Below are positions 1-64,000 of a DNA stretch of 64,000 bases, piece by piece. Each line of letters starts with the position of its first letter. The first letter of the stretch is position 1. A program made the translations under genes and the position numbers. Source of the stretch: Antechinus flavipes (taxonomy: Eukaryota); contig NC_067398.1 of the NCBI RefSeq assembly GCF_016432865.1, positions 334,242,001 through 334,306,000 on the forward strand. Reading direction: 5' to 3'. Under the pieces are notes generated by a model. That model was not told the DNA's origin. It made no database searches and saw only the letters and a program-made list of their open reading frames with translations.

Positions 1-195
1 GAATCTATACAGGGTATTTATGTAACAAAGTCTAACAGAGTAATATATAAATGAATTTGAAATCTTGGGCTTTACTTTCTAAGAGATTAAGTGGACGGAA
101 ATTTCACCAAACTGGACTAAGTGGCTTCCTTTTTTTTTTTTTTAATTAACAAAGTGGATCTTAACAAATGGGGAAGGGAAGATTGGAAAGGAGGG

Positions 196-2985
<2,790 letters not shown>

Positions 2986-3299
2986 CTGGGGAGGAGCACA
3001 CACTCGTGTCACACACAGCCACCCCAACATCCCAGAACCAACACTCGCAGGGCAGAGCCTTTTCCTGACCCTATGCCTGGAGCCCGGAAAACTCCTGGCA
3101 CCCTCCCCGCTTTACCCCCCGCACCGAGACAGCAGCCCAACCCGCCACCGCCCCTCTTTCTCCCCCCCCCCCTCCGCCAAGAGAGCAGGGTGGGACTTGG
3201 GAAGCGGTGTTCTTGGGGATGCATATTTTTTGATTTACACCACAACTCAAATCCCTCCGAGTCAGGAAGTTTTTCCTGACATCTAATCTCCTTCCCTCT

Positions 3300-3930
3300 G
3301 GCTGCCATTTTTGTTTGGCCTGTTTCCTCGACCTAGATGCCGGCCCACACCCCACCATGCCGACGACACCCCTCCCACGGGATGACGTGTGGAGAGAATG
3401 GCGCCCCACCTCTCGGGATGAGACTACAGCTCCCAGAAGGGCCTTCGACGCCGACTAATGACGTATAATCCAAGGGCGCGAGCACAACTCCGCCCTCACA
3501 CCTCCCCCTCCCCCCACGACGGGTATGGATGGAGCCCCCGGCTTCCCTGAGACCCCACGAGCACCGGGCCGGCTGTGGTGAGTGCTCCCAAGGCCCGCAA
3601 CAAGTCCCACAACGTCCCAACCCCAACTCCTCGCTGTGCGCGCGCACAACTAGCCTCTCTCGGCCGCCGGGCTCGGACCCACCGTGCAGACGCACGCCGC
3701 TCCCTGCGCTTGCGCGAAGCTTCCGCTCGGCGCGCGCCTGGGCCTAGGGGCACTATGCGCTTGCGTAGTAGCGACCAGCTAACTCCCGTGGGGCCCGCCT
3801 TCTGGCATTCTGTGTCCCCGCCCCACCGAGCTGCTCTCATACCCGCTCGTGGCCGAGCCGCGGGAGTTTGGAGGCTCCTTGTGCCTCCGTTTATGGGCAG
3901 CGGGACCTGAACCTCTCTTACCCGCAGGTC
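3300..3930. promoter_or_regulatory. CpG-island bidirectional promoter shared by THOC6 (-) and HCFC1R1 (+)
   Basis: CpG-dense segment between two divergent genes. It has a ZNF143/THAP11-type ACTACAGCTCCCAGAA (3423-3438), TGACGT half-CREs (about 3383 and 3459), a YY1-like GCCATTTT (3304-3311) and NRF1-like TGCGCTTGCGC (about 3704). A + strand donor GTGAGT near 3578 and acceptor CCCGCAG at 3927 suggest a non-coding first exon of HCFC1R1. Confidence 0.8.
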
Positions 3931-3941
3931 CCCGGAACTTC

Positions 3942-6492
3942 ATGATCCTTCAGCCGCCCATGGAGCTGGGCCGCCCAGCGGGGGCCCGGAAAGATCCCAG
4001 GGAAGCACAGGCGCCAGCCAGGACCCTGGACGCCTGGTGTGTGGCCCTGGGGGTAGGGGGCCGGCGGGACCTCGGATAGCCCGGATGCTGGGTTATGGGG
4101 TGCAGGTGTGGGGATCAGGGGGCACAGCTGTTAACGGGGCCCAAGACTGCCCGCAGTACGTACTGCTTTCCAGGAGACAGGAGCCCAGGAGGGCCACTGC
4201 AGTGGTCGAGAACGCTTGGCTTCCTGGCCGTAGGGCTGATGAGCAGGAGCCAAGATGTCAATTATAAACCGAGAGCTGAAAAGTTAGGAGCCAGGATACC
4301 AAGGTTACAGGACACAGTTGAGCACGGAGGGCCAGTATGCAGAGATAACGTAATCCTGGTTAAAGGGCACCCAGGGGAGGAGTGGGAGCCCGGCTCGTTG
4401 CTGGAATTACTGTTACAGATGGTAGAAGTAGAGGCTGGACATCAGAATCCCCGTGTTACATAATTAATCCACAAAGCTAGGATCTGGTGCCTCGGACTTC
4501 TGGCTTGTGTCAAACTCCAATAGGGGGCAGTTTTAAAATTAATATGTTTTTAATTGCATTTTCATTTTGTTAAATATTTCCCAATTACATTTTAACCTGG
4601 TTCAGGCCTCACTCGTTTGACACCTCCTTATTGGGGAACCTGGAATGAGAGCCATGGGTTATATGATAATCTGAGGATGTAGGACCTGTGTTATAGTCTA
4701 GAACAAGGAGTTGGATGCCTGGATTTTATGGACATGGGCGCACATATTTTTATGATACAGAACAGAGGTTGGAGGGGCTTAGGTTAGATGCTATGTAGCT
4801 GAGGATAGGTTATCAGCATCCCAGGGGTACAGAACATAGGATGTGCTTTCATAACTAGTATGCCTGGGTTATAGGGTATAAAGTGGGAAGGCAAGAACCA
4901 GGGCACTTGGATTATGTTGTTCAGGTCAGAGGAACATGAGTCCTCGAGTTATGTGAATGGGGCTAATAAAGAGAAGGAGGGTGGGGGTGGCCTGGGTGAG
5001 AGAGCCAGACCTGAAGTCTAGCTGTATTAAAGGACAAAGGTCTTAGGCCCAGGAACTCTAATATGTTGCTTCCAGGGAAGGAGAAAAAAGTATTTAGACT
5101 TTTAACTTTGTCTCTTCCACAGCTCCCTTCCCCAAGGAATTCAACCCCAGAGCACCAATCAGTTGCTGGAGGAGCATCAGTGAGTTTAGGGAAAGGGAAG
5201 TAGTTCTCCCTACCCTCCCATTCACCAGAATTTTTCTTCTTAGGAACCAATATCTTTTCCCCTAAGCTCAAATTCTCTCTAGGTTCTTCCTTCCCCATTC
5301 CCCCCTCCCCTTCCTTTTTACCCCTTCCCCCCCAAGTCTAAGAGATTACATGGTACCATGAAAGATGCTAGATTTGGAGTCCAAGAACCTAATCATTTAA
5401 CTTTTATAGGAATCAAAGTTTCTTCCTTTGCAAAATAACTAGACATCTGTAAGACCTTCTAGTTCTTAATGTGTGTTTCTTCCCAAAAGCCTTATTTCCC
5501 AGTCCATTTCCCTGGTCTCTTTTTCCAGCAACTCTCTTCAGAAGCATTTCCTGTCTGAGGAGAACATGGTCTCCCATTTTTCCCACCTCAGTCTGGACAG
5601 TGATCACTCCTACTGCCCATCAGCAGCTTTCTCCATGGGTACTCCAGCCCCACCTGTGATCAGGTAATGACTCTTTGAATTTCAAAACATTCAGTGACTT
5701 CCCATTATCACTAAATAAAAATTTTTTATTCCTTACCTGATCAAAGTTGATTAGGTAGAGCCTTCTTTCTTATTTCATGTTACCCCTCATTCTGCTCAAA
5801 CCCTCCACATTTCTTCCATGTTGTCTTTGTTCAAGTCCTATCCATCATTCTAGGTCCAGGACAAATACCCTCTCTTGTGTGAATCCTCATATTCCAGCCA
5901 GAATCGATATCCTTTTACCTTCTCCCATTTATATACTTACCAAATTCTCTCTTGTTTAATTTTATTTCCCTTACTAGGATGAAAATAGTATTCATTTTTG
6001 TATGCCCTTTTCATTTCTACCACAAGATCATTCACATTAGATTTGGGATGTAGTTTCATCTCTGAGATTCCTGGGATTCCACCCCAAATCAAGAGCTACT
6101 TTAGCTCCAGCTATTCCTAGGGCCAATTACATCTTTTCAGATGTACTACTACATTTAGCCAGCAATTTTGAACAAGCTCTTATCATCTCTTTCCTTCCCT
6201 CAAGGCCTTTGGAAGACTGTTTTCACTCAACTGAGGATCTGGGGGTACTCTGCCCCAGCCTTCTTCTGGCCCTGTAAGTGTTGGAGAAGGGAAAGTGGGA
6301 AAGTACCAAGATTTGTAATAGGACTGAGTCCCCCTGACTACAATTTTTGCTTTTAGGAATCCCCATTCAGAGCTACTCCTCTGGCAATATCCAGGAAACC
6401 AAATCCCAGAAATTCTTCGGCTGCTGAGACTGGGAGGCTCCCAGGTATACCAAAACCACAACCCCCATAGTGGGGAGGCAATGGAGCTCTGA
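3942..6492 (+). CDS. HCFC1R1: Host cell factor C1 regulator 1 (HPIP), 4 coding exons, 140 aa
   Basis: Exons 3942-4036, 5123-5179, 5529-5663, 6357-6492 (423 nt, GT-AG, continuous frame). Translation MILQPPMELG...LDAC SLPQGIQPQSTNQLLEEHH NSLQKHFLSEENMVSHFSHLSLDSDHSYC...R NPHSELLLWQYPGNQIPEILRLLRLGG...MEL*. It retains the HCF-binding motif DHxY (DHSY) and the Leu-rich export-signal-like IPEILRLLRL. AATAAA at about 6806 and 6823. Confidence 0.93.
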
Positions 6493-8090
6493 ACCTCAAA
6501 TGACTGCCCTGTCCCTCAGGAACACAAGCCTCTCTCAGTGCCCCCAACTTCAACTCCATGAGTTGGATCCAGAGAGGCAGAATCTGGCCTTCTCTGGAAA
6601 ACAAGACTCAAAGACCAAAGAGGGTCTAGACACCCATATATTGTACACAGAACTAAAGAATAGCACCTTCAGGTTAGAGATAGGTCTATTACATACACAT
6701 ACATTCAAGGGATGGTGGCGAAAATAGAACCACAGAAGAAAGGGTGGGGAGGAACATCTTAGGGGATGGGGTGGCTCCCATAGCAGGGGGCCTTTGTTAA
6801 AGCAAAATAAAGATTGGTGGGCAATAAAAAGCAAGTAGCTTCATTGGTGGGGGGGAAGGGGAGAGGTGCTGTCTGGGGAGAAGGGCCCAAAGGGACAGAT
6901 GCCCAGATCCTTTGCAGTCTTCCCTGGAAAGCGAGTCAGGGCTAGACCCGCCCAGACATTGAGAATGTGTGAGTCAGGGCCCTGCCCCCACCCCCGGCTG
7001 ACTCACAAACTCTTCCCTGCAGTGGCCAGAAACAGTTGGGGACTAAGCCAAAAAGGGGGATGGAGATGCCCATCTCTGTTAGGGGAAGAATGAGTTCAGA
7101 CCCTTGTACTGAAGGGGAAATGGGAGTCTTACCTCTCCACTCAAATAAAATTTAAAAAAAATCAAACTTGAAATCAAAATAACTTTTATTTATACATATT
7201 CTATTCCCTCCCTCCCTCCCCATTTGCTCCCCCCAAATAAATATCTCCCCTTGTGGGCAGGCCAAAGGAGGAAGACCCTAGAGCCGGCTTCCCTAGAGGA
7301 CCAGCCCCTACTGTAGGGGGATAGAGTACTGTACCCTGCCCCCCCACAAGATACAGCTGCCTTGTCCCAGCACATGTAAGGGGACTGCAAATCAAGGTCC
7401 TGAGTGTTCTATCTGGCCTCCTATTTTTAAGGGGTATTTTCTTGGCTCAGAGCCCCTACTGCTGCCAGGGGAGGGAGGTGGCAGTGTGATTGTTGGGGAG
7501 GGGAAGCACCCCTCAACCCCTCCAACTGTGCAAATGTTGCATTCTTCAGCCAGTGAGCAGTCCCAGGATAATACCCCAGGTTTGAGTCCCTACTTCCCTC
7601 CTGGGTATAGGAAGAGAATTGCAGTCAAAGAAGAATGTGTGAGGAGGGATAATCTCATCCAAGAACATAATGCCAAGGTGTTGAGATCCCCTCAATAACT
7701 AGATAAAGCTGGAAACAGGCCAGATCTGTCAGAAAGAGAAAGAAATTGCAAGTTCTTTGTGGGCAGGGATATTTCTGTGCAAACATATGTAATACTTCCC
7801 CTCCTGTGTGTCCACCCACCCCCCACCCCCGGGTCAAGTGAATTAGTAAATGCATAACCTGTATCAAGTGAGTCTTAGCTGAGTGAATGAATGAGGGTTA
7901 AAACCAAAAAAGGGACAAATCAGTATATAGTCCTCCCATTTCCCTCCTAAATCCCCCTCTCCACCCAAGACCCATGAAAGGAATTGGATTTTGTGTGGCA
8001 GTGTTAGTCTAGGATAGCAAGTCCAGAAGAGGGTAAATGTGCTGGACTTTGGGTCATTGCCAAGGCTGGTAGAAATGAAAAGGCTCACCA

Positions 8091-9605
8091 TCACTGGATC
8101 AAAGCTGTGCCTGGACATCCTTCTCCTCCTGTCTCTTCAATGGGAGCTATAAGCCAAGTATATGGGAACATTAGGACTCTTCCAGGTAACAACATGAAGC
8201 TGAAGGAGACAAGGGAGGTTGTATACTTACTAGTGAACTTCTCTTTCTGTCGACATTGTCTCCAGACCAAAAGGCCAGAAAAGAGCCCTAAAATGAGTAT
8301 CAATCCTAATGTACCTCCTAAGACTGGCCACAGCAGAGGAAAAGGGGGTGGAGGTGCTGTGGTGCCTGGGGAAAAGAAAAAGGATGTCACTGAAGATCCC
8401 AAATACAAACCTCTGCTACTAGTTTTCAAACCCTTCCCCTCCCTCCCTTCCCCCCAGCCACCCTAGCTACCACCTAGTCTACACCCTCCAAAAATCTGGT
8501 CTACACATCCTAAATGTTATTATCTTTCAAACCTTACTCTGTTCTTCCTCACCCCCTCCCCCCACCAAAAAAAATATATCCTTGGTCTCCCTCCAGCCCT
8601 TTTTCACTCACAACCAGGGCAAAAGTCACTGTAGGGTCGAGATGGACAGGAGGAACAATCCATGCATTTGTCCAAGTCTGGGCTCCAAGAACTGCCCTGG
8701 GGACAAGGGGAGGGTGCTGGGGAGAAAAGGGGAGAAAAGGGGAGAAATTTGAGGGAAGGAACCTCCTACACTCTCTTCCCCAGGATGGGCTGGGGGGAGG
8801 TGGTAAGGAGAGCGAGCAAGAGACAGAGAGGTCAGGGCTATTCCGGGGGTTGAGGTCAGGGCTAGAGCTCTAGTTTCTGGTGAGTCAGACCAGCCAGACA
8901 TCAGAGCCCCCAAGCCCCCTCCCTCTTTCTCCCCCCCCCCCCCGCCAGACATTCCAGACAGGTGACCGCAGGCCTAGGGGCAGGACTCTTGGGTTCCGAA
9001 AGAACGATCCCTGGGTCCTTAACGCCTAGTGGAGCGGCTTCTGCGGAGACACCATAGTCTGGGGAGAGGTGGAGGGCACCGGACAGAGAAGGAGATGGGG
9101 AGGGAGGGCGGGAGAGGCACCGCGTAGTTAAAACAGATATCCAACTCTTCTCTCCCCCCCCCCCCTCCTTCCAGCAGTCTGTGACTCAGTCCCGGGAGCT
9201 GGGCCGACAATCCCCCCCGCTTTCACCCCTCCTCCTCACATTACTGGGGCGTGAAGTCATTGTGAGGCGGGGTGTTCACCGGTCCGGGTCGGAGATGCCC
9301 ACGTGGAGTGCCCCCCTCCATCCCACGCTCAGCCAAATAGGGTAGAGTCTAGGGGTCTCCTTTCGCCTCCAGCACCCTAATTTCCGAACTGCTCTGGGGG
9401 AGGCGTGCCCTAAAGTCATCCTCTTCCACCCTGACTATCCCATTTCACCCACAGCAGACTTCCCGGGGAACCCTTCCACCCCCGGCACTTCCCAGACAGG
9501 TGTCAGTATCCCTAGCCTGGCAACCCCATTACCTGAGGCTGGCTCCCCCCAAGTCAATCTCAGCACCATCAGCGCCAGTATCACTACTAGCGGTCCCAGA
9601 GCCAT
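8091..9605 (-). CDS. TNFRSF12A: TNF receptor superfamily member 12A (Fn14/TWEAK receptor), 4 exons, 122 aa
   Basis: Exons 9605-9533, 8716-8612, 8365-8231, 8146-8091 (73+105+135+56 nt, all phase 1, GT-AG). Signal peptide MALGPLVVILALMVLRLTWG, Cys-rich domain CPQGSSWSPDLDKCMDCSSCPSRPYSDFCPGC, TM LLWPVLGGTLGLILILGLFSGLLVW, TRAF-binding tail PIEETGGEGCPGTALIQ*. Minus-strand AATAAA at 7185-7190. Confidence 0.96.
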
Positions 9606-10218
9606 GGTGTACCTCCCGAGGCCGGTCCCGTTCTGAGCCGGGACGCGGATTCAGGGAGGCACGCCCGCCGCCCACCCTATCCGGGGCGGTCCCAGTCCGG
9701 ACCCCGCCTCCAGTGGTAGCGGCCAGTCCCCCAACTAGTTGCCTGTCCACCGTGCTCCAACTCCCGATCCCCGAAAAGAATTCAGGTGTCTTGGTTCTCA
9801 ATGTCCTTTCCGGAGTATCTTCTCCTCAGTCTCATCCCTGCAGCTTCAGCCTTTCTAGTTGCTTGGTGCTTCTTCCCCCAAAGCTCTGACTCCCCTGCCA
9901 AATCCCTTGGGCCTCCCAGAACTCAGGCATCCTGGTCCATCCAAATGCCCGTTGCATCTTTTTCCAGTCCCCAATTCATACGCTGAAGTTAAGCGATTTC
10001 TCACTCAGAGAAACGTGAAGTTCTGCTTTTTCATCCCCAGGTTCTCTCAGGAAGGCCAGATGCCTGAGTACGGGGCTGGGGTCTCTGCCCCTCCCTGGGG
10101 AAGGCGGGGTCTCCAGTGACGTCACGGGGGCATTCACGGCCTTTAAGACCCCCGCCTCCGCCCCCTTTTCCCATACTCTATCCTGATCTCTGGCTGCAGT
10201 CGTTTCTCTTCTAGGCAG
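9606..10218. promoter_or_regulatory. Head-to-head promoter region of TNFRSF12A (-) and CLDN6 (+), including the probable non-coding exon 1 of CLDN6
   Basis: Multiple GC boxes and a full CRE palindrome TGACGTCA at 10117-10124. A consensus donor CAG|GTGAGT (intron starts 10219) can pair with the polypyrimidine acceptor TTGCAG at 14325, 20 nt before the CLDN6 ATG. Confidence 0.7.
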
Positions 10219-13200
10219 GTGAGTCTGGCACTCTGGCCCTTCTTCCACCAGATTGGGAGCTGCACCCCAGCAAGGCTAGGAGCTGGACGCTAAGGGTTCA
10301 GTACGGGAGCAACCACTTTATTTGGGTCCAGTGGAGGGTCCCCTGGGTTTAGAGTCCGAGATTTGGTCCTAGGTTAGAAGTGCCAGATGTTTGGGGTTGG
10401 GGCATGGGTCCTAGTGGAGCCAGTGGGTCTTTAGGGCAGGACGGAAGTCCCCCCCATCCAATAAAGTAGAACTATACGATTCGAATTCCCAGGTTCCGAA
10501 GGAACTGAACTAAAACAGGTCTTCCCGGGTTCCTTGTAGTTCCTAGAACTACAAGAGAGTGGAGGTATTAATCTTTGCTCCAAATTTCCAGGAAAATCAA
10601 CTTTCCCCTCCCCCTCTCGGGACAAAAGGCCCGAACCCATCTCCACCCCCCCAAACAAACACTCTCTACCTGGGCTACTCTTCCCGCTGAATTAGATCCT
10701 TGTGCTGTGGTCTGATGTCCGCCCCTTCCGACCCCTGTAGGGTGGGAGGGTCCACGAACTCCCCTTGCTCCTACCTGGACCCCCTTCCCACACCTGACCT
10801 CGTAAAACCACCTGACGACTTCACAGCGGGTTAATCTCTTCTGTCTGGGAGTTGGGAAGGGAGGGGAGAGAGAAGAAATTTCCTGGATGTGAGATTTGTG
10901 TCTCCAGGGGCCATCTCAAGACTAGGACTAAGCTTGGGTGTATTTAGAATAAATGTAGAACTGGACTTTAGCGGCTGGAATTAGTGATGACCTAGTACAA
11001 CTGCCTCATTTACAAAGAGCAAACAGATCTCATAGAATAAGTAACTTCCGAGGCCCAGCTTCTAGGGAATTCCCAGGTTAGAAAAATAATTCAAAAAGAA
11101 TTTATTAAGTGTATCTGATATTGCTGGTGCAACGACAAAAATAAAAGTGCTCTGTGGGAACTTTTTATTTCTATCAGAGAGATTGTACGGTCACTAGGAG
11201 CTGAATCACCAAAAATACCTTTTAGAGTTAATATTTGAGTTGAGCTTGGAAACAATCTAGGAGCTCCTAGGTATGTGGGGCTGAAATTTTGTTTTTTCCA
11301 TTAGAGAGCTATCAGTGTATAGTGGAAAAAGCCCTGATCTTGGAATCAAGAGGATCCAGGTTCAAATTCTAGGTCTAGGGGTTCTCTCTTTATAAAATCA
11401 GGAAGATTTATGCTACTCCCCTTAGGATCAACTAAATATATAAATGTAAATTATATGTAAAGAGCGATTAACTCCAGGTCTGGGGGAGTTGGGAAGGAAA
11501 TAAGGGAAGGACCACCTGAGTTTCAATTACACAGTATTCAACAAAAATCCCTACCACGTATAAGGGCAACTTTAGGATCTGGGCATTCTTGGAAAAAAAG
11601 GAGAATCTGTAATTTCATCCAATCTTACATGTTCCTTTCTCTTAATTTGAGTCTCTGTGCTTAAAGTCTCTAGAGGGAATTCAACTGGTACATAAGTAAA
11701 GCCTAGATAATTTAAGAAGGAGCACTAATAATTAAGAAAGATCAGGAAAAAAAGGATTCTCCCTTGAAAGAAACTGAAAGATTGAGAGTTGGAGAAGAAA
11801 GTGCATCCCCAGGCATGGTATTTAATGAGGAAATACTTTTAATGCCCGACATGTGGCAGTGCTAGAAGCAATGGGGTGCCATTGAAGATTTTTGAAGAAG
11901 ACATTAGTTTGAACAGAATGGTTGGAGAAGGAAGAGACCATATAAAAAGACATGGCTGGGAATAAAGTTTCAGGAGAAATGGGAAGGCTCAATTTCAGGT
12001 AACAAGAATGACTTCATGGCCGGAGAATTAGCACCTGAAGCTGCCTTAATAGAATATACTGAGATTTCAACCTGGAGGGGATCTTGGAGGTCAGCTAGTA
12101 CACTGCCCCTATTTGCCAAAAAAACTGGAAGAGATCAGAGAGAGAAAATGTCTGAGCAGCTTGTTGAGACCATTTGTCTCCAAATTCATCTATTTTCCTA
12201 CTACCTTATTACACTGCCTCTGCAGGTAGAATTGGGGGAGGGGAATGACACATTCCTGGCTCGAGGAACCTCGTGAGGGTTGAGCAGATTTAGAATTCCC
12301 TGGAGGGCTGAAACCTAGTATTTAATCTTGAATGTACTCTGCCTAGCACTGGAGATTTTGGCACACAGTAGGAACTTAGTAAATGGATGAAGTAATTGGG
12401 CTAGAAGGGAGGGGCTGGTGGCCCTTGGGTATGGGAATTTAGGCATTTGAGCTTTATCCTGGAGGCTGTAGGGAGCCTTTGAAGTTATTGAGTAGAGAAG
12501 TGATTTGATCCGAAACTTCTTTAGGATTGGGGTGGGGGAGGAGGCACTTGTGTGTGAAAGGAGAAACTTGATGGGGGAGGGGGACTTTGAGGGAGGTCTT
12601 TCTTAGTAGATAAAGTCCATTAAGCTGCCGACCTGGGAGTGTCCAAGGCTTGCCCTGGGGTGAGTGCAGTGAGAGATTCTTAAGAATGTTTTGGTACCTG
12701 TTTCTAAATCTAGTTCAAATTAAAAGGTGCTCTTTTGGTATAAGTGGAACTGAAAATGCCGAGGATCAGTGAGACCCAGCTGGGATAGAAGGGAAATATC
12801 ACCTACATCTAAGATCCCAAACTAAAATGATTAATATTTACAAGGATAATTGTTAAATTCCATATTTAAAACACTCCTATACAGGATGGGGGATATTGGA
12901 CTGGATGGTAGTTAATGTGGGAAGTTACCTGAGCCTGGGGACTCCAAACTCAGTATGCATCATAATCTGGCTGTGCTAAGTAGCATCTTGATAGGTAGAT
13001 AGAAATGATAATGAGGTAAATAAATTTCAAACACTTACAAAGAGGAAGAGTCTGGGAAGCAGTAGCAAGCAGAGTGAACTAAGCAACCTTGTGATTTAGC
13101 AATATTGGAGATACAAAGAAGCTGGCTGACTGTCAGGACAATTGTGGAAGAGATTCCAACATGGGGTGGGAGGTTGAACGAGATGACCTCTGAGGTCCTT

Positions 13201-14016
13201 TCCAACTGTGAGAATCTATTTTGGGAAAGGATATAGAGGACAATAGGTGGAATTTGATTTTTTTTTTTCTTCTCCACTGGCTATCCCTATCCTAAATCTG
13301 TTTAGGCACCAAAAAAAAAATCTTGGTGCAACACTTGGTTGATGGATATGTAAAGCAAATTGAGTCTCTTGGAAAGGAAAAGTAATCATAGTAAGCAAAT
13401 CTGAGAATGAGGAGATACACAACTAAAGTAAAATTTAAGTATATTGCTTCACGTTAAGAGATCTTAAGAATTTAACCCCTCATTCCTCAGAGGAAGAAAC
13501 TGAAGCCCAGAGAAAAGTGACTAGTCCAAGAATAAAATTGGAATCTAAACCTAGATTTCACAGTCTCTTTCCACAATGGAGACTAGGGAAATAAGTAGTT
13601 ATTTTGATGAGCAAAGTCTTGGGACTCTGCAATGGGAAAGAGGATTATAGATAGTAAGAGGCCGGAAGATGAAGTGAGGAGTTTTTGAAAGAGGAATTCA
13701 TTGACATGGTTGAGGCTAATTTGTCAGAAATTAGGTCATGAACCTGCCTTGATTATCCTGAGATATTTATGCTGAGTTTCCAAGGTTCTAGGCCCTACTT
13801 AATTTGACTAATTCAACTCAACTCAACTAATTCTCTGCTATCCCTTTTACTGTTTCCAGTATTTGGATTTCCCAGTTTTCAAATAGCTAGTAGAGATATA
13901 CCTTAAAAGATCTTACAACCCACCTAAGGGAAATAGTCACTTGCTTAAGGCCATGGTAGATGGAGGACTAAAATTCGAGTAATTCTAACATCCTGTTCTG
14001 TAGTCTTCCCACTACA

Positions 14017-14160
14017 TTTTTCCCCCTGAGGCAATTGGGGTTAAGTGACTTGCCCTCTGTCACACAGCTAGGAAATGTTAAGTGTCTGAGGCCAAACTTG
14101 AATTCCGGTCCTCCTGACTTCAGGGGTGGTGCTGTATCTACTGCACCATCTAGCTGACCC
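14017..14160 (-). mobile_element. WSINE1-like tRNA-derived SINE with target-site duplication
   Basis: Reverse complement reads GGGTCAGCTAGATGGTGCAGTAGATACAGC...TCAGGAGGACCGGAATTCAAG...CCTAGCTGTGTGAC...GCAAGTCACTTAACCCCAATTGCCTCAG. It is flanked by the direct repeat CTTCCCACTA (14005-14014 and 14160-14169). Confidence 0.85.
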
Positions 14161-14345
14161 TTCCCACTATAACCTTAAAGTTTTCCACTATTGTACTGTA
14201 TATTAGGAGGCTATATCCAATAGATGGGATTACTTTATAAAGGCTCCATTTAATGAAAGAGGTTAAAGCCACTGAATACATGAAATGGGTTAACTAGTCC
14301 AAAATTTCCCTCTTCACCCTTGCAGGTGTTCTCTTAAATTCATCC

Positions 14346-15014
14346 ATGGCTTCTGCCGGCCTCCAGATCCTGGGCATAGTCCTTTCATTGCTGGGCTGGA
14401 TAGCAATGATAGTGTCCTGTGCCATGCCCATGTGGAAAATCACAGCCTTCATTGGCAATAACATCGTGGTGTCCCAGGTGACGTGGGAAGGCCTCTGGAT
14501 GAATTGTGTGGTCCAGAGCACCGGCCAGATGCAGTGCAAGGTGTATGACTCCCTGCTGGCCCTGCCTCGGGAACTGCAAGCAGCTCGGGCCCTCACTGTT
14601 GTGGCTCTGCTTCTGGCCTTGGTGGGCCTGCTCATCTACCTTGCTGGGGCCAAGTGCACCACGTGCATAGAAGACGAGGAACCCAAGGCTCGACTAGTTC
14701 TGGCTTCAGGGATCATTTTCCTCATCACGGCAGTCCTGGTCCTGATCCCTCTGTGCTGGACTGCCCACGTGATCATCAGGGATTTCTACAACCCTCTGGT
14801 GGCTGAAGCTCAGAAACGGGAGTTGGGACACAGCCTCTACGTGGGCTGGGCAGCTGCAGGTTTATTTCTACTAGGTGGGGGGCTATTGTGCTGCACTTGC
14901 CCCTCTGGCAGCTCAAGGAGCACAAGCCATTATGTGGCCCGATACTCCGCTTCTGCTCCTCCCCCAGGGGGCTCCCGAGGTCCTTCAGAATATCCAACCA
15001 AGAATTATGTGTGA
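14346..15014 (+). CDS. CLDN6: Claudin-6, single coding exon, 222 aa
   Basis: Claudin signature W-(x)n-GLW-C-C and four TM segments. The C-terminus [13 protein letters not shown] is diagnostic of CLDN6. It carries the CLDN6-type residues M29, R145 and Q156. AATAAA at 15649-15654. Confidence 0.97.
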
Positions 15015-17039
15015 ATCTGGAAGAAAGGGAGTAAGGGGGGAAAGTACCGACAAATGACTCCCTCACAGTAGGGAGGTCTCCTTCCCCTGCTTCCCTTCCA
15101 AGATGGAACGACAGGTGACCCTGTCAGTCTTGGAGATTTTTGGCTTTTTTTTTCTACTAAAACCCCTTGGATGACTGAGCCAAAGGAAGATTCCATATCC
15201 CTTCCTAGTCTTTACTGCTGCTACTGATACTAAAGTCTTCCAAACATCTTTGGATAAGGAGCTACAGAAATTCCTTCCAAGAACTCCAGCATCTTTTCCT
15301 GGATAATGGCAGCACCAAGATCTATGCTATTTCTCTGAAAATGGCTAGAATCATCTTTTTTCTAACCTTGTCAAGAACAAAGTTCTTCAATGTGTTCTGA
15401 CTTTGCTGTCCCCAATTTCCAGGAAAATGGGACCATCGAGATTTTCCTTGCCTTTTTTGGTCTTCTGTTGGAACTATGGTAGCTACTGTGATCCCCCTGG
15501 ACTCCCAAAAGACAGGATGTGATCTCCCCATCAGCTCTTGTGTCCTAATTTTAACATACTCTTCCTAATCCAGAATCCAGCAAACCCCTCCCCTCCCTCT
15601 CTTTTTTTTTTTTTATAGTTTCCATGATTGAAGATTTTTTTTTTAGAGAATAAAATTTGTCTTGCCTGAAAGGTAATGGTCTCTATTTGTGGGAGGCTGC
15701 TTGACTTTGGGTGGCTAAAGAGGGGGCAGAGGCCTGAGATAGTGGGAGGAGAGGATTGAAGAGCATTCCAAAGGCATGCAGGTCCAAAGGACAGTGTCCT
15801 GGCATTAGAAATGAAGCAGAGATTATGTAATCCTTGGGTAATATTCTGGGAGTAGGGTATCAGGGCCACCTGTGCAACAGTATGTTACGTCCCATACCCT
15901 CCCATCAAAACCCCCACTTATAAATCAGATGGAGGCCAATTACAGAACATTTGCTTTATTCCTGTTTATAGGTAGAGTTGGAAGCTGATACTGCTGGGTC
16001 CAGATAATTAGGTGACTGGATAGCTGGGCTCTTAGCCACAGAGGAGAAAAAAGTGTTTGGGCAAGGATTTCTCCTTCACCTAAATGCTGGTGGTGGACTT
16101 GGGAGCTCAACCTGTGCAGAAGCGAGAACTAGTCCTTAAATGTACTTGAGGGGCCCAAGGTTTTGTTCTAAGGAAAGGGTAGGTACCCTTAATTTTTCAT
16201 GGGGACTGTGGCTAAAAGTGGTGGTTCCATTGTTAGAACCTGATAAAGAAGAGTGAAGTTAGGAGTATTGAACTAGAGAAAGCAGAAATTTGGAAAACCC
16301 AGCTCTTCCCCAGAGCCTAAGGAGCATCAGGTAAGTCCACTTAACCTCTCTGGATTTGTTTTCTTTATAAAACAGAAAATAATACTTGCCCTAACGCATG
16401 AGGGGTAAATGAGATCTCGTAAGAGAAGCACTTAACTTTCCTCAGAAAATTAAAGCTTTGCAAAGGTCTACAGGATCAGAAAAGCAAGATTGGAACAGGT
16501 AATTGAAACCAAGTAGGACTAAGCCCAGTGAAGGGATTTGGGACTTTAGAATTGGAGGAGGGGGGTGGTTTAGGTACATTTTGATGGCTGAGGTTTAATT
16601 TCCTGTTGGATTCTGGGAGGAAGGTGAAGGGTAGTGGCGAAACAAAGGGATTCTTGTTAGGGTGCGTTTCTAGTTAGATCTCAACTTAAACTTTTTGAGA
16701 TAAGATTGGTCTTGTTATATAGGTGAGAAACCAATATTGGAAGAAAGACAATGATGATACAATGAAACAAGCGTTTCTATTCCAGTTCAGGATGTAGTTA
16801 CAAATAGGGTTTTATATATATAAAAGACAAAAGATTTCCTTCAGGGTTAACGATACACATAGAGAGTTCTTAAGATTGAAATGGTCCATTGACTTAGGAT
16901 TTTGAGCTAATATTAGGGTAAACCAAGTCCAACACTGGAGCCAGGATTATTTCTGGCCAATGAATTCAGAAAGATGTCCTTAAATGACTTTCAGAGTCCT
17001 TGTTCAGACTGAAGTTGGGATGCTGATTCTTCGGCTGTC

Positions 17040-17693
17040 TCACACATAGTCCCGTTTATCCAGACCAGAGGCCCCTGATCGGGAAGCAGCAGAATATCCC
17101 AGCTGGGGTCCCCTAGGCCGGTCAGGCTGAGGTGGGGGACAAGTGCAGCACAACAGTCCTCCCCCTAGCATCAGCAGGGCAGCAGCTGCCCAGCCCAGGT
17201 AAAGCGAAGCCCCCAACTCCCGCTTCAGAGCTTCAGCCACCAGAGGATTGTAGAAGTCCTGGATGATGGCATGGGCTGTCCAGCACACAGGGATCAGTAC
17301 CAAGATCCCAGAGATGAGGAAGATGATGCCTGAGGTCAGCACAATCCTTGCTTTGGCTGTCTCGTCTTCCACACATGTGGTACACTGGGCTCCAGTGATA
17401 GCCACTAGCAGACCCAGCAAAGCAAGCATCAGAGCAATGACAGAGAGGGCCCGAGCTGCCTGTAGGTCCTGGGGCAGAGCTAGCAGGGAGTCGTACACCT
17501 TGCACTGCATCTGGCCGGTGCTCTGGACCACACAGGACATCCACAGGCCTTCCCACACCACCTGGGCCACCACGATGCTGTTGCCAATGAAGGCTGTGAC
17601 CTTCCACAGGGGCAGGGCACAGGACACTAAGGTCCCCAGCCAGCCCAAAACCACTAGAGTCAGGCCCAGGAGTTCCAGCCCAGCTGAAGCCAT
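17040..17693 (-). CDS. CLDN9: Claudin-9, single coding exon, 217 aa
   Basis: Claudin signature present. The C-terminus [14 protein letters not shown] is diagnostic of CLDN9. It is convergent with CLDN6. Minus-strand AATAAA at 15955-15960. Confidence 0.97.
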
Positions 17694-20495
17694 CTCCCCT
17701 TATGTCTTCTCAATCTTTATGACCCTTGGTTGAACTTGGGAGAAAAGGATCAAAAAGTTTCCAGTACAACCTAGGCTCTTTTAGCACCTAATGGGTAAAG
17801 GAATAGAGGGCTCACTTACATCAATGATCCCCTTGTCCGAGACTGGGCTACTTCCTTCCTTAATGACAGATCTTGATCAGATCTCTTCTCCAGCTTTGCT
17901 GTTCTTTTTCTTTTAAAGTTCAAGAAACATCTCCATTTGAACTGGATTCTTCACAGTTGATTGCTGATCCCTATATATGATCAATCACCTTTTCTCCTAC
18001 CTGAAAGATCCTGGTTATTTTCCCCTAGAAAGGTCCTATATAATAAGGTCTTTGTAATTGCCGCTGTTCCTATTTGCTTTCCAGGAAGCTGTCCGATCGA
18101 TGCTCCCCTGCTTAGTCTATGCTTCTGCTCTGGACGTGTCTGGGGAGATTTTTTTACATTCGCTTTCTAATGGGGCTGGAGGTCCGATAGTTTTTCCTTT
18201 GGGTCAGCTCCCAAACCCTGATGCTCCTTGTCTAGGTGACTTATTCCCCAGGATTTCACAAGTGTCTGAAACTGGAAGGGCAAGGGCAGGAGTGGTTATA
18301 GGACTGGAGCTAGGGGAGGAGTGAAGTGGGAGTCTAGGAGCCGGTGATTGGGGGAACCACAGCAACGAGGAGGTGGGGGGTGGAGCTGGGGGGTGCCCAG
18401 AGGACTCTAATGTGGGTTCTAGGGCCATTTGTGGAAGGATGGGGGGCACTACATGGTGAGTTTGCAATGGCTGTATAAGAAGGAAAAGGGAAAGTAATAG
18501 AGAACGTCCAAATGACCAAGCTATGGAGAAAAAGATATATGGAAGAATAAAAAGTCAGGCATGGTGTTATTACCTTGGATTTCCTTGAGAAAGAGGGACA
18601 TATACTGCAATAAGCCAAACAACTTGAATCTTAAATCTAAATTGACCCCTAAATTTCCCTGAATTTCAATACCTTGATGCCTTGTCCCCTCCCTATCTCT
18701 CTTGACTCTGCTGACCCCATCCTACCTTCTGTAATAGTCCCTCCATTTCACAGCAGCTCAGCTCCCCTGTCCCCAGTATCTCTCTTCTGTCTCCATATCC
18801 TTTCCTCCCCCTCCTAGTTTCTGTTTCCCTCCACCCCCAGGACCTAGGGAATCTGATCTTTCTCAGTCTCAGCCCAAGGGCTCTTGCATCTCCCAGGGGA
18901 GGGGCCCTGCCTGCCGTGTTCCCTAGGCAACAAATATGTGGCGCCAGGCTCAGGTGGCATTACCAGGGTAACGGCCTAGAAAGCTTCCCCCCCCCCTCCC
19001 CTTCAACAACCTGCAGCTCAGGTGTGCAGTCCCCTCCTCTCCTCTAGTTGGAACTGCAGAACTGAATTGTGGGAAGCTACTCATTCAGGGTCTCTGGAAT
19101 CCCAACCCCCTCCCACCCCAGGGAGACAAAGAGTCTGTTGTGGAGATAGGGGAAGGAGGGAATCGGGACAAAGGGGCCTGTGAAGAAGCCCATGAGGGGG
19201 TGGGGCACTTCTCTGGTGGAGAAAAGGATGTCGTAGGAGAGGATGGGGGCCCATCTCTGTGGCCCAACCCAACATGGGGTCCTCAGAAGCAGCTCTGCCC
19301 TCGCACTGTGTCATGCTCCCTGAGGAGAGGTAAACTCCTCCTCTTCTGTTTTCCCCAGGTGGCCTCAAGTAAACTTGTTTTGTTGCAGAAACCATCAGAA
19401 ATGTCAGCCCCGGAGAAAGGAATCCAAGAAACTGAAACTGAGGTGTGAGGAGGATGCTGTAAAAAGTAGCAACTCCAGTGGAATGTCTCAGAGACTCAAT
19501 GGCAGTTCTAGGACATTCCATAAAAGTCCAGGGGAAGCTTGTCTCTGTTATACCATTCTCAACCAAATCTTTAGAGAGACAACAAGATCTGAGTTCAAAT
19601 CCTGCCTCTAATATTTAATGTTTGCATGAAAACAGACAAGTCAATCTCAGAGCTTTATCAATTTGTCTACAAAATGATGATGGTACCTGTAATAATAGTT
19701 TTGTGAACATCAAAAGAGATAACACACACTTTAAAGAGTTATATATGTAGGGAACTAATTCTCTTTTCTTTTGGCCCTAATTCAACCCTTCTTCACTCTT
19801 TCTTCTGGTGACACACTGATGTTTCACCTTAACATTCCATCTTTCAAATCCCTCCCTGATACCTGGTATCTCAGGGTCCTGTTTCCTTTTCTGGAGAGCT
19901 CCTCTGTGGAGGATGATTCATACCTTCATAGCATTTGGAACTGGAAGGGAAGACCTTCATTTAATAAAGGAAGAAAAAAAATTTTATTCTGCTATCAGTT
20001 GGCTGAGATAGCTTCTGAAGGCCCTGACTTTTCTGATAGTTTGTGATACTGAGGAGGCCCAGAAGGTCATTGACCTGCCCTAAGATAACACAGGTAGTGA
20101 GTAGCAGAGATGGAATTTCTACACAGGTTCTCTGGCTCGAAGCCTCAGCTTTCTCTATTATATCCTATTACCTCCTCCCAAGAGCCAGTAACCTGTGTCC
20201 TGGCTGAAAGAACCTTCTGATAAAAGTGACAAAAGGGTTAGAAGAAAGGTTGTAGAAAAAAAAATTTTTAATCTGGGAATGATGAAACTGAAGAAGACAA
20301 AAGAGATGTCAGATTCAGGGATCTGGACTGTTTGCCAAAGAAAGCATTTGTACTAAGAGTCAGAAAACCTAGGTTCTTATCCCAATTTTACCATAAACTA
20401 GCTGTGGGATGGTTGAGAAGTTTGGAATTACTCTTAAATTTTCTCATTACAAAATAGGGATTAGAATACAGAGCTCAGAGAAATCTTAAAATATA

Positions 20496-20497
<2 letters not shown>

Positions 20498-20537
<40 letters not shown>
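20498..20537. repeat. (CA)n microsatellite
   Basis: About 20 uninterrupted CA units visible. Confidence 0.95.
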
Positions 20538-20540
<3 letters not shown>

Positions 20541-23500
20541 CTGTAAATGGAAGGGAATCCAGGAGGATTTAAAACTTCATTTTATAGAGGAAACTGAGGT
20601 TGAGGAAATGAAGTGACTTGCCTGGAGCCTGTGAATTTAGAGCTCTATCATACCACATTGCCTCTGTCACAGATGTCAGAGTCAGAAGAAGCTATATACA
20701 TAGAACAAAGGATGTCAGATCATCTCTATAATTCCTTTCTTTTATGCCTGATAGAAATAGGATAAAAATAAGTGACCAGGAATTACCATTCCAAGACTGC
20801 TTTATAGATACACATCTATCACTGTCTTCACTGATAAGCCAAAGGGATGGTGGGTGCAGTTCCGATGATGATGGATCAAAGTAGACAAAGGCATCTCTTC
20901 CTAGGACGCAGGATGCAGGACAAAAGAAGCAATAAGAGAAGGCTGTGAAATCTTTGGGATGTCTCTTGAGATAGAGATTAACTCTGGGAAGAACAGGGCC
21001 CCATCCAATTGTGCTGAGAGAGGAGCCTGGAGACCAGATAGTAAAGATGACCTTTGGAGAGGCCAGCAACAGAATTTTCTATTTCTCCAAGAGGAATCAG
21101 GAATCTTGTCCCACTGGTTTGTGCAACTCAAAGTAAAGGGCTTCATTGCCTGGTTACTCCAAGAGACAGCCTAGTGACCCTTGTAAATACCCTCCTCCCC
21201 TTCCCCCACCCTGCTTCAGTCCTGAAACCTTTACCCAGGAAGCTGCATGCAGGCAATTGGACTCCACCAACTTGTTTGTCTCTCCTGCTAGGTATTTGCT
21301 GGGATAAGTAACTACCATGGAGATCTAAGGTAATGGCCTTCCTTTCCTAAATTGTGCCATCTGCTCCACTATAATATAAAAATGTTTTGCCAACTAACTT
21401 TCAGGGAAGAAAGATGGGAATGATATTGCCTTTTGGTTTCTATTTCTTTCAGTTTCCCCATGGTCCCCTGATAACCTTGACACTGCACCTATATGATTCT
21501 TTCTTATTCCTGGCCTAATCTGTATGGATATTAATAGTCAAGTGAGTTGTTCAAGATCATAAAAGTAGCAAAGCCCAGTCAAATCCGAAGCCAGGTCCTC
21601 CTCCTAAAATCGTTCACTTCTCCAAATTCAATGATCCTAAGAAATGGTCCCTGGTATCAAAGAATAAAATGGCGCAAAATAAAGTTTGGAGATTATTACA
21701 TATTAAAATGTGATATTCCACTAAAGCTTATTCACTGAAGAGTCCTATTATCAAACATATCAGCAGAGCAGAAGCTCTGACGAGGCCAGCCAGTGTAGTA
21801 AGGCTTAATGGGAGGGTCCCCGCTAAAGAAATTATCTCATATAGTATTAAAGTGTAGACTACAATCAATATTCTATACTTTGAGGATAGGGGATCCTTTA
21901 TTTTCCTTCAAAGATGGTTTTTCATTGAAAATAGTTACTCTTCACTTGTGGTTCAGGTTCCTTCTTTCTTTTCCCTCTAGCAAGACAGCCACCTCCCTTC
22001 AGTCCAAAGCCCCCTTAAGCAAAAAAAGGAGGTGGCCAGAGAAGAAAAAAGGGCTGCTCTTTATTATGCATTTTATGGTTACTAGGCACTCGGAATACAT
22101 TACTTCACTAACAACACTTTCTTACAACAACCCAATGATTTGAGAACTATTTCCCTTCCACTAAAAAGTGGAAACTAATGCCTGGAAGTGACCAAGCTAA
22201 ATTGAGAAAGGAGTAAGGGTTTGTATAATGCCTATTATGTGCCTAGCACAGTACTAAACTCTTTAAACAAAGTTTCACCTTATTTGATCTTTAGGACAAC
22301 CTGTCGAGGTAGCTGTTGTTATTCTCATTTTACAAGAAACGTGTTAAGTTATTTAGCCAGGGTCACAAAACTCATAATCTTAAGTGTCCAAAGTTGGATT
22401 TATATAATGATCTTCCCCGACTATAGACTTAGAGTCATATCCACTGTGACTCAGAGCCCTTAAACCAGTACTCTTTTCACTAAACCTCAAGGCTGGTGGA
22501 GAGAAAGGTGCTAAACTAAGAAGCTGGAAATCTGAAGATTAGACCATTTGGATTGGTGGGGTAGGAAATAAGATTTGTAGTACATATTTAGTGGTAGGTT
22601 ATTGTCCTTCATTCTAAAAAAGGACCAAAATGACATCACTAAATTAGCGGTAGGTACAGAGGGAAAGAATGATATGGTGCTGAGGCAATCCAGAGCAGAC
22701 TGGTCTGGGCTTTTCGAAAATTACCCCACCCCAGATATTATACTAAAGTTGTAAAGAAAATAATACAATTTGGGGTGGACTGGGAGAAGTATTTCAGTGT
22801 TTCCTTCCTATAAAGGCAAATCACCGGAAAAGATTCTGGGCGTGAAAGGGTTAATCCAGAAGCGGGAGTCTGGGGACAGAGGAATGGGACCCAGACAAAG
22901 GAGAAGGCCTGAGGATGGAATGCAATTGATATGGTGGGGGTGGGAGCCACCCTCACACCAGTTACCATTTCAATGGCTCATTAACACTTATGCAAAGGAT
23001 TGTGGAGGCCCCCAACCCCCTATCCGGTCTCTGACTAACCAAAAAGAAGAATTGGGGGAAGGGACTCTTTTGTTTAGTAAATTTTCCTAGAAGAAACTGA
23101 GGCACGAGTAAGGCTGAAGTGTCTTTCTCTGCCTTCAGGTAACAAGTTTCCTACCCTGACCTATATTATTTAGAGGCATAGATTCTTTCCAGTGGGCAGC
23201 CCGGCTCTGGAGTGCTACTAGAAGTCAGATTCTGACTGGAAAGATAAGGGCTGTGGTTGAGGCTGAGTTCAGAGTTTTGCAAAGGGAGAAAACAAAGGGA
23301 GCCATAGGAAGTTGTTGTCAAACTGATTCCCAGGCCCCAAAGTGGAAATGAAACCTGTTGAGTCTCAACTTCAATCATTACTCGATGAGACTTGTAGGCA
23401 AGAGCAGATGGGATCTTCTAGGGAAACATTCTCGCCTGCAACAAAAACCTCCTCTCCTTCAAAACATCCCAGCTTAGTACTTCCAATAAATCTTCAAGTG

Positions 23501-25899
23501 ATTCTGACTCAAAGTATTCCATACACCCAAATCCAAAATGCCTCCTCTCCGGTTGGGGTGGCTCTCCCAGTTACTCTTAACTTACTAAGCCTAGAGAAAA
23601 CAATGGTATGATTAAGAAACACAGCTGGATTTAAGGGGTAATTCACTTTGCAGGTGGTGGGGAGACATTTATTATGACATATGAACCCTTTTTGCGCCGA
23701 ACTCTGTCTCATGATTCACCAAGTTGTATTAACAAATAAAATTCAAACATGTATTAAGTACTTATTTTGTGCATTTTCAGATTGGACAATATAATACTTC
23801 AGATCTTACCTCAGGCACAAACATACCTGGTTCCCAAGTCTGTCCTTAGTATTATTTTCACTTCTAAGCAATCTAAAGAAAAGGCTGCCCAAGGACAAAA
23901 ACAACAAATACTTTATTCAGTTGTAAATTTCCAATATCAAAACCAGAAATTATTATAATTTGGGTTATTTCTGGATGGAAAGGGAGATATGACCAGAGAA
24001 AGAGAACCCATTTGCTGAGCCAGTCTTGATTATAAACTTTTTACAGACAAAACAGTGCCATGTAATACTAGGAATCTTAATACTGTAGACTTTTAATAAA
24101 TACCGTTTAACCTTTAACTTTAAAGCTGGATGGAATACTGAGATTCTTAGGCCAGATATCAGTATTATCAGTTTTAGCCCAATCAATTTTTGGCTTACAG
24201 GGGACTGTAATCTAATTATCAAATTTATGAATTACTACTAAAGACCCCATAATTTCCCTCTTCCTTACAGCTAATGTCATCAAACATTGCCTAGGGGGGC
24301 AAATAAGTAGGCTGATTCCTTCAAATTCTTCACAGAGCAGGCTTTTCTTTTCCTAAAGGGTTTTCAGTTGATCTGACCTCTGACCTTAGTCCTTCCCTTC
24401 CCAGTCCCACCTCTTCACCTGGCTTCTGGGTTAACTAGTAAACTCCCCCTCAGTGTTATGCAAACTTGTCCCACACGGCAAATTCATTCCAAAAGCCTGG
24501 GACAATGTGGCTGGTTTCACAATTGTTGGATTTTCTGTTAAATGCCATACATTTACAAGAAATGAAACGACAGTCCCAACTTTCTGGGTCTGTGCATCAA
24601 CTGCTTAGAATTTCTGGCTCAAGGTGGAGTATAAAACTTCACTGAGCTCATTAATCTGAGGAAAAGAAGTCATGAGGAACATTTGCTTAGGAAAAGGGGT
24701 ATTGGGATTGGAACAAATAATTCAGGACCACTAGGCAGAGAGTCAGTTGCCATCCCCAGTTAGGGGATGGAAATCAGGAATTCTTGAACTTTTTTCCACT
24801 AGATCTTCTGGCTCAGTCACACTAGAGGCAGGACCTTTTTCTTGCAGAAAAGCCAAACACCTGATTGGTCACTTGGTCTGGATTCATCTGAGGAATAAGG
24901 AAAATGTGTTTATAATACTTTGGAGAGAAACTGGAAGGGAGAAAAGGAGAAGACTTCTAGACTCACCTTTTGGGACCTTAGTCCCTATAGCAGTCATCTT
25001 CCACAGAGCAAAAAGGCAAGATCACCCGTCTTGTATATATTGCTCCTGTAAATATAAACCTAATATAAATATTATGCATTCTTTAACACTGCAGTTTTTT
25101 GGGGTCATTAGGCCTTCTAAGACTTTTTCATTCAATATCTAACTTCAAGAATACTGTAACATGATTAAACTAAAAAAAACTTAATGAGAATAAATTGTCA
25201 TTTGTAAATAATATTTGGCCTTTTTACTCCTTCCTTAAAGTATAAGCTAAAAGCCCTAAGATCTGGGCTTTATCCATTAACTAGTCTGCCTCCATGTGGT
25301 GACAATGACATTTATTACATGACTTCATAATGAACAAAATTGTGATTAACAAAATGAATGGAAATACGATTATGGTAAAAATGTTGATTTCAAATCATAA
25401 TTCCTTTCTTCCCTAACGCCTATATCCAGATATAGGTTCTGGCTAGTTTTCACAGAATCATGAATTTCAAAGACAGAAGGCACCTAAGAGTAATCCAATC
25501 GATAATAATCCCCTAAACCAAAAATATTAGTCATCTAGTCTGTTTGAAGATCTCTAATAATAATAGATGGCATTTATATAGCATTTTAAAGTTTTTAAAG
25601 TACCTTCCTATTACAATACAAATATTATCTCATTTGATTCTCATCACAACCTTGGGAAGGAGGTGCTATTATTGTCCCCACTAGGAAATCTAGGCAGAAT
25701 CAGACAAGTGATTTGCACAGGATTACACTCAAGTAAATGTCTTGAGGCTATATTTGAAATAGGTTTTCTAGACTCCTGAGTTCAGCCACTGCCACACCTA
25801 GCTGCTACTCTTCGGGTTGGGGGATTTGGGTGGGGCAAATTTGAGGGAAGAGAACAGTATTGAGAGAGGAGACCACAGATTCTTTTGCTAGAAACTCAC

Positions 25900-26960
25900 T
25901 CCTCAAATCAAGCCAATGACTTATAACTACTACTTTCTGAGTAAATTCTAGGGCCAAGCCCAAAAAGTCTCATTCTTGCTGCCAGGGATAAATTCTTTAA
26001 CTTTTTGAGGAGAGGTATCGCGATCTCCCCTAAATCAGTTCCTTCAACTGCTGTTCATGATCTGGAACTCCTTCACCTCAATGGTTATCTTCTAGTTTAT
26101 CAATGTCCTTCCTTAAAAGTAGCACTCTCTTAGCGATGGGTCTGACCAGAGAAGATAATCGTGGGACCAGCATCTCCTTAGTCCTGGACAGGACACCCCT
26201 TTATACAACTCAAGATAAGAGTCACTGTTTTCTCTTCCACAGCACAAAACTGACTTCTTAAGAGGCAGTAGTCCAACAAAAATCCTAAATCTTTTTCAGA
26301 GTAGCTATCCCTTTTAAATTTTATTATCATAGACTTGGGCCAATCTTGTCACTTATTGGTAACTTTAGTGATTCCGTCTGTGCTGACTTTATGTCATCTC
26401 CAAATTTGCTAAGCATGTGATCTATTCCTGTAACATGTTTATCAATAACTTCAACAGCACAGGGCCAGGCAGTTTCAAGGCCATGTTTGCCATTAGAACT
26501 CTCCTAGCAAACTGACTCCTCTGGGTGTAGTCTTTGAACACTTCTGAATGCACCAAATTGAGCTCAGTGGTGTCAAATTTAATCAGAAATGGATCCCTAG
26601 GGCCAAATATTGATTTTAAAAAACCACAAATTAACATTATGTTTTATTATATTATTTTAGTTACACATTTCCCACTTAGGAGTTTTAGGGGTCACAAGTT
26701 ATAGACTCCTGGTCTAGCTCACCTTTTTTGTCCAAAAGAATAGAGTATCAGACACTCTTATCAAATACTTTGATAAAATCTGGCCAAACAATATCTAAGG
26801 TATTCTTTGATCAGCAATGCTACTGAGCAGTGTTGGCTCTTTGTGATCAACTTGTGCTTTTCTAAATAATTCACTAGTTGTTTTTTTTTTCCCCCTAGAG
26901 TTTTTATCAGAAATAAAGATCAAATTCACCAGTATTTCTCTAATGCTCTTCTGAAAATCA
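25900..26960 (-). mobile_element. Degraded CR1/L3 LINE fragment (RT C-terminal region)
   Basis: Minus-strand translation with stops gives SRTKEMLVPRLSSLVRP...RKDIDKLE...QLKEL, matching the CR1 pattern SR.REVI.PLYSALVRP...KDIDKLE...RLKEL. The upstream text matches the LFNIFINDL/KFADD region. Boundaries are approximate. Confidence 0.75.
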
Positions 26961-26974
26961 GTATGTTTGGGTCA

Positions 26975-27105
26975 AGTAGATGAGCAGTGGAGCATCACCC
27001 CTGCAATCTGAAAGACCAGAATTCAAATCCAGCCTCAGACACTACTTTCTAGCTGTGTGACCCTGGACAAATCACTTAACCCCAATTGCCTCAGCAAAAA
27101 AATGA
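26975..27105 (+). mobile_element. WSINE1-like SINE
   Basis: CAGTGGAGC...CAGAATTCAAATCCAGCCTCAGACAC...CTAGCTGTGTGACCCTGGACAAATCACTTAACCCCAATTGCCTCAGC followed by an A-tail. Confidence 0.8.
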
Positions 27106-27559
27106 AAAACAAACAACAACAAAAAAAGAAAATCAGTATTTATGTTTTTTTTATTCTAGGAATTTACAACTTGCTAGATTAGGGGAAAAAAAGTTTTAGT
27201 CTATTCTCCTTCCCTCACAGGCATTTTATGCAGAATCAAAGAATTGTAAGTTGCAAGTTATGTCTGGAGATCACTTGATTCAATTTATCTTTCTTACCTA
27301 ATTTCCTATTATTCTTTCTCCTCATATAGGTTCCTTGATGTCAGAGACAATTTTGTCTTTATGTGCCCAGAGCCTGGTACATAGTAAGGGCTTGAGAAAT
27401 ACTGGGTTAAAAGAATCAAACCCTTACCTGAAGCATAAATCCCCTCTAGGAAACCCACTAAGAATGGTCATCCAGCTCTCCTTTAAGACCTTTAAAGAGT
27501 AGTAGCTTAATGCCCATTCTAGTTTTAGACGGTACTAATCCATTTCTGGGGCGCTAGCC

Positions 27560-28770
27560 CAAATTCTATGCTCAGGAGCTAAGCAAAACAATTCTATTCC
27601 TCTTCCACAAGAAAACCCTCAGAAAACAATAATCACCACCCCTACTACAAGTGTCTTTAAGACAGGCATTTTGTTTCTTTAACCAATCCTTATATGGAAT
27701 AGTTTTGAGTCTCACCATGTTGGATGCCCTCTTCAGGACACCCTCTAGAATGTCCCCATTCCTCTTAAAAGGTGGTAGCCCAAGCTAAACATGATACTCT
27801 GAGCTAATTAGGGCCGAAACCATTGAGTCCATAACAACTCATAATTGTACAGCAGTTTAAGAGTACAATGTACTCTGCTAATGGGGACAACTGAGAAAAC
27901 TGAAACTTGTTGAGGGTAAAGACCCTCGTTCAAGGCTACATATGGCTAAAAAATAAAAAGTTAGAATCAAGATTTAAACCCAGGTCCTACAGAGCAAATG
28001 TTTCCTTTGAATAACCTGAGTTTTAATTCTATCTCAGGAACTTATTAAATTTTTTGGACACCATGATTCTATAATGCAGCTGAATGATTTTTCCTCTGGG
28101 TGATAATTATACTGTTGATTCACATTGAATTTGTGCTCTGCTAAAATTCTCACATCTTTTTCATATGCGTTATCTAACCACTTCTCTCCCATCCTGTTTT
28201 GGTATAGTTGAATTTCTTTTTGAATCCAGCACAACATTTTTCATTGATTTAAAATTCCATTTTATTTTATTAGTTTTGACCCATCCATTTAACATAGTGA
28301 GCATTTTTGGATTTTAATTTTATGAGGGACATGTTAAATATCCAAGCTTCTTGCCTTTGGGTCACTGATAAAAATACTAAATAAAACAAGGTTTAGAACA
28401 GAACTAGGGGGTACTACTCCACTCTGATACCTCTCTCCAGGTTGATGTCAGATACCACAGAATGGATTTAGAGATGGAAGGACCTCAGATCTAGATAAAT
28501 ACCTTCATTTTATAGTGATATTTCAATCATCTTTTTTCAGGGTACAATTATTCACTTCCATTCCATAATATTCTATCCTCAAGGACATTTAACTATAAAA
28601 AATTTGCTGAAAAAAATGGCTACGCTCTATTGTATTCCCCCTATCAATCAGACTAGTAACTATCCAAAACGGAAGGGTATGCTAATTGGCAAGATTATTG
28701 TTCATCACTTTCCCAAATACTCAGAAAAGCATCCTTTTAATACAATATTTTGCCAATCAATAAAAAGGTT
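27560..28770 (-). mobile_element. Fragments of a second degraded CR1/L3 LINE copy
   Basis: Segments resembling the antisense of CR1 RT, e.g. 'gggtcactgataaaaatactaaataaaacaagg...' and 'catgttggatgccctcttcaggacaccctctagaatgtcc'. They are interleaved with other repeats. Boundaries are approximate. Confidence 0.55.
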
Positions 28771-29272
28771 CGGGAAAATCAATGTTACACAAGAAAGGCT
28801 CATCAAATCCCCTCATTTTACTTACAGAGGGAAAAAAGAAAGCACACAAAAGTAAGGATTTGCTGTGAAAGTCATTAACAGCAAGACCGGCAGGGTCAGA
28901 ATTAGAATCCAGGACTCCTGCTTACTAACAATTCAGGATCATTCCAAATTCCAGGAAACTACAATTTTTCCCGACCAGAAGCAAGCCTTTGTAAGAGGCA
29001 AAGAGAGACAAAGACCAGAAGGCAAACTCACCCACCTGCTGTGTCTCTTCCCCAGAAGTGGGGGTCTACCCCTTTGGGAGACACAGAGGTCATAGGCAGA
29101 GGCCAGCGAAAGGCGGCTGGAGGCGAAGAAGCAAGCCACCAGTCTGCAACACAGGACTGAGAGGCTCTTTCGAAGCTCAAAGGGCCACTTAGTGAGCACC
29201 ACTCGTCCAGGGTGTCTGCAAGACAAGGTCAACGGTACCCAAGACTCAACTGGAGTGGGAAGCTCCAGGTGT

Positions 29273-29974
29273 TCAGGGGGTATTTTTTTGTAGAGCAACC
29301 CGCTCTGTCCAGGAGCCAGGAGGGGTCAGGAAGAAGTGAGGCGGCGGAAGGGCTGGGATGGGGGCACTGGGGAAAGCGGGCAGTGGACGGTGTTCCACGG
29401 GGTGGGCGACCACCGGGAACGGCTCCTGAGGCAGGCGCGGGAGTGCCGGGCAGGTAGCAGGCGGCGGGGCGAGGAGGCGCAGAAAGGTGGGGCGGGTGGG
29501 CAGCGGGGGCAGCAGCTGCGCGGGGGGCTCGACCCGGGGACCCGGACGTGAGAGGCGCACCGCCAACTGGGGACCCTCGGAACCTAGGGGCAGCGGAGGC
29601 AGCGGCAGGTGAGAGGGGGCTGCTAGAGGCCCGCGGGGCAGACGAGGCAGGTCAGATAGAATGGGCGGCGGAGGCAAAGGAAGCTCGGATGCCTCCCCGG
29701 GGAGCGGAGGCAGCGCCACGTAGGCTCTGGGCGGGCCGCGGGGGGACAGCGGCGACGGCCGCACCGGCAGCTCGGGCAGCAGCGGCCGCTCAGCTAGAGA
29801 CGAGGCCGGTGGCGGCCCGGGGGATAAGCCCGGGGGAAGGCCCGGCAATGGCAGGTGCGGGAGCGGCAGTGGCGGAGGCTGGGGCGGCTCGGGAAGGGGC
29901 AGGGAGAGCCGAGGCCGGGAGAGCCGCGGGTGGGGGTGGGAGCGGGAGTGGGAGCGGGGAAGCAGCGCCGCCAG
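29273..29974 (-). CDS. Candidate non-AUG (CUG-initiated) Leu/Pro-rich ORF, 233 aa, unassigned
   Basis: The open frame spans at least 30163-29273 with no ATG. There is an in-frame CTG in AAGACC-CTG-G context at 29974. It has about 25 Leu-Pro dipeptides encoded by varied synonymous codons. No homologue recognised, and long ORFs arise by chance in GC-rich DNA. Confidence 0.3.
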   Translation of the reverse strand: MAALLPRSHSRSHPHPRLSRPRLSLPLPEPPQPPPLPLPHLPLPGLPPGLSPGPPPASSLAERPLLPELPVRPSPLSPRGPPRAYVALPPLPGEASELPLPPPPILSDLPRLPRGPLAAPSHLPLPPLPLGSEGPQLAVRLSRPGPRVEPPAQLLPPLPTRPTFLRLLAPPPATCPALPRLPQEPFPVVAHPVEHRPLPAFPSAPIPALPPPHFFLTPPGSWTERVALQKNTP

Positions 29975-30290
29975 GGTCTTCGTGCCCGAGACCGGGCGAG
30001 GAGAGGCGCAGACCTGGGGCTTAGGAAGGCCAAGCGCGCGCGCACTCGCACACGGCCGCGCACTCGCCCGCTGCCTCCTCCCCCCACCCCAGAGTTTCAG
30101 CCAATCGAAATGGAAACTTCCCCAAGCCACGTGTCCAGGGACCAATGACGGACAGGCTGTCAAGGACGCCCAGCGGGTGAGCGATCGAAGTCATGGCAAC
30201 TACCCAAGCCTGCCTAAACCGCAGCAGTCTGTAAAAAGTAGAGCGTCCATATAGCTCCTCCTACTTTCCATTTTGCTCCGCCCCCTTAAT
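29300..30290. promoter_or_regulatory. Unassigned CpG island with promoter motifs between CLDN9 and GREP1
   Basis: Very CpG/GC-rich block in an otherwise CpG-poor region. Two CCAAT boxes (30101-30105, 30142-30146), E-box CACGTG (30128-30133), GC box CTCCGCCCC (about 30277-30285). Minus-strand donor CAG|GTGGGTGAGT at 29036/29035. Confidence 0.8.
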
Positions 30291-30740
30291 AATTTATAGT
30301 CATCCGTTTTAGAGCTTGAAAGGGCTTATACTTAGACCAGAGAGATTAAGTGATAGGCTCCCTTGCATCGGATTCTTCTCGGTCTTCTTTGCAGGATCAG
30401 CATTTAAGTTCTGCTGCTTTATGTGAGAGTTGGGCTCTGTCCTCCATCCAATAACTTGACAAAACAGGTGGAAGAACCTGGTCTACCCACAATACCACTG
30501 GTCACCACCATTTTTGTCCAGGCCATCATCACTTCTCATCTGGGCTAGAAAAATCTTATAAATGTCTCAGTAAATATTTGTTGATTGGTTGCTCAGGAAG
30601 CAATCATAGCAAGATTTGAATCCAAGTCCCTGATTCAAAGCCAACATTCTTTCTACTTAAGTCCTAGTATTGCTGTACATTGAAAAGAAGGGGTGGATAT
30701 AAAGATGAAATAATGCACAATCATAAGTTCATAGAATTTA

Positions 30741-30975
30741 TCTAGGCGGTTGAGTGGATAGAGCACTGGTCCTGACCTGAATTCAAATGAAACCTCAGAC
30801 CCTTTCTGTGTGATCCTGGGCAAGTCAGTTACTCCTGATTACCTCAGTTTTTTCATCTGTGAGATGAGGTGGAGAAGGAAAGGACAAACTATTCCATTAT
30901 CTTTGACAAGAAAAAGCTAGAGACAATATTGGTGCGGTGTGGTCCACAGGGGTCACAAACAGGACTGAACAACAA
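30741..30975 (+). mobile_element. MAR1-like marsupial SINE (CORE plus RTE-like 3' end)
   Basis: tRNA-like head GTGGATAGAGCACTGG, CORE 'tgtgtgatcctgggcaagtcagttac...cctcagtttttt', tail 'tccacaggggtcacaaacaggactgaacaacaa'. Confidence 0.7.
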
Positions 30976-31597
30976 GGAAACTTAGAGCTTATCTAGCCCA
31001 ACATCTTCATTGTACAAATTAGGAATTTGAGTCCCAAAGAGAAGGGAATTTATCTTATCAGGAGAATGTAAGCAACTTGAGTTCTATTTGGGTGACTGTT
31101 TTTCATTTTGTCACCTCATAGGAGCAGCACCTAACTAGATGTTTGAAGTGAAATAAAGTGATCTTCCTACTCTCAAGAAGTTTGCCAAATGGGGATAAAA
31201 CTTACTGTGGGGTTAAGTTTCTCATAGTTATGAAATGAGAAAGTATAATGGTAAATGAGGTAATGAACAGAGGGCAATGAAATATTATAAGAAGAGAGAT
31301 CACTCAAATTGGGGGTTTCAAGGAAGGATTCTTGAAGGAAGTCATCTAATTGTGTTATCAAAAAGGGTCCTGAATTTAAAGTTAGAAGACCAAATTCTCC
31401 CTCTGCCATTTACAATCTGTGTAACTATGGGGAAATTACCAAAGCTGTCTGAATTTGTTTCCTCATCTGTAAAATGAAAATGTAAAGATGATTTCTAAGC
31501 TTACTTCCAGAGTTATACCCCAAGGGCTGTTTGGGTTCAAAAGATGTAGAGGCTAATTCTCATTGTTGGGGTGTGGGAAGCCACCTAAGTAGATGCA

Positions 31598-31750
31598 NNN
31601 NNNNNNNNNNNNNNNNNNNNNNNNNNNNNNNNNNNNNNNNNNNNNNNNNNNNNNNNNNNNNNNNNNNNNNNNNNNNNNNNNNNNNNNNNNNNNNNNNNNN
31701 NNNNNNNNNNNNNNNNNNNNNNNNNNNNNNNNNNNNNNNNNNNNNNNNNN
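31598..31750. other. Assembly gap (153 N)
   Basis: Run of N directly in the sequence, about 60 nt beyond the GREP1 polyA signal. Confidence 1.
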
Positions 31751-32026
31751 TATTGCCATTCAGTCCCCATATCAACATATTGGACACCAGAGTCAAACTT
31801 GTAATTTAAACCTTTATTAACAGGCCCAGGATCTCCTCCTCTCTGCCTCAAAGCACCATTTATAAGACCAATAAGGGCTCTCCTAGGGCAGAGGGGAAAC
31901 TTCCCTCCCAATGAACCTGTTGCTGTTTTTTCCAAAAAGCCAGATAGCACTAAGATGGCCAGGTCTTAGGTTCCCAGGTCCCCTGAAGATCTTCACATGG
32001 GGGATACTGGGGATATCCCTTTAGGC

Positions 32027-35000
32027 TCAACATTTCCCTGGAGGACAACGACCTGCAAAAGTGGAGAAACACTGGGGTAGTGTTGGGCCTTAATCTAGCA
32101 ATACACAATCCCACAGGATGAATGGTGGAATTCCACATAAGATATGTGAGGTGAGCTCCACAGCTCCTTTATACAATGATTGGCCTGGTCCTGGTCAGTG
32201 GTGCTAAAGGTTAGAGAAAGGAACCTTTTATCCCTGAAGAAGTCTTACCTCTATAACCATTTCCCAAGAAGCCATTGAAGTTGTGCTTCATGTCTGGTCC
32301 ACCTAAGTTGGAGGCAGACAACCTTTAGTCAGTAGAAAATCTCCACAGATTTCTTTCCCTTGTCCAAATACCCTATTTTCTAAATTCTCACAATTCAAAG
32401 ATCCTAGAAAAGGATATGGCCCCTGAGAACTCTCCTTACAAGGAGGCAGCAGGCAGCCAGTGAATGAGCAGTGTCAGCTATCCCTTGGCCTTTCTGAACC
32501 TTAGTGTCCAATCTCTTCTTTGTACAGAGTGGGGAACTGAGACTCACAGAGGGGAAATAACTTGTGCAGGGTTACATATCCTGATAATTAGCAAAACTAG
32601 CAAAGCATCTTCTTTTCTAATACCCAGTTCTAATAACAAGGTCTCCTTACTTACCATAAGTCCCAGGAACTGGCTCTGGTTTTAACTGACCATAGAGACC
32701 TGAAAGACAGGAAAAAACAGAAAAAGGGAGGAAGATGACAGGGAGTCCTGCTATATGAGGGAAAAGGGCACCATCTTGCATTCAGTCTGGCATTCTTGCT
32801 TTCAGGAATTTGCTGCCTAGTTGAGGAGATGAGATGGGCACACAAAAGGCCCCACATACAAGTATTAAGCAATGTGGAATAGATAGTAAGTAGCCTAGGA
32901 GACAGCTAGGTATTAAGTACATCGGACAGAGTACTGAACTGGGAATTGGGAAGTCCAGAGTACAAATTCCATCTTAGCCACTTACATAACTCTGGCTAAG
33001 TCACTTAACTTCTCAGCCTTAGTTTCCTCATCTAGACAATAAAGCTACTACAAAAACCTACTTCATAGGGTTGTCATGAAGATCAAATTATATATGCCAA
33101 GTGCTTTACAAATGTTAAATGCTAACTCTTCTTAACGTAGAGTAGGGAGAGATTAATGTGGGCTGAGGTGTGGAGAAAGTATAGCTTGAGCTGAGACTTG
33201 CAGCCTTTAGAGAGGGAATTGGAGAAGAAATTTCAAGTAGGGAAGATATTTGCTTAGCACATATTACTAATATTGTTATCATTAATGTTATTATTCATAT
33301 TAGGACCCTTAATAAATGCTTGTTAACTGGCTGGTTGACAAAGGCAGTAAGTTTGATATATTTGGGCAGCAAGTGACTCAGAGATTCTGAGCTGGGTCAC
33401 CCAGTAGTACGATCCTCTTTATCTGGTATTTGGAGAATCCAAGATCCAGATCCCAAGGGCCAAAATGGACTTGCTGAAGGAGAATTAGTGATACAAAGGT
33501 ACCCAGGTGTCCTGTCTTACACAATGATAGGGGAGGAAAGCTGGAAGGAAGTGATGTGACTGGGTCATACAGTGGAAAAGTGACAGAACTGAAACTTGAA
33601 TCCAGAAGTTCTATCTTTAATATCAAAAGTCCAGTGTTAACTACTATACCACAATGCTTCCTAAAGTCCAATATCATTGTCTCCCTCTAGTGGGAGATAA
33701 AGTTAAAAAGCTAGAGAAGAGCCAGTTGATGAGTTTAGATGGGAAGCTTTGAGTTTGGATCCATTCATCCAATAGGGAACCAGAAAGCATAAAATTTTCC
33801 CTCCAAATAGGACCTTGGAAATCATCAGTTCCTAGACTGGAGAGAGAAAACGAACTGAGATGTAGGAAGTTGAGGTTGGTAGTATGTAGAGTACTAATTG
33901 AAGAGCATATATACTCTATCTTTGTTCCCCATGGCTAGACACAAGGCTCTTGCTAGCCCTATCATCATAGGAGACAGAGACAAACAGAAAGGAAGACAAG
34001 TTGTCACCCCTGAGGGAGGGATCTTTTGTCTTTGATTTCCTCACATCTCCAGAGGATGGGAAATGGGTTCATCCCTGGGCCAGCAGAGCCACTTAGCTGA
34101 ACATTGAATGCGATGTGCAGAAGATGGGAAATACAGAAATCAAGAGGTAACCCCCCAGGGACATAATCTGGTAATCCTATTTTCTAGCCTTTGTTCCTCT
34201 CCAGGAATCAGGCATTTAAGTTTTTATGCTAAGCAATGAATAAATATGGCGCAATGAAAAGGGTCACTAGATTGTAAACTCCTTGAGCACAGGTACTGTT
34301 GGTTGCCTCTTTTAGCACACATAGCTAACACTTAATGTTTATTGACTGACTAATTAGATCCTGGCTCTGCCACCTACTATCTGTGAAATCTAGTCTAGAC
34401 CCCTTAAACTTTCTGGACCTCGATTTTCCTATGTATATAGTGAGAGAGTCCTTGATAACTCTAAATCTATAATCTTGTGAAAAACACACATAATCTGCAA
34501 TCTTTCCCAGAATCCAGCCAAATATGTATATTACCTGGTGGGCTTTCATCTGCAGGGTAGGAGCCTGCACCTACCCCATTTCCAAAGTCATGTTTAGCAG
34601 TCTTGGCCCCAGTCTCTGAACCTCCAGAGAGAAAGGGGACCCCCTGAGCACCAAAGGAGCTGGCCCCACCACCTGTGAGAGAAGAGAAGGGTTCAGTGAA
34701 CCCTGCCTAAGATCCCCTCTTCCTGCTGCAGCCAGGAATCCCCGCTGTATTACAGTGGAAATAGCACTGGAAAGCAGTCAGGAGACCTGGATTCTTTTCC
34801 TAAAATGCTGTTTGATCTTGCAAGTTGCTCTCCCTTCTAGGACTCCCTTTTTTCTTCTGGCTGTTTGCTGGAAATCCAAGCAATTCAGTTGCCTGAAGAG
34901 AGCTAGTAGGGCTATCCCATTCTGTGAGCAAGATACCAAATACAAGGGGCCCCTGAGCCCAAAGTCAAGACTCAGAGCTGTACAAGAAGCTTAGGACAGC

Positions 35001-38000
35001 TCCCCCTGAACTCCAGAAGCAGAGTTCGACTTTAAAAGTCACAAAATAGAAAAAGAAAGAAAACGAGCAAGAAACAGAAAAGAATCTTAACCATAGAAAA
35101 CTACTATGATGACAGGAAAGACCAAAACACCAACTCAGAGGAGGACAAACGCCCACTGAGAAATATCAAAGGATAATATGAATTGGTCTCAAGTCTAAAG
35201 AGGCTTCTGGAAGGGGCTCATAAAAAATTTTAAAAGGCAAATAAGAGAAGTAGAAGAAAAATTGGGAAAAGAAATGCGAAGGATGCAAGAGAAAGTCAAC
35301 AGCTTGGAAAAGGAAAACAATTCCTGAAAAGATACCATTGGTCAAATGCAAAAAAAAAAAAAAAAAAAAAAAAAATTCCACTGAAGAAATCAGTTCCTTA
35401 AAAAACACAGTGGGTCAAATGCAAAACAAACAAACAAAAAACAGAATCCATTGAAGAAAACCAACACTGAAAAATATAATTAATCAAATGGAAAAAGTGA
35501 TACAAAAGCTAACTGAAGAAAATTATACATTAAAAACTGGAACCAGGCAAATGGAAGCCTATGACTCTATGAGACATCAAGAATCAAACTAAAAAGAAGG
35601 AAAAAATAGAAAATTTCCTCATGCTACAGGACTATTTCTAGATCCAAATCCAATGAGATAGTGGATCTGAAAGAGCTTCATTAAAGTGTTACAGAAAGAC
35701 ATGCATCTCTCAGGCACCACCAACTTCTTCACCTTATCTTGCTAGGAGCTGCCTCACTGGGCATTTGTCTCTTACCATTTTCATATAGGGAAGGTTTAGG
35801 GTATCCAGGTCCCCCAGCTCCATATCCTGTAAGAAAATGGTATTAACTTCTCCTACATCATTTCCTTGGAAATCTTTTACTTTTGCTTTCCCACCCTTAT
35901 TGTCCCCTAAAAAATATGTGCCCCAGCTGGCACTAACTAGCCCAATTCTTCAGAGAATATCTTCTCCCTTTTATACTACTCCCATAGCATTTTATTTTTC
36001 CAAATACATGCAAAGATATCTTTCAGCATTCACCTTTGCAAAATCTTGTGTTTCAAATTTTTCTCCCTTTTCCTTCCTCCCTCCCCAAGACAGCAAGCAA
36101 TCCATTATTCGTTAAATAAAAATTCTCATTCTTATTCAAGAATTACCATTGTTATAGCCATTAGCTGGATAACTTCCAGCCCCAGGGAACCCTAAAGAGA
36201 AAAAAAGATCAGTCTAGGGGGCAGGAGAGAAGTTAGGGATAGTGTTCTAGAGTTCAGTGCCCAAATTATCCCCAACTCCTCTCTCCCTTTCCTCACCTGT
36301 TTGCTGGACCTCGGGAAAGGTTCCAGTTCCTAGTCCATTGCTATAAACTGTGGGAAGGAAAATTTAAAAGGAGATGGATTTGTTACTTATATATGTATAA
36401 TTCATCCCTTGTGGGGAGAGGGAAATAGGAAGATATGATAGGAATAAAGAGGAAGGTCAGGAGAGAGTGAGACAACAGAGAGAAAACAGAAGATAGAAAC
36501 AGATCAGAGAGAGATCCTAAGAGAACCTTACTTGCTTTTTGAGGCTTCACACCACCTGGGCCTGGAAGAGAGAGAGAAGGCAATTCAGGACTCATAATTT
36601 TAAACTCTTCAGTCCCTTTGGGAGTCCATTCCCTAATCTGCACCCCTAATTCCTCCTCACTTCCTCCAAAACCATTTAGGGTCCCAAATCTTGCAAGGAA
36701 AGAACAGGTTAGATAATTAACAGGCATTTGTTAAGCACATACTATGTGATAGGCTCTGGGGGTATAAACACAAAGAATGAAATAATCACTCCTCTCAAAG
36801 ATCTTATATTCTATCTGAAGAGACATGCACAAGTATAGCTATATTCAGTATAAATTTAAGAGAATTAGGAAGGGAAGGCACTAGCAGTTAGTGGGGAGGG
36901 CAAGGGGAAGGATCAGAGAATATCAAAGAAATAAATGTCTTTGCGAAGGGATTCTGAGAAAAAGCCAAAGGAAAATGAAATTAGGTTTGCTTGGATGAAG
37001 TTGGTTTTGAGACTGGAGAAGAGGGGATAGATGAGCCTGGAAGAATATGTAGTAAGCCCTATAATATATCCCTTATCTATTCCCTTACCTGTTTTTTTCT
37101 CATACAAAGAGATCCATAGACCTTAAGTTTACAAGGGAATTTAGAAATCATGTCATCTCCTCCCCCACTACCCTCCCACTCCACTTTACAATGAAGGAAG
37201 TAGAATGTGCCCTTGGATATTATGCAACTAGTTAGTGGCAGAGCTGGTTCTAGAATTCTGGCCTGGGCCTTTTTTTCTTGTGCTATAGCCACCTTTTAAA
37301 TGTGAAGTATTAGGATCCCTGCTCTGAACCCTGAGTTTTATTGAACTCCATCATCTTTCAGAGCTCTGCAGCATCATCTAGTCTTATCCCCACCCCATCC
37401 CAGGGCAGCTCCCTAGGTAGATTTATATATCTGGAATCTGGCCCTACCCTTATTTTTTTTTTTTAACAGGTTTTCTGTCCTCACCTGGTTGTGGCCCAAG
37501 CTCTGGGAAAGCACCTGCTCCGAATCCATTCCCATAACCTGAGAAGACAAATTTGTTGATGGTAGGGTGGGGAAGCCCTGGGATTCCAGGATCTCCCCAC
37601 TCCACACCATTCCCTTCCTGGAGGGAACATAACCAAGCAATGGAGGAGTGGGGAAAATAACTGGAAAGCCAGTGAGAAAGGTCTCACCTATCTTCTGTGA
37701 TTTGACTCCTCTAAGACCTAGGAGGTGGGAGAAAAGATATTGGAAAGAGAATGAATAGGACTTGGACTCTGGTCCCTCCTGGATGTTAGGCATCCCTCTC
37801 TCCCATCCCCTTACCTGTCCCATATCCATTCATGGCACCATAACCTGCAATGGAAGGAGCAAGGGAGTCAAGGATGGGTTACAGTGTGAAGGGATGAATG
37901 GCGCTACTGAGAATGTGTGTGTGAATGAAGACAAATGGGCATCGTTGCTGTGGTTTGACTGGGGTGAACAAATCCTTGTTTTCATCTTCAATATAGTTTC

Positions 38001-41000
38001 TAAGCCCAGTCCCTACCCAAGCTTTCAACCATCCTTCACTTAAAGTCATCTTTGACTGGAAACTCAGAACTCTTCAAAATAGTGACTTGCCCAGTCCACA
38101 GCTAGTAAGTGTTAAGTATCTGAAGCTGGATTGGAACTCAGCCCCTTCTGACTTCAGGCTCAATGCTTGGTCTACGTGCCATCTAGCTGCCTCTCTGTTT
38201 TTAGATTTTCTTTGGGCTCTGACACTGTGTTCCAGTGTCTCTTTAAACTCTAACATTCTATATTGTAAGATCCTTTTCATGAGGGAGGAAGAACGAAAAA
38301 GAATCAACTCAGATCAGTTCCTTTTTCTTCTAGTCCTAGCAGAACTTCCCTTCTAAATTTCAGGAATCTCACTTTGAAAATTTCAATTTTCCCTATGAAA
38401 GTTTGTTCTTTCCCAAACCCAAATGTGTGGTCCTCTTCTTTCTAATCCCAGAGTTCTTCTAGCCTTCCCATCGTCATCAACAACAACCAAAACAACAAAA
38501 AAAGATTAAGAGAAATAATGTTATATAGGAACAAAATTAGAAAAGTTAAAGTATTGACGCCTTTCCTCCTTCACTCTGGATCCATGGTCTGTCCTAAGTA
38601 CTTTTCCTCAGTGTAGGCTTTTGGTCCCCATTTCCCCTCACCTGGCTGAATCCTGGCCCCTGGGAAGGATCCAGCTCCAAGTATATTTCTGAGTCCTGAG
38701 GGGAGACAATTTGGTGAGGTTAGGACATGCAAAAGTCATCTCTTGATGAAGAATGGGGAATTCCAGGAGAAAAAAGAGGAGGGGAGAGAAGGAAGGCAGG
38801 AGAGGCAAGTTGGGGGAAGCAGAAGTAGAGAGAGGAATCATTACCTGTTTTTTGAGTTTTCAATCCATCTTCAAGGCCTGGGGGAGAAACTAGGAAGAAA
38901 ACCAAGGGATCCTGAATGAGATCCAATTGTTCATCTGAGTAAGAGCTTAGAGCTGAAGGTATGCCTGCCATAAGAAGCTGCTTGTAGACCTCAATCATAT
39001 CTTAGCCATAGTGTCCTTTCTTCACTTAAGCAATTTCCAGCCTCCTCCTCTCAGGAAGCTAGCTGACTTCCCTTCCCCACTACTATCCACCACTATCCAC
39101 CTTACCTCTTTCCTCTATGCCCTTACCTGGTCCATAGCCATTCTGAGTCCTGAATCCTATAGGGAAAATAAATTCAAACATGTCTGTAATTAAAAGAAAA
39201 GGGGATCCAAGAAGAAAAACAGACAGGAGCTAGAACAGGAAATCATAGCTCATGAGAGAGGGAGTAGGACACAGGGAAAGGGAAGTAGAATCACACACAA
39301 TGTTATGTGGCTAATATAGAAATATACTTTGTAGGACTTCATATGTATAATTGATACCACATTGCTTGTCTTCTCAAGGGGCAGGAAGAGTTGAGAGGGA
39401 AAGAATTTGGAACTTTAAATTTAAAAAAAGAATGTTAAAAAATTTAATTTGTAATTGGAATGTAATTGGAAAGAAGTAAAATTTATTAATTTTTAAAGAT
39501 GAAGATATCAGAGCAAGAAGTGTTCTTAGAACATAAAATGATAGATCTAGAAGTGAACTTAAACCAAATACCTCCACATGTCAGAGCTGGAAAGAATATA
39601 GAACAGTGAATACTGATCACAAAAAATAGCATGTCAGACGTAGGAGGGGTTTTAGAACATATATGAAAGGTGCTTACAGAAGAGCTTTTTAAAGAGAAGA
39701 AAAGCTGGGAAAAGGGAAGTGACTTGTCCAAAACCACAAAACAAGTTAGGGATAGAATCACAATTTCAATCTCCAGGCTCCTAGCCCAGCTACCTGAGAA
39801 GTGTGCCTTAGGGAATGAGAGAGATGAAGATATGTGGTTATAAGGAAAGCTATAGATATAGATGATGATGTAAAACTTATGGCAGGGAGAGAACATGATT
39901 CTTCCCCACTCCTCCACTCCCAGATTCCACACCCACCTCCTTTTTCTGAGGGACTCCCTGTTGCAGGCCCTAATCCATTGGGAGGCCTAGGAGGAAGAGC
40001 TGGAATGGAGCCCCCATTACAGGGACCTGGAAGAGAAGGGAAAAAAAAATAGGAGCAAAGTTAGCTCCTAGTCCTATAGCCATCCCAGTTTCAGCTCTAC
40101 ACTTACCTGGAAGCAAGAAACCTTGCTTCCTAGGTCCAAATTCTTTTATCCCATCCTATCACATCCTGATGAAAATCAGATGGTATATTCCTTAATAAAA
40201 TGCTTTCTCAAGGCAACATATCTTTGCCCGTGAGTTTTGGATTTTACCTTTTTTCTTCATGGATAATGAAAAGTTAAGAACTAAAAGAAGTTAAATAGAA
40301 TACCATTTGATGAATGATATTCTGTCTAATAGCAATGCCATCTAGATCTGAGTTGGGATTAAAATCAAAATAAAGGTTGGGATTGGAATGGAAATCAGCA
40401 CCAGAAATAGAGCTAAATTTACGATAGAGGTTGAGATCTAAATTGGGGTTGAAATCAGTTAGAATCAGGACTAGTATCCAGTTGGATCACAATTGAGGGT
40501 GGACCATCGAGATAAAGTGGGATTAGAGTTGGAGTTAAAATTGCTTAGGTGAGACATAGAGTTTCTGGAGGCCTCCAGGATTAGACAAAGGAGCTGCAAG
40601 GTACTGAGGGTAGGTGTTCAGAGCCCTAAGCTATCATTCTGTCCCCTTCTTGTCTCTTAGGACTACAGATTTTACACCTTGCTCCTTTAGTGACCTTTGC
40701 AGAAGATGTAGGAAACTGTGTCTGGTAGGACCCAGGGAAGACATTAACTTGCTCATGCTCACCTCTTACCATCATCTAGAGCTAAGCTTCGGAGTCCCAA
40801 ACACTATTCTCTTCTGCTGTGTTTAGGGCATGATATTTGGGGTTCCTAGCCCCATCATCCCTCTTCCTAAAATCCAGATTTCCATACCTGGCTGAGCTCT
40901 GGCTTCTGGGAATGCCCCAGCTTCTAGACCATTTCCATTTCCTGAAGAGACAGATTTGGACAGTTAAGTTGAGAAGGAAATACCAGAGGGTGGAGGGTGT

Positions 41001-44000
41001 GGATAGGTGCATACAGAGATAAAGACACACACGCACAAAGTGCCAAAACACAGATATCTCACCTGCTCTCTGAACTTTGATCCCTGCTCCAAAGCCTGGA
41101 GGAAAGACAGATACAAGGAAGAAGTGAGGGTGATTCATCAGGTAGACAACTCAGTCATCTTTTCTTCTTCCTCAGTTCAACACACCACATCCTAGAATTC
41201 CTTTACTCCCCCTAAGCCATCTCTCCTGCCTGGGCCCAACCAGTACAAGGCCCATAGCAGAAGACAAAAGGAGGGGAAGAAGGAGAGAAAGAGAAACAAC
41301 GTCTCTGGAGCAAAGAGATTGTGGAGAAGTGCTCTGGGGCAAGAAGCATTTGGAGTGGATTATGAGGTGTTTGAAGAGATTCTATAAGATCTAACTTCGA
41401 GCTCCAAGGAGCTTTATCTTATCTAAACCTGAGTTTTCCCTCAGACCTAGAACAGTGCTCCAAATATAGGGGAAGCTTAATAAATATCTGTTGAATGAGT
41501 AAATAAATAAAGGTTCTGAGATGGGAAGAAGTAGGGAGAAGGGCTTTGGAGAACAGAGAGACTTGAGGAAATAGACTTTGGGGGAAGAAGTTTGAGAAGG
41601 AAAAAGAAACCAGAAGTAAAGATAAGAGGAGAAAGAGAGAAAACTTAGGGAGAAACAGAATAGGGAGCTTCCTAAATATCCCTTCACTTTCAATGCACAG
41701 GATTACTACTCTGATAGATTATTGCAGCCTAATTCACTCTACGTCCAACCTCTTCTCCCTAACCCATCCTCCACAGTTTAACAACTGTTTAACAAGAACA
41801 GACTTGACATGCCATTTCCCCACTCAACAACCTCTAGAGGCTCCTTATTTCTATATTCAAATACAAGCTCGTTTGGCATTTAAATCCCTTTAGAACTTGA
41901 GACCAAACTACTCTTCTTAGACATTCTGTCTATTACTTCCTTTACAAACTCTTCATTCCATCCAAACTGACCTAGTTTTATCCTGCAGAAGATATTGCAT
42001 CTTTCACTCTCATTTCTCTCATCTCTGTCATCTCTCTATTTTTCTCTGTCTCTATTTCTTTTTTTCTCATCTTTTTCTGCCCCTTCTCTCTCTCATCCCT
42101 CTCTTCTCTTTCTCATTTCTCTTGTCTCATCTCTTTCCTTTTCTTTTCTCTCTTTTATCTCTCTCATCTCATTTTTCTCACCTCTTTTTCATCTTTCTTA
42201 TTTCTCTTTCATGTGTCATCTTTCTTCCTCTCAGTCTCTTATCGCTCTCATCTCCTTTTCTGTCCCTTCTCTCCTTTCTCTTAATATTTCTCATTTTTCT
42301 TATTGTCTCTCATCTCTCTTCTTTCTCTGTCTCTCTCTCCTTTTCCCCCTCCCTCTGTAATATTGCTCCCCTGAGAGAATATAAACTCCATTGGGGAAGG
42401 AACTTTCACTTTTGTCTTTTTGTCCCCAGAACTTAGTCCAATGCCAGGAACAAAGTAAGCAATTAATAAATGCTTGATTGATAGAAGTATTAGAAAGAGT
42501 CACAAAAAGATTATAGGAGGCAGAGAAGAAAAGGAGAGATATAGAAAAGGAGATACCAACTTTGGAGAGAGAGTTCTTTTTACCTGCTTTCTGAGGCTTG
42601 GTCCCTGCTCCAAATCCTGAAGACACATCAGGGAGAAAGTGAATGGGAGTCAACCCCAGTTCTTGACTCCTCAAATCTCTCCCTCACTCCCACCAACAGC
42701 ATTCCCCCTTAATTCTTTCCCCACATTCTCTCTGCCTTCTCCAAACACAAAATCTCAGCCCTTTTTCTCTCTCATTTCAACTTTCACTCTCCTTTCATTC
42801 TGACAAACCAACTCTACTGGAACCCAGTAAGACAACTGTAAGACACCCCAGTTGTCTTACTCCCACCTCCATCCAGGTCTCTAACCTATTTGGATCCTAG
42901 CCATTCTGAGTTCTTCAATGGGAAGAAGGGGGTAAAGCCAAGTTGCAGATGAGGCAGGCTAAAAAGGGGCCTGAAGGTCTGATGATCAATGTTTCACCTG
43001 GGTCTAGAGACCCAGATTGGAGTAGGGGAAGGGAATTGGGAAGTGGATAGAGTTTGGGGCAAGAACTGAGAAATAGGCCTCTGTTAGTGCTGGATGAGAT
43101 TAAGGGTTAGGATTAACCTGTAAAGTAAAAACTTCTTTATATAAGGACTTTTTCATTTTGTCTTTGTATCCTCAGTACCTAGTACTTTTTTGGTGCTTAA
43201 TAAATACATGAAGAAATAAACGCAAACACAGATAGGGATATTAATTCATTTTTATGGAGCTTCCCTTCCCTTTTCATTGAGGCAATTGGAGTTAAGTGAC
43301 TTGCCCAGGGTGACCCAGCTAGTAACTTTCTGAGGTCATATTTGAAGGTTATATTTGAACTCAGAGTCCTCCCAACTCTAGGGCCAGTAATTGTTCTACT
43401 GCACCACATAGTTAATCCAGCCCTTTCCTTCTTAAGCCCAAGTTTCCTATCATCCAGTTCTGCTTTCTGTATTTCTCATCCTCTTGCTCAGTTTCCATTC
43501 TTACCACAAGCAAATTGCCTACAAATCATTACAGTTTGCCTGTTCCCTCTTATATCCCATTGGCTTCTGAGAAACCTGACAACCCAGCCCCTAGTTCATA
43601 TCACCTGGTGGGCTTCAGGTCCTGGAAAGCCCCCATGTCCTAGCCCATTCCCATATCCTGGAGAGATAGAGAAAAAAAGATCAGAATGGGACCCTTGAGA
43701 ACAGGGAGATTGGAATCTACAATTATTGGTGTGGGAACTGGACTCTTTGGGGAGTTTGGGGGACAGGGAGGGGGAAGGAGCTATATGGCACCTATCCCAA
43801 CCCTACTTCTACTTCCTGAAATAAACCAGGTCTTATTATCACAGGAGGTCTGTGGAGCCAACTTTTCAAGTATATCCCAAAAGAAAGCACGAGGAAAAAA
43901 TTTCGGACTACAGTATAGGAGTTGGGGGTTGGGGGCTGGGTGGAAGGGAAGGAAAAGAGGAACCATGGTGATAGAGTAAGAAAGACATAGAAGTAGAAAC

Positions 44001-47000
44001 AGAAATAGGGAGAGACCAAAGTTAGAAAGACAGATATGGAAGACGGAGAATTCTCACCTATTTTCTGAGGCTTCGTTCCCCCTCCTAGCCAAGGGAATTA
44101 AGGAAAAAAGAGGAGACAAGGAAGTTGAAAAGGGACTGATGTTGTTCCATCTTCCTTCTTGGTACCCAGGATGGATCCTTTCCCAATACTTCTCCTCTCC
44201 ACCTGAACCCACCAATCTCACCCCCCAATCCCTAAATTTTCCCCACCAATCTTTTATTACCCCCTGATGACTCAGTTATTACAACCCTCAGTTCCCCTTA
44301 CCTGACTGAACTCCAACTCCAGGGAAGACCCCATTTCCCAGCCCATTTCCATATCCTGGAGACATAAGTTGATGGGAAAGAAAGGATTTAGGGAAAGAAA
44401 TAAATCCAGGGAGAGACAAATGGAGAAAGGAAGGCAAGAGAAAAACAGAAAAAGGAAGAAAAAGACAAAGTGATACAGTGAGAATCAGGAATAAAGGACA
44501 AATTCAGGAGAGAGACTATGGGCCTGGGATTTGCTGAGATGGAGGAAACAGAGGGAGATAACTGAAGGAGACAGAGACATAGAGAGATCATGGGAGAGGT
44601 CTCACCTGGTTTCTGAGGCTTGGTTCCAGCTCCAAGGCCTGAGGAGAAAGGTTGGTAAAAACTAAGAGGTAAAGCTGTCTGTAGTCTCTAAATCTCTGCC
44701 AGAAACCTAAGCATCTGTTCTCCAGCTCCATCTTACTCCTCTCTGTTTCATACCTTATAGATTGAGGGAGAAGTAGGAAGGGGAAAGATAGCAAGGGTTC
44801 ACATTGATGTTAGAATGAGTGTGAGACATATTAGATCTAAGATTAGATCTAAGGTATTAGATCTAGATTATTATTGAGACATACTGATCTAAGAGTGAGT
44901 CCAGAGCTTATCTATCTCAAGGAGGTTCTGAAGCCCCAGACCAAGTGAGAAGCCAGGGGAAGACACAGAGAATGCCAAACTACCCATGGTGGGGGGATCC
45001 ACTTAAATCACTGCCCCATACCTCCTGGAGCCCCTAGCAGACTCATTGGTGCAGCATCTCTGTCTGGGAAGAGTCCTGGTCTGGAAGCTAGCCGACTTGG
45101 CTCTGAACCTGAATCCTGACTTGACTGCTTCCCAGTTGTGTGACCTCAGAAAGGCCTTCTTTGGGCCTCAACATCTCCAAATATTCAGTGACTGTGAGTC
45201 ACTTATGTATTATGGGATTCCTAAGTTCAGACCCTGCTCCAGAAGGAATCCTGAGGACAATGACAAGAGACCTAGCAAGGAAAGAGTAAGAATGGGAAGT
45301 ACAGAGCTCAGGTTTAATTAAGAGTAAACTTCCCTCCTTAAATACCAGTTTTTATGCCTCACCTTTTCTAGCTCTGCTCTCCAGATTCTTCACAATACAA
45401 GCTACTCTGAGCCCTAAATCTTGTCAACTCCTCCTAGCATCCTTCAAAAAACTTAAGCAATTCCAGGCCCCAGACCCATGTTTTCTCACCTGGCTGGGCT
45501 CCAGCTCCTGGGAAAGCCCCATTACCCAATCCATTTCTATATGCTGGGGAAACAGAAGGAAGAGATTGAGTTATGGGACTTTCAGAGAACAGAGAGATTT
45601 CAAACTGGAGGTTGGTTGTGGGTAGAGCCAAAAGTGCATGGGGATGGAACATAGAACCCTAGGAGAGGAATGAACTAAGAGCTATCCCCCAGAGCCTAGT
45701 TGGCTTGACTAAACCCAGCATAGAGAGGTTAGGGAAGAGGGTCAGAGCAGGCAGATGTTGGGATAGTGGGATTATCCTGTGCAAAAATAGGGACAGATAA
45801 GATTAGTAAAAGGGGAAAAAAAAACAAAGAGGAGACAGACAGGCTCACCTGATTTTTGAGGTTTCATTCCCCCACCAAGGCCTGTGGAAAGACAAAGAAG
45901 CTGAGAAATGGTTTATGGCTTTTCCCCATCTTCTTCTCCAAGAACTCAGGATCTCAGTCCCGAATCCCTGGACCATCCTTCTGAAACCCAGCAGATATCT
46001 TCCATTTCTCAGCCCTAACTCTGAAAATCCAGGCATCCCAGCTCTTACTCCCTCACACCTGGCTGGGCTCCAGCTCCAGGGAAGACTCCTGCTCCAAGTC
46101 CATTCCTGTATCCTAGAAAAGCAACATTGTTTAAAAATTGTATTATTGAGGACAGAGGAAATACTAAAATAGAGGGGGAGCTACTGAAGAGAGTCTGCAG
46201 GAGAGACAGAAGAAATATAAAGTAAAAAGTTCTCACAATTGCCTTTGGAGTTTTCAATTGTACCCTGACCCATTCCCTCCACCCAGGACCACCAGGAAAG
46301 ACAGGAGAGGCAGAGATGAAGAAGGTAAGCATTTCAACCCTACTCCCACACCCCTGGAATGCATCTATCTCTTCCTCCAGCAGCACCCTCCAGACATGCA
46401 TTATGCTCTCTCTCTACCCCTCCAGGCCCTTCTTACTTGCTCCATAACCATTCTGAGCCCCAGCCCTGCTTGGGGAGGAGGGACAAATGAAGTCAGGCTG
46501 GGAATGGGACTATGGGGAAGAATTTGAGGAAGGGTGAGGCCAGAAAGGGCTGAGGATGAGCACTAGAAGCTGGGCTGGTGATGAAAAGATGGATGGAGAA
46601 TTTGGAGACTAAGAGATGGGCCTTTTCTTTTTTGGAGGTGAAACAGGGGGTGTTGGCTATTCTACTTGACCTTTGGGCTCCCCCATAACAGAGACATGCA
46701 CAGATACACAAAAGCAATCAGATACACAAACACACATCTACACAAACATATGGACTACAGAGGAACTCACAAACACAGAACAGACTCACACTCACCAGCT
46801 TTTGTTTCAGGGCCCTGGGGTCCAGCCCCTGCTCCATTGGGAGCCCCTGAGCAAGAGATGAGACCCAGTCCTGTCTTGAGGGGACTTGGAGAACTACCCT
46901 AAGAGCTCTTCCCTCTCCAAGAAACAGCCAGAATCCTTGTCCCCGCCCCCTTCGAATCTCTCCCCGCCCTCCAATGTGTTTCTCTACTAAAGGCAAAGTG

Positions 47001-50000
47001 TTCTCTTATTTTCTTTTCTCAGCCTGGTATTCTTTTGGGGTGGGAACATGCAAAGTCCTTAGGGAGGGGGTAAATTTGATGGAGAAAGCTGGGGATTAGT
47101 TATGAGCCTTGGGAGTCTAGAAATCAGGCTGGCCTGAAAAGGGATTACAGAAACATTTAACAAATGCTTACTGCGTAAAAGTCCTTGTAGTAGGCAATGG
47201 GCATACAAATACGAAAGTAAATTAATAATAACTGACACTTTTCATTTTGCAAGATACTTTGCCTGCTCTCTCATTTGATCCTCACAACCAACCCTATAAG
47301 GTTGGTACCACAGGCATGATTATTCTATTTACAAAAAAGTAAACTGAGATTTATAGGGGCTCAATGATTCATCCATGTTTATCCATAGCAATTGTTTGAA
47401 GCAGAAAAATTTTTGATTAGAGAAATGACATGAACAAAATTGTATAGGAGAATTACTCAGACATGTGAGTGTCGAGGTCGGGAGTAAACAGATTGATGGG
47501 AGGTGGGTAGGTATCATTGAATCAACAATACCAGGGTCATAGAATCCGAGATTCAAAAAGTATAAAAATAGAAAGGAAGCTTAGGGATCACCTAAACTAT
47601 AGAATAGAAGTGATTTACCCAGGAGCATTAAAGTGGCAGCGCAGGACTAGAACCTGAGTCCCTGACTGACTTTCAGACTACTGTATCATAGTTGGATCTA
47701 TTGAGATTGGAAGGGAAAGGTTTATACGTGTGTGTGTGCGCGCGCGCTGAAAGGGAAGGGAAGTTTGCATTGAGATAGAGAGAAATTAGACCTAAGAAAC
47801 TTGTGTGTCTTCTCAACTCCAAGCTTCTCTTCCTCTATGTCATCTCCCACTTCCTCATACCAAACCTGTTTATCTTTCAAGGTCCATCCCTAGCCCAACC
47901 TCTTATTCATTCATTCAATATTGAGTGCCTATTATATATAGGTGAGATTCTTTTTTCCAGGAAGCTTTCTTTTTCTTTTCTTCCTTCTTTCCTTCCTTCC
48001 TTCTTTCCTTCTTTTCTTTCTTCCTTTTTTCCTTTTTTCCTTCCCCTCCCCACTTCCTATTATTCTCTGGACAAATCATCTGGTACCAACTATATACTGT
48101 CTAGAATCCTATCTTTTCAAATAAAGTCATCTCAAGGAAGGGCCCCTTCATCCTCCTTCCTCAACCCTTTCAACATCCAGTAGTAGTAGGGCCAAGCAGA
48201 TAATAGGTATCAACTGTAACCTGGACTGGGCATGTTTTGAGCATACACAATTTGCCTATCATGGATTGCATTCTACTATACAGTGGATTTCACTCTCGAC
48301 AAACTGGGTGTGCTCAAAACATAGCGTAAGCTATACAAATAAAAGCTTTGTTGATCCACTAAGTGCATTAGTGTAAGGAAATTACTGGGGGCAGGGGTCT
48401 TTGTAAAGAAGATGTGACATAGTAAATCAGAGGGATTCAGGCTGGCACTTTCTCACAACTCATCTCCAATACCAATCTTCCCCCTGTTTCTAACATCCTC
48501 CACCAGGACTTTATGCTTCTCTCTGAATCCAGGCACCCAACATTTCTTCCCTCTGAAATGATTCCCCTTCCCCCTTCTTTGAATCCTTCTTTTCATTTTT
48601 TTCCTACACATTGCCTTACCTGTTCCATAGCCATTCGACAATGTGCCATAACCTATAGAAAGAGAGGATCAAGATTAGTGTGGTTAGAAAAAGTTCTGGA
48701 AATGGGGAAAACAGGAATTAGGATTCCCTAGGACTGAAAATTATCTGGTAAAGAGATTGAGCTAGAAAGAAGGCTGGGATTGCTGGGCTTTGAGTATGTA
48801 CCAATAGGAAAAAGGTTAGAATTCTGTCTCTGCTTCTTGATGGCTAATGTAGGGCTTCTTAAACTTTTTCCATTCACCCAAGAAATTTTTATGTGATCCC
48901 AAGGATATATATGATATATGAAATAGGTATACAAATCAAATATTTGTTGATAACAAATCATAAAGAAATTTATTTTAAAACAATTCTTTGATATAAAAAT
49001 AATTTTCCATTTAATAAAAATGAAAGCAAATTTGCATATTATTGAGATGAATGTGCTTGTGTATTTTTTCATAAAGAATTAAATCATGGCAGAATATTTG
49101 GTACTTTTTGCTATTGCCAAATTTTTTGAGGTCTCCACATTCAGTTATGTGACCTCATGTGGGATTGAGACCCATAGTTTAAGAAGCTTAGGCTATTGAA
49201 CATGGGGGAATATGAAGTTCTCAAGCATTTTATGGGAGAGGATGGAGGAGGTAGCAATTCTGGTTTTGAGCCATATAGGAAGCCTTTCTCCTGAAAACCT
49301 AAGGCCACCCATCAGCATGAATAGAAGAGAAAATGGCCTTGTGGACTCAAAAGTTTCACAGTTCTAAGTCTTTTCCCCTTGACTCTTCTTCTTACCTGCC
49401 TTTCCTGGTGGGATCCCAGCCCCAGCTCCAGGTCCTGCTCCTGGGGAAACCCCTGGGGACAAAAACTTTGTCAATATTGTAGTAAGAAAGGAAAAAAGAC
49501 TCCTTGTTCCCCTTGTTAGCATTCTGGGGACCTCTATGTTATTGCTTTCCAGGGTCTGTCTTTCCTTGGGGTCTTATTCTGCCCTTCAGCAGTATTTCAA
49601 GTTCTTTCTGTAGCTTTCCAAGGAGAAGAAAGATGTTAGGACAACTGGACTGAGAACTAAGTCCAAGTTGGCTGAGTCTATCCCCAAAATTGTGATCTTT
49701 AGTCAGTCTCTTTTCCCCTCTCCTCCATCTCAGTTTCTTCATTTGTCAAATGGGGATGATATATTAGACAGCACTGGCTCTGAATCTGGGTTCACATCTT
49801 ATCTGACAATTTCTTCTTGAATGACTTTGGGTCCCTTCCAGCTCTATGACCATATAAATCCTTGTCTTGCCTTTTTTCCCCTTACAATTGCATTATGATA
49901 AGATAATGGGTGGAAACACAAATGATATCCAGATTTTTCATCTAGATTTTCTGTAATTTCCCAGATTATTCCAGGGTTCCCTATGGCTTCCCAAAACATT

Positions 50001-51827
50001 CCAGTTAGCTTTCTTTACTTCATCTTTGCTCATAAAAATTGCCTTGTCTGGAAAATCCTCCATTATCTTCTCTGTCTATTCTTTTGCTACCCATTTTTGG
50101 AGACTTCAGATCATATTTCCAATTCCAGAAAGCTTCCGACCAGTCCAATTCAAGAAGCATTTACTAAAGTTTTAGCACATGCAAAAAGCAAATGCTGCTA
50201 GGTTTGGGGATGTGAAAGCAAAATGAAAAATAATCTCTATCCTAAAATTGTTTTCTATCTTAGTCCACATTAAGCTCCTTAATGAACTCCCTAAATAGTT
50301 AACAATCTGTAGCAAGTCATAATTATGATCTGTCTAGTATTTTTTTAATTATTTAGCATATGAATCTTGTTTCCCCAAGGAGATTGTAAATGCTTCAAGG
50401 AAAAAGCAGAGTTCTTCTATTCTAATTTCTTATCTCCTCTCTTTCTTCCCACTATTCCAGTGGCCACAAAAAAAAAACAAGTAATGAGGGTCCACGCACC
50501 CCAAGGAGTCAGGATGGATTCCAGAGGGTCTGTGACCTTGTTTTTAAAATATTTTGATAATTTTGTTTCAATATAATACTTTCCTTTGTAATCCTTTGTA
50601 AAATTTGTAATTTTATTTTCTGTTTTAAAAAATATCCTGAGATATCCATAAGTTTCACCAAACTGTCAAAGAGGTCCAGGGGAAAAAAAAAGAGGTTGAG
50701 AACCCCCAGTCTAAATAAATGCACACTAAGGCTGATGGTCTCCCTAAGCCCTATCCCTTCCAGCTTTAATTCTAACCAATTATATAAACATTTGCTAAGA
50801 CAATTGTTAAAACAATTTGTTAGTATTTGCAAGAACTGTTAACATTCTATGTTCTAAGATTCCCTTTCGTTTTAAGTGTGCTGATTCCATAGGTCATGTC
50901 TAATGGATAGGAAGGCCCCAGGGAAAGAAAAAATGAAAGACACAAGTCCTCTGTGCCCTACTCATCTTTTGGAGAGCTCCTCACTAGCTTTCCTGAACTG
51001 CACACCTAGAGACATTTCTAGGTGAAAGCTATCTGAAGATGAGGGGTGGAGGATAGAAGAAGCAGGTAGTGAAAGACTTTATGGTGTAATAAAAAGGGAT
51101 TTGAAAAAGAAGAAACGTGAGTTTGAATCCCATCTCTGACATTTACTACCTGCGTGATGTAACCTCTCAGAGGGTCAGTTTCTTCATTATAAAGTGAGGA
51201 TAGTACTCCTGTACTTCAAAGAGTTGTTGGAAAGCTCAAATGAGCTAGCAGCAGGAAAATCTTAAAAAGTACCATAGGGAATATCCCAAATATCTGAGCT
51301 AAAATTTTTGTTAACTATTCTCATTAATTAAGGGCAATTCTGCTTTTACTTCCACATAAATGGGACTGGGTTTTTCTGTTTATCTAATAAGGGGAAAGAG
51401 TGGTCTACCCTAAAAAAATAAATGGCTTGATCCTCAACTCCCCCCAAATCACTATCATCCAGTTCCCTGCAACTAAATGCTGGGTGAGTCACTCACCTTT
51501 CATATGGGTTGAGGAAAAGAACCATCCCATGATGCCGTTCCCCTGAGGGGCCAACCCTGGAGGAGAAAGGAATCTGATGATTCAAGAAAGAAGGAGAGCT
51601 GGGGCTGCTCAGATGAAAGCTTCTAATTTGTGCAACCCTTTGCCTTCTAGGCTAAGGCCCAGGCAGCTGACCTTTCCGCTTAAGCCTTCCTTTCTGGGAT
51701 TCCCATTTCCCTCCCAAGACCCAGGAAGCCTTCTGCTCAGACCCAGGCCCATTCCCTCACCGCCTTGCTGGCTTCCCTGGATCAGACAGAGCAGGAGCAT
51801 CGAGGTGGGGAAGACCCAGGAGCCCAT
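32027..51827 (-). CDS. GREP1: Glycine-rich extracellular protein 1 (calymmin-like secreted matrix protein), 29 in-frame exons, about 467 aa
   Basis: Exons (minus strand): 51827-51761 (signal peptide MGSWVFPTSMLLLCLIQGSQQG), 51556-51497, 49452-49396, 48652-48620, 46846-46796, 46112-46059, 45881-45849, 45543-45490, 44638-44606, 44355-44302, 44084-44058, 42616-42584, 41095-41063, 40941-40888, 40026-39937 (GPCNGGSIPALPPRPP...SEKGG), 39156-39127, 38877-38845, 38695-38642, 37844-37815, 37717-37688, 37538-37485, 36561-36532, 36347-36297, 36191-36147, 35826-35776, 34672-34535, 32699-32655, 32302-32249 (GGPDMKHNFNGFLGNGYR), 32052-32027 (GRCPPGKC*). All are GT-AG, all internal exons are phase 1-1, total 1404 nt. 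The N-terminus, KPQK repeats, GPCN exon and C-terminus match remembered human GREP1 (MGAWAFPAALFLLCL...KPQKPG...GRCPLGKC), and the position is syntenic. TATA-like TATTTAAAG at 51870-51878 and AATAAA at 31813-31818. The exon set may be incomplete. Confidence 0.88.
34920..35620 (+). mobile_element. L1 fragment (end of 5'UTR plus ORF1 coiled-coil N-terminus), antisense in a GREP1 intron
   Basis: A-rich text 'aaaagaatcttaaccatagaaaactactatg...gaccaaaacaccaactcagaggagg...caaataagagaagtagaagaaaaattgggaaaagaaatg...gtcaacagcttggaaaagg', typical of marsupial L1 ORF1 and interrupted by stops. Confidence 0.75.
41990..42360. repeat. CT-rich low-complexity tract
   Basis: About 370 nt of almost pure C/T with sparse A. 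It explains the spurious Ser/Leu/Phe ORFs in the track. Confidence 0.9.
48850..49191. mobile_element. Non-autonomous hAT-type DNA transposon (MITE)
   Basis: Terminal inverted repeat core GCTTCTTAAACT (48854-48865) / AGTTTAAGAAGC (49176-49187) around an AT-rich interior. Confidence 0.6.
50515..50712 (-). mobile_element. hAT/Charlie-type MITE copy (same family as 54650-54830, 56655-56870 and 60366-60546)
   Basis: Reverse complement of the 'GGTTCTCAACCT...TTTGACAGTTTGGTGAAAC...GGATTACAAAGGAAA...TTATCAAAATATTTT' pattern seen at 60366. Confidence 0.6.
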
Positions 51828-51844
51828 GATGCTGACAGGAGATT

Positions 51845-51880
51845 GAAAGGGGCATGGAGTCTCTTGGCCCTTTAAATACC
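51845..51880 (-). promoter_or_regulatory. GREP1 core promoter, TATA-like box
   Basis: GTATTTAAAGGG on the minus strand, about 45 nt upstream of the signal-peptide ATG (51827). Confidence 0.55.
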
Positions 51881-52769
51881 TTTTGTGGGCTGTGTCCACA
51901 CAAAGTCACATCCTCAAATCCCTCGACCTTCTTCTGGCTCAGATCACCTCCCCCTCCCCTTTCCCTTTGGCTTTGAATGTCACTAAACAGTGTTTCTCCC
52001 CATGGAAGCTACCACAACCTCCCCCTTCTCTACACACAATCCTGCTCCACAGTTCCACATACTGGCTGCAAGCCCTGACCTGCCCCTAATCTATCAAGGA
52101 TGTTGACAGCTGGGACAGCCCCTCTCTCCCCCAAGGCTTCATTACCCCCTGTCAGCCCTGGCCTTGGGCTCCAGTTCTTACTGGCTAGGAACCAGGAGAG
52201 CTCAAATGTCCATTCCTCCACCCCCCACCCCAGCATCAAGAAAAGAGCTGGAGGGGAGCCCCAGAGTTGAGTACAAACTCAGCTAGGACCTGGCTCTGGC
52301 CTGGAGACAGACTCCAGAGGGCTGAGTAGGGGGTAGCACCGGGGATGCTAGAGAGCTCCACAGAAAGACAAACAAAAGAGCTTCAGATCGAAACTGTGAC
52401 AGAATGAGACAGAAACAAAATACAGACAGACTTACTAACAACAAACTAGAGACAAAGTGTCACATGGGAAACATTGATACAAAGACAAAAAGTGTTCAGA
52501 GACAGAAAGAGAAATAGATACAAAGGCAGAGATGGAGAGAAAAGAAAAAGAGAGATGGGGGAAGAGGAAACAGATATGAGCATCCAAAACAGACATAGCA
52601 GAGAAAGGCTAAGACAAAAGAGCAGAAACAGAAATAGATACTACAGAACTAAAAGAGACAGAAGCAAAGAAACAGTAAGAGTCATAAGAAGACTGACTCT
52701 CATCCTCATTCCATCCTCATGGGCAAATAGAAATTGCACAATTGGAGGTAACACCTGGACAGAAGAATT

Positions 52770-53545
52770 TACATTTAATACCTATTTGGGAAATTATCAA
52801 ACTGTGCAAACCCTTTAATCCAGCAGTGTTACTACTGGGCTTATATCCCAAAGAGATCTTAAAGAAGGGAAAGGGATCTGTATGTGCAAGAATGTTTGTG
52901 GCAGCCTTCTTTGTTGTGGCCAGAAACTGGAAACTGAGTGAATGCCCATCAATTGGAGAATGGTTGAATAAATTGTGGTATATGAATGTTATGGAATATT
53001 ATTGTTCTGTAAGGAATAACCAGAAGGATGATTTCAGAAAGGCTTGGAGAGACTTACATGAACTGATGATGAGTGAAATGAGCAGGACCAGGAGATCATT
53101 ATATACTTCAACAACAATACTATATGATGATCAATTCTGATGGATGTGGCCCTCTTCAACAATGAGATGAACCAAATCAGTTCCAATAGAGCAGTAATGA
53201 ATTGAACCAGCTACACCCAGCGAAAGAACTCTGGGAGATGACTATGAACCACTAGATAGAATTCCTAATCCCTCTGTTTTTGTCTGACTACATTTTTTAT
53301 TTCCTTCACAGGCTAATTGTACACTATTTCAAAGTCCAATTCTTTTTGTACAGCAAAATAACTGTTTGGACATGTATACTTATATTGTATTTAATTTATA
53401 TTTTAACATATTTAACATGTATTGATCAACCTGCCATCTGGGGGAAGGAGGGGAAAAGTTGAAACAAAAGATCTTACAATTGTCAATGTTGAAAAATTAC
53501 CCATGCATATATCTTGTAAATAAAAAGCTAAATAAATAAAAGTTC
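52770..53545 (+). mobile_element. 5'-truncated L1 (ORF2 C-terminus plus 3'UTR and A-rich tail)
   Basis: The ORF at 52742-53140 translates PFNPAVLLLGLYPKEILKKGKGSVCARMFVAAFFVVARNWKLSECPSIGEWLNKLWYMNVMEYY, the L1 ORF2 C-terminal domain. It is followed by a 3'UTR and AATAAA-rich tail. Confidence 0.93.
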
Positions 53546-54289
53546 ACCCCCCAAAAAATAATAATATCTATTTGGAGACCCTTCTATGAAGTTTAATACA
53601 AAAAGTCCTTGACTGAGCCATCAGGAAAGCTATACCCTTATCCTGACTTTGTCATTTATAAATTAGTAGTATGACTTTGGGAAGTCCTTTTTCCCTTTTG
53701 GATCTAGGATATGAAGGAGTTATATTGAATAGTCTACAAGGTCAGCTCTAATATTCTATATTTTAAGCTCCCTTCTAGTTCCATATCCTACATTCCCTAA
53801 TATTCTATTGATTGATCATCAGACATTTATTTAGTGCCTGCTATGTTCTGAAGTCTGTTCCCATACAAAATGTCTATATCTTAAGATCTTTAATGACTAC
53901 AGTTCTAGGAATTTATGAGTTTTGTAAGGAAGAATTGAAGTTTTGGGCAAAATATGCGGGAAATGTTGAAGAGGGAAAGTCCAAAAAACTATTTCAAAGT
54001 CTGATTTTTCTTGAGCAGCATGACAAATATGGAAATATGTTTAGAAGAATTATACTTACTTAATCAACTTTTCTCCCTGGGTGTCTTGCTTGAACTTCCA
54101 AATCAACATATCTAAAATTAAACTCATCATTTCCCCCCATAACTTTGCCCCTTTCCTAAATTATCCATTTCTATTGGTGGCATCCCCATCCAATCACACC
54201 ATCTTGAAATTTGTGTAATTATGAAAGTCTTTTCTTCTCCATTAATTAATTGTCTAATCCTCTTTTAAAGAACTTTGAGGTGTTTTTTT

Positions 54290-54640
54290 TTTAAGGTTTT
54301 TAACTAGTATTTTATCCTCCAAATACATGCAAAGATAGTTTTGAACATTCATCTTTGCAAAACCTTGTGTTCCAAACTTTTCTCCTTTTCTCCTCCTTCT
54401 GCCCCAAGACAGCAAGCAATCAGATATAGGTTAAATATGTGCAATTCTAAAGATAATTCCATTTTCATCATGTTGCACAAGAAAAATTAGATCAAAAGGG
54501 AAAAAATGTGAGAAAGAAAAAGAAACAAGCAAACAAACAACAATAACAATAACAACAAAATTTGAAAATACTATCCTTTGATATACATTCAGTCTCCTTG
54601 GTTCTCTTTCTGGATGCTGATGGCTTTTTCTATTACAAGT
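54290..54640 (-). mobile_element. Older L1 3'UTR fragment
   Basis: 'ccaaatacatgcaaagatagttttgaacattcatctttgcaaaaccttgtgttccaaac...cccaagacagcaagcaat'. A related copy lies at about 36000-36110. Confidence 0.65.
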
Positions 54641-57600
54641 TTATTGGAATATGAAAGAAGTTAATGGATTTTAAAAAAATATGTTAACAATATTTTAGAA
54701 TAGCTTATTTCCCTTTGTAATCTGGATTTTATTTTATGTATTTAGAAACATTCTGAGAAAGAGTTCATTGGTTTCATCAGACCGCCAAAGGGATCCCTGG
54801 TCCAAAAAAAAGGTGAAGAACCCCTGTCTTATATACCGCATCTGCCTTCACTGTATTTCTAACATCCATCCATCCTTTCTTCTCCCTCCTTGGTTTGGAG
54901 TCTCCTTGCCTATATTCCGGATTATTATGACATTTTCTTGGTTGGTCTTCCTTTCTCTGTTCTCTCAAATCCATAGAATAATGTGCAGGATAATCACTCT
55001 GCTCTGATCACTGCTCTGCTCAAAAACCTCTTTTGGTTCCCTACTGTTTCCAGAATAAATCTCTTTAATTTGGAATGCAAGACTTTCCACAGACTGGCTT
55101 CAAATGATTCTCTCAAATTTAATCCACTCCATTCGCCTCCATGCTCCATATATCCCGACCAAAGCAGATTACTTATCTGCCTTGTCAACACCTTCTTTCC
55201 CAAATCCGAATTCCTTTCCCTACCTGCTGTAAACCTTTTCAGGGTCCAACTCAGGAACCCCTTAGCCGACTCCCTTCTCTTTCAGCTAATAGTGACCTTG
55301 CCCTTCCTGTGTTTCCCAAGCTACTTTGATCTTTCCATTCTATATATCACATTTATATAGAGGGCTTGTTTTAGCCTCTCTACCAAATTGTAAGCCCCTT
55401 GTGCTGTGTCTCATTTTATCTTTGTATCTCTAGTACCTAGTATAGAACATTGGCCCTTAGTAAATGTTAATTGAATTGAATTGAATCAATTGAAAATATG
55501 AAAGGAAATTCTTGCAACACATATTATCTGAACTCATCATTCATTCATTTTTTTCAAGAAACATTTATGAAGTGTCAGCTACATACATCATGCTGTTGCT
55601 TGGTACTAGGCAGTACAATGGATAGAACTCTGGATCTGGACTCAGGAAGACCTGAATTCAAATCTAACCTTAAATACCAGCTGTGTGACCCGAGATAAGT
55701 TACTTAATCTCTGCCTCAATTTTCTTGTCTGTAAAATAGGGATAATAGTATCTCTGTGTTAGGATTGTTATGAGATGAGATGTTGCAAAGCTTAAAGTGC
55801 TATATAACTTACTAGATATAGAGGAGACAAAATTTCAGATAAGACTTGAATTCTTACTTGCATGAAGCTTACAGTCTAGCAGATACTTATGACACAGTGC
55901 TTTGGTTTGTACTTTTTAAAAATTGGTTTTGCATGTTATTTTGTCTGCTGAACTAGACTATACCACAATTTGAGGAAAGCCTGACATCTGCTCCTCTCTT
56001 TGCCTATCATGGAGCTGGGCATACAAGGACAGCAAACCCTAGTAGAGGATCCATTGATTGAGGAACAGGAGCCATGGGTATTGGGGCAAGGAGCAGGATG
56101 CCTCACTTTTGAGAGAGACTTAGTGACGAATAAAATGAAGGTCTGGAAAGAAAGGAGCTTGGGAAAAGAAGTGGGGCTGGACACTGGCACCTACCTCCTT
56201 TCCCTGGTCCATCAGACATAATCACCCCACTGAGCTGGTTCCCTGCAATCCCACTGAGGAGGGTGTGACTCAGCTCCCCCAGCTCTTGGCCCTCAATCTG
56301 GGATGCTCCACACCCGTTTGCGGTTTCCATCCTCTACCCCCCACTATTCTCCCTCAGGCTCCTCTTGTTACCATTAGCTGGAGAATTCAGACAGGCGGCC
56401 CCAGGCCAGCCCTGGGAGGGGAAGACACCTGGGTTCTCTTAAGCAAGGGGAGCTAGAGGAGAGACACTTTGGTTCCGAAAAGGGAGTGGACATAGGGGGG
56501 GAAAAACTTGTCTGAGAAAGGATAAAACACTTCAGAGGGGAGAAAGAATTAGGATATTGACAGTCTCTGTAAAGGAAAAGGACATCCTTTGGTTCTAAGA
56601 AAGAGAATGAAAGATAAAGAAGGGCTGAAATAAAAAAGGAGTTCTTTTCTTGTGTTCTGGGCACCTCTGTCAATCTGGTGAAACCCACAGATCCCTTCTC
56701 AGAATAATGTTTTTAAATACATAAAATAAAATAGGATTACAAAAGAAACCAATAATTTTCAAATATATATTAATATAATATTTGGCACATTTGCTAAATG
56801 CCTGTGATGTTATCTCCATTTATCAAAATATTAAAAAAAAAGTTTATGGATCCCAAGAGAAAAGCCTTGGAGGATTCCTGACTTTTGAAAATATGGGAAA
56901 AAACATGAGTTTCCAGGTTGCAAGATTCTGAATAAAGGTACTCTAGCATACCCCATGGGAATTATCTGGAACAGCATGGCCCTGATCCTGAGGTCAGCCT
57001 TCCAAGGAGAAGAGAGGTCACTGGCAAGAAAAACTGGCTTAAGCTAGAAAAGGAATGTGGCCAGTGTTGGTGAGGGACTAATTTCAAAGGTGTGGACCAA
57101 TGTGGAGCTGGGTCTCCTTCAGAAAGCAAGCTATCCTGAGCTCTAGGTTCCATTGCCCAATTCCTGCTCAGAATCCATCCCCTATTATTCTTCCCAGATC
57201 CTCTTTCCCATTCTAGAATCTAAGCAACTAAAGCATCCAGGCTTCAGGGCTCTCCAGTCTCTCCTTATTCTTTTATCCTACAAATGAATAGGTTGACAAA
57301 TAGGCCATTTGGACACTGGTGTGACTACAAGAAACTCTGCAGATGGCATAGATAATTATCAAACTTCAGTTCGTCCTGCTGATGTGCTAGAGAGGCAGTT
57401 GGAATTAATATTAGGAATTCTATGTTTAAATCCTTACTAGTTTAGTAACTATGGGCAAGTCACTGAACCATGCTAAGTCTCGGTTTCCTCATCTAAAATG
57501 AGGCTAATTGTTCTTGCAGGGCGGTTTTGTTTTGTGAGGCAAGTGGAATTGAGCCCAAGGTCACACAGCTCTTAAGGGTCAAGGGTCTGAGATGGGATTT

Positions 57601-57674
57601 GAGCTCAAGATTCCAAGGCTGGGAACCGGTGTTCTATCAACTATGCTACCTACCTGACTTGCAGGGGGTATTTT

Positions 57675-58178
57675 TTTTAATTTTTATTTAATAATTACTT
57701 TATATTGACAGAATCCATGCCAGGATAATTTTTTTTTTTACAACATTATCCTTTGCACTCGTTTCTGTTCCAATTTTTTTCCCCTCCCTCCCTCCACCCC
57801 CTCCCCTAGATGGCAAGCAGTCCTTTATATGTTGGATACGTTGCAGTATATCCTAGGTACAATATATGTTTGCAGAACCGAACAGATCTCTTGTTGCACA
57901 GGGAGAATTGGATTCAGAAGGTATAAATAACACGGGAAGAAAAACAAAAATGCAGATAGTTCACATTCGTTTCCCAGTGTTCTTTCTTTGGGTGTAGCTG
58001 CTTTTGTCCGTCATTTATCAATTGAAACTCAGTTAGGTCTCTTTGTCAAAGAAATCCACTTCCATCAAAATATGTCCTCATACAATAGCATTGTTGAAGT
58101 GTATAATGATCTCCTGGTTCTGCTCATTTCACTTAGCATCAGTTCATGTAAGTCTCGCCAGTCCTCTCTATATTCATC
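57675..58178 (-). mobile_element. 5'-truncated L1 3' end with 17-bp target-site duplication
   Basis: L1 3' sequence (antisense '...ctcctggttctgctcatttcacttagcatcagttcatgtaagtc') flanked by the exact direct repeat CTTGCAGGGGGTATTTT at 57658-57674 and 58179-58195. The minus-strand target reads TT/AAAA. Confidence 0.9.
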
Positions 58179-59363
58179 CTTGCAGGGGGTATTTTAAGGA
58201 AACTGCTTTGATACCCTTAAGAGGTTATATGACTAACAAAATATAGAATAAGGCAGAAGGCTAAGCAGAATCCATCCAAAGCTAACCTTCAGAACCCAGA
58301 TACTCCTTAGTATTAATATTATATATAAATCATGAATCTTTGTTTTCATTAATGCAAATTCAAATGCCCCTCCACTTTTTAGTAGCTGATTTCATGAACT
58401 ATTATGGCTGAAAATAAATTCATCACTTGGTTACCAACCTTCTGAGGATGAACTTCTCTGAACTTACCTAATTTGGGCCTGAGTCTCAACTTCCTCATTT
58501 GTAAATTATGGTTGAACCAGATGATCCTTAAGGTTCCCTTCATGCTCTAACATACTTATATTCTATGTTCTAAGGTTCCTTGTTTAACCTTAACATTTAC
58601 TATTTTTATCCATTGAAATATTATCTGTCTTTAAAACTCATTTCTTAGGCCATCTTCTTAAAGTCTTCTCTATCCTTCCCTAATCCTGCTTGAAGCAATT
58701 TCTTTTTTCTCTAAATTTTAAAAATACTTTGTTTCAACCTCTTCCTTACATAGTTACAGCTATTTCTATGTGTATCTGGCTTGTGTCTCAGTGCTCTGCA
58801 ACTTTAGGCAAGTTACTTACCCCCATGAGCCTCAGTTTTCTCATCTGCAAAATAGAAAGGTGAATATGTAATACATGGTTGTCTAAAGGGATACTTGTAA
58901 TCTCATAGAGGGAGAAAGGTTTTGTAAATTCCTGAGTATTATCTAGGTTTAATCCTCCTAGACTGAGCTTCTAGAGGATGGGAATTTCTTTCCATCTGTT
59001 TCCTTAGCACCCAGCTCCGAGCTCCACATGAAGTGTAAGTATTCAAAAAAATGCTGAATGACTAATAATAACTTTAATTTATGTGGTATTTAAAATTTTG
59101 AATTTTTAAAAAAGTGCTTCAAAAATTATCTTTATCATTATATCAACTCAGTGAGAGAAATAATGCAAATATTATCTCCATTCTATAGATGAAGAATCTG
59201 AGGTTCAATTGACTTAATGATTGGATATTCCATTGAGGGATGATATGGAAGGCTCAAAGTTGGCATTTGTTGGTAGGCCAAGGTATTTTTGTTTCCCTCC
59301 TCTATTCCATGTGCTGGTGCACGAGAAGAAATATGGATGACTGAGGCAGTCATTAAACTTTTA

Positions 59364-59379
59364 GCCACCAGATGGCACT
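59364..59379 (+). promoter_or_regulatory. Candidate CTCF site
   Basis: GCCACCAGATGGCACT matches the CTCF core CCASYAGRKGGCRS. Confidence 0.5.
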
Positions 59380-60365
59380 GAGGTGACCCTTATTCCAGAT
59401 GTGATAAACTAAAGGAAGGATCGTTGGCCGGTATGATTTAGAATTTGGGATAATCTTAGGATTATTCTTCTATTACAATCTCTTTATTTTTTTTCAGAGG
59501 AAAAAAATCATCTGGGCCTGAAATATAACAGATGCAGAAGAAATGCTTGTTGATGGATCAAAAGTAGCTGAACTGTGATTTATCCATAGGTATTTTGGTT
59601 CTAGGTCCAAGGGCCTTCAGAACCTGGTACCCCAGGAAGTAAGTGAAGTCCTTAAAACAGATCCTAGAAGAGAGGGGAAATCTCTAAGGACCCAGGCCTT
59701 AGTGGTATGTTGGAAGGTCATTGACCACAGAGACTCCATGGCAAATGGAGCAGTGGTTTCCAAAGTAGAATGTAAGCATGAGTGCAAGGGGGGCTTCATT
59801 CTAAGAAGTATATGATCAATCAATTGGAGATGAATCATATCCTACCTCCTGGAGATATATTTACTCCAACACAATCATACCTACCCATTACAATCCAATA
59901 CCACCCTCTCCATCTTTTCCTTCAAATTCACAAATACTTAATCTTCTGAGCTCAATACTAACTACTTAGAAAAGTTAAAATTTAATGGCTTCCATGGCAG
60001 GTGCTTGGGTGCCATTTTGAAAATCAACCTCTCCTTCCCTCAACAAAAACACCATTAAGATTTGGTTTTTACTGATAGCAATGTGTGATCAAAAAAGTTT
60101 GGAAGTCATTGATACAGACAGTCCTCCAATTCTCTTCCCAATATTCTCAATATTCCAAATCCATATGAGCCTTGTACCCCAAGTGGTATTCATTCTCCCC
60201 AGTGCACATTCAAAAGGCATCTAGCGTAATGAAAAGATCATTTAGGAAACAGAAGACCCTGGGTGTTAATCTCTCTTCTGCCACTTATCTGTATGATTTA
60301 GGATGTTACTTTCCTTCTATGGGCCTCAGTTTTTCCATTTGTAAAATGAACAGATTAGATCAGAT

Positions 60366-60546
60366 CAAGGGTTCTTAACTCTTTTTGTGTCATAAATTCC
60401 AAGTCTGGTGAAGCCCTTCTCAAAAAACTGTTTTTAAATGCATAAGATGCACAGGATTATAAAGGAAACCAATTATATTGAAATATATTTATCAAAATAT
60501 ATACTCTTTTAAATCAAACTTGTGGACTCCCTGTTAAGAATCCCTG
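60366..60546 (+). mobile_element. Full-length hAT/Charlie-type MITE
   Basis: TIRs CAAGGGTTCTTAAC (60366-60379) / GTTAAGAATCCCTG (60533-60546). The flanking 8-mers GATCAGAT and AATCAGAG fit a decayed 8-bp hAT TSD. Confidence 0.75.
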
Positions 60547-60659
60547 AATCAGAGTTCTTCCAATTCTGATAATTCCATGAATTATCATCAGATATAGCCT
60601 ATTCTTACTCATTCTCTATCACTTCCTAGCAGTGTCCTGGTCTTTCCTTTCCACTATCC

Positions 60660-60830
60660 TCCACCCCAAACACACATACATACACATACACACACATATT
60701 AGCTCCTTCACATACATATACACACATACTTAGATGAACAATTATATGTAATATATGGATGTATATACATATATACAAATACACATACATACATACAAAT
60801 TCACACACAATGTGCACACATACACACATG
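60660..60830. repeat. Degenerate (CA/TA)n low-complexity repeat
   Basis: CACACATACATA-type repeats; the source of the spurious MCVCVH ORF. Confidence 0.85.
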
Positions 60831-61554
60831 AAGAGATGTAGTCAGAAACATGGAAATCTTCAGAAGCTTCTAGACACAGATTAGTGTCTGTCCCTCTGGC
60901 AGCGTCCCTGCCAAGCAGGAGGGGAGCTTGGAATGGGTAAGGGGAATAGAGTGTACAGAGGTCAGGGTGGGTCTCTCCTCCGGGCTTTGCCCTGGGTGAT
61001 GCCAGAGCAAGGAGTGGGCCAGCTTGGACAGAGAGGAGGGAAATGTCAGTATCCTTGTCAGCCTTCCCAGGACTGAGTAGACAAAGCTAGGAGAGACTGA
61101 TGGAAAATCCCCGTGAGATGGCTGACCATGGGGCCTCCTCTCTTTCCTCTAGGCTAGTCCAGCCAGCCTGCTCCAATGTCAGGACTGAATATCGTCACTC
61201 TCCAAGGTGGGGGAGTTTGGGGGAGTCAGTTGAGACTCGTATACCCTGGCTGCGCCATGCCAACATAACTTCAGGGCCCTTTGGTGCCAGAGCTGTTATT
61301 ATCCTCTCTGACTTGGTACTCCCATTCAGCCTTCTTTCTCTATGGAACAAACCCAAGAAATGAGACTGATATTCCATAGATACATACATTCCCACTGGCA
61401 GAAAGGTAAATTCATCCAGAACCCCAGAAATGAAATGATCAGAATGAAGTGAGTTGGATGTGATTAAACCCGATGAACTCAATTCCAAATTAAAACAAAA
61501 AACAAAAAACCCTAAGACATTTCATTTTGAACATTAGTCTAATTTGCATAGGAC

Positions 61555-61713
61555 AGGGCCAGCTAGGTGGTGCAGTGGATAGAGCACCAGCCCTGAAGTC
61601 AGGAGGACCCGAATTCAAATCTGGTCTCAGATACTTCATGCTTCCTAGCTGTGTGACCTTGGACAAGTCACTTAACCCCAACTGCCTCAGCCAAAAAAAA
61701 AAAAAAAAAAAAG
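61555..61713 (+). mobile_element. Young WSINE1-like SINE with long A-tail
   Basis: GGGCCAGCTAGGTGGTGCAGTGGATAGAGCACCAGCCCTGAAGTCAGGAGGACCCGAATTCAAATCTGGTCTCAGA...GTGTGACCTTGGACAAGTCACTTAACCCCAACTGCCTCAGCC followed by poly(A). Imperfect TSD AATTT..TAGGACA on both sides. Confidence 0.9.
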
Positions 61714-63769
61714 AATAATTTTTCTAGGACAGAATTAGGGAGCCATTTCCAAAGTTTCCTTCCCTATTTGTCCTTTATTCCAGATTACCCAGCAAGCCTC
61801 CTGTCTAACAGCCACTGACATGTCTACAGAATTCATCTCACATGGGATAATATCTGAAGGCATCTTCTTCCTGCTGAGATACAGGGAAGTAGTACCTCAT
61901 TATCTCTGGATCTCACTGGAGGGCACATTGTCTGTTAAATCTTGCAAGTTGCCTATCCCTATACCTATGTTAAATTTTGCCTCTGATACTACCTTGGACT
62001 AGTCCCTTAGCTCTTCTGGGCCTCAGTTTTCTCATTTGTAAAAAGGAAAAGCTTTGACTAGAAGAATTCTGAGAACTCTTTCAGTTCTAGATATCTGATC
62101 CTGTGCCTAGATTTAGGGCAGTACACTTCTCTGGGAAAGCATCATGGAGTTGAAGCAGAGTGAATTGGGAGTTGCAAATTTTGGATTTGAGTCCCTATCA
62201 TTTATTGCTCCTATAAGTACTGCAAGGCTAATACCTTCTCTAAAATTGAGTTTGGGGTCTGTAGTCTAATAACTTAGGGAAGTAAGAATGAATAATAGTC
62301 AGTTTGCTACAGAGGTATGAATCCTTTGATCATGACAGTTCCTGAAACAAAGAAAAATGTAAAAATAGTCTTCAGTTTTATGTGGTAGGCTTCTGCTTCC
62401 ACAATAACAATGGTGGAATGATGGAAAGTGATGGGAGAGGAAACAGAGGGGAAAGGGGAAGTGAGGAGATTAGGCAGGAGAATAGGGTCAGGGGTATTGA
62501 CTTCCATGTACAATATTGCATGGAAGGAGTGAGAAAGCAAGGATCTGTGTGCCCTGGATCTGAGGCATCATAAAGTCTCGTGTTCCATCCAGCTTGTTCT
62601 ACTTTCTGTCCCTCTGGCCAGTCCCAGGCTCTCTGCATCTGTCTTGTGAAAAGTCAGCATCTTGGATCTGATTTTAATTTTATGTCTCTACCATCCTTTG
62701 TCTATAACTGTCAGGCAAGGAATAGCCACAGCTCATAACTCTGCTTCCTGCTCTGTTGGCCAGCATTGAATCCTAGAAGTGTTCCTATTTGTCTTCAGAG
62801 ACACTTGTCTTCTTCTATAGATCTGTCAAGGCCAATGCTAAAAAGGGGACCTATAGCTTTTCTGGCGAAACCTAAGGACCTCTAGCCTCTTGTTCTTTTA
62901 AATCTTGTTGGCAACATTTGTGGAAAAGGAATGGGATGGTATACTGGAGGGAACTTTGAAAGCTGATTGTTAAATTTTTGGTCTGAGTATTTACACTTTA
63001 GAAATGCTACAAATCAGATTTTAATTTATTGTTTTGTTGATTTTCTAGATTTAAGAAAGTGAGAGAGGAAATGTTATTACTGTAGATTAAATTCCAAAAC
63101 ATATTATGCATACTTTTTTTTTAAGCTGGAGAGCTGACTATTAAACATTTACCAAAACTCTTTATAACATGGTTATTATGTTCAAGATGTGGTTTTGAGG
63201 CAAAAAAAGAAGTTATCTTGCCACCTAAGTGGAAGAGGGAAGAGAGATTAGGAAAACCTAAGAAAGCAGGAACAGAATAATTGAGGCCTCACTTTGGAGC
63301 TCTAGAAGAAAGTAGAGCTTCAGGTAGTAACATCGGTCAGGATGGAAGCACCAGGTAGGAGTAAAGGTACCATTACTTTCTTTTCATGAAAAAGGGATAT
63401 CAGGAAGAAGCAACTGAGATGCAATTGAGAGCAATCAAATGAGACTCAAATAGAAAGGTCAAAGCCCAAAAGATAGGCTTAAATCTATGTCTATTCATGA
63501 AAGAGGTAATATAGGCAATAGGAGGAGGTGAGTGTGGGATTAGTCAGAGAATGAATGATAGCCAAGCAATTATTATTAAATATATTTTTTTTTTTGGTCT
63601 GGAACTGAGGTTTAATCAATATGCGGGAGTTTCCCTGTGAGAACACTCCCTCTCCCGATGCAGGTCTGCAACTGTTCTTTCTGCAGTTTGATACTCGAAG
63701 AGAATTTGCCTGGGGCACTAAGGGTTATAAATAATAGTATTTGGAATTTTTAGCGTGCAAATAAGCCTT

Positions 63770-64000
63770 ATTTTATAGTCATTTTTTGAAGATGTAGTTT
63801 CAAATTTTTTCCTCCCTCTAGCTCCTTCCCCACCCATTGAGAAAGTAATGTGTAATGATACACATTATGCATGTGAAACATGTCTTTACATTAGCTATAT
63901 TGCAAAAAAAAAAAAAAAAAAAAGCAGGTTGAGAAGAGAAAAAATATGCTTCAATCCACATTTAGAGTTCATTAGTTTTCTCTTTAGAAGTGAATAGCAT
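63770..64000 (-). mobile_element. Old L1 3'UTR fragment running off the window end
   Basis: 'ttcaaattttttcctccctc...cccacccattgagaaag...catgtgaaacatgtctttacattagctatattgcaaaaaa...aatatgcttcaatccacatttagagttcattagttttctct', typical of marsupial L1 3' ends in antisense. Confidence 0.6.

What the first reader, a model, noticed from the sequence alone, without database searches (positions are those of the whole stretch)
32027..51827. GREP1 is built like tropoelastin: about 30 symmetric mini-exons alternating Lys cross-link-like and Gly/aromatic domains
Seen: a signal peptide followed by internal exons that are all phase 1-1 and mostly 27-60 nt. Lys exons (MKPQK, TKPQK x3, IKVQR, LKTQK, VKSQK, VKPQK) alternate with flexible exons (GY.NGLG.G.FPG....QP, ..NGYG.). 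Established: elastin has the same phase-symmetric exon design, with KxxK 'KP' domains cross-linked by lysyl oxidase. Adjacent Q/K residues are transglutaminase substrates and Tyr-Gly repeats can form dityrosine. Inference: a poorly characterised elastomeric, cross-linkable matrix protein whose length and cross-link density are tunable by exon skipping. The ORF track shows almost none of it.
Basis: partly seen in the sequence, partly recalled or inferred. Interest (0 to 1): 0.72.

Follow-up and report, generated by a model that had tools for sequence, protein, structure and literature searches.

The report
GREP1: matrix gene built like elastin
This stretch holds the marsupial copy of GREP1, a little-studied secreted glycine-rich matrix protein. 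Its gene is built from about 30 tiny interchangeable exons in the same way as the elastin gene, with conserved lysine motifs that could be cross-link sites, but whether it forms a cross-linked elastic material is untested.

Summary
On the minus strand, 51827 to 32027, lies a 29-exon gene of 471 codons. Exon 1 holds only a signal peptide. All 27 internal exons are phase 1-1, and 25 of them are 27-60 nt. Eight KxQ[K/R] exons sit among Gly/Tyr/Phe/Asn exons.

It is the orthologue of GREP1. Its exons match the Tasmanian devil protein one by one, and relatives named GREP1 occur across therian mammals. Human GREP1 is already known to be secreted, glycosylated and bound to matrix proteins.

New here:
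- K-P-Q-K and a C-terminal CxxGKC loop are conserved from marsupials to placentals.
- Paralogous exons are conserved while their introns are not.
- Annotated isoforms and short intron-less pig contigs differ by whole cassettes, including single Lys cassettes.
- Three cassettes have decayed in this genome.

The tropoelastin parallel is real at the level of gene design. Membership fails: there is no sequence similarity, the neighbouring genes are claudins, and the protein is hydrophilic, aromatic and contains acidic residues. Cross-linking and elasticity remain inference.

No read evidence could be obtained for this species. No paper in the searched library links GREP1 to elastin.

The parts
51871..51878 (-). 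TATTTAAA box, 51 nt upstream of the ATG; putative core promoter
   Evidence: Read directly. Its function is inferred.
51761..51827 (-). Exon 1 (coding part, 67 nt): signal peptide only, ends in phase 1
   Evidence: The leader is almost identical in devil and wallaby GREP1 and is conserved in placentals. It is the only helix in the AF2 model.
51497..51556 (-). Exon 2, 60 nt, phase 1-1 (marsupial-type N-terminal block)
   Evidence: The peptide is identical in devil P0003.
49396..49452 (-). Exon 3, 57 nt, phase 1-1, Gly/Ala/Pro-rich with one Lys
48620..48652 (-). Exon 4, 33 nt, NGYG-type cassette
   Evidence: Identical in devil.
46796..46846 (-). Exon 5, 51 nt, phase 1-1
   Evidence: Identical in devil.
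46437..46465 (-). Decayed NGYG-type cassette (29 nt between AG and GT, so it would break the frame)
   Evidence: An intact 10-residue counterpart is present in the koala and wallaby proteins.
46059..46112 (-). Exon 6, 54 nt spacer cassette (Y-R-N-G-L-G...F-P-G...Q-P)
45849..45881 (-). Exon 7, 33 nt Lys cassette (MKPQK)
45490..45543 (-). Exon 8, 54 nt spacer cassette
   Evidence: Identical in devil and koala.
44606..44638 (-). Exon 9, 33 nt Lys cassette (TKPQK)
   Evidence: Identical in four other marsupials.
44302..44355 (-). Exon 10, 54 nt spacer cassette
44058..44084 (-). Exon 11, 27 nt Lys cassette (TKPQK)
43605..43657 (-). Decayed spacer cassette: 53 nt, one base short of its 54-nt paralogs near the 3' end
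   Evidence: An intact counterpart is present in koala, wombat and wallaby proteins and absent from devil X4 and X6.
42584..42616 (-). Exon 12, 33 nt Lys cassette (TKPQK), weak donor GTAAAA
   Evidence: The peptide is identical in wombat, wallaby and glider.
41063..41095 (-). Exon 13, 33 nt Lys-type cassette (IKVQR). This is the least conserved one; the first Lys is replaced in wombat and koala.
40888..40941 (-). Exon 14, 54 nt spacer cassette
   Evidence: It is skipped together with exon 15 in devil isoform X6.
39937..40026 (-). Exon 15, 90 nt, Pro-rich non-repeat block holding the only internal Cys
   Evidence: Conserved from marsupials to placentals.
39127..39156 (-). Exon 16, 30 nt NGYG-type cassette
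38845..38889 (-). Exon 17, Lys cassette (LKTQK). Two in-frame acceptors give 45 nt (from 38889) or 33 nt (from 38877).
   Evidence: The long form is in devil, koala and wallaby; the short form is in wombat and glider.
38642..38695 (-). Exon 18, 54 nt spacer cassette
37815..37844 (-). Exon 19, 30 nt NGYG-type cassette
37688..37717 (-). Exon 20, 30 nt Lys cassette (VKSQK)
   Evidence: K and Q are at least 95% conserved in the 22-species alignment.
37485..37538 (-). Exon 21, 54 nt spacer cassette
36661..36690 (-). Disabled NGFG-type cassette: the 30-nt body and the donor are intact, but the acceptor reads AA instead of AG
   Evidence: The same peptide is part of the devil, koala, wombat and wallaby proteins.
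36532..36561 (-). Exon 22, 30 nt Lys cassette (VKPQK)
   Evidence: K, Q and K are at least 90% conserved.
36297..36347 (-). Exon 23, 51 nt spacer cassette
36147..36191 (-). Exon 24, 45 nt, Gly/Tyr/Asn-rich
35776..35826 (-). Exon 25, 51 nt, Gly/Tyr/Pro-rich
   Evidence: Identical in devil.
34535..34672 (-). Exon 26, 138 nt, the longest exon and non-repetitive
   Evidence: Used as the query that found wombat XP_027715472.1 at E 1.6e-13.
32655..32699 (-). Exon 27, 45 nt (YGQL[KR]PE block, conserved in placentals)
32249..32302 (-). Exon 28, 54 nt (GP[DE]VK...LGNGY block, conserved in placentals)
32027..32052 (-). Exon 29, coding part: Gly-Arg-Cys-Pro-Pro-Gly-Lys-Cys followed by the stop codon
   Evidence: 72 of 117 non-human relatives end in CxxG[KEN]C. 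The Cys residues are at least 90% conserved.
31813..31818 (-). AATAAA polyadenylation signal, giving a 3' UTR of about 230 nt
   Evidence: Read directly. Its use is inferred.

Best explanation
SHOWN:
- The gene is a chain of phase 1-1 cassette exons behind an exon that holds only the signal peptide.
- The predicted mature protein is about 450 residues, basic (pI about 9.8), hydrophilic, and has no predicted fold.
- Its cassettes fall into four kinds:
  (a) 18-residue spacers of the type G-Y-x-N-G-L-G-x-G-x-F-P-G-x-x-x-Q-P;
  (b) 10-residue NGYG cassettes;
  (c) 9-15-residue Lys cassettes of the type G-[LF]-G-x-G-x-K-P-Q-K-x;
  (d) a conserved non-repeat tail ending in a six-residue Cys-x4-Cys loop that contains Gly-Lys.
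- Nearly every junction codon is Gly and every cassette is symmetric. Any cassette can therefore be dropped, by splicing or by mutation, without changing the frame or the junction residue. Relatives do show such cassette-level isoforms, and this genome has three decayed cassettes.

INFERRED:
- The gene design is analogous to tropoelastin, not homologous to it.
- The conserved K-x-Q-K cassettes are the functional sites. Most likely they are enzymatic cross-link sites. My estimates: transglutaminase isopeptide bonds using the invariant Gln and the Lys residues, about 0.3; lysyl-oxidase chemistry as in elastin KP domains, about 0.2.
- The Gly/aromatic cassettes act as disordered spacers whose Tyr and Phe residues drive weak self-association.
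- The C-terminal loop docks the protein onto matrix partners.
- Exon skipping sets the number of cross-link sites per chain.
For: Identity:
- Exon 26 alone finds wombat XP_027715472.1 at E 1.6e-13.
- That protein finds 135 relatives. They include proteins named GREP1 from wallaby, glider, mouse, rat, cats, bats and primates.
- 20 of my modelled exon peptides are identical in devil P0003 or another marsupial, and the rest differ by a few residues.

Architecture. The scan control gives 18 loci against about 1.8 expected.

Selection:
- Paralogous exons are 66-68% identical, while their flanking introns are 36-41% identical.
- In a 22-species alignment, K, Q and K of the alignable Lys cassettes are kept in 60-100% of sequences (K positions 72-100%, Q 60-95%) and at 86-100% in the two best-aligned cassettes, while the residue before the first K varies freely.
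- All 117 non-human relatives carry at least 2 KxQ[KR] motifs.

Disorder: AF2 with an alignment gives mean pLDDT 44 and no secondary structure beyond the leader. There is no Pfam or PDB match.

Cassette skipping:
- Isoforms within six species differ, with at most one mismatch, by whole blocks. These include single 11-residue Lys cassettes. Devil X6 is X4 minus exactly my exons 14 and 15.
- Pig proteins of 323-402 aa come from Logan contigs of only 1.1-1.4 kb, so the contigs must be intron-less. They differ by 11-, 12- and 20-residue cassettes.

Secretion and matrix binding of the human protein: bioRxiv 10.1101/2020.03.10.981001. Mouse Grep1 is expressed in the inner annulus fibrosus: PMC13082079.
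Against: - There is no evidence of any covalent modification of K or Q in any species.
- The composition is unlike tropoelastin: GRAVY -0.53, D+E 3.3%, V+I+L 9.8%. The value 2P+G = 0.51 lies below the roughly 0.6 that I recall for elastomeric proteins (the threshold is from memory).
- One Lys cassette (exon 13) has lost its first Lys in wombat and koala, and devil has Asn at two second-Lys positions.
- The published functional reading is a regulator of GDF15, not a structural polymer.
- Isoform lists from NCBI are computational models.
Confidence: 0.6

Rival explanations
1. The KxQK cassettes are not cross-link sites. They are non-covalent or processing sites: basic patches that bind glycosaminoglycans, fibronectin or EMILIN, or cleavage sites for trypsin-like or plasmin-type proteases that release fragments. 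The cassette design then only tunes valency.
For: - The protein is strongly basic (pI 9.8).
- Human GREP1 co-precipitates fibronectin and EMILIN2 and is cleaved to a smaller product.
- Conservation of K, P, Q and K fits any sequence-specific recognition, not only cross-linking enzymes.
Against: - A paired Lys at i and i+3 with an invariant Gln between them, repeated 4-14 times per chain, is what a polymerising substrate would need.
- Simple charge patches usually tolerate K/R exchange, but R is rare at these positions.
Confidence: 0.25
2. GREP1 acts mainly as a soluble signalling or regulatory protein, raising GDF15 and supporting cell survival as proposed for breast-cancer cells. On this view the repetitive cassette structure is evolutionary baggage with no material role.
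For: Knock-out and overexpression change GDF15 levels, and GDF15 partly rescues the knock-out (bioRxiv 10.1101/2020.03.10.981001).
Against: - The repeat cassettes are held under selection over the whole chain and in all therians examined.
- There is no folded domain.
- The normal mouse expression site is a load-bearing fibrocartilage, alongside matrix genes.
Confidence: 0.15
3. GREP1 is a true, very diverged paralogue of tropoelastin, so the shared design reflects common descent rather than convergence.
For: - The whole set of design features is shared (PMC12554196).
- From memory only: elastin KP domains read ...Q-P-G-x-G-x-K-P-x-K..., and the elastin C-terminus has a Cys-x4-Cys loop with Gly-Lys. 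Both resemble GREP1 locally.
Against: - No tropoelastin is among the 120 listed significant relatives, and none of the hits has KA-type motifs.
- The genomic neighbourhood differs: claudins here, whereas LIMK1 synteny is invariant for elastin (PMC12554196).
- The composition is very different.
- Phase 1-1 is the commonest phase for shuffled extracellular modules (established knowledge), so it can arise independently.
Confidence: 0.07
4. In this species the gene is decaying and non-functional, since three cassettes are disabled.
For: There are three frame-breaking or splice-dead cassettes.
Against: - Skipping each disabled cassette leaves an intact 471-codon frame, with 29 good splice-site pairs, a leader, a stop codon and a polyA signal.
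- Devil models also omit two of the three cassettes.
- The indels might also be assembly errors.
Confidence: 0.03

Closest known systems
GREP1 (human LINC00514 locus; mouse 1520401A03Rik)
   Same: It is the same gene family. The signal peptide, the KPQK repeats, the central Pro-rich Cys block and the C-terminal ...LGNGY-G-x-C-P-x-G-K-C are all conserved. The human protein is secreted, glycosylated, disordered and bound to matrix proteins.
   Different: - The marsupial N-terminal exons 2-5 and exon 26 differ from the placental ones.
- Cassette numbers differ by species, with 4-14 KxQK motifs.
- The published work compares GREP1 with collagen by composition and never mentions elastin, exon phases or the KPQK motif (0 occurrences of 'elastin').
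Tropoelastin (ELN)
   Same: Shared design (PMC12554196):
- exon 1 holds only the signal peptide;
- every intron is phase 1:1;
- coding sequence is about 6-7% of the gene;
- short Lys-pair exons sit between low-complexity spacer exons;
- the gene grew by exon replication;
- cassette-type alternative splicing is extensive;
- exons are lost in particular lineages;
- the protein is basic and disordered;
- the last exon carries a Cys pair and a Lys.
   Different: - There is no detectable sequence similarity.
- There are no KA (poly-Ala) domains.
- The spacers are Gly/Tyr/Phe/Asn/Gln-rich and hydrophilic, not Val/Pro/Gly/Ala-rich and hydrophobic.
- D+E is 3.3%, against under 0.3% in tropoelastin.
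- Met, His and Trp are present.
- A Gln is invariant inside the Lys motif.
- There is no RKRK end.
- The neighbours are claudins, not LIMK1.
Loricrin-type transglutaminase substrates (glycine loops plus Gln/Lys-rich segments); from established knowledge, not tested here
   Same: Gly-rich loops anchored by aromatic residues alternate with short Gln+Lys segments, which serve as isopeptide cross-link sites.
   Different: Loricrin is intracellular, is encoded by a single coding exon, is Ser/Cys-rich, and shows no similarity to GREP1. GREP1 is secreted and built from cassettes.
Lamprin, resilin and other Gly/Tyr elastomeric proteins; from memory, not tested here
   Same: They have Gly-Leu-Gly-Tyr-like repeats. 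Lamprin is a cartilage matrix protein, and mouse Grep1 is expressed in fibrocartilage. Tyr-Gly repeats can form dityrosine in resilin.
   Different: They have no KxQK cassettes, belong to different taxa, and show no demonstrated similarity to GREP1.
Fibrillar collagen 54-bp exon genes
   Same: Many exons are exactly 54 nt and begin with Gly. Automatic annotation names some orthologues 'collagen-like'.
   Different: GREP1 has no Gly-X-Y periodicity, its exons are phase 1-1 rather than 0-0, and it has no Pfam collagen match.

Membership tests
GREP1 orthologue group | Significant sequence similarity to proteins named GREP1 | tested here: met
   Exon 26 hits the wombat protein at E 1.6e-13. That protein hits GREP1 of wallaby at 7.5e-121, mouse at 7e-31 and many others.
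GREP1 orthologue group | N-terminal secretion leader of the conserved type | tested here: met
   The leader aligns with those of 15+ species. No signal-peptide predictor was available; secretion was shown experimentally only for the human protein.
GREP1 orthologue group | Repeated KxQK motif and C-terminal CxxGKC | tested here: met
   The window has 8 KxQ[KR] motifs and ends in RCPPGKC. All 117 relatives have the motif, and 72 have the C-terminal ending.
GREP1 orthologue group | Conserved genomic neighbourhood | tested here: inconclusive
   Two claudin ORFs lie 14-18 kb downstream (Pfam PF00822). Pig models fuse GREP1 with PAQR4. That the human locus lies beside CLDN6/CLDN9/PAQR4 is from my memory and was not checked.
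Tropoelastin family | All intron/exon borders phase 1:1; exon 1 holds only the signal peptide | tested here: met
   Criterion from PMC12554196.
Tropoelastin family | Alternating cross-linking (paired-Lys KA/KP) and hydrophobic domains, one per exon | tested here: inconclusive
   Paired-Lys cassettes and spacer cassettes are each one exon. However, alternation is imperfect, there are no KA domains, and cross-linking is unproven.
Tropoelastin family | Hydrophobic domains rich in V/I/L/A/G/P in the hPGhGG style; under 0.3% acidic residues; no His, Trp or Met | tested here: not met
   V+I+L 9.8%, D+E 3.3%, GRAVY -0.53, and Tyr/Phe/Asn/Gln-rich. Met, His and Trp are present in the exon peptides.
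Tropoelastin family | Sequence similarity to tropoelastins | tested here: not met
   No tropoelastin is among the 120 listed hits, and none has KA motifs. A direct profile comparison was not possible, because no tropoelastin sequence could be brought in by a tool.
Tropoelastin family | Synteny with LIMK1 | tested here: not met
   The window shows claudin genes and a Pro-rich ORF downstream and a LINE fragment upstream, with no kinase ORF. Only 64 kb was seen.
Tropoelastin family | C-terminal domain with the only two Cys residues and a terminal RKRK | tested here: inconclusive
   The last exon has Cys-x4-Cys with Gly-Lys. There is no RKRK, and a third Cys sits in exon 15.
Collagens | Gly-X-Y triplet repeats; Pfam Collagen domain | tested here: not met
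   There is no triplet periodicity in the exon peptides and no Pfam hit.

The most novel reading that the evidence does not exclude
GREP1 is an unrecognised self-assembling, enzymatically cross-linked matrix polymer of therian mammals. It would be a second protein with the tropoelastin gene design but with aromatic/polar, resilin- or lamprin-like chemistry. Its KPQK cassettes would form isopeptide or lysine-derived cross-links, and its cross-link density would be set tissue by tissue through cassette skipping. This would make it a load-bearing component of fibrocartilage such as the inner annulus fibrosus.
Probability: 0.25. Interest if true: 0.8.

Novelty: new variant of a known kind. Interest (0 to 1): 0.55.

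Why it matters
GREP1 entered the protein catalogue only in 2020, from a screen of 'non-coding' transcripts. It is known mainly as a breast-cancer dependency that raises GDF15. Its normal role is unknown.

The gene shares the whole cassette design of tropoelastin. Its paired-Lys/Gln motif has also been kept for the roughly 160 million years (date from general knowledge) since marsupials and placentals split. Together these give a concrete biochemical hypothesis that can be tested with ordinary assays: a cross-linkable, disordered matrix polymer whose valency is set by splicing.

The hypothesis would also explain three things. Annotation pipelines name the orthologues fibroin-, elastin- or collagen-like. 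They list 30-40 isoforms per species. And the mouse gene is one of the most strongly lost transcripts in a scoliosis-related disc model.

If the hypothesis is wrong, the gene is still a clean example of how symmetric Gly-junction exons let a protein gain and lose modules freely.

Tried and rejected
- **Reads.** The look-up of sequencing runs found only DNA-type holders and one doubtful small-share run. There is therefore no read evidence.
- **Contig look-up.** Their transcript nature is inferred from length alone.
- **Family and structure libraries.** Pfam on exons and on whole orthologues, and the PDB sequence search, gave nothing.
- **Age of the gene.** A search with the C-terminal third of the devil protein found only marsupials. 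The age of the gene beyond therians stays open.
- **BLASTP on the downstream ORF.** BLASTP of the Pro-rich downstream ORF against dolphin and elephant-shrew GREP1 models gave nothing, because of composition adjustment. A plain local alignment with shuffle controls did show homology.
- **Collagen reading.** Rejected: there is no Gly-X-Y periodicity.
- **Chance or ORF artefact.** Rejected by the strand and flank control.
- **Literature.** No paper in the library links GREP1 with elastin. A lamprin search gave no useful source.
- **Joined model.** The joined spliced model was not sent to any search, alignment or folding tool. Exons were searched by reference, and the devil protein P0003 served as proxy. 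Composition of the joined model was computed only inside a local script.
- **Human sequences.** The human proteins returned by the search (P0062, P0101, P0110) were left out of all analyses.
- **Masked stretch.** The N run at 31598-31750 was left alone.

Full report
**What is in the sequence**

All Gly/Lys-rich peptides of the finding lie on the minus strand.
- A TATTTAAA box sits at 51878-51871 and the ATG at 51827.
- The first coding exon encodes only a hydrophobic leader. It ends after one base of the next codon at a GTGAGG donor.
- The last exon starts at 32052, encodes Gly-Arg-Cys-Pro-Pro-Gly-Lys-Cys and stops at 32027. AATAAA lies at 31818-31813.

A scan for AG...GT intervals that are open in phase 1 recovers a chain of exons. 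After correcting two acceptors with the help of paralog alignments, the model is as follows:
- 29 exons, 1416 nt, 471 codons, with coding sequence at 7.2% of the gene span;
- all 27 internal exons in phase 1-1;
- 25 of the 27 between 27 and 60 nt;
- 25 of 28 junction codons encoding Gly.

The same scan finds 18 loci on the gene's strand, 1 on the opposite strand of the same span and 9 in the remaining 88 kb of strand. That is about ten times the background.

**Modules and their history**

There are three recurring cassette types:
- 54-nt spacers (exons 6, 8, 10, 14, 18 and 21, plus a 51-nt variant, exon 23);
- 27-45-nt Lys cassettes (exons 7, 9, 11, 12, 13, 17, 20 and 22);
- 30-33-nt NGYG cassettes (exons 4, 16 and 19).

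Paralogous exons are 66-68% identical at the DNA level. Their flanking introns align at only 36-41%. The duplications are therefore old and the exons have been kept by selection.

Alternation is imperfect. Exons 11-13 are three Lys cassettes in a row.

Three further cassettes are disabled in this genome:
- 46465-46437 is 29 nt.
- 43657-43605 is 53 nt, one base short of its paralogs.
- 36690-36661 has an intact body and donor but AA instead of the acceptor AG.

Each has an intact counterpart in other marsupial proteins. Because the cassettes are symmetric, skipping them leaves the frame whole. Assembly error cannot be excluded for the two single-base cases.

**Identity**

- The longest exon (exon 26, 45 residues), searched by reference, found wombat XP_027715472.1 at E 1.6e-13.
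- That protein found 135 relatives, all therian mammals in the 120 listed. Many are named glycine-rich extracellular protein 1. Others were auto-named fibroin-, elastin-, collagen- or cell-wall-protein-like.
- The Tasmanian devil isoform X4 (P0003, 469 aa) matches my model exon by exon. Many exon peptides are identical. The window therefore comes from a close relative of the devil.
- The wombat model reads exons 1-4 in another frame and lacks the leader. Devil, koala and wallaby models confirm the frame with the leader.
- No Pfam family and no solved structure match.

**What is already known about GREP1**

- It was renamed from a supposed lncRNA (the LINC00514 locus).
- The human protein is secreted through its N-terminal leader, glycosylated and cleaved. 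It is described as conserved, glycine-rich and disordered.
- It co-precipitates fibronectin and EMILIN2 and raises GDF15 (bioRxiv 10.1101/2020.03.10.981001).
- Mouse Grep1 is expressed specifically in the inner annulus fibrosus and is lost in an Adgrg6 mutant (PMC13082079).
- The founding paper compares GREP1 with collagen and never mentions elastin. No paper in the library links the two.

**Conservation of the Lys motif**

- Every one of 117 non-human relatives has at least two KxQ[KR] motifs. Representative species have 4-14.
- In a 22-species alignment from marsupials to primates, rodents, carnivores, bats and ungulates, the nearly invariant columns include K292, Q294, K330, Q332 and K333. 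They also include the two terminal Cys residues.
- Column counts for six alignable Lys cassettes show the first K in 75-100%, Q in 60-95% and the second K in 72-95% of sequences. The residue before the first K varies freely.
- One cassette (exon 13) is degenerate in several marsupials.
- The central Pro-rich exon 15, with its single Cys, and the C-terminal block are also conserved.

**Cassette skipping**

- Within six species the annotated isoforms differ, with at most one mismatch, by whole in-frame blocks of 11, 18, 22, 25, 33, 44 or 48 residues. Single 11-residue Lys cassettes are among them.
- Devil X6 equals X4 minus exactly my exons 14 and 15. These isoforms are computational models.
- More direct evidence comes from eleven distinct pig GREP1 proteins predicted from Logan assemblies. 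They lie on contigs of 1.07-2.2 kb, for example 390 aa on a contig of at most 1404 nt, seen on 13 contigs. Contigs that short can only be intron-less, that is transcript-derived.
- These pig proteins differ from one another by 11-, 12- and 20-residue cassettes.
- For this species there is no transcript evidence. 

**Physical character**

- The mature chain is 27% Gly, 12% Pro, 9% aromatic, 5.6% Asn, 5.6% Lys and 3.3% Asp+Glu. It has pI 9.8 and GRAVY -0.53. 15 of its 25 Lys residues lie in KxQ[KR] motifs.
- AlphaFold2 with the orthologue alignment, run on the devil protein, gives mean pLDDT 44. It predicts no secondary structure beyond the leader helix, with slightly higher confidence only at the C-terminal loop.

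**Comparison with tropoelastin**

The defining features of tropoelastin come from PMC12554196.

Features that are shared:
- exon 1 holds only the signal peptide;
- all borders are phase 1:1;
- coding fraction is about 6% in tropoelastin against 7% here;
- each exon encodes one domain;
- paired-Lys exons sit between low-complexity exons;
- the gene grew by exon replication;
- cassette splicing is extensive;
- exons are lost in particular lineages;
- the protein is basic and disordered;
- a terminal exon carries a Cys pair and a Lys.

Features that are not shared:
- hydrophobic V/P/G/A chemistry;
- near absence of acidic residues, His, Trp and Met;
- KA domains;
- the RKRK end;
- LIMK1 synteny;
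- any detectable sequence similarity.

The gene therefore works like tropoelastin at the level of design but is not a member of that family.

The invariant Gln inside the Lys motif has no counterpart in elastin. It points at least as much to transglutaminase chemistry as to lysyl oxidase. That is inference from established enzyme knowledge and was not tested.

**Verdict**

- The gene is known, but its elastin-style cassette design and the conserved KPQK module appear undescribed.
- The cross-linked-elastomer function is a reasonable hypothesis that can be tested with ordinary assays. I put it at about one in four.

**Limits kept**

- The joined spliced model was never sent to a search, alignment or fold tool.
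- Human proteins from the hit list were left out.
- The N run at 31598-31750 was not touched.

Noticed in passing
It is clearly homologous to the last ~220 residues of the dolphin, elephant-shrew and colugo 'GREP1' models. Local alignment scores are 237-457, against shuffle means of 99-179 with SD 12-14. In dolphin and elephant shrew this part is joined directly after the exon-28 equivalent, skipping the CxxGKC exon. It may therefore be an alternative 3' exon or a read-through product of GREP1, rather than a gene with its own non-AUG start.
   Followed up: partly
window 14346-15014 (+) and 17040-17693 (-): Two intron-less claudin ORFs of 222 and 217 aa (Pfam PF00822, E about 1e-30) lie tail to tail. 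They are likely the CLDN6/CLDN9 pair, which I recall lying beside human GREP1. Which is which was not tested.
   Followed up: partly
window 51757-51909 (-) and wombat protein P0001: A second open frame runs over exon 1 and stays open through exons 2-4, because the Gly-rich symmetric exons lack stop codons in it. The wombat RefSeq model uses this frame and so lacks the signal peptide. This is probably an annotation artefact or a frameshift in that assembly.
   Followed up: partly
window 52742-53140 (+): A 132-aa ORF just upstream of the GREP1 promoter has the look of the C-terminal part of a LINE-1 ORF2. This is recognised by eye only; there was no Pfam hit.
   Followed up: no
window 41995-42436 (+ strand reading): A CT-rich low-complexity tract, which reads as Ser/Leu-rich pseudo-ORFs, lies inside the intron between exons 12 and 13. 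No spacer cassette could be found in this intron.
   Followed up: no
window 31598-31750: A run of 153 N lies just downstream of the GREP1 polyA site.
   Followed up: no
one search hit list (P0083, P0100): Two pig UniProt entries named PAQR4 carry GREP1-like sequence together with the PAQR Pfam domain. This suggests read-through or merged gene models between the neighbours GREP1 and PAQR4.
   Followed up: no
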